64,000 nt of DNA from Candidatus Pacearchaeota archaeon (GCA_018303825.1 JAGVXK010000021.1:32001-96000), one strand, 5' to 3'. Counted from the stretch's first letter, positions 1-64,000 are shown. Program-made: numbers and translations. The notes: generated by a model from the sequence alone, not told the origin.

Positions 1-1
1 A

Positions 2-88
2 CCATTCATAATAACAATCAAGAACAAAGAAATTGCGCATGGTTATCTAAACTATTTCAATCTTCTCTGGAAAATCGCCAAGAAATAA
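2..88 (+). CDS. 3' end of a CDS running in from the left edge (possibly TrmB-like regulator C-terminus)
   Basis: Frame 2 reads PFIITIKNKEIAHGYLNYFNLLWKIAKK-stop; the ending resembles TrmB-family C-termini; truncated by the window. Confidence 0.5.
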   Translation, partial: PFIITIKNKEIAHGYLNYFNLLWKIAKK

Positions 89-548
89 TCTGAAAAAGTG
101 CCCCGTTCTGCTGTTTGATAATTATTGTTCGTATTTTCGCCAACAGGCGACTATCTGTGCGTAGCACCACCGAGCCAGCCCCTATCGAACTTCCAGCAAT
201 TTTGTTTAAACTAGATTAAACGCTCTGCGTCTGATTTCTGAAAATGGTTTAAACGAAACGAATGAGCAAATCCCTAAAGAGGTTTACTTATCGTTTAATC
301 GTTCGTAATAAGAGTGGTTTTAGCCATTAATACTTAAATCGTATGAGCTAAAACTAAGACTAAATTCCGTCTTTCTACTAAAGAAAGTATTTCAGGATGA
401 AATAAGGAATTTATCTCTTATGTGAGATTAGCCGACCACTTTAGTAGCGCGAGCTGATTACGAAAATCCTCGCGACTTTTGCTTTGTTCTCAGCCGATTT
501 CGAAGCGTAATTGCCAAGATTTATAAAGTAGTAGATTTTATTTAGATT

Positions 549-836
549 ATGGGTTGGAAAAACTGGAGTTATTGGTTGAGAGGAGGTTTTTTGCTAGCAA
601 CGATTTACTTTATTTATACTTTACTTATAAATCAATTATATGGGACAGTTATAAAAGCAGGATTATATCGCATATTATATGAGGTCGGATATCCCTTCAA
701 TTTTGTACGGTTTTTGGTTATGGGCTTTAATGAATCATTCATAGCCATAATTTTCAGTTGGATAATTGCATATATTGTCTTTTTCCTTCTTGGAGCAATA
801 ATTGGTTGGATCGTTGGTAAAATAAAATCTAAGTAA
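549..836 (+). CDS. Small membrane protein, hypothetical
   Basis: 95-aa ORF with two hydrophobic helices; begins MGWKNWSYWLRGG, ends GAIIGWIVGKIKSK. Confidence 0.75.
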   Translation: MGWKNWSYWLRGGFLLATIYFIYTLLINQLYGTVIKAGLYRILYEVGYPFNFVRFLVMGFNESFIAIIFSWIIAYIVFFLLGAIIGWIVGKIKSK

Positions 837-1118
837 TTCTTTTTTGAATAATTGGCAATTTCGTTTAAGCAAGCTATTGTGCGACATCTCTGATTCGCAC
901 CCAGCGGTTAAGCGGAGCGAGAAATTAACGGGCTGAGAATTGCAAGCCGAAAGGGGCAAGAGTTTACAGGCAATATTCTATTTGTTACTATGGAAACTCT
1001 GAAGGGGAAGGGGCTTTCTTTTTCTTGAGGGGATTTGCAACCCGAGCGATAGCGAAGGGCAAAGCAAAAGTTTGGTTAATCATACTTAAACGAACATTAA
1101 GAATGAAAAAGAAAGGAT

Positions 1119-3677
1119 TTAACCTAATATGCTCAAATTCACTTGGACTTCTGGTTCTTTTGGAACTTTAACAATATCCGCCACTTTGTCTCCTTCTTTC
1201 AACTTAACCACATGGACTCCCTGCGTGGCTCTTCCCATGACTCTCAAGTCCCTCATGCTCGTTCTAAGGACCATCCCTTTTGTTGTCGTTATTATCACAG
1301 AATCACGGTCGTTGACACACAAAGAAGAGATGACATTTCCTGTTCTTTCAGAAACATCAAGACTAATTACTCCTTTTGCGCCCCTCGATGTCTTCCTATA
1401 TTCTTCTAAATCTGATCTCTTCCCGAATCCTTTTTCTGCTACGGTAAGTATTGTTGTTTTCCCATTCATCGGAAGACTTTCAAGAGCGACAACTTCATCT
1501 GTCTTTCCTAATTCTGCGCCTTTTACCCCATAAGATACCCTTCCCATAGGCCTTACCTCGTCGCTGTTGAATCTAACCGCCTGCCCTTTCTTTGTGACAA
1601 GCATTACTTCCTGCTTATCTATGACATGACTTACATTGATTAAAATATCAGAATTATCTGCCGGGAGATTTATTACCCTAACGCCCGTATTTCTTGGTTT
1701 GCTCAAATCTTTCAGTGGAAGCTTCTTTACCATTCCAAGTTTCGTGGCAAACATCAAATATCCCACATCGAAATTCTTTACAGCTTTTACATTTGCTATG
1801 GCTTCATCTCTTAAACTTAAAAGATTGACAATTGCTTTCCCCTTTCCTTGTCTTTCTGCTGATGGAATATCATTTGCTTTCAGCCAATAAACCCTCCCCC
1901 TTGTTGTGAAGAACAATAAGAAATCATGTGTTGAGCAGGTAAGCATCTTGTTTACAAAATCTTCCTCTTTAAGTTCTGCCCCGCTTGTTCCAGCTCCGCC
2001 CCTCTTCTGCTCTTTATATGCCTTAACATCAACTCTCTTCACATATCCTGAGTTTGTAATCATAATGACAACATCTTTCTTCTCAATAAGGTCTTTTTCT
2101 GTTATTTCCTCAACCCTTCTTAATATTCTTGTTCTTCTCTCATCACCATATTTTGTCTTAAATTCCTGAACCTCTCTCTTTATAACCTTTAGAATTTCTT
2201 TTTCGTCTCCAAGAATTTTCTTCAAGTCAGAAATTCCCTCTTTAAGCTTCTTTTCCTCATCCCTGAGCTTTCCTTCTTCTAATCTTGTCAATTGCTGCAA
2301 TCTTATCTCCAAAACTGCCCTTGCCTGCTTATCAGTCAAAGAGAATTTCTTCATTAAGCCATCGTGTGCATCTGTCGCATTAGCTGATTTTTTGATAAAT
2401 TCAACAACTTTATCAATATTCTTCTGCGCAATTAAAAGACCTAAGACAATTTCAAGCCTTTCTTCAGCTTTCTTCAATTCAAACTTGCTTCTATTCCTGA
2501 CTATTAATCTTCTGTATTTGATATATTCTTCAATTATCTGCTTCAAATTAAGAACAACCGGCTTATTTCCAACAAGAGCAAGAAGATTTGCATCAAAACT
2601 CGTTTCCAGGTTAGTTGAAGTGTAAAGCTTGTTCAATGTAAATTTAGAATCAACTTCTTTTTTCAATTCAACAACAATTCTTACCTTTCCTTTGGAAGAT
2701 TCGTCTCTTAAGTCATAAACATCTGGGAGCTTTTTCTCAGTTGCAAGCCTTGCAATCGATGTAACAAGATCAGACTTGTTAACCATGTAAGGTATTTCAT
2801 TAATGATTATGATTGGCCTCCCTTTGCGCTCTTCAACTGTTGTTTTTCCTCTTATTACAATTTTTCCCTTTCCAGACTTATACATATCTTTTATTCCGTC
2901 TCCAAATATCTGTCCCCCTGTTGGAAAATCAGGGCCCTTTACTACTTCAGCAAGTTCATCTATAGTTATTTCCGGCTTGTTTATGCATTCAATTATTGCA
3001 TCGCATACTTCTGTTAGATTATGGGGGGGAATATTTGTGGCCATTCCTACAGCTATTCCCGTAGCCCCATTAATTAGTAAATTTGGCAATTTCGCAGGAA
3101 GTGTTTCCGGCTCTTTTGTTGAATTATCGAAGTTAGGCCTCATCTTCACAGTTTCTTTATCAATGTCTTCAATTAATTCCTGTGAAATCTTTGAAAGTTT
3201 TACTTCTGTGTATCTTTGTGCTGCCGGACTATCTCCATCGAGTGAACCAAAATTTCCTTGCCCGTGCACAAGTGGGTATCTTAAAGAAAAATCCTGTGCC
3301 ATTCTCACGAGAGAATCATATACTGCAATATCACCATGTGGATGATACTTTCCTAAAACTTCTCCTACTACTGCCGCTGATTTTCTTGTTGGCTTGCTCG
3401 CATCAAGCCCAATAGAATGCATCGCATATAAAATTCTTCTGTGCACAGGTTTTAACCCATCCTCAACACTTGGAAGTGCTCTCTGAACAATAACGGACAT
3501 TGCATAATCTATATATGCCTGCTCCATTTCCTCGACTATTTCCACGTTTGCTACGCCCTTCTCAACTTCTCCCTTTGCTCTTCTTTCCTGCTCTTTCTTT
3601 TCTGCTTCTATATCTATCTTTTTCTCTGTTTCATTCCCATTGCAATTTCCATTTTTGTTTTCTTGCTTCTCCGCCAT
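1119..3677 (-). CDS. gyrA: DNA gyrase subunit A
   Basis: [15 protein letters not shown], catalytic [22 protein letters not shown], GyrA-box QKRGGAG, C-terminal pinwheel repeats (MGRATQGV). Confidence 0.98.
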
Positions 3678-3678
3678 C

Positions 3679-3867
3679 TTACTTTAATTTATCCTCCTCG
3701 TGGTGAACCAGCAAGTGTCCAGATTTAATATCTATATGAAAATGTGATTTGGTATTTTTCAATTTATTTAACTTATTAATTAATTCTTCTATTTGATTAT
3801 TATTAACTTCTATTTCAATCACATTATCCTCTTCATCCTTTGTTTTTTGATTAGCTTTTATTGCCAT
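3679..3867 (-). CDS. Small hypothetical protein
   Basis: 62-aa ORF tightly packed between neighbours; its last codons provide a GAGGAGG SD-like site for gyrA. Confidence 0.65.
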
Positions 3868-3871
3868 GTTT

Positions 3872-4072
3872 TTATTTTTTCTCCTTTATTATTTGAGTCT
3901 TAACTGGAAAACTTACCAAACCAACCACGCCATTCCCTGAAAAATTAAGCCCGCAATCAAGGCAATAATCATGACTTTCTGAAACACTTGCTTCGATTCC
4001 TATATTCTCGCTCTCGCATTTAGGGCAAAACTTCGCTTCCCTTACTTTTTCAATTTTCTTTTCTTCGACCAT
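3872..4072 (-). CDS. Small Zn-ribbon protein
   Basis: CPKC...CLDCG cysteine pairs; co-oriented and closely spaced. Confidence 0.7.
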   Translation of the reverse strand: MVEEKKIEKVREAKFCPKCESENIGIEASVSESHDYCLDCGLNFSGNGVVGLVSFPVKTQIIKEKK

Positions 4073-4073
4073 T

Positions 4074-4481
4074 TTACTTTAAAGCCTCCAGCTCTTTGCA
4101 AAGATTATCAACACTATCAAACCTTATCGTTTTCTCAGCAATCTGATTTAAGTAAGTATTCCTTACTCTACTATTAATTGCAAGAATTATTCTTTTCTTC
4201 TTGGCAATCGAATAACCTGCTTCCATTAATAACCCCTCACTTCTATTCTCGGAGTTAACAAACAATAAAATAGCATCGGAACCATCAAGAAATTTCAAGG
4301 CATGGTCCAAATAATCCTTTTCATTCCAACCATCAAATTTCTTAGGATTATCGGCATAATCTATAAAGGTACACTTAGATTTATGTCCTGCTTTTTCGAG
4401 AGCAGATACTATTCTTCTTACATCTCTCTCTAACTGAATAAAATCTTTATTACTTACCCTTTCTGCTATAAATATCATCAT
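4074..4481 (-). CDS. Nucleoside 2-deoxyribosyltransferase-like (NDT/Rcl fold) protein
   Basis: SDAILLFVNSENRSEGLLMEAGYSIAKKKRII matches the NDT S-x-G-x-x-x-E-x-G-Y pattern; start taken at the ATG at 4481, just after the gyrB stop. Confidence 0.7.
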   Translation of the reverse strand: MMIFIAERVSNKDFIQLERDVRRIVSALEKAGHKSKCTFIDYADNPKKFDGWNEKDYLDHALKFLDGSDAILLFVNSENRSEGLLMEAGYSIAKKKRIILAINSRVRNTYLNQIAEKTIRFDSVDNLCKELEALK

Positions 4482-4482
4482 A

Positions 4483-6384
4483 TTAAATATCCAATTGGGC
4501 CTCATGAGACCTTTCCGCTATGAACTGTCTTCTTGGCTCAACATCATCCCCCATTAATTTTGAAAACACTTCATCTGCAAGAGCCGCATCTTCTATTGTG
4601 ACCCTGTTTAGCAATCTTCTTTTTGGGTCCATTGTTGTTTCCCACAACTGCTCAGGATTCATTTCTCCAAGTCCTTTGAATCTTTGCACATCCACATTGC
4701 TTCCCATCCTTGAAACTACTTCCTTCAATTCCTTGTCTGAATAAACATAATGGTCTCCTTTCTTTCTTATCCTGTAAAGTGGAGAAACTGCAACATATAT
4801 GTTTCCGTTTTCTATCAATTTAGGCATAAATCTGAAGAAGAAAGTCAGCAAAAGAGTTTTAATATGCGCCCCGTCTACATCGGCATCAGACATAATTATT
4901 ATTTTTGCATACCTAAGTTTCTCCTGATTAAATTGCTCTCCTACTCCGGTTCCTATCGCAGTTATTAAATTAGCGATTTCTTCGTTTGAAAAAACTTTTA
5001 CTGGCGCTACCCTTTCTACATTAAGAATTTTACCTCTTAATGGAAGTATGGCCTGAAATTCTTTATCTCTCGCCTGCTTTCCTGAGCCAGATGCACTGTC
5101 TCCCTCAACGATAAATATCTCGCTCAATTCTGTTTTGTTGCTTGAACAATCTGCTAATTTTCCTGGAAGTCCGCCAACAGAAAATGCATTTTTCCTTCTT
5201 ACAAGCTCCTTTGCTTTCTTAGCAGCATTTCTTGCTTTTTGCGCTTCAAGAGCTTTTTCAACCACCCTCTTCGCAATTGTTGGATTCTCCTCAAAAAATA
5301 TGCTGAGAGAATTCATCGTAACAGAATCAACTATTCCCTTTACTTCGGAATTTCCCAGCTTCGTCTTTGTCTGTCCTTCAAACTGCGGCTCTGGAACTTT
5401 GATGCTTATTATTGCTGTAAGTCCCTCTCGAACATCGTCTCCAGTCAATCCTTCGCCTTTTCCATTATTTTTCTTGCTATATTCATTGATAGCCCTCGTC
5501 AGGGCAGTTTTAAACCCCGCAACATGTGTTCCGCCTTCAACAGTATTAATAGTATTAACAAAACTAAGAACATTTTCCTGATAACCTGAGTTGTATTGCA
5601 CAGCACACTCAACAACCACCTTATCAACCTCTTTTATGAAATAAATAGGCTTGTGCAAAGGCTCTTTTGACTGATTGGCATGCTTTACAAACTCTACTAA
5701 TCCGCCTTCATAATGAAAAGTCTCCTTTTTTTCATTATATTCATCTTTTAGAATTATCTTCAAACCCTTATTCAAAAAGGCTATTTCCTTAAATCTAGCA
5801 GATAATATTGAAAACTCGAATTTTATTGTTGAAAAAATACTATCATCAGGCCAAAAAGTCACAATTGTCCCTGTGTCTTTTTTATCGCATTCTCCTTTTA
5901 CTTTTATATCATATAACGGCTTCCCAATTTTATAATCTTGCTGATAAATCTTCCCATTTCTTTTAACAACCACTTTCATTAGCCTAGAAAGAGCTGCCAC
6001 AACCGAAATTCCCACGCCATGCAACCCCCCAGAAACAGCATAGCTTCCCTTATCGAACTTTCCACCAGCATGCAATTTCGTAACAACTATTTCCAAAGCT
6101 GGTTTTTTGTAAACTGGGTGCATTTCAACCGGAATTCCCCTGCCATTATCTTCAACAGTTACACTGCCATCCTTATTTAGTGTAACAATTATCTCGTCAC
6201 AATAACCCCCCATCGCCTCATCTACGGAGTTGTCAACAACTTCCCAGACAAGATGATGCAATCCTGTCTTGCTTGTACTTCCTATGTACATCGCCGGACG
6301 CAGTCTCACTCCTTCCAGTCCTTCCAAAACCTTAATCTTCTCTGCGCCATACTCTTTTGAGCTTTTTTCTTTATCTGCTGCCAT
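4483..6384 (-). CDS. gyrB: DNA gyrase subunit B
   Basis: EVVDNSVDE, DNGRGIP, SGGLHGVG, FEGQTK, TOPRIM IVEGDSA, PLRGKILN, DADVDG, RFKGLGEMN; short form without the large gammaproteobacterial insert. Confidence 0.98.
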   Translation of the reverse strand: MAADKEKSSKEYGAEKIKVLEGLEGVRLRPAMYIGSTSKTGLHHLVWEVVDNSVDEAMGGYCDEIIVTLNKDGSVTVEDNGRGIPVEMHPVYKKPALEIVVTKLHAGGKFDKGSYAVSGGLHGVGISVVAALSRLMKVVVKRNGKIYQQDYKIGKPLYDIKVKGECDKKDTGTIVTFWPDDSIFSTIKFEFSILSARFKEIAFLNKGLKIILKDEYNEKKETFHYEGGLVEFVKHANQSKEPLHKPIYFIKEVDKVVVECAVQYNSGYQENVLSFVNTINTVEGGTHVAGFKTALTRAINEYSKKNNGKGEGLTGDDVREGLTAIISIKVPEPQFEGQTKTKLGNSEVKGIVDSVTMNSLSIFFEENPTIAKRVVEKALEAQKARNAAKKAKELVRRKNAFSVGGLPGKLADCSSNKTELSEIFIVEGDSASGSGKQARDKEFQAILPLRGKILNVERVAPVKVFSNEEIANLITAIGTGVGEQFNQEKLRYAKIIIMSDADVDGAHIKTLLLTFFFRFMPKLIENGNIYVAVSPLYRIRKKGDHYVYSDKELKEVVSRMGSNVDVQRFKGLGEMNPEQLWETTMDPKRRLLNRVTIEDAALADEVFSKLMGDDVEPRRQFIAERSHEAQLDI

Positions 6385-6594
6385 TTTCCCTAATTTAAGA
6401 TAATTTACACCATGTCTTACCCGTAATTTGGTTTAAAACATGCTAAATTCCAGCTAAAAAAAGTCAACTTGCTTTATAAACCTTACTATGCCTTTTTTAC
6501 TTTTATCGTCGACAAAATGGTTTTTTGTAAAATCTTTCTGAAATTGCATAAAAAGTGGCTAAATGCTTAAAAAACCATGATGTATTGAATAATT

Positions 6595-7065
6595 ATGGAA
6601 AGTAATGGAAAAAATTTAGTGAAGATTATGGATTTTTCGGACAATAAATTATTAAAAAATATCAAGAAAAATCTTCCAAATTTGGAAAAACTGCTTGAAG
6701 AGATAAAGGACCATTGGGCAGAAGAAGACCTGATTTATAGGTACTACCACAACTCATTTAAAGTTTATAGAATCCAGTCTTTAACATCCTCTATTTTAAA
6801 AGCTTTAAATGACATTTCTCCGCATGAAGACAAAAAAATCCCTAATGAATCATACTTAAAGATAATAGCTGATGGCTCAGGAAAAGTTTGGAAGCCAGAG
6901 CATAATAGAAATTGGGATGAAATAACAAGACCTATGCTGGAAGCATTTTTCCATTCAAAATACTTCCTTGAAATGGCTATAAAATATGGAAAACAATACA
7001 AAAAAGCCCCGCAATTAATGGATTCTGGCTGGGCAGCACTATTGGAATTGTATAATATCAGGTAA
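6595..7065 (+). CDS. Hypothetical protein, divergent from gyrB
   Basis: 156-aa ORF with conserved-looking aromatic blocks (YRYYHNSFKVY, EAFFHSKYFLEMA, GWAALLELY). Confidence 0.75.
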   Translation: MESNGKNLVKIMDFSDNKLLKNIKKNLPNLEKLLEEIKDHWAEEDLIYRYYHNSFKVYRIQSLTSSILKALNDISPHEDKKIPNESYLKIIADGSGKVWKPEHNRNWDEITRPMLEAFFHSKYFLEMAIKYGKQYKKAPQLMDSGWAALLELYNIR

Positions 7066-7107
7066 AATTTGAACAATTAAGATAAATTATATAAAAATTA
7101 AAAAAGA

Positions 7108-7314
7108 TTAAATTGAATATTCAGGTTCTTTTCTTTCACGCAATTTGTCAGAAATATCAATTGGATGATCAAGCAATTTCCATCTTCCAGTTATAGTCCT
7201 GGGCTCGGGACTTAAGGCTTCCTGAGATCTCATTAGAACAGTACGCATATACTTTGCGTGTCTTGCCATTCTTTCATTTAATAGTTTTGGGGTATATGAT
7301 TTATTAAAATCCAT
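7108..7314 (-). CDS. Hypothetical protein
   Basis: 68-aa ORF filling an intergenic gap, no motif recognised. Confidence 0.45.
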   Translation of the reverse strand: MDFNKSYTPKLLNERMARHAKYMRTVLMRSQEALSPEPRTITGRWKLLDHPIDISDKLRERKEPEYSI

Positions 7315-7376
7315 TAAGAATTAAAGGTATTGCGATTTTTAAATATTTGTATAATATCAAAATACTGATTATTTGA

Positions 7377-7700
7377 TTATTTCTTGGCTTCTTTGGCCTT
7401 TTTGTCAGTTCTGGCTTCTTTAAACGCCTTCCTTACTATTGCTTTTTCATCAGCTACTTTCTTTGCTTCTTTGGCATCCTCAACTTTCTTTGCTTCGTGA
7501 GCTATTTCTCTTGCAGCATTTGATTTCAAAGAATCTTTATATGTCAATGTCCATTTCAACTTTCGTTTATCTCTTCCCAACTTTAAAGAATTTTTTCTGC
7601 ATTTACTTGAGCAGTAAAAATCAACTGTGCCATCATTCTTGATTAAATGAACACCAGTATAATCTGGTTCTTCTCTTCCGCAAAATACGCATTTTGTCAT
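7377..7700 (-). CDS. rpl24e: 50S ribosomal protein L24e
   Basis: CVFCG...FYCSSKCRKN...GRDKRKLKWT; Lys/Ala-rich C-terminal extension. Confidence 0.95.
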   Translation of the reverse strand: MTKCVFCGREEPDYTGVHLIKNDGTVDFYCSSKCRKNSLKLGRDKRKLKWTLTYKDSLKSNAAREIAHEAKKVEDAKEAKKVADEKAIVRKAFKEARTDKKAKEAKK

Positions 7701-8056
7701 CTTCTCGCTTCCCAGGAGAGGACTCCAAGGTTATCATAATAGTCTACAATTACAAGTCTTCTGCAATTAGGGTCAACAGACTCCATAGCTATTCGAGAAT
7801 TGTCAAGAACGTCTGGATGCTCTTTGGAAGCACCAACTATTAAATAACCTTTATGCCCATATGCATGTATAAATCCTACACCTGAAAATGGATTAGTTGT
7901 TCTTAAAAAGATACGAAAATCCTCTTTAATTTTAAAATACTTTTCTGTTAGTTGTTCAAATTCCACCCCAGAAATAAAACCCTCAGCAATTTTTCCCGAT
8001 AGACCGCTTATTCTCAAAGAAGAAGCACTGTCTTGGGTTTTCTGTGTATCATTCAT
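7697..8056 (-). CDS. Hypothetical protein inserted between rps28e and rpl24e
   Basis: 119-aa ORF; stop overlaps the rpl24e start by 4 nt, start 2 nt after the rps28e stop. Confidence 0.7.
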   Translation of the reverse strand: MNDTQKTQDSASSLRISGLSGKIAEGFISGVEFEQLTEKYFKIKEDFRIFLRTTNPFSGVGFIHAYGHKGYLIVGASKEHPDVLDNSRIAMESVDPNCRRLVIVDYYDNLGVLSWEARR

Positions 8057-8057
8057 C

Positions 8058-8363
8058 TTATCTAGACCTCGACCCTGCTACAGTCCTTGTATTCGAACCT
8101 TTAATTCTTCTGGCTTCTATTTCTGTTTCTCTTAGTGTGACCAAATCTCCAACCTTAACAGGTCCTTTAATATTTCTTCTCATTGTTCTTCCTTTGTTTC
8201 TTCCATCAAGAACCTTGACCTTTGCTTGTGTAACTTCTCCTCTGGCTCCTGTTCTTCCTATAAATTCTTCTACCAAGCCATTAACAACCTCTGTAGAAAA
8301 AGTCATTCTTGTGCTTGGTCCAGTTTCTTGTGTTTTATCCCTTATTCTTTGTTCTTTAGCCAT
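8058..8363 (-). CDS. rps28e: 30S ribosomal protein S28e
   Basis: [17 protein letters not shown]...[24 protein letters not shown]. Confidence 0.96.
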
Positions 8364-8380
8364 GTTTTACCTTAAATATT

Positions 8381-8689
8381 TCACTTAGTTTTCTTCAAAG
8401 CAGCTATTTCTTTATCCGTCTCGCCCGCATTAACTACTGCGACAGCGCTCGCCCCAACTTTTATTCCAGCCGCAATTCCAAGTTTTTGTTTAGAATCAAC
8501 TTCTTGACAAGGTATTCCTTTCTCTTTCGCAATAACAGATAAATGAGCAACAATTTCTTTCGGGAAAACATCAGCAGCATATACAACTAGCTTGGCTACT
8601 CCCAGCTCGATAGCTTTTGTCGCTTCGTTTATTCCTTTGTCGATTTTTCCTGTTTTTCTTGCTCTTTCAATAATTGAATAGAAGTCCAT
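8381..8689 (-). CDS. rpl7ae: 50S ribosomal protein L7Ae
   Basis: GKIDKGINEATKAIE, KLVVYAADV, LGIAAGI; SD GGAGGT upstream at 8695-8700. Confidence 0.95.
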   Translation of the reverse strand: MDFYSIIERARKTGKIDKGINEATKAIELGVAKLVVYAADVFPKEIVAHLSVIAKEKGIPCQEVDSKQKLGIAAGIKVGASAVAVVNAGETDKEIAALKKTK

Positions 8690-8772
8690 TTTAGACCTCC
8701 GTAATCCGATGAATTACTTCATGGGTTAATTATACTTTAAAAAGTAGGTTTATAAATCTTTTTGTAGAAAAT

Positions 8773-9759
8773 TTATTTCCAACTAACATCAACTTGGTCA
8801 GTTCTTTCCCTTGGCTTTATATCGACTTTATCAAAATCAAGAGCAATCTTCCTATCTGCATTATACATTAATTCTCCGGTATACGCAATCATTCCAGCAT
8901 TGTCCGTTAATAAACTTCTTTCAGGACAATAAAACTTGCAATCTCTTTCTTTGCACATTATTCTGCACATTTCCTGAAGCCTAGAATTGCAGGCAACCCC
9001 CCCACCTAGAACAAGCTCTTTCTTTCCAGTATGAGCCAAAGCTCTTTCAGCTGCCTCAACAAGCATTGCAAATGCTGTCTCCTGAAGGGAAAAAGACAAA
9101 TCTTCTTTAGCTTTTTCTTTATCCTGTGCTTTACCATATAATTGCTGTAATTTTGTCTGCATTCCTGAAAAGGAAACATCCATTCCCTTTATTGAGTAAG
9201 GCAACTCAATATATTTTCCATTCTTCGCAAGTTGTTCTATCTTTGGCCCTCCGGGAAAACCAATTCCCATATGTCTTGCCACTTTATCAATAAAATTGCC
9301 AACTCCTAAATCCAAAGTTTCTCCAAAAACCCTATACTTTCCAGAAGCATATGCAATTATCTGTGTGTTAGCACCAGAGGCATAAAGTAGAACAGGGTCT
9401 TTTGCCCCAATTGACTGCCCTATTTCAAGATGAGCAATGCAATGATTTACCGGAACTATCTTGATACCCAATTCTTTTGCTTTCTTTTTTGCAAATTCCA
9501 ATCCTGCAAGCAAACAAGGAGCCAATCCGGGAGCATTTGAAAAAGCAATTGCATCTATATCTTTCTCCTTAATTCCAGATTCTTGCAATGCCCTTCCATA
9601 CAATATGTCTGCAATCTCTCTGTGATGTTTCGCGCTTTCTGTAGGAATTATTCCTCCTTCTTTTGGGACAAACATATCTTTAATATTAATAATTATTTTT
9701 CCCTTTTCTACAAGAGCAATTCCAAACGTATGTGCCGTTGATTCAATTCCCAAAATCAT
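8773..9759 (-). CDS. kae1: KEOPS complex N6-threonylcarbamoyltransferase Kae1
   Basis: ILGIESTAHTFG, NHCIAHLE, GETLD, PGGPKIE, GGVACN, TDNAGMIA. Confidence 0.97.
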   Translation of the reverse strand: MILGIESTAHTFGIALVEKGKIIINIKDMFVPKEGGIIPTESAKHHREIADILYGRALQESGIKEKDIDAIAFSNAPGLAPCLLAGLEFAKKKAKELGIKIVPVNHCIAHLEIGQSIGAKDPVLLYASGANTQIIAYASGKYRVFGETLDLGVGNFIDKVARHMGIGFPGGPKIEQLAKNGKYIELPYSIKGMDVSFSGMQTKLQQLYGKAQDKEKAKEDLSFSLQETAFAMLVEAAERALAHTGKKELVLGGGVACNSRLQEMCRIMCKERDCKFYCPERSLLTDNAGMIAYTGELMYNADRKIALDFDKVDIKPRERTDQVDVSWK

Positions 9760-9802
9760 AGATATAAATCAATAACAGGATATAAAAATTAATCGTTCGG
9801 GT

Positions 9803-10537
9803 TTAAAGCCCACTTGAATCAAGGCTTTCTGCTTGTTCTTTTGTCAGATGAAGACCGCATTCTTTGTTCTGCTCCCTGCCTTTAAAAATATCAAAATAAT
9901 GTCTATTAATTGGAAGATTATTTCTTCTAACATAATCAAGAACTTCATTTTCAGTCCAGTAAAATATGGGATGGATTTTGTAGATGCCATCTTCCCTTCT
10001 GGAAAGAATATTGTTTTCTTTCCTTTTCCCAGTCTCCCAGCTCATAATTCCGGAAAACCAGGCTAGGACATTCAATTCCTTTAATGCCCTCTCAAGAGGT
10101 TCAATCTTATAATCATATTTATATTCTTTAGCCAATCTCTTTAATTCCAAATTATCTTCGTTATTTATTGCACTATCAATATCAGCTATTGGTCTTCTTG
10201 GAGCAAGAGAATCAAATTGGTGGAAATTCAAATGGTACCTCCTTCTCAAAGATAAAACAAATTCAGCATTTCCATTTGAAAATTCATCAATATATGGATG
10301 TTTGACATAAATAACTGAAATATCTGGCATAACTCTTGTTACGATATTTATCATGACTGCTGAGTATTTTCCAAAGCTGGATGTCATTACCAATCCTGTT
10401 GGAAATCTTCCGTTTGCCCATTTTACAATATAATCTGCATTCATATCCCTCAAAAACCCATTTTTCTTATCGATATCAACTAAATTCATCAAATATGCTG
10501 TGGAAAAGCGTTTATAAACTCTGTTTACTACTTGCAT
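9803..10537 (-). CDS. PAPS reductase (CysH) family protein
   Basis: TSSFG P-loop-like motif, K-I-E-P-L, KIHPIFYWT, C-terminal KECGLH; no CC/CxxC Fe-S ligands. Confidence 0.8.
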   Translation of the reverse strand: MQVVNRVYKRFSTAYLMNLVDIDKKNGFLRDMNADYIVKWANGRFPTGLVMTSSFGKYSAVMINIVTRVMPDISVIYVKHPYIDEFSNGNAEFVLSLRRRYHLNFHQFDSLAPRRPIADIDSAINNEDNLELKRLAKEYKYDYKIEPLERALKELNVLAWFSGIMSWETGKRKENNILSRREDGIYKIHPIFYWTENEVLDYVRRNNLPINRHYFDIFKGREQNKECGLHLTKEQAESLDSSGL

Positions 10538-10552
10538 AGATAGTATTTATGA

Positions 10553-10795
10553 CTAATTCAACTCTGCAAAAAAGAAATTTCTTACTCTTCTCATAGGAGT
10601 CGATTCTACGGTTGCAAGAACATCATCTATATAATTTAAACTTGCGGTTCCGGCATGAACGCCTTTTAACATACTAGAAACACCTTCTTTCAGGCAAAAA
10701 AAGTAATCATCCTTTATCCTTCCAGCATCCACTTCCGGATGCCTGTCTCTGAGCTGAATTATCTTCCCTGCATGATAAGATTTGAGCAATACCAT
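10553..10795 (-). CDS. Hypothetical protein
   Basis: 80-aa co-oriented ORF, no motif. Confidence 0.5.
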   Translation of the reverse strand: MVLLKSYHAGKIIQLRDRHPEVDAGRIKDDYFFCLKEGVSSMLKGVHAGTASLNYIDDVLATVESTPMRRVRNFFFAELN

Positions 10796-10904
10796 ACAAG
10801 AGCCCAGAATCGATGGCTTAAATACCTAACCATGAAGAGCAGAGAAAAATTATAAAAATAAAAAAGGAAAAAAGATGGATCGAAAATTGAAAAAATACGA
10901 TTAT

Positions 10905-11027
10905 TTATTTCTTCTTCTTTCTTCCGCCTCTTGCCATTCTAGCCTCGCATACATTTCCTTTACCATCTACATAGTAAAGATAACCTGGCTTTCTTTTGAC
11001 GACGTTCTTAACCAATATTGTTCCCAT
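10905..11027 (-). CDS. 40-aa basic protein missed by the ORF track
   Basis: MGTILVKNVVKRKPGYLYYVDGKGNVCEARMARGGRKKKK, translated by hand; strong SD AGGAGGT just upstream (11034-11040). Confidence 0.8.
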   Translation of the reverse strand: MGTILVKNVVKRKPGYLYYVDGKGNVCEARMARGGRKKKK

Positions 11028-11147
11028 TTTTTAACCTCCTTTTGCTTTATATATCAAACGTATTATGTAAATACTATTCGTATTTAAACCTTTTTATTCT
11101 TCCGACGATAAAATGTCTTCTCTAAATAATGGCACTCAATTTTTAGA

Positions 11148-11477
11148 TTATTTTAATAAATTATTTATTAATTCCCTGTTTTTTTTGTTAATAGGAATTT
11201 CAATTAGTTTCCTAAACTTTATTTTGGGTGCAACTGATGGAGAAAATGGCTTGACAATTTTCTCTTCAATTACTTTATTTTCCGCATCAAGCCAAACTGC
11301 AAGAAAAGAAAAAAATACAAAATAAGAATGAATAAACATCATAGTATCCCTTGGAAATTCAAACAGCAGATTATCCGAATTCCTTGATTTAAACATTAAA
11401 CCGGTGAACTTGCCAAAATTAGACAATCTTCTGGCGCTTACTTTGATTTTACCCCTTCTTTTAATATTGATTATCAT
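11148..11477 (-). CDS. DUF192 family protein
   Basis: GLMF...LLFEF...IHSYFVFFSFLAVWLD...LIEIP pattern typical of DUF192. Confidence 0.8.
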   Translation of the reverse strand: MIINIKRRGKIKVSARRLSNFGKFTGLMFKSRNSDNLLFEFPRDTMMFIHSYFVFFSFLAVWLDAENKVIEEKIVKPFSPSVAPKIKFRKLIEIPINKKNRELINNLLK

Positions 11478-11525
11478 CTTTTCATTTATGAACCTTGCTT
11501 TTCTTATACTTTCTAAATATAATTA

Positions 11526-14500
11526 TCACTTCGAATGAGGTTTATCATGGCTATGAGATTCATGATAGACATGATGCCTCTTTAATTCATGATAATATCT
11601 CATTATTTCATGGTATATTTTATGCTTCTTTTTTTCTTCAAGGGTTTCATAAATCTCCTTTATTTTATGATAAATCAACCTGGCAAGATGCAAATTCTTT
11701 TCTTTAATCGCTTTTTCTCCTTTCTTGATTAGTCTTCTTATCTGCTCCAATTTATCCTTTCTCCTCTTCCACAACCAGAACAATATTAAGTCTAAGATTA
11801 TCAAAAATATGATTAACCACCATAATATTTTGTTGGCAAAAGATATCGTTTCGTTATTAGTACATTGTCTGCAGCTTCCACCGCAATCTATTCCAGTTTC
11901 ATCCCCGTCTAGAATACCATTGTAACAAGATGGACAATAACCCTCTCCTTGCACAAATTGTATGTTTAATCTTCCTGATTTCTTCCACTCTTCAATATTT
12001 ATATTAGTTACCGGAAGTCCGCTCAATCTGTCTATTGCTATCAAGGTTATCTTTCCGCAGACTTCTCTCTGGACAAAATCAATCTTCTGAGTTGACCCGC
12101 AAAGCATAGTATCTGTATAATTAGCTATGCAATTATTTTTATCATAGCATATCCTTTCATTCTGCCCTGATTTCCTTATCTCTCCATTAAATATGTCCTC
12201 TACTAAATTTTCACTAACACAACCGCTCCAGATTCCGCAAACTATCTCTGATGTGCAGTTCAAATTGCAAGATTGGCTCTCTGTTTTTCTCGCATCGCAG
12301 TTATTTCTGCACACTCTTGTCTTATTTCCATTTGTGCATGAAATTGTATCCCATTTGGGACAATTCCATCCTGTTGAAATACATCCTCCACCTCCTCCGC
12401 CTCCACCTCCTCCGCTGCTTACTGGAGCTGCAATTTCAAAGCTGCTGAAAACAGAGTCATTTCTGTTTCCTATTGTGTCATTGCAATATGCCCTTAATGT
12501 ATATGTGTCATTTAAAGCCCCGGTTTTGCTATAATTAAATACCAATCCATTTCCATCAAAACCGCTGGCATTCGCCATTGTCAAATTCGTAAGTCCGCTG
12601 TCTAGGGAGAAGATACAATAACCTCTCTCATTCAGCGTTATATTAACTAGATAACTATTAGTGGCATATACTTCCCCGTTTACAGGACTTCCTATTGATA
12701 CTTGGGGAGGCGTGCCATCAACACTAAACACAATGGATTCTGTTCTGTTCCAGTTTCCAGAAGTATCATTTGCATAAACTCTAAAAGTATAGCTACCATC
12801 TACAATTGAATTATTTGTTGCATTAAATTTCTCTCCAAACAAGACTGATTCGTTTCCAGTCATGCTGATGTTTGTAGCTCCATTATTTAAGCTATATAAA
12901 ACTGAGCCATTTTCATTCAATGTCACATTAAACATTAATCCAGAAGTTACCTCAGCATTATTGTATGTTTTATTCGTTGGATTTATGATTGTAACCAATG
13001 GAGCAATTATATCTGCATTTATTGAAATTGTCCTTGTTTCTGTGCAATTTGCATTTCCAGAAGTATCGGAAGCGCATGCTTGATATGTATAAACACCGTT
13101 ATCCAATCCTGCAGTGCTGTTCTTGCTTTGATTTATATACAAATACCATTGAGTTGAATTGTACTTTTGTAAATTACTCATATACAGTTCACTAATCTCT
13201 CCAGCAGTCAAAGACCTGTTCCATATTCTCAATTCATCTATTGAGCCGTTTAAGCCAAATGAATTATCAAATCCATCCCTAAATAAGTTTAATGCGATTC
13301 CAGAATCGTCCGAAACACTGCCACTTCCAATGTCCTGGGTTGAATAAGCTACTTCATTGCCATTCAAATACAAACGAATTTTGTTGTCAGTATTACTCCA
13401 CATATAAGCTATATGGTTCCAAGTATTATTTGAATAAGTAGTAGTGCTCTGGCTGACAGCCCAACCGCCTAGTGTTGATCTATAAAATCTTGCATATAAA
13501 GTATTATTTGGAGTAAGAAAAATCAGGTAACCGGCGGTGTTGTCTGAATTTCTTTTGACTATAAATGGTCCATTCAAGCTAGAACTCTTAATATATGCCC
13601 AAGCAGATATAGTAATTCCTGTTTTCCCATTAGCATCAATAGCCGAAGAACTAGTTATATTGACGTAATCATTCACCCCATCAAATCGCAATGAGCTTCC
13701 GTACTTTCCAGATACATTATAAATCCCTCCACCGATAATTGTTCCATTATTTGAATATCTGCTTAAATCAACAACTTTAGTATCATTATCTCCCAAACTG
13801 CTTATATTATCAAAATTGTACATCAAGACAAGAGATAAATTATCATATATGTTATAGTTTGTTCCGTTCCAATTAAATGTCAGATTAGCAAGATTCTGCT
13901 CAAAGGTAGAAACGTTAATTGTTATGCTGGTACTTGTAGTTACTGTCCCGTTTGCTGGTGTTGGGGCTGTGAAGTTAATCAATGGGTTTGTTGTATCTGC
14001 ACCGGCATCTAAAACAGAATAATTACTCCAACTGCTAACATTAAATACAATTGTTCCGGCATTCAATGATGTAAAATTCGAGCACGTTGGAACCGTTGTC
14101 TCATCGCATTGACTTATCCCATTAACATAAATCTTTGGATTAACCATTGTTGTCGGTAATCCATAAAGAACAACATTTGCACTTGTATTCAACACTGTAT
14201 TGGTCGAATCAACAAAAGCAGAATTATTTCTTATCGACACATTGCTTCCCAAAATTCCAGAGATAGTTGATATATCTAATGCATTAATCCAACCTATCTG
14301 TCCATTACTGGAATTCATAATTTTCAATTTCATAGTATTAAGATAATTGTTGCTTGTTTCAGTTAAAGCAGTTGAATAATTGAAAAGTAATATTCCGACA
14401 TCGCCAGAAGTTCCTCCAGTTCCCCCGTTAAGATTTACAGTTATATTTGTAACATTAAGCAAGCCATTATTCCAAAGATTTACCATTCCACCTACGCCTC

Positions 14501-17093
14501 CAGTTCCAGATGCTGTCCCTGCTCCCCCGCGAACATCAAATATGGCGCTTGAGATTACATTTCCAGTAACTGTTACATTACCTCCAGCTCCACCAAAGGG
14601 AGCCACAGCAAAACCTAGCACACTACCTCCATTCAAAGTAGCATTTGTAATATTTGTGTTTGTCAATACCACTACTGCCCCCCTCCCGGGAACAGCCTGT
14701 CCCTGCGTTGCTCCACTATAACCTTTTATCAAACTTATAGTCGAATCTGACGCATTTACTTTCCCCCCACTTCCAGAAGGATATGCGGAACCGGCAGCAT
14801 CGTTGGCTCCGCCATAAATGTTTAAAGTCCCCAAAATAGAATTAGTAGACAATATTATTCCTCCTGTTCCTCCCCTATAAATTCCTCCAGTTCCCCCATA
14901 AGCATTTATCGTTGTGATATTTGAAGAGGTTGCATTTATCGTTCCCCCATTTCCTCCGCTACCAAGCACACCAAAATTACCACCATAACTATCTATTCTG
15001 TCTATCGTGGAATTAACTACAACCAAGTCCCCTCCATTATACCCCCAATTGTTAATATCAGTCGCCCCAAAATTGGCAATATCGATACTAAAGTTGTTTA
15101 TTATGCAATTTCTCAAAGTCAAACCATACCACCCATCACCTGTAAGATTTCTAGCACTAATACCATTTCCTGCTCCCTTTCCAATAATTGAAAATCCAGA
15201 ACAGTTAATATTGACATTATTAGTAGTGACATTAATGCATGTCCCCGTAGAAGATAAAGACTGGTTAAGACTATAATTTCCAGCACTTAAGATGTCTCCG
15301 CACTGCCAGATGATATTGCTTACATTTGCCTCAGGGTCAACAACATAGTCATATTCAACATCCCCAATTGAAAGCAAGTCAAAAGTATCCTGGCTATTAG
15401 TCAAATTCGTCAAAAATATTTGATATTTCCCATCTTCATTAACATTCTCGAATCTTGCTATTTCTTCAAGCCCATCTTTCTCATAAACTCCTATACTTGC
15501 ATTAGTCGCCTTAGCATAAATGGTGATATCTTTCTCATTGGTTAAATTCTGCTCAAAAGTTACCCTAATATAATGTCCGTTTGGAATTAAAGAATAAACA
15601 CTATCTCTGGTTTGAACAAGAGAATAAACATCCTCTATGTAAGTTCTATTTTCATCAAGATGCTCTGCTTTTGTTATTAAGATAATTTCAAAAGTCTGAT
15701 TGCTTAAATGAGGAGTTATCCACTCTATATAATCAAGCTTTCCATTTTCGTTATTATCATAAGCATCAAATTCAACAAGGGACGCATTTTCCTTCCAATA
15801 AACCCTTATTTTATCCTCTTGCCCAACATTGTAAAGCTCGGGAATCTCAGTATAACTCAAGATGTCAGTATAGTTCAAATCATCCGGACCGCTTATAACA
15901 ACCACCTTTCCGTTGCTTGTTTCTGTTTCAATCGCGGTAGGGGCAGGAGTCTCGTATTCAATGACATATTCGGTTGCATTATCCTGTAAAATAACGTCAA
16001 TGCCATCTGCAATAGGTTCATCTATAACCCTTCCAGTAAATACCCCAAACATTTTCTTAAACCATCTTTTCAATAAAGGCTCTCTTTTTAATTCAATATC
16101 CAAAGCAACATTTCCAGTTATAATTGAATTAGCTTCCTTTTCGACATCATTCCCATCAACCTGCTCTATTTTCTTTACTTCTATAACTGTGGCTTCCTTA
16201 GGCAGCTCAACTATTGCCTCTCCTGGAGAATCAAGAGAAACATTCTTTGTCCACTTGACCGGCTGACCAAGCCTGATTGCTCCGCGAGAAAGCTTAACAT
16301 CAATTATTGTTGCGTTTGTATCATTAAGAATAGTTTGATTAATTAGCGTTTCATTTAAGAGGGTAGTATTTATAGCGGTGATATTGGTTAAAGTTTCATT
16401 ATTAGGAGTCAAATTACCAGTAAAATTAGCAGAAATTACATTAATTATTGTTTCATTTCCAAGTTCAGAGACATTTTCATCGCCCAAACTATCATTCATT
16501 GATGTTTCATTTATGGTTGTTCCACTAATTGTATCATTTACGACCACACCAATTACAGTTTCATTGTTTGTTGTCTCATTTGCGGGAGTTTCAGAAACAG
16601 TTTCATTATTAACTAGCTCATTTATCACTTCTGAAATGTTTTCGGGAGGTGTTTCTAAAAATATTTCTGAGGGAATTGGATTAGTTTCAACAGGTATTTC
16701 GGGAGGTGTTTCCTGGTCCTGTCCAGAAGAGCCATCAGTCACGCTAGTTGTTTCTACAGGAGTTTGAGTGCCATCTAGATTATTGCCGATTGCATTGCCG
16801 AGAGTCTCACCAGCATTTTCCAAGGCCTGCCCTATATCCTGACCCTGTTCTTCTATCGTTTTTCCAGTAATAGACAGGTATCCAAGGTCTAAAACAATTA
16901 TTCCAAGCAAAAAAACAAGAAAAATCTGTAGAACAACCAGCCATTTTCTGTTATTTCTGCTGGTTCCAGGCAATGAAGTTCCAAGATATCTCTTCTGAAC
17001 CCTTCCCTCTGCATCTCTATAAGACTCATAATAATAAGGACCCATCAATTTACCATTCTTTTTTACATACTTCTTATAAACCATGTGGAACAA
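11526..17093 (-). CDS. Giant cell-surface protein (N-terminal TM, acidic N-glycosylation-rich region, Gly-rich beta-helix-like region, LamG domain, Ig-like repeats, Cys-rich region, C-terminal TM)
   Basis: 1855 aa; many NxS/T sequons; LamG motifs LRFDGVNDYV, WNHIA, NGSIDELRIWNRSL; poly-Gly linker; DETGIDCGGSC; start may be the second Met (MVYKK). Confidence 0.85.
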   Translation of the reverse strand: MFHMVYKKYVKKNGKLMGPYYYESYRDAEGRVQKRYLGTSLPGTSRNNRKWLVVLQIFLVFLLGIIVLDLGYLSITGKTIEEQGQDIGQALENAGETLGNAIGNNLDGTQTPVETTSVTDGSSGQDQETPPEIPVETNPIPSEIFLETPPENISEVINELVNNETVSETPANETTNNETVIGVVVNDTISGTTINETSMNDSLGDENVSELGNETIINVISANFTGNLTPNNETLTNITAINTTLLNETLINQTILNDTNATIIDVKLSRGAIRLGQPVKWTKNVSLDSPGEAIVELPKEATVIEVKKIEQVDGNDVEKEANSIITGNVALDIELKREPLLKRWFKKMFGVFTGRVIDEPIADGIDVILQDNATEYVIEYETPAPTAIETETSNGKVVVISGPDDLNYTDILSYTEIPELYNVGQEDKIRVYWKENASLVEFDAYDNNENGKLDYIEWITPHLSNQTFEIILITKAEHLDENRTYIEDVYSLVQTRDSVYSLIPNGHYIRVTFEQNLTNEKDITIYAKATNASIGVYEKDGLEEIARFENVNEDGKYQIFLTNLTNSQDTFDLLSIGDVEYDYVVDPEANVSNIIWQCGDILSAGNYSLNQSLSSTGTCINVTTNNVNINCSGFSIIGKGAGNGISARNLTGDGWYGLTLRNCIINNFSIDIANFGATDINNWGYNGGDLVVVNSTIDRIDSYGGNFGVLGSGGNGGTINATSSNITTINAYGGTGGIYRGGTGGIILSTNSILGTLNIYGGANDAAGSAYPSGSGGKVNASDSTISLIKGYSGATQGQAVPGRGAVVVLTNTNITNATLNGGSVLGFAVAPFGGAGGNVTVTGNVISSAIFDVRGGAGTASGTGGVGGMVNLWNNGLLNVTNITVNLNGGTGGTSGDVGILLFNYSTALTETSNNYLNTMKLKIMNSSNGQIGWINALDISTISGILGSNVSIRNNSAFVDSTNTVLNTSANVVLYGLPTTMVNPKIYVNGISQCDETTVPTCSNFTSLNAGTIVFNVSSWSNYSVLDAGADTTNPLINFTAPTPANGTVTTSTSITINVSTFEQNLANLTFNWNGTNYNIYDNLSLVLMYNFDNISSLGDNDTKVVDLSRYSNNGTIIGGGIYNVSGKYGSSLRFDGVNDYVNITSSSAIDANGKTGITISAWAYIKSSSLNGPFIVKRNSDNTAGYLIFLTPNNTLYARFYRSTLGGWAVSQSTTTYSNNTWNHIAYMWSNTDNKIRLYLNGNEVAYSTQDIGSGSVSDDSGIALNLFRDGFDNSFGLNGSIDELRIWNRSLTAGEISELYMSNLQKYNSTQWYLYINQSKNSTAGLDNGVYTYQACASDTSGNANCTETRTISINADIIAPLVTIINPTNKTYNNAEVTSGLMFNVTLNENGSVLYSLNNGATNISMTGNESVLFGEKFNATNNSIVDGSYTFRVYANDTSGNWNRTESIVFSVDGTPPQVSIGSPVNGEVYATNSYLVNITLNERGYCIFSLDSGLTNLTMANASGFDGNGLVFNYSKTGALNDTYTLRAYCNDTIGNRNDSVFSSFEIAAPVSSGGGGGGGGGGCISTGWNCPKWDTISCTNGNKTRVCRNNCDARKTESQSCNLNCTSEIVCGIWSGCVSENLVEDIFNGEIRKSGQNERICYDKNNCIANYTDTMLCGSTQKIDFVQREVCGKITLIAIDRLSGLPVTNINIEEWKKSGRLNIQFVQGEGYCPSCYNGILDGDETGIDCGGSCRQCTNNETISFANKILWWLIIFLIILDLILFWLWKRRKDKLEQIRRLIKKGEKAIKEKNLHLARLIYHKIKEIYETLEEKKKHKIYHEIMRYYHELKRHHVYHESHSHDKPHSK

Positions 17094-17169
17094 CTCTTTT
17101 TTATTGATAATCAGTACAAAAAGAGATATTTAAAAGTTGCTAAGTTGATGTTTGGGGGGTTGTTCTACA

Positions 17170-17616
17170 TTATTTCCAGAAGAAATAACTTTTTTTCTTC
17201 TCTATTCTATCCTCAAAATCAGCCAGATTTGCCTGCTTTGCTTCCTTCTTTTCCTTCAGATTAACGAATTTTTCATACATTACTTCTATATTTTTCTCGC
17301 ACACAAAGTCATGCTGCCTAAATCCCCCGCCAAATGTCCTTGGAACATGCATTAACTCATGAATTATAACCTTGTCCTGCTCATTCTTATCCAATCTATC
17401 AAATTTTTCAAGAAATTCAATGGCATAAAATGCCTTTGTTTTCATTGCCTTCTGCATTAACTTTCCAAGAGTATGACATCTTGCTATTGTCCTTCTTGTA
17501 GAAGAGCCAAAACTCCTTATGCATTCTATTCTATTGATATCTATATGACCCATATTTAGCATGGTTATTATCTCATTCATTCTCTCTTTCAAATCTGGCG
17601 CATCTTCGTATTTCAT
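17170..17616 (-). CDS. Predicted zinc metallopeptidase
   Basis: HELMH (HExxH) in VIIHELMHVP...GGGFRQH. Confidence 0.75.
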   Translation of the reverse strand: MKYEDAPDLKERMNEIITMLNMGHIDINRIECIRSFGSSTRRTIARCHTLGKLMQKAMKTKAFYAIEFLEKFDRLDKNEQDKVIIHELMHVPRTFGGGFRQHDFVCEKNIEVMYEKFVNLKEKKEAKQANLADFEDRIEKKKSYFFWK

Positions 17617-17659
17617 TTTATGAACCTCAACTTTCCATGAGCTTTTTTAAAGGTCATCT

Positions 17660-18937
17660 TCATATTTCGCAATGATCTCCTAAATTATATAATCCAGAAA
17701 TCTCAGCTACAGTCAAGCTCCTACTCCATATCTTTACCTCATCTATAACTCCATCAAAATAATGACCTTCTTCGTTTACCTGGGCCGCATAATATCTCCC
17801 GATAATAAATTCCTGGCCACTCGCAGTATTTATGTTAACATTTCCATTTGAAGGAGAGCCGCCATTCACAGCATTGACATAAACATCAAAATCAGTCAAT
17901 CCTATGCCCTTCCTTGTTATGACAACATGATTCCAGGCATTTATAGTCATTTTCCCCAATCCAGAAGTTGCCAATTCAGAACCAGCACAATCAACGCTTA
18001 AATCTATTCGTCCAGTATCGTGAGTATAAACAGACCATCCATTTTCACAAACCCAGCTGCCATATCTTGAACCAGAGATGATTCCATTATATCCTGAAAA
18101 ACTAGTAGGGTAAGCCCAAAAACTAATTGTAAAGTTGTTCTTAGCAAAATCAAACTCATTGCTATCAATTATTGAAACATAATCATTAATTCCATCAAAT
18201 CTCAATGCTGAACCAGTACCAACCTGGCAAGTTTCATAACCTATCCCTCCCTGTAAAGCCCCATCATTATTTCCAACCTGATCAAATGCATTATCATCAA
18301 AATTCCAATAGGAAATAAATGAATTCTTATATTCACAATAACTAGTTGTTGACCCTGGATTAATGCAACTGTCTTGCGTGTTGAGATTGCCATCCGTGCA
18401 ATTAGAATCAACTGTGCAAATTATACTTGGTGGAATAGGTGGGCTGGGCGGACTAATGGTCCCCTCATCTCCTCTTACTGTATAAATATATTCATTCTTT
18501 CCTTGCAATTCAAGCCCATCTTTATTATACACAAATGGAACAACACTTACTCTTCTAAGCAATCCAAGACCCGAACTAGAATAATCTATATTCTTTATTG
18601 TAGTTTGCAATTCATTAAGTGATTCGTTATATCTAAATGGCACTTTCTTCCCATTTATATCTTCTAGAACTATAACAAAGGCAGCCATATTTCCTGCTCC
18701 TTGTTCTCTCTTTATAGCTAGTGTTAAATTTCCCTGTGTTTCATTTAACCTAACAGATTCTCTTGGTATTGTCAATGAAGTTGTAAATATACTTGAATCT
18801 ATCTGGCTTCCTGCCTTGTATAATGTATTTCTAAGAAAAGCCCATATCAATATAATTGCGGCCAATACAATCAATATAATTAAGATAACTGTAATTATAT
18901 CGCTCAAACCTTTTCTAGCAACACCTCTTTTAGCCAT
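17660..18937 (-). CDS. Type IV pilin-like protein with Cys-rich linker and LamG domain
   Basis: Class III signal peptide RKG/LSDIITVILIILIVLAAIILIW; LamG motifs FDGINDYV, WNHVV, FDGVIDEVKIW; start moved to MAKRG at 18937. Confidence 0.85.
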   Translation of the reverse strand: MAKRGVARKGLSDIITVILIILIVLAAIILIWAFLRNTLYKAGSQIDSSIFTTSLTIPRESVRLNETQGNLTLAIKREQGAGNMAAFVIVLEDINGKKVPFRYNESLNELQTTIKNIDYSSSGLGLLRRVSVVPFVYNKDGLELQGKNEYIYTVRGDEGTISPPSPPIPPSIICTVDSNCTDGNLNTQDSCINPGSTTSYCEYKNSFISYWNFDDNAFDQVGNNDGALQGGIGYETCQVGTGSALRFDGINDYVSIIDSNEFDFAKNNFTISFWAYPTSFSGYNGIISGSRYGSWVCENGWSVYTHDTGRIDLSVDCAGSELATSGLGKMTINAWNHVVITRKGIGLTDFDVYVNAVNGGSPSNGNVNINTASGQEFIIGRYYAAQVNEEGHYFDGVIDEVKIWSRSLTVAEISGLYNLGDHCEI

Positions 18938-18971
18938 TAAGAATAAAGAATAAATAGGTTTAAAATACTTT

Positions 18972-19187
18972 TTATAAAACTTCAAACACCCAATCTTTGT
19001 TCATATCTTGCCCAGCATATTCTATTTTGCCAGGTGAGGCTCCTATTTTTCTGGAAAGCATATGTATAATCACATTTGCAGAATCATCATCTTGCTCAAA
19101 AGGAAGGTAAAGAAGATACTTATTACCTCCAAAATTCTCAAAATATTCTTTTGATGTATTGAACTTGACTTTTACAACTACTTTCAT
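18972..19187 (-). CDS. Small DUF167/YggU-like protein, copy 2
   Basis: 71 aa, near-identical to 20896-21111; VKVK...N..II..LS pattern recalls DUF167. Confidence 0.65.
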   Translation of the reverse strand: MKVVVKVKFNTSKEYFENFGGNKYLLYLPFEQDDDSANVIIHMLSRKIGASPGKIEYAGQDMNKDWVFEVL

Positions 19188-19194
19188 CTTTTAG

Positions 19195-19314
19195 TTATCT
19201 CCCACATGATTTAAACCATCTTATAATATTTGGTTCCTTATTTAATTCTATGCCCAAACTTACATTCCCAGTCATTTTCTTCGCAACATAACATATTAAA
19301 ATCAAAAAGACAAT
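19195..19314 (-). pseudogene. Truncated paralog of the 21123-21371 small membrane protein
   Basis: Reads IVFLILICYVAKKMTGNVSLGIELNKEPNIIRWFKSCGR-stop; no open start upstream (in-frame TAG inside the adjacent hairpin). Confidence 0.7.
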
Positions 19315-19336
19315 GTGGTCTTCGTCTTTTGGATGT

Positions 19337-19368
19337 TCAAGATACTACTCTGCATTCAAGTATCTTGA
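19337..19368. terminator. Perfect 10-bp inverted repeat just after the pilin stop codon
   Basis: TCAAGATACT (19337-19346) / AGTATCTTGA (19359-19368), 12-nt loop, 9 bp downstream of the stop at 19377; terminator role is inferred. Confidence 0.45.
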
Positions 19369-19376
19369 CATAAGGA

Positions 19377-20861
19377 TTATCCGCAATTATTATTTAACTG
19401 GCAGGCATATAAACCATTAATTTCCTGCTGTGAAAGATTTCTATTCCATATCATTACTTCGTCTATTGTTCCATTAAAAACAACCTCTGGATAAGGGAAG
19501 ATTCTCTTCAATGCGCCTATTGAAATATGACTTGGGTCACCATTTACCCCAAAGCTATCCGCTGCCCAATCACTTTGTGCCCCTGAGCCGCATGGATAAT
19601 TATTGAATGTAACTGTTTTTTCCACATTATCCAAAAATACCCTTATCTTATTTATTCCATCAGCCATAAAAACAACAAAATGCCAACTTCCATTATTAAC
19701 TTCAGCATCTGTGAAAAAGTGGCTCCAGCATCCTACTCCATTTATTTGATATTCGATAGTTAAATTCCCATTTGATACAAACCATGCATAATGGCCCCTC
19801 CAATTAAATATTTGATTTCCATATCCAATAATTATTCCGGAAGTAGATGAATTTGTCTTTATCCAGGCAGCAATAGTCCCTGATTGGGTGGTATCTAAAA
19901 GATCATCTGAATTGGTAATAGCGTAATCATCCAGCCCATCAAAATCGATTGCTTTTCCATAACCGTTTCTACCAGAAGAATAAATTGGCATCCCGCCATA
20001 AAATGTTCCATGATAATTGTTACCCGAGCTATCTAGAGTGTTGTCTTCCATTTTATAATAAGCTATCAATCCGCCTGCTGGAACAACAAATTGGAATGTC
20101 TGATTATTGGCACTTGCATTCACAGATTCTCCGATTGAAGCATTCTTAGCTCTTATATGATAATATTGCTGTGTTAAGGGCAACAAACCAAAATGTGCAT
20201 ACGAAACAATATTATTTGGAAGATCTATCAACAAAGAATATGGACCGTTGACATTGCCGGAATTCTCTAAAACATATCCTTCTTCATTTGAAACATCATT
20301 CCAGGTCAAATTAATGCTATCATAGGAAAGAGTGCTTGCTTTAAAATTGGCAGGAGGATTTATTGTTGGGACTGGAGGTGGTGCGATAATTCCCTGCCCA
20401 GAAGAGGAAATTGTATAGCAATCTTCCTGTTTTCCCTGCAATTCCCTCCCCTCTTTATTCAAAACAAAAGGGACAACACAAACCTTTGTTAAATTCATCA
20501 ATCCAGAACTATAAGAGATAGTTTTTCCAATTGTCTGCAATTCTTGCAGAGATTCGTTATATCTAAATGCCTTTTTATTCCCCTTAATGTCTTCTAAGAC
20601 AATAATAAAAGCGCTCATTGTTCCAATCCCTTCCTGCCTCTTGACAACTAATGATATATCTGTGCTATTTACCTTTACAGATTCTTCAGGAACTGTCAAT
20701 CTTGTTGTAAATACAGAAGCATCTACCTGACTTCCAGATTTAGAAATATTATACTTGAAGAATGCCCATATTAAAATGATCAAAGCCAAGGCAAGAAGTA
20801 TAATTAAGATAGTGGTAATTATCGCGCTTATCCCTTTTTTGTTCACCATCCTTTTATTCAT
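19377..20861 (-). CDS. Type IV pilin-like protein with FN3 and LamG domains
   Basis: Class III signal KKG/ISAIITTILIILLALALIILIW; FN3-like INLTWND...YYHIRAKN; LamG FDGLDDY, WHFVV, FNGTIDEVMIW. Confidence 0.85.
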   Translation of the reverse strand: MNKRMVNKKGISAIITTILIILLALALIILIWAFFKYNISKSGSQVDASVFTTRLTVPEESVKVNSTDISLVVKRQEGIGTMSAFIIVLEDIKGNKKAFRYNESLQELQTIGKTISYSSGLMNLTKVCVVPFVLNKEGRELQGKQEDCYTISSSGQGIIAPPPVPTINPPANFKASTLSYDSINLTWNDVSNEEGYVLENSGNVNGPYSLLIDLPNNIVSYAHFGLLPLTQQYYHIRAKNASIGESVNASANNQTFQFVVPAGGLIAYYKMEDNTLDSSGNNYHGTFYGGMPIYSSGRNGYGKAIDFDGLDDYAITNSDDLLDTTQSGTIAAWIKTNSSTSGIIIGYGNQIFNWRGHYAWFVSNGNLTIEYQINGVGCWSHFFTDAEVNNGSWHFVVFMADGINKIRVFLDNVEKTVTFNNYPCGSGAQSDWAADSFGVNGDPSHISIGALKRIFPYPEVVFNGTIDEVMIWNRNLSQQEINGLYACQLNNNCG

Positions 20862-20895
20862 TAATCAATAAGAATAACTGCATTTAAAATACTTT

Positions 20896-21111
20896 TTATA
20901 AAACTTCAAAGACCGAATCCTTGTTCATATCCTGACCGGCAAAATCTATCCTGCCTGGCGGCGTCCCAATTTTTCTGGAAAGCATATGTATAATCACATT
21001 TGCAGAATCATCATCTTGCTCAAAAGGAAGGTAAAGAAGATACTTATTCCCTCCAAAATTCTCAAAATATTCCTTTGACGCATTGAATTTTACTTTTACT
21101 GTGACTTTCAT
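20896..21111 (-). CDS. Small DUF167/YggU-like protein, copy 1
   Basis: 71 aa; 80 bp (20969-21048) identical to 19045-19124. Confidence 0.65.
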   Translation of the reverse strand: MKVTVKVKFNASKEYFENFGGNKYLLYLPFEQDDDSANVIIHMLSRKIGTPPGRIDFAGQDMNKDSVFEVL

Positions 21112-21122
21112 TTTTCTTATAA

Positions 21123-21371
21123 TTAACTCTTAAATGCCTTGAACCACCTGACAATTGCTGGCTCCCTATTGAGCTCAATATTCAATGATACATTTCCAGT
21201 CATTTTTTTCAAAATTAAGAATATCAAAAGCAAGACAACAATAATAACCAAAGACCACATAATATATCTCAACAGCTTGCTCTTCCTACTACTATTAACA
21301 TTCAATCTCCTTTCAATGTCCCTCCTATTAATTCTTTTAACATATAATTTTTTCACTTTCTTTTTTGCCAT
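21123..21371 (-). CDS. Small single-pass membrane protein
   Basis: Basic N-terminus, one TM helix, then TGNVSLNIELNREPAIVRWFK. Confidence 0.7.
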   Translation of the reverse strand: MAKKKVKKLYVKRINRRDIERRLNVNSSRKSKLLRYIMWSLVIIVVLLLIFLILKKMTGNVSLNIELNREPAIVRWFKAFKS

Positions 21372-21409
21372 ATTAAAAAATCAAGGAAAAAAGAGTATAT
21401 AAGTATTTC

Positions 21410-21769
21410 TTAACTTTTACTTTGATCAACATTTCTTGAATACAAAGTTGAATCAAACAATATCATAGAACCTATTCCACTGTCCTTTGTCACATCAAAT
21501 ATCCTGTTGCTAACTTCGTAATGTTGTTTTACTTCCTCCTGGAGAAGTTCAATCAAACTTCTCTTTACTCTATTGTAAGTTCCATAATAGTCAAAATCGT
21601 AGGGCTTTGGTAAGCCTTCAAGCTTCATTGCATAATGATGTGCGCATAATTTTAAATCTCTAAGAAAAAAGGCGACAGTTTTTCTAAATTCTTTGTCTGT
21701 TGCATACTTATGTCCAAAAACCGCTCTACGGGACATCATATCATTAACAATTTCCTTAAAGCTTTCCAT
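21410..21769 (-). CDS. Hypothetical protein
   Basis: 119-aa co-oriented ORF. Confidence 0.6.
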   Translation of the reverse strand: MESFKEIVNDMMSRRAVFGHKYATDKEFRKTVAFFLRDLKLCAHHYAMKLEGLPKPYDFDYYGTYNRVKRSLIELLQEEVKQHYEVSNRIFDVTKDSGIGSMILFDSTLYSRNVDQSKS

Positions 21770-21779
21770 TTTTCTGCTC

Positions 21780-22976
21780 CTATTTAGTCATAATCTCAAA
21801 GCCATCCATATGGTTTAATTTATAATCTTTCCCAACCGCCTTTTTAGTTCTTACATCTACTGCTTTCACAAAATTCTTCCCAATATCAGAATGTAATCTA
21901 TAGGCAAAGTCAAGGGCAGTGCTGCCTTTCTTCATTAAATAACAATCTGGAAGAATATTTCCTTTTGAATCAGCCAATTTATCTCCCGCTGGAAATATAG
22001 CGATGTATCCTAGAACTTCAAGGACTGTTTTATTCAAAACTTGCTGCACCCCAGTAGTCCCAAACTCGTTCACGACTTCTTTTATCCTATCAAGAGCCTG
22101 CTTTTGCTTTCCGGAAAGCTCTTTTTTCTCAATAAATAAGCTTTCTCCTGCAACATATTCAATTAATCCTGCCTTGTCTGCCTCCCTTAATGCTAATTCC
22201 CCGTCAGCAAAGCAAGGAACCATAGGATAATCAAACTCTTTTTTTACTTTTTCATAATTTGCAGGTCCATTTGGAGTATCAACTTTATTTGCGGCAATTA
22301 CCATTGGTTTTGTATATCTTCTTAATTCTCTTGCGAAATTAAATACTTGTTCATCAGTCCAGGAAGCAGGCTTTTCATAATTTAATTGCATTTTTAGCAT
22401 TAAATGCTTAACATCATCTACAGTTACTTTCAATCCAGAAAACTGCTTTGCAACAGATTCAGCAAAATTAGAGTGCTGCATTTCTAATGTTCTTGCAAAA
22501 GTCTTCCAAACTTTTCTTAAAATCCCACTATACCATAAATCCAATTCCTTTTCAATTATTCTTATGTCATTTCCAGGATAATAGTCTTTTGTTGGCTTTC
22601 CTACCCCGTCAAATTCTCCTGACATGTCAACAATATGAATAAATGCATCTGCGGCGCTTAAATCAGCAAGGAATTCATTACCCAATCCTTTTCCCTCTGA
22701 AGCACCTTCAACAAGTCCAGCAACGTCCATTAAATCAAAGGGGACAAATCTCCATATTTTATCCCCTGCTTTTCTAACATAGCCCTCTCTCGGATTGCTT
22801 ATCTTCCCAAATTCAGCCGCAAGGTCAGGAATTTTGATATATCCCATCCCATGATTAGGTTTTATTGTCGCGAAGGGATAGCTCGCAATAAGAACATCCA
22901 TGAGCGTTGCTGCCTTAAAGAAAGTTGATTTGCCTGCGTTGGGCCTTCCTAGAACACCAATTAACATATATCGCAA
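21780..22976 (-). CDS. ychF: Redox-regulated ATPase / translation-associated GTPase YchF (archaeal type)
   Basis: GRPNAGKSTFF, YPFATIKPN, DVAGLV, ANKVD, C-terminal TGS (GSTALDFAYRLHSDIG). Confidence 0.93.
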   Translation of the reverse strand: MRYMLIGVLGRPNAGKSTFFKAATLMDVLIASYPFATIKPNHGMGYIKIPDLAAEFGKISNPREGYVRKAGDKIWRFVPFDLMDVAGLVEGASEGKGLGNEFLADLSAADAFIHIVDMSGEFDGVGKPTKDYYPGNDIRIIEKELDLWYSGILRKVWKTFARTLEMQHSNFAESVAKQFSGLKVTVDDVKHLMLKMQLNYEKPASWTDEQVFNFARELRRYTKPMVIAANKVDTPNGPANYEKVKKEFDYPMVPCFADGELALREADKAGLIEYVAGESLFIEKKELSGKQKQALDRIKEVVNEFGTTGVQQVLNKTVLEVLGYIAIFPAGDKLADSKGNILPDCYLMKKGSTALDFAYRLHSDIGKNFVKAVDVRTKKAVGKDYKLNHMDGFEIMTK

Positions 22977-22997
22977 AGAAAATAGGAGTTTAATAAA

Positions 22998-23567
22998 TTA
23001 TTTGTTTTCAAGTTTTTCACCAATATTCTTATATATCTCTTCTATCTGCTTCACTGACCCTGCTAAATCTCCCTCATTAACAATTACAAAATGAGCCATT
23101 TCAATAAGCTTCCCAGTTTGTTGACCCATAGGGTCATTTACATCAAAATTATCCCTCTCATCCATTTTTAGAAAATCTTCCCATGTTTTTGGGTCAGATG
23201 ATTTGTTTCTTCTCAAAATCCTCTCAAATCTAGCTTTTTGTGGAGCATCAACTCCAATCAAAACAAAATCCTTTACCGCCTCTTTGAGAAAGACGGCTTC
23301 CCCTGTATTCCTTAAACTATCTATGATATAGTTTTTTCCAGGCTCCATCTTATTCAAAAACATCTTCATCAAAACACCAACCCCTTGCTCCTTCCTCAAC
23401 CTATCAGCCAAATCCTGCTGATTCTTTCTAGTTATTTCCATTCCTTTTTTTTGTAGCTCTTCATTTATTAATTTAAAAGTTTCAAAATAGATAAACCCCT
23501 TATCCCTCAAAAATTGGGTAAGCGTCTCTTTCCCAGCGCCAACTCTTCCACACATACCAATAATCAT
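22998..23567 (-). CDS. P-loop nucleoside/nucleotide kinase (dephospho-CoA/adenylate-kinase-like)
   Basis: N-terminal GRVGAGKET Walker A, IDSLRN, DAPQKARFERI. Confidence 0.8.
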   Translation of the reverse strand: MIIGMCGRVGAGKETLTQFLRDKGFIYFETFKLINEELQKKGMEITRKNQQDLADRLRKEQGVGVLMKMFLNKMEPGKNYIIDSLRNTGEAVFLKEAVKDFVLIGVDAPQKARFERILRRNKSSDPKTWEDFLKMDERDNFDVNDPMGQQTGKLIEMAHFVIVNEGDLAGSVKQIEEIYKNIGEKLENK

Positions 23568-23672
23568 AAAACTAAATTAGAAACTTGCTATAAATACCTA
23601 AGCTATCATTTTATGATAGCAAATTTATCTATCTTTAACAAGATTTATTAAAAAACAAATCCCGCTAAAAAG

Positions 23673-24494
23673 ATGAATTTACAAGAGTTAGTAAAAATTT
23701 CCCGAATAGAAATTCTTCCCTTTAAGTCTGTTATCCAAAAGTTAAACATCATTCCGGAAAGAACCAGCATTCAAATAGCAACCCACAATTTATCAAAAAC
23801 CCTTGATTTTTTGTCAATGGTTCACGGAAGATTCAACCTCAACTTTATTCCTCATCTTCCAGCGAGATTATTTAACAATGAATACCAATTATTGCAAACA
23901 TTAGACTCATTAGCGGAAATGCAGGTTAGAGATATATTTGTCATAGGCGGAGATGAAAAATCTCCAAAAGGTCCATATTCAAATTCATTTAATATATTTG
24001 AAAGAATGCACAAACTTGGATACACCTCCTTGTTTAAAGAAATAGGAACAGGAATTTATCCAAGCGGACACCCATTTCTTTCAGATAAAGTAACATTTGA
24101 GGCATTAAAATTAAAACATCAGTTTGTAACATATCTAGAATGCAACCTTGACTTCAATCCAAGGAATATCTCTAATTATATCTCAAAAATAAGAAAAGAA
24201 GGAATTGACAAGCCAGTTATTGTTTCTGCTCTAGGAGCAGTTGACAAGAAAAATCTTTTTCCATTATTAAAAGAATTCAGCCCAAGAAAGACAATTCGTT
24301 ATCTGGCTCTCCACCCCCTCCTTTTACTGAACCTTACAAGAGGAAGATATACTCCAGATAAATTCTTAGAATCCCTGGATGATAACCTTGCTAAGGACAA
24401 TAACGTTGAACAAATCAGAGGACTTATCTTCTCAACCTTCAACAGCTTAGAAAGCCATTACAAGTGGATGCACAAATATTTAAATACAAACTGA
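23673..24494 (+). CDS. Methylenetetrahydrofolate reductase (MetF)-like flavoprotein
   Basis: FIPHLPAR, IFVIGGD, GIYPSGHP, KLKHQF, divergent TQ-like LECNLDF. Confidence 0.7.
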   Translation: MNLQELVKISRIEILPFKSVIQKLNIIPERTSIQIATHNLSKTLDFLSMVHGRFNLNFIPHLPARLFNNEYQLLQTLDSLAEMQVRDIFVIGGDEKSPKGPYSNSFNIFERMHKLGYTSLFKEIGTGIYPSGHPFLSDKVTFEALKLKHQFVTYLECNLDFNPRNISNYISKIRKEGIDKPVIVSALGAVDKKNLFPLLKEFSPRKTIRYLALHPLLLLNLTRGRYTPDKFLESLDDNLAKDNNVEQIRGLIFSTFNSLESHYKWMHKYLNTN

Positions 24495-24507
24495 ACTCAT
24501 AAGAAAG

Positions 24508-24684
24508 ATGATAAAAAATAATTATGAGATTTTAGAAAAAGAATATGTTGTTCCTATCCTAACTCTAGGCACTGGCGATGAAACAGGACATTTTAGAATA
24601 ATTAAGCCAGAGGATGATCTTGAAGGGGAAGCAAGAGAAGCCTTTTTGCATCTTCAAAGAATGTTTCCTCCAAGAGATAAGTAA
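24508..24684 (+). CDS. 58-aa hypothetical protein missed by the ORF track
   Basis: MIKNNYEILEKEYVVPILTLGTGDETGHFRIIKPEDDLEGEAREAFLHLQRMFPPRDK; starts 14 bp after the metF-like stop. Confidence 0.6.
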   Translation: MIKNNYEILEKEYVVPILTLGTGDETGHFRIIKPEDDLEGEAREAFLHLQRMFPPRDK

Positions 24685-24710
24685 ACTAATTTCATCTTTA
24701 AAAACATAAA

Positions 24711-24725
24711 ACATGATCCCGCTGG
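24711..24725. repeat. att-like direct repeat (distal copy of the tRNA-Ile 3' end)
   Basis: ACATGATCCCGCTGG, identical to 33340-33354. Confidence 0.85.
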
Positions 24726-24865
24726 TCAGCCATACATTCTGTCTACTTCGAGTATCAGTCAATTTGATATTTTTTCACTTGTATATTACTTTAGCATCGC
24801 TAGTATTTATATTTTTTGGATATAATTGATACTAGGTCCACACCGACAGCCATCAAAATTGTTTA

Positions 24866-27479
24866 TCAGAAATGTTCCAGTTTGAAAAAATTCTTCTTTT
24901 CGTTTAATTTTTTTAAGATATTAAATATAATAACTATAATAATTGCAGAGACTATTCCAAACAGCCAGCCAGCCACTCCTATTGGAACGGTTCCAAACGC
25001 TTTGTTTAAAGGAGTATAAATGATAGCTATTGTTGCTAGGATAGAGACTATTGAGGCATAAAGTAAGTATTTATTTACTTTTAATGATTCAAATGACACT
25101 TTGTGCCTAAAAGACATAAAGCTATACGCATTAGCTATTTCTAAACAAATCAATGATAGTAAGGCTGTTGTTCTTGCAAACTCAGTAGTTTGATGAAGGA
25201 CATTAAAACTTACAAAGAAAACAACTAAGGTCAGTATCGCCATAGATATTCCTGCAATTCCTAGCCAAATTATAAGTGATTTGTTCAATATTTCTTTTTT
25301 CTTTCTTGGTTTTTCTTCCATAATATCTAAAGAAGAAGGAGTTAGTGCAAGGGTTATCGCAGGGAGGTCATCTGTAACAAGATTCATGAATAATATTTGA
25401 AGTGCGAGAAGTAATGGAATCTGCCAACCAAGGAATGGGGCAAGCAACACTCCAAAAAACAATATCATAAGCTCGGCGTAATTGCATGATAATTGATAAC
25501 TAATAAATTTTCTAATGTTCTTGAATATAGTTCTTCCTTCTCTTATTGCCATGACTATAGTTGCAAAATTATCATCTTTTAATGTTAAATCTGCGACTTC
25601 TCTTGAGACATCTGTTCCGTTTTTACCCATTGCCACTCCAATGTGGGCTTCTTTAAGAGCTGGAGCGTCATTAACCCCATCTCCAGTCATTGTAACAATT
25701 TCCCCATTTAATTTTAATGCTTTAACAATCATTAATTTATGTTCGGGTCTTACTCTTGCAAAAACAACTATCTCATTAACTATCTTTGAAAGTTCAATTT
25801 CAGTCATTTTATCCAAATCTTTTCCTTCTATTACTCTACCACGTAATCCTATCTTTTTAGAGATGGCCAAAGCGGTTTCCTTATTATCTCCAGTAATCAT
25901 CTTTACACTTATTCCAGCACGTATGCATAAAGATATAGACTCCTTGACTTCCTCTCTTGGAGGATCTTCCATTCCAACTAGACCTAAAAAGATTAGGTCC
26001 TCTTCAAAATGGTCTTTGTTAAATGAGCTTACTTTTTTATATGCAATTGCCAGTGTTCTTAATGAGTCAGAAGCAAGGTCATTACTTATATTGAGAATAT
26101 TTTCTCTTCCTTTTCCAGTCAATGTAAACTCTCCTCCTTCTTTTTGTATCTTTTTACACTTTGTTAATAATATCTCTGGAGCTCCCTTAGAAAACACATA
26201 TTTTTCTTTGTTAAGCTCGCATAAAACAGACATCATCTTCCTTTTAGAGTCAAAAGGCATTTCTTCTATTATTTTAAAGTTTAAATCCTCTCTGTGTATA
26301 TTTGCTTTTGCAGCCATTATTAATAAGGATGCTTCTGTAGGAGTTCCGTTTATGTTGTAAAGATTATCTTCTCCAGTCCTTTCTATCCTTGCATCATTGC
26401 AAATAATTGAGCTTTTTATTAAAAGAGATAAAACATTATCTTTTTGAACATTTATCTGCTTATTACCTATTAAGAAATCTCCTTTTCCTTCAAAACCTGT
26501 CCCAGTTATATTTATTAAATGATTGTCTGCGAAAACTTTGCTTACAGTCATCTCTCCCTTAGTTATTGTTCCCGTTTTATCCGAACATATAACTGTTGTT
26601 TCTCCAAGAGTCTCAATTATTGACATTCTATTCACAATTGCATTTTTCTGAGCCATGCTATATACTCCTTTAGCAAGGGCAGTAATCAAGACTACTGGAA
26701 ATCCTTCTGGGAAAGCAGAAACGGCTAGTGCAATCATCAATATTAAAGCATCAATAAAGAGATTTTCAGACGGAGGGCTTATGAAAATCATAAATAATCC
26801 TGTAAGTACGGAAAAGACAATAGCTACGATAGCCATATATTTGGAAATTTTATTAACTTTGTTTTGAAGTGGAAGTTCTTTTTCAGCAGTTGAAATCATA
26901 CTTGCAATGCTTCCAAATTTTGTATTCATTTTTTCCATTTACTACAAATGTCCCCATGAAAAGAGTATTTTTTTCAGAATAGTCTTTTTCACTCTTCGTA
27001 GCTATTTTTTCTACTTCCTTTGATTCCCCCGTAAGTATAGACTCATTAACTAAAAGTTCTTTTTCTTCAATAACTATGCAATCAGCAGGAACTTTTTCAC
27101 CGTTTCTTAATAAAATAATATCTCCGGGAACTATATTCTTGGAAAGAATTTCTTTTTCTTTTCCATCTCTTATCACAATCGAAATAGGCACAAGCATATT
27201 CTTTAGAGACTTAATTGCTTTTTCGGCTTTGTATTCTTGGATAAATCCTGTAAAAATAAGAACAAGAATAACTGCTAATATGACGTAAGCAGTTATTGAT
27301 TTCCCAACAATAAAAGATAATGCTGCCGCAATAATAAGCAGATAAATGATATAATTCTTCTTTATTTGTCTAAACAGTATTTTTATTGGAGATATTACTA
27401 AGTTTTCCCTGATCTCGTTCAACCCATATTGTTCAAGTCTTTTCTCTGCTTCTTTTTCAGTTAATCCTCTTTTTTCCAT
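24866..27479 (-). pseudogene. Cation-transporting P-type ATPase (Ca2+/type II-like), split by a frameshift near 26930
   Basis: N-part has GLNE, LTGES; C-part has PEGF, DKTGT, KGAPE, MITGD, TGDGVNDAPAL; the junction NGK|MNTKFG lacks about 9 codons and changes frame. Confidence 0.85.
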
Positions 27480-27604
27480 TTCAGCTTTAACACAGAGAAG
27501 CTTTATATAATTAATCAAAAGATATCGCAAGAATATGTGATAGGTTGGGTATAAGATTGTTTGACCAACTAAAAATTTAAATAACCTAAGAACTCAGATA
27601 AGTT

Positions 27605-28723
27605 ATGCCTTTCAAAAGAATAATAGAGAGGCTAAAAGATGCTTTAGTTGATGTAGAAAATTTATTTTTGAAAAAAGAAAGTAAAGTGTCCTTAGTCATT
27701 CCAGCGTTTAATGAAGAGAAAACTGTAGCGCGAGTTATTGGTGAAGCAAGAAAAGTCAAGGGACTTTCCGAAATAATCTTAGTTGATGATGGTTCAGTAG
27801 ATAAAACGCCCGAAATAGCCGAGAAATTAGAAGTTAATGTAATCAGGCACCACTCAAATCTCGGAAAGGGAGAAGCATTAAGAACGGGAATATCTGCCGC
27901 TAAAGGAGATATAATCGTCTTTATAGATGCAGATTGGAAGAATGTAACTCCTGAAAAAATTAAATCTCTCTTCTTACCAATATTAAAAAATAAAGCAGAT
28001 TTCACAAAAGCATCTTTCTCATTAAAAAGAGGGAGGGTCACTGAGGTGGCTATAAAACCAATAATGAAAATTTTATATCCCTCATCTAAATTTAAACAAC
28101 CCATTAGTGGGCAGTTTGCTGGGAAAAAGGATTTTTTAGAAAAGCTGAAGATAGAGCCTAGGTGGGGCATTGATATCTCTATCCTATTGGATGCCATAGA
28201 ACATGGGCAAAGAATTTCCGAGGTAGATGTTGGGGAAGTTGTTCATAAGGGCAGGACAATGGAGGAAAAGGCGGAAATGTCTGAGCAAGTATTGGAAACC
28301 ATACTGAAAAAATCAGGACTTTTATGCTCAAAGCATAAATTAATAATTTTCTCAGATAAAACCCTATTTCAGTATGATAGACTTTCCGAGACTTCTTTAA
28401 AGATGATAGATATACTGAGGAGAAAAAGATTAAGATTATTTTTATTTACAACTAAAGATGTAAGGCCTGAATATAGGAGCAAATTTGATAAAATTATAAA
28501 AATAGATTTGAATCCAGAACATATCGCACTTGATGCAAAACAACAAGCAAAAAAGACGAATGTGAGATTAAGTGAGGTTATACTTGTAGCTAACATGCAG
28601 GGATTTGAGGATTTGGCCCGCTCGGTTGACAAATCTTTTTGTTTCGAAAAATCACCACAAAAATTGAAAAATGAGAGTAAGATAATTAAAACCCTACCAG
28701 AGCTTTTCATATATCTTGAATAA
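27605..28723 (+). CDS. GT2 glycosyltransferase, GpgS/MpgS-like, with degenerate C-terminal HAD-like domain
   Basis: VIPAFNEE, DDGS, GKGEAL, FIDAD, GRVTE, QPISGQFAG, WGIDISILLD; C-terminal LIIFSDKTL / LFLFTT / EVILVAN. Confidence 0.8.
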   Translation: MPFKRIIERLKDALVDVENLFLKKESKVSLVIPAFNEEKTVARVIGEARKVKGLSEIILVDDGSVDKTPEIAEKLEVNVIRHHSNLGKGEALRTGISAAKGDIIVFIDADWKNVTPEKIKSLFLPILKNKADFTKASFSLKRGRVTEVAIKPIMKILYPSSKFKQPISGQFAGKKDFLEKLKIEPRWGIDISILLDAIEHGQRISEVDVGEVVHKGRTMEEKAEMSEQVLETILKKSGLLCSKHKLIIFSDKTLFQYDRLSETSLKMIDILRRKRLRLFLFTTKDVRPEYRSKFDKIIKIDLNPEHIALDAKQQAKKTNVRLSEVILVANMQGFEDLARSVDKSFCFEKSPQKLKNESKIIKTLPELFIYLE

Positions 28724-28725
28724 AA

Positions 28726-30393
28726 ATGAATATACTAATTATAACTTGGTTATTTCCTCCGAGTAATGGGGGAGTAGAATCCTATACATATAATTTAGCA
28801 AAGAATCTGTCAAAAGAGCACAAGATTACCATACTGACATGCCTGGGACATTATCCTACAGAGAAAAAAGAGAAGTTTAAGATATATAGGATGAAAGAGA
28901 TGTATCCTTACGGAAGAAAAAAAGAAGATTATGGAAAGATATATAAAAAAGTTTTAGAGATATTGAAAAAAGAAGATATAGACCTTGTGCACAGTCATAA
29001 TTTAGTTTGCTTGGAGACAAGCTTCACAAAGGCAATAGTAAATGCTGTAAAAAGCAAAGATTTACCTTTAGTAGACCATTGCCATGATGCGAGGTTTAAA
29101 TATTTAAACAAAGAATTAAAATATGAAAAATTCGATAGAATAATCGCAGTAAGTAAATTTGTAAAAAAGAGACTAATTAACCTCGGTTTTAATAAAAATA
29201 TTCTCGAGGTAATATATAATTCTTCAGATTCTAAAGTTTTTAATTCAGGAAAATATAGTTCTTTGCAGGCAAAAAAGTTCTTTAGAATACCATTAAATAA
29301 GAAAGTAATCATATTCCCCTCGAGGGCTATCAGGACTACTACAGGAGAATTTGGAGAGCAGAAAAACTTCATTACGCTCTTGAATTCCACAAAATTAATT
29401 AAGAAAGATTTTGGTGATGACTTTGTTGTTATTTTCCCTGTCAAAGTGGGAATGAAAAGAAAGAATGATGCTATCAAAAAAACACTTTATTCGTTAAGAG
29501 AAAAGTTAAAGAAAGACGGGTTGATTGAGAACGTGATTCCTATAACTAAAAAAGTAGGATACGAAAATATGCCTTTGCTTTACAAAACGGCAAACATAAT
29601 GTGCACCCCCTCGACAGAAGAAGCTTTTGGCTTAGTATTTTTAGAGGCCTCACTTATGCAACTGCCAGTTATAGGTGCAAAAAGTGGTGCAACAAAGGAA
29701 ATAGTCATCAACGGAAAAACTGGTTTTTTGGTTCCTCCAAAAAATAAGAAGAGGCTGGCAAAGATAATCGTTAGATTGCTCAAAAGCAAAGAGTTTAGGG
29801 ACAAAATAGGAAAAGCAGGAAGAAAATATGTAAAAGATAAATTCGATTCTAATAAAATGTTAACTGAGGTAGAAAGAACATATAAAAAAGTTTTGGAGAA
29901 CAGAAAAGTTATTTATTTAGTAAGACATCCAGAAACAAAAAATAACAGGGAAAACAGGCTAACTGGCTGGGAACATTCCCAATATACCTCCGAAGGAAAT
30001 AAGCAATTTGCCAAAATAAGTAATTATTTTAAAGATTATCAAGGACAAATTTTTTCTAGTGATTTAAAAAGAACTAGCAAACTCGCAGTTTCAATTGCAA
30101 AGAAAAATGGCATAAAACCGATTATTACACCTTTGCTTCGTGAGAGAAATTTCAAAGAAACTTTGCCGCATCATACTTATGAGACCGAGTCCTCTGTTGC
30201 CAAAAGAACTAAGAAATTTTATGATAAATATCATCCACGCAAGGCAATTATATTCACTCACGGCGCTATCCTGAGGCACATAGCGAGACATTATCTAATT
30301 ACTAATAGAAATGAATTTGAAGAGCCAAGAAATGTTATATTCAAGATAGAAACAAATAAAAACGCTGCTAAACTAAAAAAGATAAGGTTATAA
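28726..30393 (+). CDS. GT4 glycosyltransferase fused to a histidine phosphatase (PGM-like) domain
   Basis: FPPSNGGVE, EAFGLVFLEA (EX7E), KEIVING; then YLVRHPET, SDLKRT, LRER, FTHGAIL. Confidence 0.88.
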   Translation: MNILIITWLFPPSNGGVESYTYNLAKNLSKEHKITILTCLGHYPTEKKEKFKIYRMKEMYPYGRKKEDYGKIYKKVLEILKKEDIDLVHSHNLVCLETSFTKAIVNAVKSKDLPLVDHCHDARFKYLNKELKYEKFDRIIAVSKFVKKRLINLGFNKNILEVIYNSSDSKVFNSGKYSSLQAKKFFRIPLNKKVIIFPSRAIRTTTGEFGEQKNFITLLNSTKLIKKDFGDDFVVIFPVKVGMKRKNDAIKKTLYSLREKLKKDGLIENVIPITKKVGYENMPLLYKTANIMCTPSTEEAFGLVFLEASLMQLPVIGAKSGATKEIVINGKTGFLVPPKNKKRLAKIIVRLLKSKEFRDKIGKAGRKYVKDKFDSNKMLTEVERTYKKVLENRKVIYLVRHPETKNNRENRLTGWEHSQYTSEGNKQFAKISNYFKDYQGQIFSSDLKRTSKLAVSIAKKNGIKPIITPLLRERNFKETLPHHTYETESSVAKRTKKFYDKYHPRKAIIFTHGAILRHIARHYLITNRNEFEEPRNVIFKIETNKNAAKLKKIRL

Positions 30394-30398
30394 AAAAG

Positions 30399-31028
30399 AT
30401 GAATCCTATAGCAAGTATTTTAGGAGATACAATATTCAATGATTGGTTAAAGGTTGCATTCATTATCATAATTGGAGTACTCCTCGCATTTGGGCTAAAA
30501 TTTTTATTTAACAAACTTGCAAAAAAGATTATATATCCCTGGATCAGAAGAACTTCACCAGAGAATTATAAGCAGACGGTTTCGGGCACAATGTTACTTT
30601 CTGCAATAATATATTGGTTTGTCTTAATAATTTTTATTTTAATTGCACTCTCTGTTTTGAACATAGATATTTTAGCACAAATCACTTCAAAGATTATCAA
30701 CTTTGTACCTAAGATTGCGATAGCATTTGGCGTTATCTTAATTGGACTTTTAATTACGAGTGTAATCTCTCGAAAAATAAAAGACCAAAATTTTAGGACT
30801 AGTCTACTGTTGGCAAGGATATTCGAGATAATATTTATCTCAGCTACAATTCTTTCTGCACTAGAAGTTATTAATATTAAATTGACCCCGTTTGAAGAAT
30901 TATTCAGAGTCCTTCTTTATACTATTGGATTAACTGTTGCAATCGCTCTAGGCATATCCCTTGGTTTCGCCTTGAAACCAGAGATAGTGAGAATGGTAAA
31001 AGGCATAAGGCGGAACAGCCATAAATAA
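30399..31028 (+). CDS. Multi-pass membrane protein, mechanosensitive-channel-associated conserved TM helix type
   Basis: INFVPKIAIAFGVILIG and IALGISLGFALK resemble TM_helix/CmpX-like proteins; lacks an MscS cytoplasmic cage. Confidence 0.6.
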   Translation: MNPIASILGDTIFNDWLKVAFIIIIGVLLAFGLKFLFNKLAKKIIYPWIRRTSPENYKQTVSGTMLLSAIIYWFVLIIFILIALSVLNIDILAQITSKIINFVPKIAIAFGVILIGLLITSVISRKIKDQNFRTSLLLARIFEIIFISATILSALEVINIKLTPFEELFRVLLYTIGLTVAIALGISLGFALKPEIVRMVKGIRRNSHK

Positions 31029-31066
31029 ACAGCTCAAAGAGTCTTGAAAATCTTTCCCAGATTTAA

Positions 31067-31252
31067 TTAAACTAATCCCTTTTTGCAATGCTGACAAAAC
31101 TTTCTCCACTTAGAATTAGATTTACCACAATTTGTGCATACTATCTTTGGTATTTTTACCTCGATTTCTTTTTTCATATTTACTTTTTTCATCATTTCTT
31201 TATATTTTCTTCTGAACTTCACAATTTTTAAACCTTTACCAAAAACAATCAC
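31067..31252 (-). CDS. Small Zn-ribbon protein
   Basis: C-terminal CTNCG...FCQHC. Confidence 0.55.
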   Translation of the reverse strand: MIVFGKGLKIVKFRRKYKEMMKKVNMKKEIEVKIPKIVCTNCGKSNSKWRKFCQHCKKGLV

Positions 31253-31351
31253 TTACTTTTTCCTGAGTTTAATCATTTTTCAAAGCATTATCAAAAATAT
31301 TAAAAGTATTTTCTAAAGAAACACTCTATATTTACGGAGGGGTAAAAAGAC

Positions 31352-31909
31352 CTAAAACGGGTAATAATAGCTATGATGGACCTTCTTCTTAGGAATGATG
31401 ATCTGTAACTTTTCAGGCTTATTTCTTACATACCACCTTAATTTTTTTAATACGGTCTTTCTAGTATAGGTCTTACCAAACTTCCTGTATTTCTTTAATA
31501 AGTTGCGATTTGTCACAACAAAGAACCAATCTTCTCCGAAATGGTCATTACATATCTTAACTTTGTTCAAAAATTTGACTTTATCCTTCAAAACTTTTCC
31601 TATTTCTACTTCAATCCCTATTTTCTTGTTTCTAAATTGAAAAATAACATCTGGAAGAGTGGTTTTGAATATCCAAACCTTAAAATGCTTTGATAAATAT
31701 CTAGCAATATCCATTACAAGAAAGAAATGTTGTAATCCTTCATTACGTTCCGGTTTTAATAGGTAATATCCTCTTCTTCCCGTTATACTTTTCCCATAAA
31801 AATACTTATATTCTCTATCTTGTAAATGTTCGAACTGCCAATCACTTTTGATATATCTAACATCGTAAAATCCTTCTCTCCTATTTTTGAATAATTTATC
31901 TTCTTTCAT
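31352..31909 (-). CDS. PD-(D/E)xK nuclease-like protein, possibly a fragment of a larger element gene
   Basis: PDVIF...IGIEVEIG motif; immediately downstream of the integrase. Confidence 0.55.
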   Translation of the reverse strand: MKEDKLFKNRREGFYDVRYIKSDWQFEHLQDREYKYFYGKSITGRRGYYLLKPERNEGLQHFFLVMDIARYLSKHFKVWIFKTTLPDVIFQFRNKKIGIEVEIGKVLKDKVKFLNKVKICNDHFGEDWFFVVTNRNLLKKYRKFGKTYTRKTVLKKLRWYVRNKPEKLQIIIPKKKVHHSYYYPF

Positions 31910-31936
31910 AAAAAATCCTGAAGGTTTCTAGCTAGG

Positions 31937-33190
31937 CTAAAGCCTTTCCGCTACGAAACCTTCTTTCGATTTGCTTTGTTTATTAATGATAAATGATAGT
32001 TCGCTCAAATCTTTACCTATCTGCGTTATTCCATATTTTTTAAGCAATATCTCTAATTGTTCAACTAGCTCATAAATTGTTTTTATCTGTTTTTTAGTTT
32101 CGTTCATTTCATCCTTTAGTAATTCATTTTCTTTTTCTGATTTTGTTAATCTTTTCTCAATTTCTGTTTTAGTAACATCAATTAAAATATCTTCTTCTGA
32201 AATAGTATCCCGCATTCCTAACAATTCAGAATAATAGTGAATTTTATCTGAATCTCTCCAACCAAATCTATATTTTAATGCTGATTCTGATTTATATCTA
32301 GGCAACCAATAACAGCAAGAGTTATGTCTAAAATCATACATTGTTAAATCAGAGTATTTCTGCCCTGCTTGGCTTTTCTCTTCTCCCAGTAATCTTTTAG
32401 CTAATCTCTTAAGATACTTGTTAGCAGAAGCAGAATTTATATCAAATAATTGATCATTATCTTTTAGATTCTTCGCTTTCACATATTCTTTTATTATAGA
32501 TGGGCAAAGCAATAGCTTAATTCTTCTTCCAAATGATCCTCCTTTGACTGTTTCTTCTCTTATATTCAATTCTTTGAAGTCATTAAAAAAATCAGAAAAT
32601 CTTATATTGACTAACTCAGTAGGAGCCCTTATTCCCGTATCAAACAAAAACCAAATCAATACCTTATAGTCATATCTTGCATTATCTGCTAATTTTTTTA
32701 CTTGCTCTTCTGTTAGATATACCCAATCAGGCTTTTCTTCCTTAGTATCTAGATCTATGGTTATATCTGGGATTTCAATACTTTTCTTTTTGCTTATTCT
32801 TTGATACCAATGCCAAAAAGCCTTGAACATCTTAACAAAGTCACGAACGCATATATATTTCTCTCCATTAGGCTTTGTAAGCTTGCCATTTTCCATATTA
32901 GCAAACAAAAGATGAATTTGTTCTTCATTAATGTCAGTTATCTTATCTATGCTATAAATCTCTTTTATCCTTTTCATAATGGAAATTATCCTATCTTTAG
33001 AAGAAATTAGGCTAACAAAGCTTCTAGCACCCTTTCTAGTGCCTTTAGTGACGTTTATTCCTATTTCCATATCATTAAGATACCGCCATAAGATCTCAAT
33101 ATTGGCTTTGCTAACCCCTTCTATACCTTGTTTGGATTTCTCTCTCCAAGCCAAATACTTCTCTTTGTTGTTGTATGGGTCTATTCTCAT
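31937..33190 (-). CDS. Tyrosine recombinase / integrase
   Basis: FDTGIRAPTEL (catalytic R), YDFRHNS, RFGW, HYYS (catalytic Y); 153 bp from the tRNA 3' end. Confidence 0.92.
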   Translation of the reverse strand: MRIDPYNNKEKYLAWREKSKQGIEGVSKANIEILWRYLNDMEIGINVTKGTRKGARSFVSLISSKDRIISIMKRIKEIYSIDKITDINEEQIHLLFANMENGKLTKPNGEKYICVRDFVKMFKAFWHWYQRISKKKSIEIPDITIDLDTKEEKPDWVYLTEEQVKKLADNARYDYKVLIWFLFDTGIRAPTELVNIRFSDFFNDFKELNIREETVKGGSFGRRIKLLLCPSIIKEYVKAKNLKDNDQLFDINSASANKYLKRLAKRLLGEEKSQAGQKYSDLTMYDFRHNSCCYWLPRYKSESALKYRFGWRDSDKIHYYSELLGMRDTISEEDILIDVTKTEIEKRLTKSEKENELLKDEMNETKKQIKTIYELVEQLEILLKKYGITQIGKDLSELSFIINKQSKSKEGFVAERL

Positions 33191-33237
33191 TTTGTCTTAT
33201 GGTGTTTTTTGTATATAAATTCACGAGTGAATAAAAA

Positions 33238-33291
33238 TGTACATTTAAATGTACATTTTTTTGTACAAATAATTGTACAAAATTTTGTACA
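33238..33291. repeat. Five TGTACA palindromes at exact 12-bp period
   Basis: TGTACA starts at 33238, 33250, 33262, 33274, 33286, separated by A/T-only spacers. Confidence 0.92.
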
Positions 33292-33342
33292 ATTTTAAGC
33301 CAATATCAACAACTGAACCTCAATTTGGACAAGAAGTATACA

Positions 33343-33470
33343 TGATCCCGCTGGGATTCGAACCCAGGACCCCCGCCTCACTTAGACATTTTTATTCTCT
33401 ATGCGAATTATTGCCCTAACGGGCAATTATCCTATAAGAGCGGTGCTCTAACCAGCTGAGCTACGGGATC
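33343..33470 (-). tRNA. tRNA-Ile (anticodon UAU) with 54-nt intron at 37/38 (33379-33432)
   Basis: Acceptor GATCCCG/CGGGATC, D arm GCTC/GAGC, anticodon loop CT-TAT-A|A, T loop TTCGAAT; BHB with CTTA/TAAG central helix and GATA/TGTC outer helix. Confidence 0.95.
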
Positions 33471-33494
33471 TCTATATAAAACTGAATAGAACAA

Positions 33495-33502
33495 TATTTA
33501 AA
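33495..33502 (-). promoter_or_regulatory. TATA-box-like element upstream of tRNA-Ile
   Basis: TTTAAATA on the minus strand, 25-32 bp upstream of tRNA position 1. Confidence 0.5.
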
Positions 33503-33792
33503 AGTTTGTCTTAGCCATGAAAATAAAGCAATTAACTAATCAAAGAAAATGCCAATTAATTATTCTGATAATAAATTTATTATTCATCGAGTAAACTACC
33601 CAATAGCAAACTATTAAGCATCAAACAAAATCATTATCTCAAAACTACTTATCTTTATTGAACATTAGATGATTATTTTTGTTAAACTATTTCACTTTTA
33701 TGTTGTATTCCTGCCTTGCTTTATCCATGAAACAAGCTGCGGGGGTATTAATGAAGAATAAAAATCACATCTGTTAGTAACTATATAGCAAA

Positions 33793-34731
33793 TCAAGCTC
33801 TGCAAAGAGCTAAGGCATAAGCCCCATCAGGAGAGGGAAACAATTTCATATCAGAAAAGTAAAGCTTCATGAAATTCTTGAACAATTCCCTTCCATATTT
33901 GTATGAAACACTGACAAGTATCTGATCTCCTGTTGAAAAGTATATGCTCTTGTCCTGGAATGTAATCTTTTTATCCCTTAACAAAGTATAATATAATTCT
34001 ACCCTTGACCTTCTGAATCTTACATTGAATTCAAGGTCCCTTCTGTCAAATCCAACTTGCGATAATATCATGAAAAGCCAGTCATCCACTTCTTTTGTGT
34101 TATAGGAGGCAATTATATCCTTTTCTTGCCTATTGTCTAATCCATTTCCTATGATAAGAAAATCTCCCTTGCTCATTGAGCTTCTTATCTCATACAATAA
34201 TTCATTAATTTCAAAGTTGCCTAGTGTGTTCCCCAACAGAAGGAAAACATTATCCTTATATTGACTTCCCCTGAGCAAGTTAGCCACATTTTCCAAATTT
34301 TCAAAATCAGAAATGTTCCATTGCAGTTCAACAACTTCTCCAATATTCAATTGCTTCATTCTATTCATAGCCTTTTCTACCATATATCCTGAAATGTCAA
34401 TAGGGCAATACCTCAATTTTACCTTTCCCTTCAGATATCTTATGAATATTTCCGCTTTCTTTCCATCCCCGCATCCTAAATCTATGATATTTATCGGCTT
34501 ATTTCCAACTTTCTTCAAAATATCATTAATATTTGCCTTTATTAAATTAATTTCCTTGGCAATAATTTCTTCCTGGTATGATTCTGACTTTTCCAAGTCA
34601 AGAAAACCCTGTGCCTGCTCCGGGCTTAAATACCATAATTTAGAATCTGCTATGTTCCACACCCTGGTCTTCCCTTCCAAAGAGTAGCCTCTTTTAATCA
34701 GTTCTTTGAAAATTAAATCGTTTACTTGCAT
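33793..34731 (-). CDS. SAM-dependent methyltransferase, histidine-specific (EgtD-like) family
   Basis: DSKLWY, IIDLGCGDGKK, CPIDIS, LLLGNTLGNF, VSVSYKY. Confidence 0.8.
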   Translation of the reverse strand: MQVNDLIFKELIKRGYSLEGKTRVWNIADSKLWYLSPEQAQGFLDLEKSESYQEEIIAKEINLIKANINDILKKVGNKPINIIDLGCGDGKKAEIFIRYLKGKVKLRYCPIDISGYMVEKAMNRMKQLNIGEVVELQWNISDFENLENVANLLRGSQYKDNVFLLLGNTLGNFEINELLYEIRSSMSKGDFLIIGNGLDNRQEKDIIASYNTKEVDDWLFMILSQVGFDRRDLEFNVRFRRSRVELYYTLLRDKKITFQDKSIYFSTGDQILVSVSYKYGRELFKNFMKLYFSDMKLFPSPDGAYALALCRA

Positions 34732-34890
34732 ACTCTTAAAAATTTTAAGGGTTTTTAACCTTTATGCTTTTAGAAACTACTACTATCTAATTAATAGTCA
34801 AATAAACTCCATGAAAAGATAAATAACAAACTCACTGACACAACATTAATAAATTTGTATATTCTTCATATAACGATATCAAATGAAAAC

Positions 34891-35163
34891 TTAAACAACA
34901 TAAACCTTGTCGTGCCTTCTTACTTTATCGTTCACTTTAATCCCAATCTCGTCGCCTGCCTTCGCTTCCTGCATTGGCTTTTTATGCATCTGAATACTGT
35001 CAACCGTCTGCTCAAAATCAGTTGTAGTCCCCTTAATTCTAATCTTATCCCCGACTTTCAAACTCCCTGTTAAGTTTAATGCAGCAACTCCAACCTTAGA
35101 AAAATAGTCGAATATCGCCCCAACTTCCCTTCCCTCAACAGCCTCTGAACCTTCATCCATCAA
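34891..35163 (-). CDS. Small beta-barrel protein (EF-Tu domain II / U32 peptidase C-terminal-like)
   Basis: YFSKVGVA, LKVGDKIRIKG, DEIGIKV...VRRHDKVY. Confidence 0.75.
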   Translation of the reverse strand: MMDEGSEAVEGREVGAIFDYFSKVGVAALNLTGSLKVGDKIRIKGTTTDFEQTVDSIQMHKKPMQEAKAGDEIGIKVNDKVRRHDKVYVV

Positions 35164-35217
35164 ATCCGAAGTACTATTAAGAATATAAATCTTTTGCTTC
35201 TAAAAAATATAGACTTT

Positions 35218-35778
35218 TTACATAACTCTGCCAATCAATAGCATAACCAGTATCCCAAATGAATTAAACAAGAAGCTGATTACGGAAAATATCTTTTGTT
35301 TTATGCTTGTTAATCCCGCAAGCATCATAACACCAAGCTCATCGGGAAGCGGAGAAGCAATGACAATTCCCGCAAAAACAAACAGCAGATAATTTCTTAC
35401 TTTCTTATGAAAATGTACTTTTATCTCTTTTTCCAGCAGCTTTGCGGGATGCGTTCTTTCCAGCCTCTGAAACTCATCCATAAAAGAAAATCTAATCAAT
35501 GCAAATATTACATTATCAGATAACATCGCCCCCAGTCCTCCAATGGCTGCTACAAGAAATGGGTTAACTTGATGTAAATTGAGAAATATCCCTATTGCAA
35601 AAGGAGTTGTAAATCCAAATGAAAACAACAACCCCCCGATAAAAGCCCAGATATACTGATTAATTCCCTGCTGAATTAATATTTGAATTGATGAATTTGT
35701 AAAAATAAAATAAGCAACTACAACTAGCAATACCAGCAAGGTCAGTTTCGGATACTTATACTTGAACAGCCTTTTCAT
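35218..35778 (-). CDS. Multi-pass membrane protein
   Basis: Five to six hydrophobic segments; ASPLPDELG motif. Confidence 0.75.
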   Translation of the reverse strand: MKRLFKYKYPKLTLLVLLVVVAYFIFTNSSIQILIQQGINQYIWAFIGGLLFSFGFTTPFAIGIFLNLHQVNPFLVAAIGGLGAMLSDNVIFALIRFSFMDEFQRLERTHPAKLLEKEIKVHFHKKVRNYLLFVFAGIVIASPLPDELGVMMLAGLTSIKQKIFSVISFLFNSFGILVMLLIGRVM

Positions 35779-35793
35779 ATTCGATTCATGTCA

Positions 35794-35866
35794 TAGCCTC
35801 GCTCGGATTCGAACCGAGGTCCATGCCGCCAGAGGGCATGATGCTAGACCACTACACCACGAGGCT
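35794..35866 (-). tRNA. tRNA-Gln (anticodon CUG)
   Basis: Acceptor AGCCTCG/CGAGGCT, anticodon loop CT-CTG-GC, T arm CTCGG-TTCGAAT-CCGAG. Confidence 0.93.
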
Positions 35867-35980
35867 TCAACTATCAATAAATGCAGTTTCTTTTAAAGTT
35901 ATTCATTTGTATAGCTACTATGCTTGAGAAAGATTTTTATATCTCACATGCATACAACATAGAGAGGAGAAAGGGGCAAA

Positions 35981-36328
35981 ATGAACATAATTTTGATCGC
36001 AATTGCAGTTATTGTAATCTTTTTAATGTTAAAATTCAAAGAAATAAGGCATAAGCTCGGATTTATGGTAATCTTATTCCTGCTTCTTTTCTTAGGTCTA
36101 ACATTCTGGAATGTTTACAAAACTCACGACTTAGACTTATCGACTTTTGACGGAATGACCAAAGCAGGAAAAGTCTATTTCTCCTGGCTGGGGAGTCTTT
36201 TGAGCAATACGAAAGCAGTAACAACCTATGCAATAAAACAGGATTGGAATGTTAATACAAACATCTCCGCTACTCCAATAAATACTGCCAATCCCGGGAA
36301 TGCAACGACAAATGTATCAGCAAAATGA
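35981..36328 (+). CDS. Membrane protein, hypothetical
   Basis: Two TM helices; C-terminal tail with NxS/T sequons. Confidence 0.75.
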   Translation: MNIILIAIAVIVIFLMLKFKEIRHKLGFMVILFLLLFLGLTFWNVYKTHDLDLSTFDGMTKAGKVYFSWLGSLLSNTKAVTTYAIKQDWNVNTNISATPINTANPGNATTNVSAK

Positions 36329-36567
36329 GAACTATTCTTTTCATTATGATTTTTCTTCTTATTGGCGCCCTCTTTATAATAAGCAATCAGAACTTAAGAA
36401 TTAACAAAGATACAGATTTCAAAAAATTTGCAGGGCTTTACTATTCATGGTTTGGAAGCCTATTCGACAATCTTAAGGACCTTTCTGGATACGTAATAAA
36501 GTCTGAATGGCTCCCGCAAACAACAGAAAAAATCAATTTAAGCAATTCTACAAACATTACCAAATAA
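36325..36567 (+). CDS. Small membrane/secreted protein, hypothetical
   Basis: Overlaps the upstream stop by 4 nt; shares a Y(F/Y)SW-x-GS motif with the upstream ORF. Confidence 0.7.
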   Translation: MRTILFIMIFLLIGALFIISNQNLRINKDTDFKKFAGLYYSWFGSLFDNLKDLSGYVIKSEWLPQTTEKINLSNSTNITK

Positions 36568-36624
36568 ACTAGATAAGCCAAAAGATAGTTATCTTTTTAT
36601 ACGCACAAGGTCAAATTAGTTTAT

Positions 36625-36696
36625 GCCTCCGTGGCTCAGTGGTAGAGCGTTTCCTTGGTAAGGAAAAGGTCCCGGGTTCAACCCCCGGCGGAGGCT
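36625..36696 (+). tRNA. tRNA-Thr (anticodon GGU)
   Basis: Acceptor GCCTCCG/CGGAGGC, anticodon arm TTTCC-TTGGTAA-GGAAA. Confidence 0.95.
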
Positions 36697-36734
36697 TTCA
36701 TTAACTATATAAAACCACTTTAACAGATATAAAA

Positions 36735-37202
36735 ATGAACTTAAAGGAAACAAAAAAAGAATATTCGGCTTTGGCGAAGAAGTATAAGTTGCCGGAATTC
36801 AACAAATTGAACGAAGAATTCGAAATAGAGAAATTAGAGCATGAAAGTGAGACCCTTGTTAGAGCAATAAGAAAAATAATGATGGAAAAAGTAATCAATT
36901 CTATGAACTTCCTTGAAATGCTTTTGAATCCTATGAATGCTCCTAGAATGTATATGATGTATGTTAGAGCAATGCAGATTGATGATAAAAAAGATATTGA
37001 CAGGATATATGACTCATTTGCTACTTTAAGCCTGGATGCACTGGCAAATGAAATAGATTATTCGGAAAAAAATGAGGCAGAGCTTATAAAAAGAATTTTT
37101 GCCGTCTGGAATGCTCTCAAGCCGGAATTCAGAAGAATAATTGCAAGCATAAAAAAGCCAATTTCAAACGACATTAAAAAAGAAAAGTCCTATTTTGGAT
37201 GA
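36735..37202 (+). CDS. Hypothetical helical protein
   Basis: 155-aa ORF with typical codon and amino-acid composition. Confidence 0.75.
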   Translation: MNLKETKKEYSALAKKYKLPEFNKLNEEFEIEKLEHESETLVRAIRKIMMEKVINSMNFLEMLLNPMNAPRMYMMYVRAMQIDDKKDIDRIYDSFATLSLDALANEIDYSEKNEAELIKRIFAVWNALKPEFRRIIASIKKPISNDIKKEKSYFG

Positions 37203-37276
37203 TATGGTCATACCCAACTCAATACATTATAATTCAATACATAAATCCTTATAAATATCTGATTTTGATGATTTGG

Positions 37277-37732
37277 ATGAACGAACAGCAGTTGATGTAC
37301 ACAGATGATCAGTTAAGAACTATTTACATGGAAAATGTATTCAAAAGATTTGATGAAATTAGAGCTAAAAATCCGGAATTGGGGCGCTATCTTGGGGGTG
37401 GGTTGGAACTAGGCACGCTCAAGTTTTACCCTCAAGCAAATGGTGCATGTGCAAGCGGGGGGTTAAGTTCTGGGTCAGATACAAAGCTAACTTTGGGTGT
37501 TTTAGTTGGCAGAGAATGTATTTTCAACCCTGGCGAATTTCGTGAAATGATACGCGCCATTGAGGGAGTATTCCATGCTAGAACAAATAGATCGGCTTAT
37601 TCTATTCTAACACCGGGAGTTGGTGCAGCAATAGTTGAGCCAAATACAGATATACATTTATTTTTGCCAAATGGTCCTGCAATGTACATGTGCGAGTACA
37701 TTCCTGAAAGAAAATTAGTTTCTTTTATCTGA
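37277..37732 (+). CDS. Hypothetical protein
   Basis: ORF converging on pheT; start uncertain, MNEQQ chosen. Confidence 0.55.
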   Translation: MNEQQLMYTDDQLRTIYMENVFKRFDEIRAKNPELGRYLGGGLELGTLKFYPQANGACASGGLSSGSDTKLTLGVLVGRECIFNPGEFREMIRAIEGVFHARTNRSAYSILTPGVGAAIVEPNTDIHLFLPNGPAMYMCEYIPERKLVSFI

Positions 37733-39356
37733 ATTTATTAAAAATATCTTCCAAAGAAATTTCAAGAACAGAAATAGGCATTTTTATATTCCATGCATTA
37801 AGTGTTTCGGGAGAAACTTCCCCAACATACCCTATTTCTTTCCCACCAAGAATTATTGCACCATTCCTCCCTTCTATTAGTTCTTCTTTCTTCGATTCTT
37901 TTAGACTATACACAATATCGAGAGTTTTGAACAGATAATCCAATGTTTGTTTTAATCGAGTAAAATTACTAGGGGAATATGCTATCAATAAATTAGTTCT
38001 TTCAAGAACACCGGATTCACTATTTCCCTTAGAAAAAACTGTTCCTATTTCGAAAACATTTTGGGGATATTCGTTATCTTTATTCTCTGAAAAAGCTCTC
38101 AACGCAGGAACTAACAGGTTATTTCTCAATATTTTATACTCTGTCTTAGAATCCATGACTTCTATCCTATTTTCTTCTCTTACTTTTGATGTTTTTGCTT
38201 CAGATCCCTTTATCAAATGATATGAAGACAATTCCAATAAGCCAAGACCTACAAGTATCTCAGACAGCTTAGACCTCATCTTGCTTTCAATTGATTCATT
38301 TCCAACAGTTGAAACATTTTGTATTTCGGGGACAATCTTATCATACCCATAAGCAATTGCAATATCTTCAATTATATCAACTTCATGAAGTATGTCTGTT
38401 CTCCAGGCAGGAACCTTTACTTTTCCATTAACATAATCATATCCCATTCGAGGAAGGAGCTTTTCAAGGTCTTTTTCCTTCAAAGACAAACCAAGAAGCT
38501 TATTTACATTCTCTATATTTATTTTCATAGTCTCTGGACTTAAGTCGGGTGTTTGTTCTTTCTTTCCATAATCTAAATCCATTGCATAAACCTTCCCACC
38601 CATATCAGCCAATGCAATAACAATAATGTTTAATGTCTTTTTTAGGATATTAAAGTCAAACCCGGAGCATTCAATGAAAACTTCCTTAGTTTGAAGAGTT
38701 ATTTTTCCAGTTTCGTGGCTATTGATTATAGGAGGCATGGATAATATCTCACCTTTCGCATCAACAAAAACAGGAAATTTGTCATATCCTTCCAATAATT
38801 TAGCATATTCTCTTCCAGTAGGGTGTCTCTGCAGTATCTGCAATCCATTCATCTCTTCAGTCATTTCCAAAGGGATAAACCTAATTTCTTGAGGTTTCCG
38901 AGCTTCATACTTTATAGGAAGAGATATCTTTTCAAGCGGATAAACTCCAATTGCAAGCTTCTTTCTGTTTCTTCCAAGAGTTGAATGAAGTTTTTCCTGT
39001 ATATCTATGATTTCTTTTATCTTTTCATCATTAAAATTTAGGTTTTTAACTATTGCACATGTAGTATACGGCCTTATGTTTTTAACGCTTGAATCTATTT
39101 TGACTTTGAAGTTCTTTTCAGGAGAATTTATCTTATATTTCTTCAATCCTGTTTCCTTGCCGAGAAATGCCCTAAACGCCCTAACATAACCTTGGAAGGA
39201 AAACAAATCAGGCCTGTTAGGCAATATCTCCAATTCTATTTCATCATTACTGATAGATTCAAGATGAGTTCCAAACATGCTTATCTTCTCTTCCATCTCC
39301 TTGTTCAGCTTGATGTGCTTCTCAAATTCTTTTCTTTGGAATTTTATGCTTGCCAT
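37725..39356 (-). CDS. pheT: Phenylalanine-tRNA ligase beta subunit (archaeal type)
   Basis: PNRPDL, QEKLH...RNRKKLAIG, SMPPIINS, DILHEVDIIEDIAIAYGY. Confidence 0.96.
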   Translation of the reverse strand: MASIKFQRKEFEKHIKLNKEMEEKISMFGTHLESISNDEIELEILPNRPDLFSFQGYVRAFRAFLGKETGLKKYKINSPEKNFKVKIDSSVKNIRPYTTCAIVKNLNFNDEKIKEIIDIQEKLHSTLGRNRKKLAIGVYPLEKISLPIKYEARKPQEIRFIPLEMTEEMNGLQILQRHPTGREYAKLLEGYDKFPVFVDAKGEILSMPPIINSHETGKITLQTKEVFIECSGFDFNILKKTLNIIVIALADMGGKVYAMDLDYGKKEQTPDLSPETMKINIENVNKLLGLSLKEKDLEKLLPRMGYDYVNGKVKVPAWRTDILHEVDIIEDIAIAYGYDKIVPEIQNVSTVGNESIESKMRSKLSEILVGLGLLELSSYHLIKGSEAKTSKVREENRIEVMDSKTEYKILRNNLLVPALRAFSENKDNEYPQNVFEIGTVFSKGNSESGVLERTNLLIAYSPSNFTRLKQTLDYLFKTLDIVYSLKESKKEELIEGRNGAIILGGKEIGYVGEVSPETLNAWNIKMPISVLEISLEDIFNKFR

Positions 39357-39901
39357 TTTTTGTGCCCCTCTTTAAGTAAACCATATATCTGTTCATTGTA
39401 AATTTTTCTATTGGCCTTGCTTCTGGCACTCTCTCTTGTAACTCCTTCTAGCTTAAATTTAAACTTTCTAAGCAACTTTCCTGACGAGGGATTGCCTTCA
39501 AAAACTCTTGCTTCAAGTCTTCTCAATTTTAGTTTCGTAAACGCAAAACCAATTATTGCTTTAAGTACTTCTGAGCCATATCCCTGTCTCCAATACTTCT
39601 GGCCAATCCAATAGCTGATAATCGCTGTACCCTGAAATTGACTTATATGACTTATCCCTATCTCTCCAATACATTCTTTTGTAGAGTTCAGGATAATACC
39701 AAACTCGTAACTATCTTTTATTTTTTTTGAAGATTTTAAGTTTTTATTTATCCACCATAATACGTCTTTCATCCTATATGGATATGGAACAACTAATAAC
39801 CATTTTGACACATTGAGATTATTTAGATTTTTAACTATGTTAATTGCATCAGTCTTTCTCAGTGATCTCAAAATCAATCTTGTTGTTTTTATTTCTGCCA
39901 T
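39344..39901 (-). CDS. GNAT N-acetyltransferase, RimJ/RimL type
   Basis: TTRLILR, ISYWIGQKYWRQGYGSE, NPSSGKLLRKFKFKLEG. Confidence 0.88.
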   Translation of the reverse strand: MAEIKTTRLILRSLRKTDAINIVKNLNNLNVSKWLLVVPYPYRMKDVLWWINKNLKSSKKIKDSYEFGIILNSTKECIGEIGISHISQFQGTAIISYWIGQKYWRQGYGSEVLKAIIGFAFTKLKLRRLEARVFEGNPSSGKLLRKFKFKLEGVTRESARSKANRKIYNEQIYGLLKEGHKKWQA

Positions 39902-39902
39902 G

Positions 39903-41453
39903 TTACCTTATCCAGGCCTTTTTCTCACGAAGAGCGCAAATATCATTGCCGTATAATTCTCTTAAATCCTTGATTTTGTAATAATCCATTATAACTCTGT
40001 CAAATCCCGGCCCCCAGGCAAGAACAGGAACATATTTTCCGAGAAGAGGAACAACAACTTCAGGACGGAAAATTCCAGCTCCGCCTATCTCAATCCAAAC
40101 CTTTTTTTCTTTATTATAGCCGTAGATTTCCACGCTTGGCTCAGTATATGGAAAGTAGGAAGGGTAGAACTTCACTTCATCATATCCCATCTTTGTAAAG
40201 AATTCTTTCAAATATCCCAACAAGTGGCGGAAATTTGCTTTCTCATCCACGACAATGCCTTCCGTCTGGTTGAATTCAAACCCGTGGCTCCAATCAACAG
40301 TCTCATTTCTAAAGCATCTTCCAACTGCGAAGAACTTTCCCGGAATATCTTTATCCTTCAACCTTGCTAATGTATGCGCAGATAGAGGAGTAGTATGTGT
40401 TCTCAATAATGGCTTCAATGCCTCTCCTTCTTTCCATGAATATTGCCAGCCTTTGCTTCCTGAAACGCCCGATTCATGCGCTTTTTTCACATTTTCAACT
40501 ATCTTTTTATCTGATAGCTTTCCATTAATATCTTTTAGAAAGAAAGTGTCATGAATTTCTCTTACAGGATGGTCCTGTGCTGTAAAAAGAGCATCGAAAT
40601 TCCAAAAGGAAGTATCTGCTATTGTTCCAGTCATCTCCTTAAATCCTAAATCAGTCCATATCTTTTTTGCATATTCAATGCTTTGGTTGACAAAATGCTT
40701 TTTCCCGCCATAAATCTCCGGAACGCTGGTAGTTACATCATAATGCCTGAATTTCTTTCCTTTTCCAGAAGCAATTATTTCAGGAGTTACTTCTTCCAAT
40801 AAATCAGTTGTTATTTCCTTTCCCGCTATTTGTTTTCCTAACTCTGTTAATTGGACACGTATCAATTTTTCTTCTTTTAATTCAACAATATCTTTTCTGT
40901 CTTTCAACTGCTCAAATGCATATGCCTGCTCCGACTCCAGCTTTCCTTTTTCCAAAGGAAGAACATCCAGGAATTGCTCTTCAAGTGATTTTTTAACCAA
41001 TTCTTCTTTCTTGGCGTTCAGAGATATTTTCCCATTAGTTAATCCGATGAGCGCTTTTTTCTTCAAAACTCCCAGAGCTGCTTTAAACTCATTATCACTT
41101 AATTTGGATAATTTTGCAGCTTCACCTAGAGGAATATAATTATTTGTTTCCAATAGAATGAGTAATTGTCTTTCAGGAAGACCTTTTTTCTTATAATATA
41201 TTCCGTTTGTGCCCAGATCTATCATTGTTTTTACGTCTGTTTCTATTTTCAATACCTCTTTTGCCTCGAGATATTTTAAAGCCATTATTACACCAGATTC
41301 TTCAAGTCCTGATTTTTCAACTATCTTCTTGAAACTAAGGTTCAAATGGGAAACTACTTTCCTTTCTATAGGAGATAACTTGTCTATTATACTATTTATA
41401 GATTCATTCTTTTCGGTATCATTTTCTTTTTTTACAGCTACTTCTTTTGACAT
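39903..41453 (-). CDS. pheS: Phenylalanine-tRNA ligase alpha subunit (archaeal type)
   Basis: FWNFDALF...HPVR, LRTHTT, FRNE, YFPYTEPS, GAGIFRPE, WGPGFDR. Confidence 0.97.
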   Translation of the reverse strand: MSKEVAVKKENDTEKNESINSIIDKLSPIERKVVSHLNLSFKKIVEKSGLEESGVIMALKYLEAKEVLKIETDVKTMIDLGTNGIYYKKKGLPERQLLILLETNNYIPLGEAAKLSKLSDNEFKAALGVLKKKALIGLTNGKISLNAKKEELVKKSLEEQFLDVLPLEKGKLESEQAYAFEQLKDRKDIVELKEEKLIRVQLTELGKQIAGKEITTDLLEEVTPEIIASGKGKKFRHYDVTTSVPEIYGGKKHFVNQSIEYAKKIWTDLGFKEMTGTIADTSFWNFDALFTAQDHPVREIHDTFFLKDINGKLSDKKIVENVKKAHESGVSGSKGWQYSWKEGEALKPLLRTHTTPLSAHTLARLKDKDIPGKFFAVGRCFRNETVDWSHGFEFNQTEGIVVDEKANFRHLLGYLKEFFTKMGYDEVKFYPSYFPYTEPSVEIYGYNKEKKVWIEIGGAGIFRPEVVVPLLGKYVPVLAWGPGFDRVIMDYYKIKDLRELYGNDICALREKKAWIR

Positions 41454-41483
41454 GTTAATATGATAGATTATGGATTTAAAAGC

Positions 41484-41930
41484 TTATTCAACTGCTTCCT
41501 TGGCTTGCTGTGTAGAAGCGCCAAGTGATAACAAAAGGGCAAAAACATCTCTCTTATCAGAATAACCAATAGCTTTAATCTTTGCTCCTGCCTTTCTGCA
41601 TATCTCTATGTTCTGCTTTATCTTTGTCAAAATAAAAGCTTTTTCCTTTTTATCTACATTCTGGAGAGTAGCAAAGTCTATACCAATAGATATTTTATTC
41701 TTTGAAGCAGCTTTAGCCATGACATAATCCAATCCAGAGTCAATGCTTCGAAGCGACCTTTTTCCCTGCAAAGATTCAGGAGAAAAAAGAACATCAAATC
41801 TCCCATATTCGAGTATTTTCCTGTTGAATTCAACATCCTGCGCCTTTACTATTATAGGTTTCTCTGCTTGCCTTATCATTTTCTTCGCTTCTTCTATCTT
41901 ATCTGTGCTTATGATGGTCATTTTAGTCAA
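41484..41930 (-). CDS. rnp3: RNase P protein subunit Rpp30 (short form)
   Basis: DVLFSPE...SGLDYVMAKAASKNKISIGID. Confidence 0.7.
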   Translation of the reverse strand: MTKMTIISTDKIEEAKKMIRQAEKPIIVKAQDVEFNRKILEYGRFDVLFSPESLQGKRSLRSIDSGLDYVMAKAASKNKISIGIDFATLQNVDKKEKAFILTKIKQNIEICRKAGAKIKAIGYSDKRDVFALLLSLGASTQQAKEAVE

Positions 41931-42177
41931 ATCCTATTACTTGGTATCCATATTTATCAATTTCTTCCTTCTTAAAATAAGGCATTTCATTTGTTTTTAA
42001 GACAATACCAACTTTCTTTTTAATCTCCCTGCCAGTCAGTTCGCCGTTAATTACTTCTTTTAATATCAAAATATCCCCTTCATTCACTTCAAAATCAGCA
42101 AGCCTTACTTCAAACTTCTTCTCTCCAGATAATATTTTATCAAACCATACTTTATCGCATTTCTTTGTTATTTTCAT
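41923..42177 (-). CDS. ASCH/DUF3850 domain protein
   Basis: FDKILSGEKKFEVR...GDILILKE. Confidence 0.8.
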   Translation of the reverse strand: MKITKKCDKVWFDKILSGEKKFEVRLADFEVNEGDILILKEVINGELTGREIKKKVGIVLKTNEMPYFKKEEIDKYGYQVIGFD

Positions 42178-42178
42178 C

Positions 42179-42868
42179 TTATCCAGATATAATTGTGCCT
42201 ATAAATTTCTTGCCTTTTAATAAATTATCAAGAGCAAAATTGGAGCCAATGATATAAGTTCTTATTCTATTCTTCCTTATTATATTGGAAGCCTGCTGGT
42301 CAAGAACAAAGTGCTGCCCAGCATGGAATTTTATCTTCTTTATCATATTATTAAAGTCTTTCCAGCTTATCTTTGGGATTAGTTTGGCATTTTTATTCTT
42401 TCTAGGATCTTCAGTATAAAGTCCTGGGACATTTGTAATATTAATAAATTCTGTATTCAAAAAATGAGCTAATTTAGAAGCGGTTCCATCGGTGGTGGAA
42501 CTCGGAGCGAAACGCAATGCTCCGCAGAATACAACCTTATTCTTTTTAAGATCATTTTCAACCTGCTCCATATTTAAAGGAAGCTTTACATTTGCATCCT
42601 TTCCAAAGAACTGTATCATAAACAAAGCATTCATTCTTGTCGCTCTTATTCCAGCCATTGCAATTTCATACTTTGACTTTCCTTCCTTTGCCAAGGCATC
42701 AATATATTTTCTTGCAATACTCCCTCCACCGCAGACAACAACAAACCTGTGATTATTGTAATGTTTCCTCAAAACCCTCTTAAATCCGTCAAGAATCTTA
42801 AAGTCCTGCTTGACTGGCATGATTATAGACCCTCCAAGAGATATAACAATAACTTTCTCCTTTTTCAT
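42179..42868 (-). CDS. pyrH: UMP kinase
   Basis: ISLGGS, VVCGGGSIAR, STTDG, TNVPGLYTEDP. Confidence 0.93.
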   Translation of the reverse strand: MKKEKVIVISLGGSIIMPVKQDFKILDGFKRVLRKHYNNHRFVVVCGGGSIARKYIDALAKEGKSKYEIAMAGIRATRMNALFMIQFFGKDANVKLPLNMEQVENDLKKNKVVFCGALRFAPSSTTDGTASKLAHFLNTEFINITNVPGLYTEDPRKNKNAKLIPKISWKDFNNMIKKIKFHAGQHFVLDQQASNIIRKNRIRTYIIGSNFALDNLLKGKKFIGTIISG

Positions 42869-42944
42869 AAATTGATAGGGAAAAGATTTTATTTAAACTT
42901 ATTCCTTTCATAGGGTATTTAAAGAAGGTATTTTAGTAAAAATA

Positions 42945-43550
42945 ATGGATAGTTTACTAAAATGGTATGCGGAAAGGAAAAACCAGATAAAATCCAGACT
43001 AAACGACTTCAAATCCCTAAAAGACAAAGAATATTTTAATGAATTGCTTTTCTGCCTTCTTACTCCTCAAAGCAATGCACAAAGCTGCTGGAAGGCTGTC
43101 CTTGAGTTAAAAAAAGTCAATCTCGAAAAAGCAAAAAAAACTCAGGTGGCAGACATTCTAAAATCAAAAACAAGATTTCATAATAACAAAGCAGGTTATA
43201 TCTTAGAAGCAGCAAGGAACTGGAATGATATAAAGGAAAAATTAAATAACAATAATTCTATTGAGTTAAGAAACTGGCTGGCTGAAAATGTAAAAGGCTT
43301 TGGATACAAGGAAGCAGGTCACTTTCTAAGAAATATAGGCAAATCAAATAACAAGATAGCAATCCTTGACCGGCACATACTAAGAAACCTAAAAGATATG
43401 AAAGTAATAGAGGAAGACAAAATAAAGAATAAGAATCATTACTTTAAAGTTGAGAATAATTTCTTAAAATTCTCCAATAAGATTAAGATACCTATAGATG
43501 AATTGGATTTATTGTTCTGGAGCAAGAAAAACAGAGAAGTATTCAAATAA
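42945..43550 (+). CDS. ogg: 8-oxoguanine DNA glycosylase / AP lyase
   Basis: LFCLLTPQS, RFHNNKA, HhH VKGFGYKEAGHFLRNIG, ILDRHI. Confidence 0.92.
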   Translation: MDSLLKWYAERKNQIKSRLNDFKSLKDKEYFNELLFCLLTPQSNAQSCWKAVLELKKVNLEKAKKTQVADILKSKTRFHNNKAGYILEAARNWNDIKEKLNNNNSIELRNWLAENVKGFGYKEAGHFLRNIGKSNNKIAILDRHILRNLKDMKVIEEDKIKNKNHYFKVENNFLKFSNKIKIPIDELDLLFWSKKNREVFK

Positions 43551-43653
43551 AGCATAGATAACAGACAACCTTCGCTAATTATCCGACAACAGCTCAACTA
43601 GTAATATACTAGCTAATAATTATTTTAAGTAGGATTATATTTACCAGTTTGAA

Positions 43654-44364
43654 TCATTCAAACTGATCGGGATTTAACTTGCGTTGAATAACGAATCTAG
43701 TTCCAACATAATCTGAAATAACTGCAGTCATGACATATCTATCGAAAGCAGCTTTAAATGCTCCTGTAAGCAGGGGTATTTTTGTCTTATCTGATATATC
43801 TTTCATTATTTGCATGATTTCCTCAGTTGAAAGGTTGATTGGAGAAGTTTGAATAATCCCAGATTTGTTTATGATTAATGGCTTTCCAGGACCAGGACAT
43901 TCTATACTTTGAACAAATCTGTCTTGTAAAATTGGAAGTATCTTCCCGAAACCAAGATTTGTTAAGGGGGTAATTATAGATTCCTGATAAGAATTATTTT
44001 TTGATTCCTTAGATATTTTTGCACTTTGCACAAATTCAATTGGGGGCTGCCCTCCAGTCCTTGGCACTGGAATTCCTTTCTGAAAACCTTGCTTTGGCTG
44101 TATCCTCTGCATAGGCCTGAACTGAGCAGGTCTTATTAATTGTTTAATCTGGACTGGAATGGGTTTTATCAACTGCCTTCCAACTTGTGTTCTTACCAGA
44201 GGTTTCTCTTCCTTCAAAAAAGCATAAACCTTTTTTTCAAGCCTCTCTTCCTCAATAATATTTTGATAATTAGCCAAAATAATATTTCTTATTAATTCTC
44301 GAAGAAATAATAATCTTATAGAATAATCTTTTTCTTTATCCTTGCTCTGGACTTGCTTTTTCAT
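43654..44364 (-). CDS. Hypothetical protein with a C-terminal region resembling the N-domain of secretion ATPases
   Basis: GFGKILPILQD..VQSIECPGPGKPLII...LSTEEI; no Walker A motif. Confidence 0.7.
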   Translation of the reverse strand: MKKQVQSKDKEKDYSIRLLFLRELIRNIILANYQNIIEEERLEKKVYAFLKEEKPLVRTQVGRQLIKPIPVQIKQLIRPAQFRPMQRIQPKQGFQKGIPVPRTGGQPPIEFVQSAKISKESKNNSYQESIITPLTNLGFGKILPILQDRFVQSIECPGPGKPLIINKSGIIQTSPINLSTEEIMQIMKDISDKTKIPLLTGAFKAAFDRYVMTAVISDYVGTRFVIQRKLNPDQFE

Positions 44365-44365
44365 T

Positions 44366-44875
44366 TTAAAACTTGGGCAAAGGTCTTCCTATTGATGGCT
44401 TGAATTCTTCGATTGACTTCTCCTCTCTTATTGGTTTTTCTTCCATTGCCATAGGCATTGATGAAGTTGATTGCTGTCCATAAACCCTCTCCCTTATTCT
44501 TTCTTCAACTAAAGTCAATCCCTTTGCAATAGTCTTGTTCTGCTCTAATAACTTATCTACTTTTTCCAAAAATTCCCTGTCTTTATCACTTGCCTGTATA
44601 GAAGGACTGGTTGCGAAGCTCCTTGCTGCATTTTCAAACAAGCCAAGCAAGGCAGAAATTTGATTTGTCAGCTTGTCAAACTTCTCAGCAAGATTAACAT
44701 TTACTTTCTGAAGTTCAATCAAATTTTCAACAATTTTATCTTCTAATTTTTTAGGCTTCGGATTATTAAAATTGCTTCTAAAAGGTCTTATCTTCCTATT
44801 GAGATAATGATGGCTAGTCTTAGGAGCCTCTTTACGAACCTCTTTAATAATTGTCTTAGTGACCTCTTTTGTCAT
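44366..44875 (-). CDS. Hypothetical coiled-coil protein
   Basis: Heptad-rich central region. Confidence 0.7.
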   Translation of the reverse strand: MTKEVTKTIIKEVRKEAPKTSHHYLNRKIRPFRSNFNNPKPKKLEDKIVENLIELQKVNVNLAEKFDKLTNQISALLGLFENAARSFATSPSIQASDKDREFLEKVDKLLEQNKTIAKGLTLVEERIRERVYGQQSTSSMPMAMEEKPIREEKSIEEFKPSIGRPLPKF

Positions 44876-44981
44876 GTTTTAGTTAAGGAGAAATTGTTTA
44901 TAAACCTTATTACTTTAAAATGATTAAATAAAAGAAAGCGCGTAGTAAAGCTTAAAATAGGCTTTATTTTAAAGGTTGTAG

Positions 44982-45065
44982 GGGTCCATATTTAAATGGC
45001 ATAATTTTCGGCTCCAGAATTTTTGGAGCAACCGAAAGTCGAGGGTTCGATTCCCTCTGGGCCCA
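44982..45065 (+). tRNA. tRNA-Trp (anticodon CCA) with 13-nt intron (45018-45030)
   Basis: Acceptor GGGTCCA/TGGGCCC, anticodon stem TTCGG/CCGAA, CTCC/GGAG BHB central helix, T arm GAGGG-TTCGATT-CCCTC. Confidence 0.9.
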
Positions 45066-45070
45066 TTTAC

Positions 45071-48055
45071 TTATATAATATTTTCTTCCCTTATTATCTT
45101 CTCAAGAGTAGGGTTAATGACAAACTCGGCGGCATAAACTCCTTTCTTGTTAGAATCATAATAAAGGTTTATTATTCCTCTGACACCAGCCCGCTTCCCA
45201 ATTTGAGAAACATATTGATTTATTGTCTCCATCCCAGGATGCAAAGCTACCATTGTACTCGAATACCCTATCCCAGTCTGGTGTCTATCTCCGCAAACAA
45301 CAATATCAGCATCATTATTCATCCTTCTCATATGGTCCAAAACACCATAAATCTCATCATGTTGTTCTGGGAATTTGTGCATTCCAAACAACAATAAATT
45401 GTCGGCAATAGTAGATTTTACCCCGACATCATTTCCCAATCCAGAGAATATTTCAACCTGCCCGGAATCAAAATACTTTTCATCAATCATATTCCCGAGA
45501 GATATTGCTTCATCCGCAACCCTTAGTGATTTGTTGGTATGATTTCCACTGATGAAAATTGTTCTCCCGCCATTTTGAAGTATTTTATCCATGTATGGTT
45601 TAACAAGAAGTTTAAACAATCTTTCCTGCAGAGAGAAATTATGGATTGTTATTGCTCTATGATTCCTCATGGCCTGTGCAACTATCCTTTTAGCCTTTTC
45701 CTCCCCTTCAATAGTAGAATCAGTCAGAACAGGGCTAACATATTTCCTAAGAAATTCTTCGGGCATAAGCCCAAGATATCTTGTTCCAGATTTGAAAGTT
45801 CTTTCTTCAACGCCATGTAAAGCTTCATCCAAACTTATTATATCTGGCAGGCCATGTCTAACTTGATAAATTTGAGCGGCTTTTATCATTTGATCTTTGG
45901 AATACCTATCTGGATTGTCAGGAGCACCTAAATGATAATCTCCTGCAACTTCAATCTTTTTAAAATTGACCCTAACTCTTTCCTTTTCTTCCTTTATAAG
46001 CATAAACATTTCTTGCCTTCTTTTCTTCCCAAGCCCTCTATCCTTTAACTGTTCTCTATAGACAGCGATAGCTTCTGCAGATTTCCCTGCTTCTATAAGA
46101 AAAGAGGTATCAAATACATAAAACCTGTTAACTTCTTCCTTATCCTCTGTATGAACTATGGCTGCAGATGAATATGGCCCGCTCAAATATCTCTTTGTAT
46201 GCCAATTCTTGAATCCCTTTTCCACAAGCCACTCTAGCTGTAAAACCGATTGAAGAGTTGGAAGATTTATCAGATATCCAACTTCCTGATTCTCTACAAA
46301 TTTTCCATCAATCAAATGCTCAGAGCCCTTAAACCAAGGCATAACTCTAAATCCTCCGCTAGAATGTCCTCCAAGTAAAATTATATCTGGTTGAATTCTG
46401 TCCATTTCTTTTGCAAAGAACTTTCTCAAAACCATATTTTCATAATTAGAAATAAGTTTTGCATCTTTTATGCTCCTTGGGCCAACAGCATCTGAAAATA
46501 TATTTCTTATATTATGAATAAGCAGCATAGTTTTATTCCCATATTTCCTGACATCAAATTTAATCTCTGCCTTGTCAATCGGCTCACCAAGTATCTTAAT
46601 TCCTGTTGAAACAACCCTCTTCGAGGGAGAAATATGCACAACGGGATGCCTGCTTAATGTCCATCTAAAAAAGTGCGAAGAATATTTATCTTTTGCAACT
46701 TTAAATCCTTGTTCAAGTTCATCTGCAAAAACAGGATATTGGCTTGTGAAGAATGTTACTCCTGCCCTGGCGCTATGAAGCAACTGCTTTGTCCAAGTTA
46801 ATTGGGTTCCAAAATCAACAAATCTAGATTCAACAGCAACTTCTTCTTTATCTTTTACAGCTAATTGCTCATTAATTTTTGCAATTCTTTCCCTTATTTT
46901 ACCAACATCTTTCTTTCTTGAAAGATATTTTATTGCATTATCGAACCCTTCCAAATCTTCTATCTCTAAAGCAGTTTTTTCACTAACAAGAAATTTTTCT
47001 AGATCTTTTTTTCTGCTTTTTGGAGCATCCCACGATTCAGAGATATTCTCTCTTAATCTATCAAATTCCTCTCTCTGTGAATTAACAAAAATCTTATATC
47101 TGCCAGTAAATTCTTTTTTCTCCTCACCAACTTTCTTAAATAAACTTTTGCCACTAACAGCTCTTTCCAAAATATACTTTTCAACTCTCAGGGAAAGCTG
47201 GTCCCGGGAAATATCCAACATAGTTTCAGCTTCTTCATTCATCATCTGCTCTATTGTTTCTTTTTTCCTTCCAGCCATTTCTTGTATTTGCGCAACTTCG
47301 AGATGCTCTACATTCTTTCTATCTTCCTCCCCATATTGAATTCTTAACAAAGTATCTTCTGGAAGGGAGCTCATTAATGTTTTTATCTGGTCTTCGGCAG
47401 CAAGAAATGCATCTGTTAAATCTGTTATTTTCTTTCTTTGGGGGTCATTTACATGTTTTTCATAAAACTCCAGTTGATACTGGTCTTCTATACTATCTTC
47501 AAGCATCTGCTCAGATAATGTCTTTGGTCTTCCATGTCTGTCTACCTTTCCCAAAAACTTTAAATCATGGGCATAACCCTTAGAATAATGCGGCGGAATA
47601 TGCGGGATAACTCCTCCCTGAATTATGACTTCTTTTATATTTGGGGCCAACCCATTGGCTTCAAGAGCAAGCGCAAGCCCCTTCATGGTGTATCTGTCAT
47701 CGAAAGCCTTGGTTCCAAATGCTGGCTCAGCAAGATATAAGGCACAATGCTTCATCTCATCGCCATTTGTCTGGTAGCCCTTTTTCAAAATAGTCATTTC
47801 CAAGGTTTCTGGAGAAATTGCGTGTTTTGTTATTGTCTCTTTCTCAACTTTTTGGGCAACAGAATAAATTTCAATACCTTCCTTTCTTAAAGAATTCAAA
47901 AGTTTTTTAGTCTCGCCTTCAGAAATTCGCAACTTGCCAGAAATCTCGGCAGTAGTAGGCCACTCACTTTCCTTTGCAGATCTTTCTCTTAAAAAATCAA
48001 ACAACCTAATCTCACTATCGGACAAAAATACTAAATTCATACCTCCTTTACTCAT
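45071..48055 (-). CDS. Large protein: N-terminal HTH, coiled coil and two metallophosphoesterase-like regions
   Basis: TTAEISGKLRISEGETKKLLNSL (HTH); second half GDYHLG, LDEALHG, SGNH, GMH, GDRHQ. Confidence 0.75.
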   Translation of the reverse strand: MSKGGMNLVFLSDSEIRLFDFLRERSAKESEWPTTAEISGKLRISEGETKKLLNSLRKEGIEIYSVAQKVEKETITKHAISPETLEMTILKKGYQTNGDEMKHCALYLAEPAFGTKAFDDRYTMKGLALALEANGLAPNIKEVIIQGGVIPHIPPHYSKGYAHDLKFLGKVDRHGRPKTLSEQMLEDSIEDQYQLEFYEKHVNDPQRKKITDLTDAFLAAEDQIKTLMSSLPEDTLLRIQYGEEDRKNVEHLEVAQIQEMAGRKKETIEQMMNEEAETMLDISRDQLSLRVEKYILERAVSGKSLFKKVGEEKKEFTGRYKIFVNSQREEFDRLRENISESWDAPKSRKKDLEKFLVSEKTALEIEDLEGFDNAIKYLSRKKDVGKIRERIAKINEQLAVKDKEEVAVESRFVDFGTQLTWTKQLLHSARAGVTFFTSQYPVFADELEQGFKVAKDKYSSHFFRWTLSRHPVVHISPSKRVVSTGIKILGEPIDKAEIKFDVRKYGNKTMLLIHNIRNIFSDAVGPRSIKDAKLISNYENMVLRKFFAKEMDRIQPDIILLGGHSSGGFRVMPWFKGSEHLIDGKFVENQEVGYLINLPTLQSVLQLEWLVEKGFKNWHTKRYLSGPYSSAAIVHTEDKEEVNRFYVFDTSFLIEAGKSAEAIAVYREQLKDRGLGKKRRQEMFMLIKEEKERVRVNFKKIEVAGDYHLGAPDNPDRYSKDQMIKAAQIYQVRHGLPDIISLDEALHGVEERTFKSGTRYLGLMPEEFLRKYVSPVLTDSTIEGEEKAKRIVAQAMRNHRAITIHNFSLQERLFKLLVKPYMDKILQNGGRTIFISGNHTNKSLRVADEAISLGNMIDEKYFDSGQVEIFSGLGNDVGVKSTIADNLLLFGMHKFPEQHDEIYGVLDHMRRMNNDADIVVCGDRHQTGIGYSSTMVALHPGMETINQYVSQIGKRAGVRGIINLYYDSNKKGVYAAEFVINPTLEKIIREENII

Positions 48056-48384
48056 AAAGCTCTTAAAAATAATCTATTTATAAATTTGATTGTGATGGAA
48101 AATAACCTATATCTTGAGTGTAAAAAATGATAATCTGCTGACAAAAAATTAATTTTGGCGCATTTTTTTATAACTGATAATGATTTATTCAGAAGATTTG
48201 TTATTATTATGGATAATTCTGTTGATTAGCGCAATTATTTTTAAGAATTGTCCATCAGAGAATTCTGAACAAAATATATTCTAATTATCAGAATTCCCTA
48301 TAATTGTATTTGAATTATCATAAAGATTGATGCCTGATTTGAGATAACCACAATTTTTAAAAAGCCTCTTTTGCTAGGAAAAGT

Positions 48385-48501
48385 ATGAAATTCAGCGATG
48401 CTATATTCAGATCAAAGAAAAAAGTTTACAAGCGCGGAATAAGAAGAACCAACAAAAAAGCAAGGTTCGGAAAAATCCTTCAAGAAAATAAAGAATTATA
48501 A
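48385..48501 (+). CDS. Possible 38-aa basic peptide
   Basis: MKFSDAIFRSKKKVYKRGIRRTNKKARFGKILQENKEL; its stop abuts the convergent stop at 48502. Confidence 0.3.
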   Translation: MKFSDAIFRSKKKVYKRGIRRTNKKARFGKILQENKEL

Positions 48502-49176
48502 TTATAATTTCTTTAATTCGTTTATCTCGTCATAACTTATCGAAGAGCCCTTGTATTTTGCAGCATAAATCAATGCCTCCAGGACTTTTTTTCCTTCCAA
48601 ATTAACAATCCCTTTTTTATATGCAACATAAACTAACTCAGCAGACCTGATAAATCTATGGTCTTTAAATTCTTTTAAATTCTGTATATCAAGCCTGACT
48701 GGATGATGCACCTTTTCAGACATTAATTTTTCAAGATTCTCAGGATCTTCCCCGATAATTCTTGTAGTCCTCTCATCAATAGCAATCATATTCTCAATTT
48801 TTCTCTTATTTAATTCAGTTGATAGGGCAAGGCAGGACATTTCAGCATCACTGACAATATTTATTGCCTTGCTCTTGAATCTAAGGGCATGATTTGCCGC
48901 CTGCATTAATCTGTAAGTCTCTTCATTTATTCTGGCTTTGTCAACTCCCAAAATTTCAGGCATTTCCAATATTCCCCTGTTCAATAAGTCAAGAACACGC
49001 AAAGCGCCAAGCTCAAATCTTTCTATGTTTATAGGTCTGTCAATGACTTCTCTTTTCACAGCTTCAGTTATAATGAAATGCCCGTCAAAACTCTTTTTCA
49101 ATTCTTCCAAAACATAAAGCAGCCCATTCATGCTTAAGTTTATCAACGGCCCAGAATCAAAAATAAGGACTTTCAT
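48502..49176 (-). CDS. PIN-domain-like protein
   Basis: LIFDSGPLI, EAVKREV, DAEMSCL, IDERTTR acidic tetrad. Confidence 0.75.
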   Translation of the reverse strand: MKVLIFDSGPLINLSMNGLLYVLEELKKSFDGHFIITEAVKREVIDRPINIERFELGALRVLDLLNRGILEMPEILGVDKARINEETYRLMQAANHALRFKSKAINIVSDAEMSCLALSTELNKRKIENMIAIDERTTRIIGEDPENLEKLMSEKVHHPVRLDIQNLKEFKDHRFIRSAELVYVAYKKGIVNLEGKKVLEALIYAAKYKGSSISYDEINELKKL

Positions 49177-49397
49177 TTTTCGTGTCTCCTAATTAATCTA
49201 ATTAATTTATTAAGATAAACTATAAATGGAGATCTCCAATCTTTCTTCAATTGTGTTTTAATAAGCTTAACAACCTCTTTATCCTTACTGTCTAGTTTAC
49301 TATCTTCAACCTCTTTTATTTTTGATAGTATAATCAAATCCTTTCTATCGTTTAGCACATAATTCTTTTTTTCATATAGGGTTAATTGTAACTTCAT
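49173..49397 (-). CDS. Small hypothetical protein
   Basis: 74 aa, 4-nt overlaps with both neighbours. Confidence 0.6.
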   Translation of the reverse strand: MKLQLTLYEKKNYVLNDRKDLIILSKIKEVEDSKLDSKDKEVVKLIKTQLKKDWRSPFIVYLNKLIRLIRRHEK

Positions 49398-49954
49398 CCG
49401 AAGAACTCCAGAGCCATCTTTGCCCGAGATTTTTCATTTATCGTCTGCATGTACCTTGTCTCTACAGATTTTGACTGCCCAGCATATTCAGCGAGCTCCC
49501 AACTGGTCAGGCCGAGAATCTGGGCAGTTTGTCCGAGAGAAATTCCGTGCTCATAAATTCTGGAAGCCTTGTTAATGCTTGCCTTTCTCAAAACGTCCTG
49601 TATATATTGTTTCATATCGACAGAGCTTTCTTCAAGCGCCTCCCTTGCCTTTTTCAAAAATGAATTGAACTTTTCCTCATCACCTTCCATGGCTGCCCTG
49701 ATAGCAGAAGTAAAATCAAAATTTATCTTCTCAACAAGCTTGTCCCAGTTTTTTATTTTTACATAATCCTTTCTCTCAACAAGTTTTGATAACGCATAAA
49801 CAAGAGTAGCTGTTATCAAACTGCCGGCATCCTGATGCAAAGATGCTGAATGAACTGTTTGATTAGAAACCTGTTTTAAAAGAAAAGAATCTTTTTCAAG
49901 CAATGCCTGTTTGGCTCCCTCTAAAACAGATATTTTATGTTCAACCTCTTCCAT
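49394..49954 (-). CDS. Helical protein with C-terminal UPF0175-like HTH
   Basis: YEHGISLGQTAQILGLTSWEL. Confidence 0.7.
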   Translation of the reverse strand: MEEVEHKISVLEGAKQALLEKDSFLLKQVSNQTVHSASLHQDAGSLITATLVYALSKLVERKDYVKIKNWDKLVEKINFDFTSAIRAAMEGDEEKFNSFLKKAREALEESSVDMKQYIQDVLRKASINKASRIYEHGISLGQTAQILGLTSWELAEYAGQSKSVETRYMQTINEKSRAKMALEFFG

Positions 49955-50041
49955 TTCCCTATAAAATAAACCTAATATTTAAATCTGATGATATATAAAT
50001 CAATAGAAAAGAATTAAAAACTTATAATTCCCAAGTTAAAT

Positions 50042-50599
50042 ATGAACAAAGAAGATATGTGGAAGCCATTTATAACAAATGTAGGATTAATAACCTGCAG
50101 AGATGAAAAGAAAGATAATGTAATGGCCGCTGCTTGGACATATCACATTTCGTACGAGCCAAATCTTATAGCCGTTCTTATCGACGAGGAGGCAACTACT
50201 GTTAAAATGATAGAAAAAAGCAGAGAGTTTGGCGTTCATATTGCATCCATAAAGCAAAATATTCTTTCCAGTATCTCGGGAGGAAACCATGGAGAGAATG
50301 TAGACAAAATAGCAGTATTAAAAGAGTTAGGTTATGAATTCTATGAAGCAGAAAAAATTAAGGCATTGATGATAAAGGGCTGTGCTCTGGCTGTTGAATG
50401 CAGATTAAAAGATATAATAACATTCGGAGGAGACCACAAACTATTCATAGGAGAGATATTGAAAGTTCGCGAAGATGAAGCTGAACCCTTGATATACTGT
50501 GAAAGTAAATATTTCAAGTTCGGAGAAAAAATAGAAAAACCGAATGAAAAAGAGATGAAAAAGATAAAAGGTATAATTGAGAAACACAAGAAGAAATAA
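50042..50599 (+). CDS. Flavin reductase-like protein
   Basis: NVMAAAW, SYEPNLIAV, REFGVHI, VECRL, GDHKLFIGEI. Confidence 0.88.
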   Translation: MNKEDMWKPFITNVGLITCRDEKKDNVMAAAWTYHISYEPNLIAVLIDEEATTVKMIEKSREFGVHIASIKQNILSSISGGNHGENVDKIAVLKELGYEFYEAEKIKALMIKGCALAVECRLKDIITFGGDHKLFIGEILKVREDEAEPLIYCESKYFKFGEKIEKPNEKEMKKIKGIIEKHKKK

Positions 50600-50640
50600 G
50601 TTTCAAAAGCCTTATAAATCTAGATAAATTAAATAAGTAT

Positions 50641-51006
50641 ATGAAAGTCTTGTTAGACAGCAATTTTGTCATTTCATGTGTAAAAAGGAAGATAGATTTT
50701 GTTTTCGAACTTCAAAATCTTGGTTTCAAAGTAATAATACCAAGAGAAGTCATTCAAGAGCTGAAAGATTTAAGATTAAAGTCAAAACATGATGATAGAA
50801 TAGCCATAAATTCTGCGATAGACATGTTTAATTCTATAAAAATAAAAAAAATCAAGCTCGGAGAAGGAAAGATAGACAATAAATTGATTGACTATGGAAA
50901 AAAAGGAGCATATATTGCCTCATTGGATAATTACATTAGAAGAAATATTACAAATAGGGTAGTCATTAACAGCGCAAATAATAAATTGATGATAGAGAGA
51001 GGATAA
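50641..51006 (+). CDS. PIN-domain ribonuclease (Utp24/Fcf1-like)
   Basis: VLLDSNF, PREVIQEL, IDNKLI, IASLD. Confidence 0.82.
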   Translation: MKVLLDSNFVISCVKRKIDFVFELQNLGFKVIIPREVIQELKDLRLKSKHDDRIAINSAIDMFNSIKIKKIKLGEGKIDNKLIDYGKKGAYIASLDNYIRRNITNRVVINSANNKLMIERG

Positions 51007-51410
51007 TGATATCAAACTACCTTAATAGAAACAAGCATTATTTTTATTTTACATTTAGAATATTAGTTGGTTTTTTATTTTTCGTCCACGGAGCTCAAAA
51101 ATTGTTTGGTTGGTTTGCGAGTAAAGGAACATACGCAATCACGACCCAATTAGGTTTGGCAGGAATAATAGAAATATTTGTTGGAATATTGATAATTATT
51201 GGTTTGTTTACAAGGTATGCTGCTATTTTGGGAGCATTGCTGATGATAGCTGCTTATTATCTGGTTCCTATGAAAAGGGGATTATGGCCTTGGCAGAATG
51301 GGGGAGAACTTGCTATTATTTACTTTTTAATTTTTCTCGTTTTCATAGCTTTGGGAGCAGGAAAATTGGCTCTGGATAATTATATTTTCGAAAAAACCAA
51401 GGAAAAGTAG
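51006..51410 (+). CDS. DoxX family membrane protein
   Basis: RILVGFLFFVHGAQKLFG, GLFTR, NGGELA, GAGKLALD. Confidence 0.9.
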   Translation: MISNYLNRNKHYFYFTFRILVGFLFFVHGAQKLFGWFASKGTYAITTQLGLAGIIEIFVGILIIIGLFTRYAAILGALLMIAAYYLVPMKRGLWPWQNGGELAIIYFLIFLVFIALGAGKLALDNYIFEKTKEK

Positions 51411-51472
51411 TTTATTTTTACCATTTTCCAGGTTATAATCATTTTTTTAAACTCAATTCTTTACAATTACAG

Positions 51473-53500
51473 ATGAACAGACTGAAATTTGATTCCCAAG
51501 GAAAATTAGACGGGTTTAAAGGCGCATATGAAGAAGATATTTTAGGTAATAATGAAAATGGCTTTGAAGCAAAAGAATTGAAAAAATCAGATTCCCTGAC
51601 TTTTCTGGAAGATAAAAAAATAGAAAACATATTAGAAAAGGAATACTGGAGTTTATTTGAAGAAAATAAAGAGTTGTTGCCTTTAAAGTTCTCAAATGGA
51701 AAGACACAGGAAGATATTGTAAAGGAGGTAATTGACCTGATTAAGAAAGGAGAAAAAGTGATATTCATTCATGGCGTCTGTGGCACGGGAAAAAGCGCCA
51801 TTGCCCTTAACATTGCAAGGGTTTTGGGAAAAACAAGCATAGTTGTTCCTATAAAGGGCCTTCAAAGACAATATGAAGAAGATTATATGGGAAAGAAATA
51901 TCTTGTCAAACATGGAAAGAAGATGAAAATAGCAATGATTACAGGAAGAGATAATCATGATTCTATTATTAAACCGGGAAAATCATGCAATGACCCTTTT
52001 CTTCCAGATACAATACAAATAGTTGAAAAAAACCTTCCTTTATTGGAAGAGTTCTATGAAAACAATCCTTTGATAAAAAATAAAGACCTCTTCAACATAA
52101 AAAAGATGAAAAGAATTGCTATTGCGCCAAGCAATCCCTATTGGAGCCCTATTATTCGGGCAGACATACAAATTCCTTTAGAAGATGCAAAGAAAAAGAA
52201 ATACAGAGGATTGAATGGGAAGGATTTCATATTTTATCATAGGAAGAATGGATGCTCCTACTATGACCAATATCAGGCATACCTAGATTCAGATATTATC
52301 ATATTTAATTCTGCAAAATATAAGATAGAAGTTGACTTAGACAGAAAACCAGAAACAGAAGTAGAAATAATAGATGAGGCAGATGAATTTTTAGACAGTT
52401 TTTCAACTCAGCAGGAAATCAATTTGAATAAAACCCTTAATGCACTCAGATACATGAAATTTGACGACATGGAAACTGACAAGATAATAGATTCAATCAT
52501 AGAGTTTATCAAATTAGAAGAAAAAAATAAAAGACTTCTTGGAATAGACGAAACTAAAATATACAGGCTAAGAGAGACAAAAATAGGAGACATGATAAGA
52601 ACAATGATAAAATTTCCCGAGATAAGAGTAGAACTGGAGCTTGATGAGGCAAATTACGCAAGAAATCTCATTGAACTAGTAGAAAATTTTAAGGAATTTT
52701 TTGATGAAACATATGTAAGCTTCAGAAAAGACGGGGAAGACCTTATCGCAGGATTAGTGACAACAGAATTGTCAAAAAGGTTTGAAAAACTGAAGAGCAA
52801 AACAAAAGCATTGGTATTTATGTCGGGTACACTTCATAACGAGTCTGTGCTGAAGAATGTATTCGGAGTCAAGAATTATAAAATAGTAGAAGCAGAAACA
52901 CTTCATCAGGGAAATATTGAAATAATAAGAACAGGAGAAGAGTTTGACTGCAAATATGCCAACTTTCAATCAAACAAGCATTCAAGAGAGCAATATCTTA
53001 AGGCATTATTATCTTCTTTAAATAAAGCACAGAAGCCAATACTGATTCATGTCAACGCATATGACGATCTTCCAACAATGCTTGAGAGAGACAAGTTTGG
53101 GCTTATAGGCCTAATGCCAAAAGAAACCTTAATAGAAATACAGCAGGAAGATAAAACAGGCAGATTAATATCAACATTCAAATCAAAGTTGAGTGATACT
53201 TTATTTACAACAAAATGCTCCCGCGGAGTTGACTTTCCAGGAGATGTGTGCAATAGTGTTATTTTCACAAAATACCCAAATCCAAACGTAAGGGGAGTAT
53301 TTTGGAAAATCCTAAAAAAAACACATGGATATTATTATTGGGATTTTTATTTTGATAAAGCTAAAAGAGAATTTCTTCAGAAGATATACCGCGCCTTGAG
53401 AAGCAAGGACGACCATGTTTATGTCCTTTCTCCGGATATAAGAGTCATAAATGCGGTCAGAGAGTTGCAGTTGAAAAGATGGAATGGGAAAGGAGATTAG
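51473..53500 (+). CDS. Superfamily 2 helicase, XPD/DinG-like
   Basis: GVCGTGKS Walker A, IIDEAD, MSGT, SRGVDFPG, Q..YR..RS. Confidence 0.82.
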   Translation: MNRLKFDSQGKLDGFKGAYEEDILGNNENGFEAKELKKSDSLTFLEDKKIENILEKEYWSLFEENKELLPLKFSNGKTQEDIVKEVIDLIKKGEKVIFIHGVCGTGKSAIALNIARVLGKTSIVVPIKGLQRQYEEDYMGKKYLVKHGKKMKIAMITGRDNHDSIIKPGKSCNDPFLPDTIQIVEKNLPLLEEFYENNPLIKNKDLFNIKKMKRIAIAPSNPYWSPIIRADIQIPLEDAKKKKYRGLNGKDFIFYHRKNGCSYYDQYQAYLDSDIIIFNSAKYKIEVDLDRKPETEVEIIDEADEFLDSFSTQQEINLNKTLNALRYMKFDDMETDKIIDSIIEFIKLEEKNKRLLGIDETKIYRLRETKIGDMIRTMIKFPEIRVELELDEANYARNLIELVENFKEFFDETYVSFRKDGEDLIAGLVTTELSKRFEKLKSKTKALVFMSGTLHNESVLKNVFGVKNYKIVEAETLHQGNIEIIRTGEEFDCKYANFQSNKHSREQYLKALLSSLNKAQKPILIHVNAYDDLPTMLERDKFGLIGLMPKETLIEIQQEDKTGRLISTFKSKLSDTLFTTKCSRGVDFPGDVCNSVIFTKYPNPNVRGVFWKILKKTHGYYYWDFYFDKAKREFLQKIYRALRSKDDHVYVLSPDIRVINAVRELQLKRWNGKGD

Positions 53501-53820
53501 ATAATCTTAAGTTCTTTTAAGGATATATCAACAAGCTTTTCCACAAGTGAGAGATTGATGTTTATGTATCTTTTTGTTATTCTCAGATTTAGCTCTGATT
53601 TTACTCTATTTATTACCTTCTCTCTTATATCTTTAATATCATGAATAGGAAGAACTTTATCTATTGGATTTATCTTTTCTCTATATTTTTTTGCAATTTC
53701 TAAACTATTTTTAACTTTTTTGCCATAGACAGTTGCAATCTCAGGCTTATCTATCGCTTTCTCTAGTATTTTATGGGCAAATACCCATAAGTTAAGAGAG
53801 AAAATAAAAAAAGATATCAT
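53497..53820 (-). CDS. Hypothetical protein
   Basis: 107-aa ORF downstream of serS; start uncertain. Confidence 0.55.
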   Translation of the reverse strand: MISFFIFSLNLWVFAHKILEKAIDKPEIATVYGKKVKNSLEIAKKYREKINPIDKVLPIHDIKDIREKVINRVKSELNLRITKRYININLSLVEKLVDISLKELKII

Positions 53821-53854
53821 TGATGCGATTTGGGATAAGATAAGGTTTGAATAA

Positions 53855-55201
53855 TTATTTCTTAGCTTTCTTTTCTTTCTTAATTAGTTTTGATTCTTTT
53901 TTGTCTGGTTTTTCTGCTTTCTTATCTTGCTTTTGAGTTTTTGCTTTAATTTCCTTAAAACCAGTATAGGGCCAAAGAGCCTTCGGAATCTTTATGCTTC
54001 CATCTGCTTGCTGATGATTGTCAACAAGACAGACCATTGCTCTTTCCGTTGCAATTGCCGTATTATTAAGTGTATTCACAAATTGCAGTTCATTTCCTTT
54101 TTGGTATTTTATATTACTTCTTCTTGCCTGATAGTCTGTGCAGTTTGAACAGCTTCCAAGTTCTCTGTATACTTCTTGCGATGGGAACCATCCTTCAACG
54201 TCTATTGTCTTTGTTGCAACTCTGCCTAAGTCTTCTGATGCCAGGCAGACTGTCCTGAATGGAATTTCCAATGCCCTGAATATTTCTATTGTGTTATCTA
54301 ATATTAAGTCAAACTCATTCCATGCATCTTCTGGCTTGCAGAATATGAACTGCTCTACTTTTTCAAATTGATGAATTCTAAAAATTCCTTTTGTGTCTTT
54401 TCCGTGCGCTCCTGCTTCTTTTCTAAAGCAAGGAGAAATGCCAGCATATCTTAAAGGAAGAGAATTAGGATTAAGAGTTTCGTTTGAATGATAGGCATTT
54501 ATTGCATGTTCAGCTGTACCGATTAAATATAAATCTTCGCCTTCTATTTTATATATCATTTCCTCAAAAGCTGCAAGCGGGATTGCCCCTGCTAAAATAT
54601 CTTTTCTAAGCATGTAAGGCGGCTGTATTAAAATGAATCCTTTGCTTTTTAATAAATCGAGGGCAAAACTAATAATTGCAAAATTTAACCTGACAAGATC
54701 GCCTTTAAGGTAATAAAATCTTGAGCCTGCAACTTCAGATGCCTTCTGCGTGTCTAAAAGATCAAGAGCTATTAAAACATCTGCATGATCTTTGTGCTTA
54801 AATGCTGCCTTTGGAACCTTGCCATATTCTTTCAGTACCTTATTCTTTGAAGCATCCCCGGTAGGTGTCTCCTTTGAAACTATATTGGGTATTTCTCTCA
54901 AAAGAGAATCTCTTTTCTTCTTTGTCTCATTCATTTCCTTTTCCTTATTAGCCAACTGCTGCGGGATAAGTTTCGCTTCTTTCATCAGGGCATCAATATT
55001 CTTTCCCGCTTTCTTTGCCTCGCTTATTTGTATGGATATCTTGTTTCTTTTTGCTCTTAAAGAATCAACTTCCTCCTTCAAATCTCTCCACTTCTTGTCC
55101 AAATCAAACACCTTATCCACATCCCGCTCGTTCATCCCTCTCCTCTTCTGACTATCTTTTACTAATTCCTTATTCTCCCTTATCAATTTGATATCTAACA
55201 T
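53855..55201 (-). CDS. serS: Serine-tRNA ligase
   Basis: MLDIKLIRE, GSRFYYL, GTAEH, FRKEAG...GIFRIHQFEKVE, ELGSCSNCTDYQARR, TLNNTAIAT. Confidence 0.97.
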   Translation of the reverse strand: MLDIKLIRENKELVKDSQKRRGMNERDVDKVFDLDKKWRDLKEEVDSLRAKRNKISIQISEAKKAGKNIDALMKEAKLIPQQLANKEKEMNETKKKRDSLLREIPNIVSKETPTGDASKNKVLKEYGKVPKAAFKHKDHADVLIALDLLDTQKASEVAGSRFYYLKGDLVRLNFAIISFALDLLKSKGFILIQPPYMLRKDILAGAIPLAAFEEMIYKIEGEDLYLIGTAEHAINAYHSNETLNPNSLPLRYAGISPCFRKEAGAHGKDTKGIFRIHQFEKVEQFIFCKPEDAWNEFDLILDNTIEIFRALEIPFRTVCLASEDLGRVATKTIDVEGWFPSQEVYRELGSCSNCTDYQARRSNIKYQKGNELQFVNTLNNTAIATERAMVCLVDNHQQADGSIKIPKALWPYTGFKEIKAKTQKQDKKAEKPDKKESKLIKKEKKAKK

Positions 55202-55551
55202 GTTTCTATGAGAAATATTGTATATTTAAACTATTTTGTTTCCCACTTAATTATATACTAAATAATGCCACGAAAAAGAAAAAAGCAAAGGCTTTAAAAG
55301 ATAATTAAACGATTGAATCTAAACCCTTTATTAAACAAACTGGAAAACATTATTAGTTCGTGTTAAAAGATTAAGAACTATCACAAATCGCCCCTCACTG
55401 ATCATTGTCGGCGCACTCGATCCCAATGACAGCGCGCCGGCACTTTCATATTTTTTATGTATAACTAATATCCTGATGTTTGCTAAAACAACAATGTTAT
55501 AGACCGCTACGTTATATTAGATAACACTACCTTATATTTTCTGCAGGATGT

Positions 55552-57252
55552 TTAATTATAAGTAGAATTATCTTTTGCTGATTTGAGCTCTTTATAATGG
55601 TCTTTTCCTGCAGACTTATACTTTTCCTTTGCTGTCCCAAAGGCTTGTATAATAGTCGAAACAAAACTCCCTCCAAGATGATGTGGCACAATAACATAAT
55701 CTACCCCTTGTTCATACAAATCCATTGCCTGCCTTGGCTGCTCTGCAGTTGCAATAAATGTTGCCTTCGCCTTCAACTCTTTCAGCTTATCTCTAAGGGT
55801 AATATTTGCTTCTTCCTGTGGAATAGTGGAAATTATTATTTTTGCCTTATTCAATGGAAGTTCGGATAAAAAGTCTGAATCTGCGGCATCGCCATATATG
55901 CAGTTAACCCCTACCTTTTCCAAAGATAGAATAACTCTTGGATTATAATCGACAACTAGGAAATTAGCATTCTGCTTTCTTAATGTTTGCAATATTTTGT
56001 ATCCTATTCTATGGTAGCCAAACAAAATTATATCATAACTTTTATCTTTCTTCTTTTCAATTTTTCTTGTTTTGTTTTTTTCAAATATATCCAAGAACCT
56101 GGATAGTTTGTTGAATATTGAGTGGGAATAATGTATGCTGTAGCTGCTTATTCCTATGGTTATTAAAGAAATTAAAACTGCAAGATTCATGAAATCCTGA
56201 TTTAGCTGTCCAAGATTATATCCTACTAGAATTAAAACCAGGGAAAACTCCGATATTTGAGCCAGGGAAGAGCCGGTAAGGAAAGTTGTTCTTTTCTTAT
56301 AGCCAAAGAACCTTACAAAAGACATTACAATAAGCGGTTTGCATAGCAATATAAAAAGAGAAAATATAATTGCATCTCTAATTATGTTAAAAGTTACCGG
56401 GCCCATTAATTGACTTCCGAAGAATACGAACAACAAAACAACAAAGAAATCTCTTAATGGTTTTATCTTTCCTCCAAGCTCAAGAGTATATTTTGAAGAA
56501 GCCAAAGACATTCCAGCTATCAATGCCCCTATCTCCATTGACAATCCAAAAATGTGGAATATGCTTGCAAGAATAAAAGCCCAGCCAATGCCGAATAAGA
56601 ACAAGGTCTCCTGATGCCTTGCAAGATAAAAAATTAATTTATTTACCACGAATACAGAAAGAATAAATATTGCGAAAATTAAAAACACAATTTTTCCTAT
56701 TCCTAAAAAGATGGTTTCTGGATGCCCTGACTGCAATATTGGAATCAGCATTAAAACTAATGCCGCCACGAAATCTTCGATAATCAAGATTCCCAAAGCA
56801 ATCCTTCCATGTAGTGTATCTATTTCCTTTTTGTCAGATAAAATCTTTACAACCACAACAGTAGAAGAAAAAGCAAGAGCCGCTGCAAGATACAATGCAG
56901 GAGTGAACTTCAAGCCAAGAAGCAAGGAAATTAAAAATCCTAGAACTGCAGTAACCATAATTTCTCCTAGTCCGGCAAGAGAAGCAACCTTTCCAAACTC
57001 CTTCAAAACTCTTAAATCTAAACTAAGTCCGACAATAAATAACAATAATGCCACGCCCATTCTTGCAAAAACCTGCAAGAATTCTGCAGAACTCGTTCCA
57101 GGACCGACAAGAGCAAGAGCAATCGGGCCGACTAATACTCCAGAAATCAAATAAGCAATTATCGGAGGCTGTTTAATGGCTCTTGCAATGACAGTAAGAA
57201 TGGCAGCAATGCCTATGATTATTCCAATAGATATTATTATTTCAACCTGCAT
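55552..57252 (-). CDS. CPA2 cation:proton antiporter with C-terminal TrkA-N (KTN) domain, KefB/KefC-like
   Basis: LAFSSTVVVVKIL, ILIIEDF, QISEFS, IILFGYHRIG, YGDA. Confidence 0.9.
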   Translation of the reverse strand: MQVEIIISIGIIIGIAAILTVIARAIKQPPIIAYLISGVLVGPIALALVGPGTSSAEFLQVFARMGVALLLFIVGLSLDLRVLKEFGKVASLAGLGEIMVTAVLGFLISLLLGLKFTPALYLAAALAFSSTVVVVKILSDKKEIDTLHGRIALGILIIEDFVAALVLMLIPILQSGHPETIFLGIGKIVFLIFAIFILSVFVVNKLIFYLARHQETLFLFGIGWAFILASIFHIFGLSMEIGALIAGMSLASSKYTLELGGKIKPLRDFFVVLLFVFFGSQLMGPVTFNIIRDAIIFSLFILLCKPLIVMSFVRFFGYKKRTTFLTGSSLAQISEFSLVLILVGYNLGQLNQDFMNLAVLISLITIGISSYSIHYSHSIFNKLSRFLDIFEKNKTRKIEKKKDKSYDIILFGYHRIGYKILQTLRKQNANFLVVDYNPRVILSLEKVGVNCIYGDAADSDFLSELPLNKAKIIISTIPQEEANITLRDKLKELKAKATFIATAEQPRQAMDLYEQGVDYVIVPHHLGGSFVSTIIQAFGTAKEKYKSAGKDHYKELKSAKDNSTYN

Positions 57253-57543
57253 TTTTTCCCCTTTTCATTAGACTATGGTAACAAGGATAGTTTAAATTAG
57301 TTTTGATGAACCTTTTCATAGTACTCCAGAAAACACGGATGGGATTGACACTTCAGGTTATGATGGTTGGTTAAACCCTTATAGTTAGAAACAAACTACT
57401 TCCAGTTATTAAAAGACAGATTTAAATATCTTAACGATGAATGTGAATTATCATATTCATCCCGCTTCGGCTGGGATGAAGGGGCCCGAAGCACGCGGCG
57501 CCGAGGGCCCACTCATACTAATCCAGTCACACCATATGCCAAC

Positions 57544-57861
57544 ATGTTAACCCCGACACATCTTACATTCAGCCTTATTCTCTATGGCATTCTGGCAAAG
57601 TTGGGGATAGTTGCTCTTTCCCCCTATTATCTGACAATTCTGTTTTCAGCGGAGCTTATAGACTTAGACCATTTGTTTTCAAGGCCAATATATGCAAGGA
57701 AAAGAAATCCCTTCAAAATACATTTTTTCCACAAAAATTGGATTTTTATTCTTATAGTTGCAGCCACCATTATATTCATTAAACCATTTTTTCTCCTCGG
57801 GCTTGGATTGGAATTGCATCTTTTAATGGATTTTATTTATGTAAAAATGAATAAATTATAG
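57544..57861 (+). CDS. Small membrane protein, metal-dependent-hydrolase-like
   Basis: H..., LIDLDHL, HFFH, LHLLMD residue pattern. Confidence 0.7.
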   Translation: MLTPTHLTFSLILYGILAKLGIVALSPYYLTILFSAELIDLDHLFSRPIYARKRNPFKIHFFHKNWIFILIVAATIIFIKPFFLLGLGLELHLLMDFIYVKMNKL

Positions 57862-58039
57862 GTATGATAAGCGATAAGACGCCAAAGAACAAACCCCTTG
57901 TCTTCACAGCTACTAATCATCATTGAACACAACCAATTATCTAATTAAGCTAAGTTTTAAAATGACCTTTGGGAAAGCCTAGGGAAAGTTAAGGTTTCGT
58001 GACTGAAAGGTTTAAAAATGACTTTCCTTTCAGTTTAGA

Positions 58040-58348
58040 ATGGCAAAGGTAAGAATAAAATTAAGCAGCATCGATATAGGTTCCTTAAACAAGGTTATAG
58101 ATTCTATAAAAGAAATTACAGCAAGGTCTGGAGTTCTTATGAGGGGGCCAATACCCTTGCCGACAAAAAGACTCAAAGTAACAACAAGAAAATCGCCTTG
58201 TGGAAACGGAACAGCTACATTTGACAGGTTTGAAATGCGTGTCCACAGAAGAATTCTTGACATTCCGGCTGAAGACAGAATTCTGCATCCTATCATGAAG
58301 CTCAAAATTCCAAGACCTGTCCAGATTAAGATTGAGATGAAGGATTAG
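58040..58348 (+). CDS. rps10: 30S ribosomal protein S10
   Basis: GPIPLPTK, RKSPCGNG..TFDRFEMRVHRRILDI. Confidence 0.97.
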   Translation: MAKVRIKLSSIDIGSLNKVIDSIKEITARSGVLMRGPIPLPTKRLKVTTRKSPCGNGTATFDRFEMRVHRRILDIPAEDRILHPIMKLKIPRPVQIKIEMKD

Positions 58349-58356
58349 TTATTCCT

Positions 58357-58842
58357 TTACTTATTTTCTAAGTTTTGGAAAGTAAATACTTCACTCGCAA
58401 GATACCTTCCGAACCCGTTCGATACACTTCTGCCACTAAATAAACCATTTATCATTCTCAATGTAGCATTATTTATCGCAAGGCTTGTTTGTGTTTTGGG
58501 AGAACTTTCATATGCAGAAATTCCCATTCCCAACCTAAACAAATCAATAGAGTATCCTAAACGCCTCAAACTAAAACTGCCGCCAATATCGTCCCTTTTT
58601 CTCTGAATAATATTATAAATCTTTCTTAATCTTGGAAGTTTAATCCTCGAATCCAAATCAGCCAAATGCGCCCTAAGTCCGCCCCTTGAATTTTTAACAA
58701 AATCTTCATCCAAAAAACACTGCCCCAACAATATATATTTATCTGTAACCGTTTCATCTGTTAAAAATTTTGTTCTGGAATGATATCCAAGACCATTTGT
58801 AACAACATTCTCAATCTTTCTTTGTATTTCTGTTTTTTCCAT
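58357..58842 (-). CDS. Hypothetical protein
   Basis: 161-aa ORF, no motif. Confidence 0.55.
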   Translation of the reverse strand: MEKTEIQRKIENVVTNGLGYHSRTKFLTDETVTDKYILLGQCFLDEDFVKNSRGGLRAHLADLDSRIKLPRLRKIYNIIQRKRDDIGGSFSLRRLGYSIDLFRLGMGISAYESSPKTQTSLAINNATLRMINGLFSGRSVSNGFGRYLASEVFTFQNLENK

Positions 58843-58919
58843 AAATATGTTTATTGCGAGTCAATTTAAACTTAACTATTCTCTACTATAATATATATTG
58901 CAGACTGCCTCTTTTTATT

Positions 58920-59567
58920 TTAAGTTCCCAATACTCCAGAATCAAGAACATCTATAAGGTTATTGAAAATTTTTTCCTTTGGCATCACCTTTTCCAAAAG
59001 CTCTCTTGGGTGATATCCTCGGCATAAAGCAAATCCCTGAACTTCTGCCCTTTGCGCAGCTTCCATGTCAAATGTAGTATCTCCTATGTAAACAGTTCTT
59101 TCATTTTCTACTGCCAATTCATTCAATACTTCTCCTATTACTTTAGCCTTATCATAAACACCGCCTCTCATAATTGTAAAAAAATCGTCGAAGCCATAAT
59201 ATTCAGCCTCTCTAAGAACAAATTTCTCAGGATGACTGCTTACGACAGCTATTAACTTATTTTTACTGCTTAAATCTTCAAGAAATTCAGAAGCATCATC
59301 ATAGGCTTTTGGAGCTACTCCTTGCCTTTTAACATATTCAAAAAACTGGCAAAAGTCATTAATAACAGCGTCATTTTTAAAGTCTTTTTCCTGCTCCTTG
59401 TAGTATTCAAATATTGATTTCGAAGAATTTCTTATAAATTGCTCAAATTCTATTGCGGGCAACCCATATTTCATAAGCATAAGATTATTTGTTCTCCAAA
59501 CAGGAAGCAAATCATCGCTTATAGTTCCACTCCAGTCGCAGATAATCAAATCATTTCGCATTGACAC
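58920..59567 (-). CDS. HAD-superfamily phosphatase
   Basis: ICDWSGTI, VVSSH, K, YIGDTTFD. Confidence 0.88.
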   Translation of the reverse strand: MSMRNDLIICDWSGTISDDLLPVWRTNNLMLMKYGLPAIEFEQFIRNSSKSIFEYYKEQEKDFKNDAVINDFCQFFEYVKRQGVAPKAYDDASEFLEDLSSKNKLIAVVSSHPEKFVLREAEYYGFDDFFTIMRGGVYDKAKVIGEVLNELAVENERTVYIGDTTFDMEAAQRAEVQGFALCRGYHPRELLEKVMPKEKIFNNLIDVLDSGVLGT

Positions 59568-59611
59568 TGTAGCCAGGATAGGTTTTTAAACAATTATATT
59601 CTAGAAAAGAA

Positions 59612-60238
59612 ATGTCAAGAGAAATACTCGTTGTCAAAAAAGAAAAATTATTTGAAAAAAAGAATTTCCTTGGTTTCCTGCCGTTAGAAGAAGCAAACTT
59701 TATAGATATTATAAACAAAAATCATGAGTTCAAAGAGAGAAATGACGATTTAGAAAACAATCCAGATTATATCCAGGCAGTTCCATATGTCTGGCTTATC
59801 AATGAAAGGGAAAAGAAGGTATTTCTTTATCAAAGAGCCCTAAGCAAAGGAGATTATAAAGAAAAAAGACATCTGAACAAGTATTCAGGAGGCATAGGAG
59901 GACATATTGATAAGGATACAGAAGAAAAATCCCTTAATCCCCTAAGAGATGCGATGATAAGAGAGATGCGGGAAGAAACAGTCATGCAAAACTATCCAAA
60001 TCCTGAATGCCTTGGATATATTTATGTTGATTACTCTGTATTTGATAAAGTTCATCTCGGAGTTATAGCCATTGCAAAAACAGATGAAAAAGTTCGATGC
60101 GGTGATGGAATGGCTCATGGGGATTTTTACTCAATTGAGGAAGCTGAAGAAATACTAAAAAACCCTGAAAACGAAGTTGAAAACTGGACAAAAGTAAGCT
60201 GGCCCCACATCAAAAACTACCTGCAGTCTATGAATTGA
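59612..60238 (+). CDS. Nudix-fold hydrolase (predicted phosphoesterase)
   Basis: YIQAVPY, GGIGGHID, AMIREMREE, VHLGVI. Confidence 0.82.
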   Translation: MSREILVVKKEKLFEKKNFLGFLPLEEANFIDIINKNHEFKERNDDLENNPDYIQAVPYVWLINEREKKVFLYQRALSKGDYKEKRHLNKYSGGIGGHIDKDTEEKSLNPLRDAMIREMREETVMQNYPNPECLGYIYVDYSVFDKVHLGVIAIAKTDEKVRCGDGMAHGDFYSIEEAEEILKNPENEVENWTKVSWPHIKNYLQSMN

Positions 60239-60294
60239 TATTTTGCAGGATATAATTATTTATAAACTCCATTTCAACTCTATTCAAATAAAAG

Positions 60295-61386
60295 ATGGAA
60301 GACTATTTACAAATGCTAAAATATCTCCTCGTGAATGGAGACAGACAATTCAATGACCGAACAGAGCAATACATGATTGGCAGAAACAGCTATCAGTTAA
60401 GACATGATTTAAGAAATGGCTTTCCCGCCTTGACAACAAAAAGACTATTTTTCAACAGTTCTGCCGAAGAAATGTTCTGGATAATGGCTGGCAAAAGAGA
60501 TGTAAAAACCCTGGTAGACAAAAATGTGCCAATCTGGAATGATAATGCATATGATTTTTACTTAAAAAGACATCAGCTTAAAGGAAAAATAAAAAAGAAC
60601 ACCAAAGAATTGGAGGAAGGATTTGCAGAATACATGGAAAAAATAAAATCAGATCCTGAATTTGCGCGAGTTGAAGGAGATATGGGTCCAATCTATGGCT
60701 TTCAATTGAGGCACAAGCAAAGAAGAGATGGAGGAGAAATAGACCAACTTCAAAATGTTTTGTCTATTTTAAGAAAGGATCCTGGCTCCAGATACGCAAT
60801 CATGGATGCCTGGGATGTTGAAGATGTTACAACGGAAAGAATGGCTCTCGCGCCTTGCCATTTTTGGTATCAGTTTGCTGTCTGGGAAAACAAATTCCTT
60901 GATTTACATATGGTGCAAAGATCCTGCGATTCCTTCCTCGGGGTGCCATTTAATAGGTCTGGACCGGCAATCTTGGCACATTTAGTTGCAAAAGAGCTTG
61001 GATTGATTCCAAGAGAGTCCGGACACACTTTAATTAATGTCCATATATACAATGGAGTTCCACCAAGAGCAGATTTTCTTAAAAACAATGAAAATTTGAA
61101 AGAATTCAGAAATAAAGTAAGAGAAGCGACAAAGCCTGAAGATTATATGCAGATAAGACAATGGTACATAAACAAAGCTCCAGAAGAGGGCAAACTTCAT
61201 GAAAGAAAAGACCACATACCTTTTGTTTTGGAGCAATTATCAAAAACGCCTTTAGAATTGCCAAGACTAAAAATAAAATCTGACCTTCCATTGTTTGAAA
61301 TGATAGAAAGACCTGCCCTAGAAGTCTTGGAGCTGGAAGACTACAAATATCATAAATGGGACTCTAGAGCAAGAATGGCAGCATAA
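60295..61386 (+). CDS. thyA: Thymidylate synthase (ThyA)
   Basis: GFPALTTKR, GPIYGFQLR, MALAPCH (catalytic Cys), QRSCDSFLGVPFN, HIY. Confidence 0.93.
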   Translation: MEDYLQMLKYLLVNGDRQFNDRTEQYMIGRNSYQLRHDLRNGFPALTTKRLFFNSSAEEMFWIMAGKRDVKTLVDKNVPIWNDNAYDFYLKRHQLKGKIKKNTKELEEGFAEYMEKIKSDPEFARVEGDMGPIYGFQLRHKQRRDGGEIDQLQNVLSILRKDPGSRYAIMDAWDVEDVTTERMALAPCHFWYQFAVWENKFLDLHMVQRSCDSFLGVPFNRSGPAILAHLVAKELGLIPRESGHTLINVHIYNGVPPRADFLKNNENLKEFRNKVREATKPEDYMQIRQWYINKAPEEGKLHERKDHIPFVLEQLSKTPLELPRLKIKSDLPLFEMIERPALEVLELEDYKYHKWDSRARMAA

Positions 61387-61387
61387 A

Positions 61388-61879
61388 ATGTCAGAAAATC
61401 AAAACAATCTTGTTCTCATTGCTGCGCTTGCAAAAAATAATGTTATTGGCAATGAAGGCAAAGTCCCTTGGCATATATCTGAAGACTTGCAGAGATTCAA
61501 AAAATTAACAATTGGTTATTGTCTGATAATGGGAAGAAAAACCTATGAATCATTAGACAAACCATTGGAAAATAGAAAAATCATTGTTATTTCCAAATCT
61601 GGATTCGATTCAAAAAACGCCGAAATATGCAATTCACTGGAAAACGCAGTTCTAAGAGCAAGGAGCTATGACAAGGAAGATATTTATGTTGGAGGAGGAG
61701 GAGAGATTTATTCCCAAACAATTAGTCTTGCCTCGAGGTTGGAAATAACTTACGTTGGTCTTGAAGTAAAAGGAGACACAAAGTTTCCAGACATAGACAC
61801 AAAGATATGGAAGCTGGATTGGAGAGAAGTCCATCTATATAAAAATTTGGTTTTCGCTACTTATTCCAGAAGAAAGTAG
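61388..61879 (+). CDS. folA: Dihydrofolate reductase
   Basis: NVIG...VPWHISEDLQRFK, IMGRKTYES, PLENR, VGGGGEIY, GDTKFP. Confidence 0.95.
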   Translation: MSENQNNLVLIAALAKNNVIGNEGKVPWHISEDLQRFKKLTIGYCLIMGRKTYESLDKPLENRKIIVISKSGFDSKNAEICNSLENAVLRARSYDKEDIYVGGGGEIYSQTISLASRLEITYVGLEVKGDTKFPDIDTKIWKLDWREVHLYKNLVFATYSRRK

Positions 61880-61941
61880 ATTGTCTAAAATATTCTTTGC
61901 AGCATATAAATCATTTATAAGTCTCTTTTCTAAAATAATCT

Positions 61942-62622
61942 GTGGATGAAAAAAGAGGATACAAGCCGGGCCTATTCATAGTTTGGGAGGGTCCAGATGG
62001 AAGCGGAAAAAGCACTCAATTGGAGCAGGCAGCAAAAGCGATAAGAATGAAAAATAAATATCAAGACATTCTTCTCACAAGAGAGCCAACATTTAGAGCT
62101 TCGGAATTGAAAAAAATGCTGCAGGAACAATCAAATCCATTTGATGGAGGAATAGTAGATTTACACCTTTTTGTCCAAGATAGGAAGATACATACGGAAG
62201 AACAAATAATTCCGGCCTCAAATCAAAGAACCCTGGTTTTCTGTGACAGATACTCAATGTCAACTGGAGCCTATCAATCGGCCCAGGGAGTCCCGGTAGA
62301 AGATATAATAAAATATCATGAAGAGGCAAAAACCCTCACGCCAGATTTAACAATTTATGTCGACATTTCAAGAGAGGTCGCAGAGCAGAGGATGATTAAA
62401 AGAGGCGACAAGAGAGAAAAATTTGAGAATAACTCGCAATTCAATGAACTTTTAATTAACAGATACAGAGAATTAGTAGCTCTTGCCAATGCAGACATGA
62501 GAGCAAGAAAAGTCTTCGGTCCAATAGTCAGAATAAACGGCAATCAAGAAATAGAAAAAGTAACGGAAGATATTCTAAAAGTTATCATGCCTGTCTATGA
62601 TGCCTGGCTTACTGGACAATAA
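61942..62622 (+). CDS. tmk: Thymidylate kinase
   Basis: EGPDGSGKST, TREP, CDRYSMSTGAYQ, PDLTIYVD; GTG start. Confidence 0.93.
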   Translation: MDEKRGYKPGLFIVWEGPDGSGKSTQLEQAAKAIRMKNKYQDILLTREPTFRASELKKMLQEQSNPFDGGIVDLHLFVQDRKIHTEEQIIPASNQRTLVFCDRYSMSTGAYQSAQGVPVEDIIKYHEEAKTLTPDLTIYVDISREVAEQRMIKRGDKREKFENNSQFNELLINRYRELVALANADMRARKVFGPIVRINGNQEIEKVTEDILKVIMPVYDAWLTGQ

Positions 62623-62678
62623 ATATCTTTTAAGCAATTCAAAAATCTTTAAAACCCTTGTTTCTCTTTATATTTAGT

Positions 62679-62763
62679 GCCCGGATGGGACAGTGGTTAC
62701 TCCGCAAGTTTGGAGAACTTGTTACGCGCAAGCGTTTCCCAGGTTCAAATCCTGGTCCGGGCG
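62679..62763 (+). tRNA. tRNA-Ser (anticodon GGA)
   Basis: Acceptor GCCCGGA/TCCGGGC, anticodon arm CAAGT-TTGGAGA-ACTTG, long variable arm ACGC-GCAA-GCGT. Confidence 0.94.
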
Positions 62764-63004
62764 TTTTCCATTAATTCATCAATTTATCAAATTAGCTGGT
62801 GTGTTAGCTCTGCGTGGTTTTTTAAAAAAGATAAATCAACAAGATAAAAACCAGATAATTATCATTAATAGCCTCTATAAACATATTATATAAATTAAAT
62901 TATGAAAATGCGATTAAGCCACGAAAACTTAACATTCTCCAAAGTAGCAACCTTTATAAGAGAACAAAAACTTCTCAAAGTATGAAATTTCGGGAGGTAT
63001 ACAA

Positions 63005-63199
63005 ATGAAAGGAAAAGTAAAATTTTTCAACGTAGATAAGAGCTTTGGATTTATAACTGCAGAAGATGGAAAGGATTACTTTGTTCATGCTACTGGACTT
63101 AAGCCAGGAGTCTCTCTCAAAGAAGGCGATTCAGTTACATTTGACATAGAACAAGGCGACAAAGGTCCGAAAGCTACTAAAGTTTCTAAAGACAAGTAA
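63005..63199 (+). CDS. cspA: Cold-shock protein
   Basis: GKVKFFN, RNP1 KSFGFI, RNP2 YFVH, GDKGPKA; SD GGAGGT upstream. Confidence 0.93.
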   Translation: MKGKVKFFNVDKSFGFITAEDGKDYFVHATGLKPGVSLKEGDSVTFDIEQGDKGPKATKVSKDK

Positions 63200-63312
63200 A
63201 TAGTTCCAATAACTTAAAGGCAAATTACAGCTAGTCTTTAACTTTTTTTAATAATTATATTTCAAGATTTAACTTTAATAAGGTTTATAAGATAATTTTA
63301 TTAGGAAGGAAT

Positions 63313-63681
63313 ATGAAAATATCAACAATAATTCTCACTGCAATTGTAGTTGTCGCGTTAGCAGCAGGATTTTATTTTACATTAAATAATTCAAAAATAA
63401 CTGCGAATGCAATCTCTATCGAGCCAGAGATGATAAACATTAACGCTTCAAGATGGTCCTATACTCCAGACACAATAACTGTGAAGAAAGACCAGCCAGT
63501 TAAGATAATCATAAACAATCAAGATACAACTCATGGAATATCAATTCCTGAATTAGGTGTAATGGGCATTGGCTCTGTTGAATTTACTCCAAACAAGACT
63601 GGAACATTCCAGTTCCGCTGTCCGACAAGGTGCGGTGTAGACCATATTAATATGGTTGGCAAATTAATAGTAACTGATTAA
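63313..63681 (+). CDS. Membrane-anchored cupredoxin (cytochrome c oxidase subunit II C-terminal-like)
   Basis: N-terminal TM, DTTHG, CPTRCGVDHINM resembling a CuA CxxxCxxxHxxM motif. Confidence 0.8.
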   Translation: MKISTIILTAIVVVALAAGFYFTLNNSKITANAISIEPEMININASRWSYTPDTITVKKDQPVKIIINNQDTTHGISIPELGVMGIGSVEFTPNKTGTFQFRCPTRCGVDHINMVGKLIVTD

Positions 63682-63768
63682 TCTAAATTTTTAGATTATT
63701 ATTTTCTGGAATAACCTATCACATAATTTAAAAGGCCAAGTTAATTATTTCATAATCGGAGAATAAAC

Positions 63769-64000
63769 TTGAAAAAAGAAAATACAAAAAAACTCATAAT
63801 TGCAGGAATTTTCGCCTTTATCTTAATTTACCTTGTCTCTGCAGTTTATACTATTTTTGCACCATTCAATTTACAATTAGATTTCCAGGCAATTCTTTAT
63901 AAAATTGGAAAATTCATAGGACTAACAAGTTTTCTATTTATTTCTTTTCTGGTAATTTCTGGCGATAGCGCAAGATTCTTTGATAAATACTTTGGAATAG
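63769..64000 (+). CDS. Partial membrane protein, possibly ferric-reductase-like TM domain
   Basis: TTG start; MKKENTKKLIIAG...GKFIGLTSFLFISFLVISGDSARFFDKYFGI, runs off the window. Confidence 0.55.
   Translation, partial: MKKENTKKLIIAGIFAFILIYLVSAVYTIFAPFNLQLDFQAILYKIGKFIGLTSFLFISFLVISGDSARFFDKYFGI

Follow-up and report, generated by a model that had tools for sequence, protein, structure and literature searches.

A probable integrative island at the 3' end of tRNA-Ile(UAU) in a Candidatus Pacearchaeota genome

Has an archaeon of the DPANN group, whose tiny genomes are usually considered from the angle of gene loss, gained a set of genes by site-specific integration beside one of its tRNA genes? 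To our knowledge, mobile elements other than viruses have barely been described in DPANN archaea. The locus was analysed within a stretch of 64,000 nt, the whole of which is called the window here, and an earlier note on this DNA had proposed that a tRNA-anchored integrative island of 8.6 kb occupies positions 24711-33354. We arrive at the same reading with a probability of roughly 0.85, namely that this interval is an island inserted site-specifically at the 3' end of tRNA-Ile(UAU) by its own tyrosine integrase (Table 1). The evidence comprises the repeat, the tRNA and the integrase, together with relatives that have no island at the orthologous site and sister elements that share the architecture. 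On this reading the locus represents a cleanly delimited case in which a Pacearchaeota genome gained genes through site-specific integration, and it opens onto a family of elements in about one-third of the order's sampled genomes.

Table 1. Features at the locus, in window coordinates.
Feature	Position	Strand	Remarks
Candidate degenerate third att copy, ACA-AATCCCGCT	23655-23666		Gapped score 8.5, P ~0.007
Orphan 273-aa ORF outside the 15-mer boundary	23673-24494	+	Within region 23655-24710
attR core, distal repeat copy	24711-24725	+	Followed by T-rich host trailer (tRNA-sense strand)
Inner arm at attR, CATTCTGTCTACTTCGAGTATCAG	24735-24758	+	Imperfect inverted copy of the attL arm
Type-II P-type cation ATPase pseudogene	24866-27530	-	ORFs 26883-27530 and 24866-26938; Pfam, NCBIfam
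GT2-type glycosyltransferase, 372 aa	27605-28723	+	Pfam GT2; top named match glucosyl-3-phosphoglycerate synthase
GT4 glycosyltransferase-histidine phosphatase fusion, 555 aa	28726-30393	+	Pfam Glycos_transf_1, Glyco_transf_4, His_Phos_1
MscS-like fragment, 209-aa membrane protein	30399-31028	+	Resembles N-terminal TM part of mechanosensitive channels (weak)
185-aa putative PD-(D/E)XK nuclease	31352-31909	-	Conserved two-gene module with int
Tyrosine integrase (int), 417 aa, intact	31937-33190	-	Same strand as tRNA, 150 bp downstream of it
Putative int promoter, TATA-like TTTATATA (minus strand)	33212-33232		Palindrome ATTCAC-NN-GTGAAT before TATA-like element
Five TGTACA palindromes, exact 12-bp period	33238-33291		Between int start and attL
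Inner arm at attL, CTTCTTGTCCAAATTGAGGTTCAG	33313-33336	-	Matches motif conserved just inside attL of sister elements
attL core, tRNA-proximal repeat copy	33340-33354	+	Last 12 tRNA nt and 3 trailer nt
Host tRNA-Ile(UAU), 54-nt intron in anticodon loop	33343-33470	-	Integration target; 3' end toward island

The repeat, the tRNA gene and the orthologous site

The 15-mer ACATGATCCCGCTGG occurs in two exact copies on the plus strand, at the two ends of the interval, and nowhere else in the 806-kb genome, at odds with the possibility, raised in the earlier note, that it might prove common; no further copy was found at up to two mismatches in the window or at up to one mismatch in the whole genome (805,733 bp). 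Both the position and the anatomy that had been described for the repeat were borne out: the 12 tRNA nt consist of 4 T-stem bases, the 7-nt acceptor strand and the discriminator, and the cores at attL and attR are identical at 15/15 positions. The tRNA itself was recognized as the proposed tRNA-Ile(UAU) by an Rfam RF00005 match on the minus strand (57.3 bits), by ARAGORN with introns allowed (-i; tRNA-Ile(tat), 54-nt intron, (39,54)) and by a cloverleaf fold (z=-3.35), while default ARAGORN, with the intron option off, made no call at these positions. Relatives hold an orthologous tRNA-Ile(UAU), likewise with an intron, at the same locus.

Two tests addressed a chance origin of the repeat. Across 37 tRNA 3' ends of this genome, each compared with 30 kb downstream, the longest match was typically 8-11 nt, and for tRNA-Ile none of 300 shuffles reached 15 nt (mean 8.7). 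It is extremely improbable that the 15-mer is a chance repeat in a native variable region and that the integrase serves another role, such as Xer-like dimer resolution: the core is just 15 bp long and the excision product was not seen, but in addition to the shuffling result the same register recurs in at least five sister elements with conserved arms, two canonical Xer-like recombinases separate from the integrase are present in the genome, and the integrase family is patchy and linked to tRNA genes. An inverted core copy at 23859, with three mismatches, was rejected as a chance match; it lies within the 273-aa ORF and has no T-arm context.

The orthologous site was compared in relatives, all of other genera, whose nearest orthologs show 65-78% protein identity. 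There the locus reads methyltransferase, tRNA-Ile(UAU), (189-aa gene), YchF, and the island genes, rather than being kept in place, are absent; the names of these relatives, Ca. Pacearchaeota and Ca. Woesearchaeota, agree with the DPANN host that had been proposed. One relative (G342) has the tRNA oriented as in the window with YchF 10 bp downstream, whereas most relatives encode the tRNA on the other strand with respect to YchF, so that an extra inversion or a lineage-specific orientation must be assumed. The GC content of the island (0.318) differs slightly from that of its flanks (0.344-0.357) and is only weakly distinctive.

Close relatives carry the 189-aa gene immediately beside the tRNA. 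An orphan gene lies beyond the distal repeat copy in the window, and the 15-mer may therefore not delimit all foreign DNA; the region of the 273-aa ORF is possibly the remnant of an older tandem insertion. The locus would then be a composite, with the 8.6-kb element proximal to the tRNA, a 1.05-kb older remnant distal to it and a true outer boundary at about 23655, an arrangement whose chances fall a little short of even. In addition to the position of the 189-aa gene in relatives, no homolog of the 273-aa ORF was found in 120 family genomes, and the 105-bp gap that separates the 189-aa from the 273-aa gene contains a degenerate core on the correct strand (P ~0.007); this third copy, however, is short and gapped, was identified post hoc and had no arm motif next to it, and the 273-aa gene could be native and lineage-specific.

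The integrase, its candidate arms and related elements

That the gene beside the tRNA encodes a tyrosine integrase, as the earlier note had it, is confirmed by a match to Pfam PF00589 above the cut-off (30.3 versus 27.1 bits) and to the PHROG integrase family phrog_1 (E=1.8e-14); its top PDB match was XerA (5hxy, E=0.005). In an 11-member alignment every family-invariant residue is present, including R188, K216, Y285xxR288, W311 and Y319/Y320, the catalytic residues being assigned by alignment position only. The ORF is full length relative to its homologs, with the attL core 150 bp upstream of its start; int is thus not split by integration and attP lies outside it. Searches with tblastn found no paralog elsewhere in the genome and no match at E<=1e-3 among 50,697 deposited phage and archaeal-virus records, a set that may not include SNJ2. 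Plasmids gave a single weak match (25% identity), and IMG/VR contigs gave no family member even with the family alignment as query.

Integrase homologs were found in 96 of the 301 genomes of the order (Pacearchaeota/Woesearchaeota), with a patchy distribution, often in several copies and often at contig ends, and a same-strand tRNA immediately precedes them at 17 of 29 loci. Four sister elements, at tRNA-Gly, tRNA-Asp (two) and tRNA-Glu, share the register of the island, with end repeats of 12-14 bp (0 of 300 shuffles each); cores of sister elements measure 10-14 bp, and in G093 a 12-bp repeat bounds 18.4 kb. The cargo of the family is variable: the island has an osmolyte cassette, and other members carry a type I R-M system and T4SS-like modules. 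Judged by these sequence comparisons, the island is one member of a large family of elements in DPANN archaea that has not been described before; the literature consulted contained nothing on Pacearchaeota or Woesearchaeota integrases or islands.

An inverted inner-arm motif is conserved just inside both ends of six elements, the island included, and the sister elements with the attL motif are located in different tRNAs. Scored with a position weight matrix (PWM) built without the window, the attL arm reached 12.6 bits at offset 3 (position-conditioned p ~5e-4) and the attR arm 5.2 bits (position-conditioned p ~0.015), and the inverted alignment of the two arms gave P ~0.013. A blind scan of the whole window with the matrix from sister-element arms ranked the attL arm fourth, within the range of shuffled maxima and not significant, so that the support claimed for the arms is position-conditioned only; the attL arm is a candidate core-binding site of the integrase. 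A 14-mer copy of the attL arm together with the 8-mer ATCCCGCT at 55091-55128 lies inside a seryl-tRNA synthetase gene and was set aside as chance. The spacer between att and int holds a TGTACA array (four overlapping matches versus 0 expected in shuffles), a candidate arm-type or regulator binding array that was not conserved in the corresponding spacers of sister elements. Reading of the adjoining sequence places the probable int promoter at 33212-33232.

We propose that the island's integrase would recombine the attP of the element with an attB on the chromosome, located at the 3' end of tRNA-Ile(UAU), through a common 15-bp core of 12 tRNA nt and 3 trailer nt. The attP core would be flanked by two inverted copies of the ~24-nt motif, probably bound by the integrase. 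Integration would use element-borne bases to restore an intact tRNA at attL and leave the displaced host copy of the core at attR, with int whole afterwards, a layout like that of lambda and the 'type II' element pNOB8, combined with a short core as in SNJ2. We infer the strand-exchange chemistry, a role for the arms and for the TGTACA array, and a continuing capacity for excision; the locus supplies concrete in vitro substrates for a DPANN integrase and, as a candidate genetic tool, an integrating vector for organisms that lack such tools.

In the suicidal SSV-type ('type I') elements int contains attP and is split upon integration; the island shares with them an archaeal tyrosine recombinase that targets tRNA genes, but its int is whole when integrated, a single ORF beside attL. 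With the pNOB8-type elements ('type II'; She et al. 2002, reviewed in PMC8371274) it has in common the lambda-like layout with attP outside int, flanking direct repeats, a rebuilt tRNA gene and an int adjoining the tRNA. The att sites of pNOB8, SSV and Methanococcales elements share 40-60 bp of identity (PMC8371274), whereas the att architecture of the island family is compact, with a tRNA core of 10-15 bp and conserved inverted arms; DPANN lineages are unmentioned in that 2021 review of archaeal tyrosine recombinases (PMC8371274). In haloarchaea, Int-SNJ2 uses a 14-bp core that exactly matches a tRNA gene in its 3'-distal part (PMC5861418). The island resembles this type in its short tRNA 3' core (15 bp), in an int intact after integration, in the small accessory genes that accompany int and in an integrase family spread across many mobile elements of one archaeal lineage. 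It differs in that its host is a DPANN archaeon and not one of the Halobacteria, virion genes are absent, the companion gene probably encodes a PD-(D/E)XK nuclease in place of SNJ2's coiled-coil/MarR pair, the integrase has no BLAST-level similarity to deposited viruses, and excision and integration are predictions from sequence.

Cargo genes and present-day mobility

The ion-transport and sugar-phosphate genes that had been attributed to the island were both recovered, with the caveat that the ATPase is broken. It is split by a 26-bp deletion at 26930; a ~97% identical strain (runs X7/X8) has 26 extra nt behind this position, and re-inserting the 26 nt yields a single ORF of 896 aa. The GT2 protein matched NCBIfam NF010496 (GpgS) with 163.9 bits (E=4e-48), by far its top named match and below the curated cut-off of 262, which provides a lead that it may work like GpgS. 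No ortholog of the GT4-phosphatase fusion was found in 150 family genomes, and such fusions are rare (only ~4 fused homologs found, 36-51% identity). The 209-aa membrane protein matched Pfam MS_channel_1st_1 (E=7.5e-4) and NCBIfam msc (25.5 bits), both below cut-off; a homologous cassette on L182, with the same glycosyltransferase gene pair, has a full MscS.

Known glucosylglycerate and mannosylglucosylglycerate pathways use GpgS and GpgP, and MggA/MggB, and the mycobacterial GpgP is an enzyme of the histidine-phosphatase family. In the island, likewise, a second glycosyltransferase and a phosphatase come after a GpgS-like GT-A enzyme, but the GpgS match is below cut-off, the GT4-phosphatase fusion is rare and the product is a guess. 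By these matches the cargo reads as an osmotic and ionic-stress set, made up of a putative solute pathway of the glycosyl-glycerate type, part of a channel and a cation pump that is now broken.

Metagenome unitigs span the left junction with 0 mismatches, and the read depth of the island equals that of its flanks. Joints skipping 24711-33354 and circle joints were absent among the listed joints (unitigs, four groundwater/soil runs), the predicted attB 37-mer and attP 36-mer had 0 exact matches in JGI metagenome contigs, and the attP 36-mer had 0 in IMG/VR. Of the checks that the earlier note had suggested, locus comparison gave the empty site in relatives, whereas attP and attB junctions were not found in unitigs or contigs, leaving mobility today unproven; this absence is weak evidence because unitigs drop rare variants, and exact-match scans can miss rare forms.

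These data bear on a reading in which the insertion is real and the element has become an immobile relic, kept or decaying as ordinary chromosome. We consider this possible, with the odds leaning against it. No circle or empty-site junction appeared in any collection or run, the island has chromosomal depth, a cargo ATPase carries the frameshifting deletion, the ~97% identical sister strain holds island DNA too, and the genome has no VirB4-like transfer ATPase; on the other hand, the core copies have stayed identical, the integrase is full length with all family-invariant residues, both inner arms are recognizable and the missing junctions weigh little.

The nuclease gene and VirB4-type sister elements

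Homologs of the 185-aa ORF were found in 49 of the 301 genomes. They either follow int directly or form the C-terminal part of VirB3-VirB4-like proteins. Its family-invariant residues are E57, H61, D87 (P-D motif) and E100. In the predicted fold (AF2 pLDDT 85.7) all top matches were PD-(D/E)XK nucleases, with Z of only 5-6.6 and a best Foldseek E of 1.3e-3, and a VirB4-fused homolog had a weak CoiA_nuc match; the model points to a probable PD-(D/E)XK nuclease. The ORF corresponds to the C-terminal ~150 aa of VirB3-VirB4-like proteins of 767-1030 aa, encoded 5-21 kb from int homologs in ~20 genomes. Among the island ORFs scanned, Pfam and PHROG gave no match to a capsid, portal or terminase gene; a complete conjugation gene was likewise absent, and beyond the nuclease-like domain Pfam showed no mating-pair gene. 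The earlier note's statement that the island has no capsid or conjugation genes accordingly stands for capsid genes and for complete conjugation genes and needs a footnote for the latter, because the gene that follows int shares homology with the C-terminal domain of VirB4-like conjugation ATPases in sister elements. The VirB4 ATPase domain is absent from island and genome, where the full VirB3-VirB4 query aligned over residues 849-963 only; judging from its gene content, the island is without transfer machinery of its own.

The VirB4-type sisters suggest that the island could be a deletion derivative of a larger ICE-like element, which lost VirB3-VirB4 and pilin and retained int, the nuclease gene and the cargo. 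Such an origin would account for the homology of the ORF to VirB3-VirB4-like C-termini near int homologs, and G093 combines int, a pilin-like gene and VirB4 within its single att-bounded element. It is nevertheless unlikely, as stand-alone nuclease homologs of similar length (165-207 aa) lie directly downstream of int in at least seven other elements, and the window's nuclease is closer to these stand-alone copies (41-46% identity) than to VirB4-fused ones (30-43%; 30-36% in one alignment, 32-43% in a wider search). The length and closeness of the stand-alone copies fit a bona fide separate gene and not a random truncation.

Elements with MPF-FATA-type VirB4, among them integrative conjugative or mobilizable elements and archaeal conjugative plasmids (PMC12102498, for context), resemble the sister elements of this integrase family, whose att-bounded islands carry a PrgI/VirB3-VirB4 fusion and a T4SS-pilin-like gene, whereas in the island the C-terminal nuclease-like domain alone is present, encoded by its own gene. 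In one annotated sister element no coupling protein or relaxase was identified. Alongside the preferred reading of an integrase-inserted island, we entertain as a rather improbable, speculative extension that int and the nuclease form a minimal two-gene mobility module with ICE-like full-size kin. The full-size members would have a VirB3-VirB4 ATPase fused to the same nuclease domain, which might substitute for a relaxase as the DNA-processing enzyme of a T4SS-like transfer apparatus of cell-attached archaea. Small islands would excise themselves with their own integrase and nuclease, and full-size elements would mobilize them in trans. If this were true, it would provide a route for rapid exchange of stress cassettes among ultra-small archaea.

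Repeat, host tRNA and insertion site

The interval 24711-33354 had been read in the earlier note as an integrative island anchored in tRNA-Ile(UAU); our analysis supports this reading overall, and the finding is real. The 15-mer ACATGATCCCGCTGG is present in exact form on the plus strand at both ends of the 8.6-kb island, as claimed, and is unique to these two sites: no third copy was found in the window at two or fewer mismatches, nor any further copy in the whole 805,733-bp, 23-contig genome at one or fewer mismatches, so the repeat is not a common word of this genome. ARAGORN missed the tRNA gene at default settings; with introns allowed, it called a tRNA-Ile with anticodon TAT and a 54-nt intron, and the RNA folded as a cloverleaf with the intron placed in the anticodon loop. 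On the tRNA-sense strand the repeat (CCAG-CGGGATC-A-TGT) comprises the final four bases of the T-stem, the 3' strand of the acceptor stem, the discriminator and three bases of trailer, the anatomy that had been proposed for it. As an empirical null, the 3' ends of all 37 tRNAs of the genome were compared with the 30 kb downstream, giving longest exact matches of typically 8-11 nt; shuffles for tRNA-Ile(UAU) reached 15 nt in 0 of 300 cases (mean 8.7 nt). A second Rfam tRNA in the window was likewise overlooked by default ARAGORN, which with introns gave an implausible tRNA-Glu with a 2,497-nt intron ending at this locus.

With a tyrosine integrase gene beside the tRNA, as described earlier, the island is a classical tRNA-targeting integrative element of type II (pNOB8/lambda) layout; it is not of the SSV type, because the integrase gene is unsplit. 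Its 15-bp core matches the haloarchaeal SNJ2 system in shortness (14 bp there, at the 3' end of tRNA-Met; PMC5861418). A review of archaeal tyrosine recombinases puts the identity in other archaeal systems at 40-60 bp and makes no mention of DPANN lineages (PMC8371274), and our literature search found no description of this integrase family or of islands in Pacearchaeota or Woesearchaeota.

Features of the island and its surroundings (window coordinates), and of related loci (own coordinates)
Feature	Position	Strand	Remarks
attL core (tRNA-proximal)	33340-33354	+	15-mer
attR core (distal)	24711-24725	+	15-mer
tRNA-Ile	33343-33470	-	Rfam, 57.3 bits
attL arm	33313-33336
attR arm	24735-24758
TGTACA array	33238-33291
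Tyrosine recombinase, 417 aa	31937-33190	-	PF00589 above cut-off; PHROG integrase E=1.8e-14
185-aa ORF	31352-31909	-	no family match
209-aa membrane protein	30399-31028	+	weak similarity to first TM part of mechanosensitive channels
GT4 glycosyltransferase fused to histidine phosphatase, 555 aa	28726-30393	+
GT2 enzyme, 372 aa	27605-28723	+	best named match by far glucosyl-3-phosphoglycerate synthase
Type-II P-type cation ATPase, two overlapping ORFs	26883-27530, 24866-26938	-
273-aa ORF	23673-24494
Degenerate core copy	23655-23666		correct strand
189-aa kinase-like gene	22998-23567	-
YchF-related GTPase	21780-22976
SAM-methyltransferase	33793-34731
Second tRNA	44982-45065	+	Rfam, 49.5 bits
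Element in relative G137			tRNA-Gly, 12-bp repeat, 9.2 kb
Element in relative G249			tRNA-Asp, 14-bp repeat, 3.3 kb
Element in relative G268			tRNA-Asp, 14-bp repeat, 13.1 kb
Element in relative G001			tRNA-Glu, 14-bp repeat, 8.7 kb
Element in relative G093	L171 (G093:C1:277200-297100), 564-18966		tRNA-Asp, 12-bp repeat, 18.4 kb, complete
Interval L185	C3:7966-9661		tRNA-Tyr, 16-bp repeat, 1.7 kb
Interval L186	C5:31807-34930		tRNA-Asp, 13-bp repeat, 3.1 kb
Interval L187	C13:62257-68815		tRNA-Leu, 13-bp repeat, 6.5 kb
Xer-like gene L189	C4:19377-19847
Xer-like gene L190	C5:17891-18376
Metagenome cassette L182	JGI 3300014204 contig, 5076-9653

The species representatives compared included no same-genus relative, and the nearest orthologs showed 65-78% protein identity; in relatives from other genera the island genes are missing at the site. 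Five of them keep the order SAM-methyltransferase, tRNA-Ile(UAU), YchF-related GTPase, both proteins being orthologs of those flanking the island, with the tRNA intron at the same position as in the window, no island gene between tRNA and YchF, and a gap of only ~55 bp there in two of the five. The relatives with the most similar YchF carry a homolog of the 189-aa gene in this gap, which marks the gene as host DNA, as expected from the boundary set by the 15-mer. The 189-aa protein is P-loop kinase-like and has a tandem duplicate in one relative (G195); all of its named matches score below cut-off, among them dNMP kinase and the N-terminal part of an anti-phage dCTP deaminase model. Most relatives have the tRNA and YchF on opposite strands, but the window has both on one strand, an orientation that covariance-model matches also place in relatives G342 and G002; tRNA orientation therefore varies within the family. 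The G342 tRNA shares its acceptor stem with that of the window, ends 10 bp before the YchF start and has a methyltransferase-like gene upstream, so that this locus is the window layout minus the island.

Attachment-site architecture and present-day mobility

The first ~30 nt inside attL are alike across elements residing in different tRNAs (consensus ~CTTTTTGTCTAATTTTATGGGACT), and the motif is therefore borne by the element rather than by the tRNA; an inverted version lies within the final ~35 nt on the inner side of attR, both in the window and in relatives G133, G224, G137, G268 and G001. In the circular form, two inverted arm copies would flank the tRNA-identical core, the layout that core-binding sites of a recombinase would be expected to show. 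A weight matrix derived from sister-element arms, leaving the window out, failed to single out the arms in a blind scan of this AT-rich sequence; with strand and offset fixed to the expected ones, the attL and attR arms scored p ~5e-4 and p ~0.015, respectively, and the two arms matched each other as an inverted repeat at P ~0.013. Between the attL arm and the integrase start lie five TGTACA palindromes with an exact 12-bp period (0 expected), followed by a palindrome abutting a TATA-like box; these are plausibly regulator or arm-type sites, and the array showed no conservation in the sister elements.

In four runs, unitigs cross the left junction with no mismatch and extend 17 nt beyond the right core, at a depth over the island equal to that of the flanks. 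Neither an empty-site nor a circle joint was among the joints listed for these unitigs, and searching for exact matches to the attB and attP junctions predicted for the island yielded none, rare forms being invisible to both methods. Given the identical cores, the intact integrase gene and the recognisable arms, excision could still be possible today.

Just outside attR lies a 273-aa ORF for which no homolog was found in 120 family genomes. Between this ORF and the host 189-aa gene, a stretch of 105 bp holds a gapped, degenerate core copy (ACA-AATCCCGCT; P ~0.007, found post hoc). This post hoc match is suggestive of tandem accretion at the left boundary, in which an older element, reduced to one gene, would have been pushed distally as the present element entered the rebuilt tRNA.

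The integrase and its family of elements

In the island integrase, all invariant residues of an 11-member alignment are conserved, including R188, K216, Y285-x-x-R288, W311 and Y319/Y320, at positions expected for the catalytic set. Judged by sequence it is a divergent recombinase, with archaeal XerA as its best PDB match (E=0.005). A tblastn search of 50,697 deposited phage and archaeal-virus records gave no match, nor did IMG/VR, including with the family alignment as query, and plasmids gave one weak match. Two canonical Xer-like recombinases are encoded elsewhere in the same genome, and the island integrase is thus not the housekeeping Xer; the presence of two such presumed copies (~280 aa, PF00589 154-164 bits) is itself unexpected for a 0.8-Mb archaeal genome.

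Of 301 genomes sampled across the order, 96 have integrase homologs at E<=1e-10; these genomes belong to Candidatus Pacearchaeota, Woesearchaeota and Nanoarchaeota. The homologs are often multi-copy and frequently lie at the ends of contigs, and many fragments accompany them, a patchy, mobile-element-like distribution. The nearest (68% identity) comes from a Rifle groundwater Pacearchaeota, and DNA of the window itself is present in groundwater and soil metagenome runs. A tRNA gene (Asp, Ser, Arg, Gly, Glu or Ala) lies directly upstream of the integrase gene on the same strand at 17 of the 29 best loci. Searching 20 kb of downstream sequence, we found four further elements that end in an exact tRNA 3'-end repeat in the window's register (0 of 300 shuffles each). 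Two more elements have 10-mer repeats, and the length of the G093 repeat was reached by 0 of 200 shuffles. The island opens onto a sizeable family of elements, tidy in their att architecture, from a host group that is under-explored.

In relative G121 (C3, locus L051), the 447 bp between tRNA-Asp and the integrase gene hold five tandem ~92-bp repeats, in each of which an arm-like motif, TGGCACC, comes after a degenerate copy of the tRNA-Asp 3' end (..GGGCGT..); two such units occur in relative G092 (L058). The repeats resemble a series of att remnants left behind as elements integrated repeatedly into a single tRNA. The island's own genome holds three more tRNA 3'-end direct repeats bounding intervals without any integrase (L185-L187): one contains a lone 489-aa ORF without a Pfam match and arms like the family motif, one GT9, SLOG and PRT-like genes, and one 15 small ORFs all running in one direction, MarR and a lycopene-cyclase domain among them. 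These intervals may be integrase-less islets or relics.

Probable companion nuclease and cargo

Besides the integrase, only the 185-aa ORF recurs between elements, with homologs of two forms in 49 of 301 genomes. Many elements carry a stand-alone ORF of 165-400 aa directly downstream of the integrase gene; in ~20 genomes the domain forms the C-terminal ~150 residues of 767-1030-aa proteins encoded 5-21 kb from the integrase on the same contig. All five of these large proteins that were scanned showed a PrgI(VirB3)-CagE/TrbE/VirB4 arrangement with a TraG-type P-loop, and by these domains they are conjugation-type ATPases. Invariant positions of the shared domain are E57, H61, P-D87 and E100-x-E102, after which comes a hydrophobic strand. 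A confident AlphaFold model of the 185-aa protein (pLDDT 85.7, pTM 0.80) had only PD-(D/E)XK nucleases as best structural matches (Ecl18kI, Hjc, Can2, XPF/Mus81, Bax1 and NucS), at middling scores (Foldseek E>=1.3e-3, Z 5-6.6), and the protein is probably such a nuclease. The complete G093 element encodes an integrase, an N4/N6 DNA methylase, a T4SS-pilin-like protein, a VirB3-VirB4 fusion bearing the C-terminal nuclease-like domain, and a complete type I restriction-modification system (HsdM/S/R). This integrase-nuclease-VirB4 association is intriguing. In the window's genome a full-length query matched the 185-aa domain only and no VirB4 ATPase was found; the island is therefore unable to transfer itself.

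Among the island genes we detected no capsid or terminase gene and no complete conjugation gene; by gene content the element is neither an ICE (integrative conjugative element) nor a provirus. The earlier statement that capsid and conjugation genes are lacking held to this extent and needs amending for the 185-aa ORF, a homolog of the VirB4-like C terminus. The island may be related to ICE-like elements, as a reduced or a mobilisable form.

The ion-transport and sugar-phosphate cargo described earlier was recovered as a P-type ATPase, an MscS-like fragment, a GT2 enzyme and the GT4-phosphatase fusion. The GT2 enzyme scored 163.9 bits against the glucosyl-3-phosphoglycerate synthase model, under the curated cut-off of 262. 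The fusion has no ortholog in 150 family genomes and only ~4 fused homologs (36-51% identity) in a large protein collection. The nearest, 550 aa and 51% identical, lies on an unrelated metagenome contig in a cassette adjoining pyruvate kinase (L182), ordered full-length MscS (410 aa), 163-aa ORF, GT2 (374 aa) and GT4-histidine-phosphatase fusion; the cassette genes therefore travel together as one unit. We take the glucosylglycerate and mannosylglucosylglycerate pathways as the model for such an arrangement of a GpgS-like enzyme, a second glycosyltransferase and a phosphatase, and our best guess by analogy is that the cargo, next to a mechanosensitive channel, would make a glycosyl-glycerate-type compatible solute. 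The P-type ATPase is broken in this genome by a 26-bp deletion at 26930, within the ORF overlap (26883-26938): a ~97% identical strain in metagenome runs X7 and X8 has 26 extra nt behind this position, and adding them back yields a single uninterrupted 896-aa ORF.
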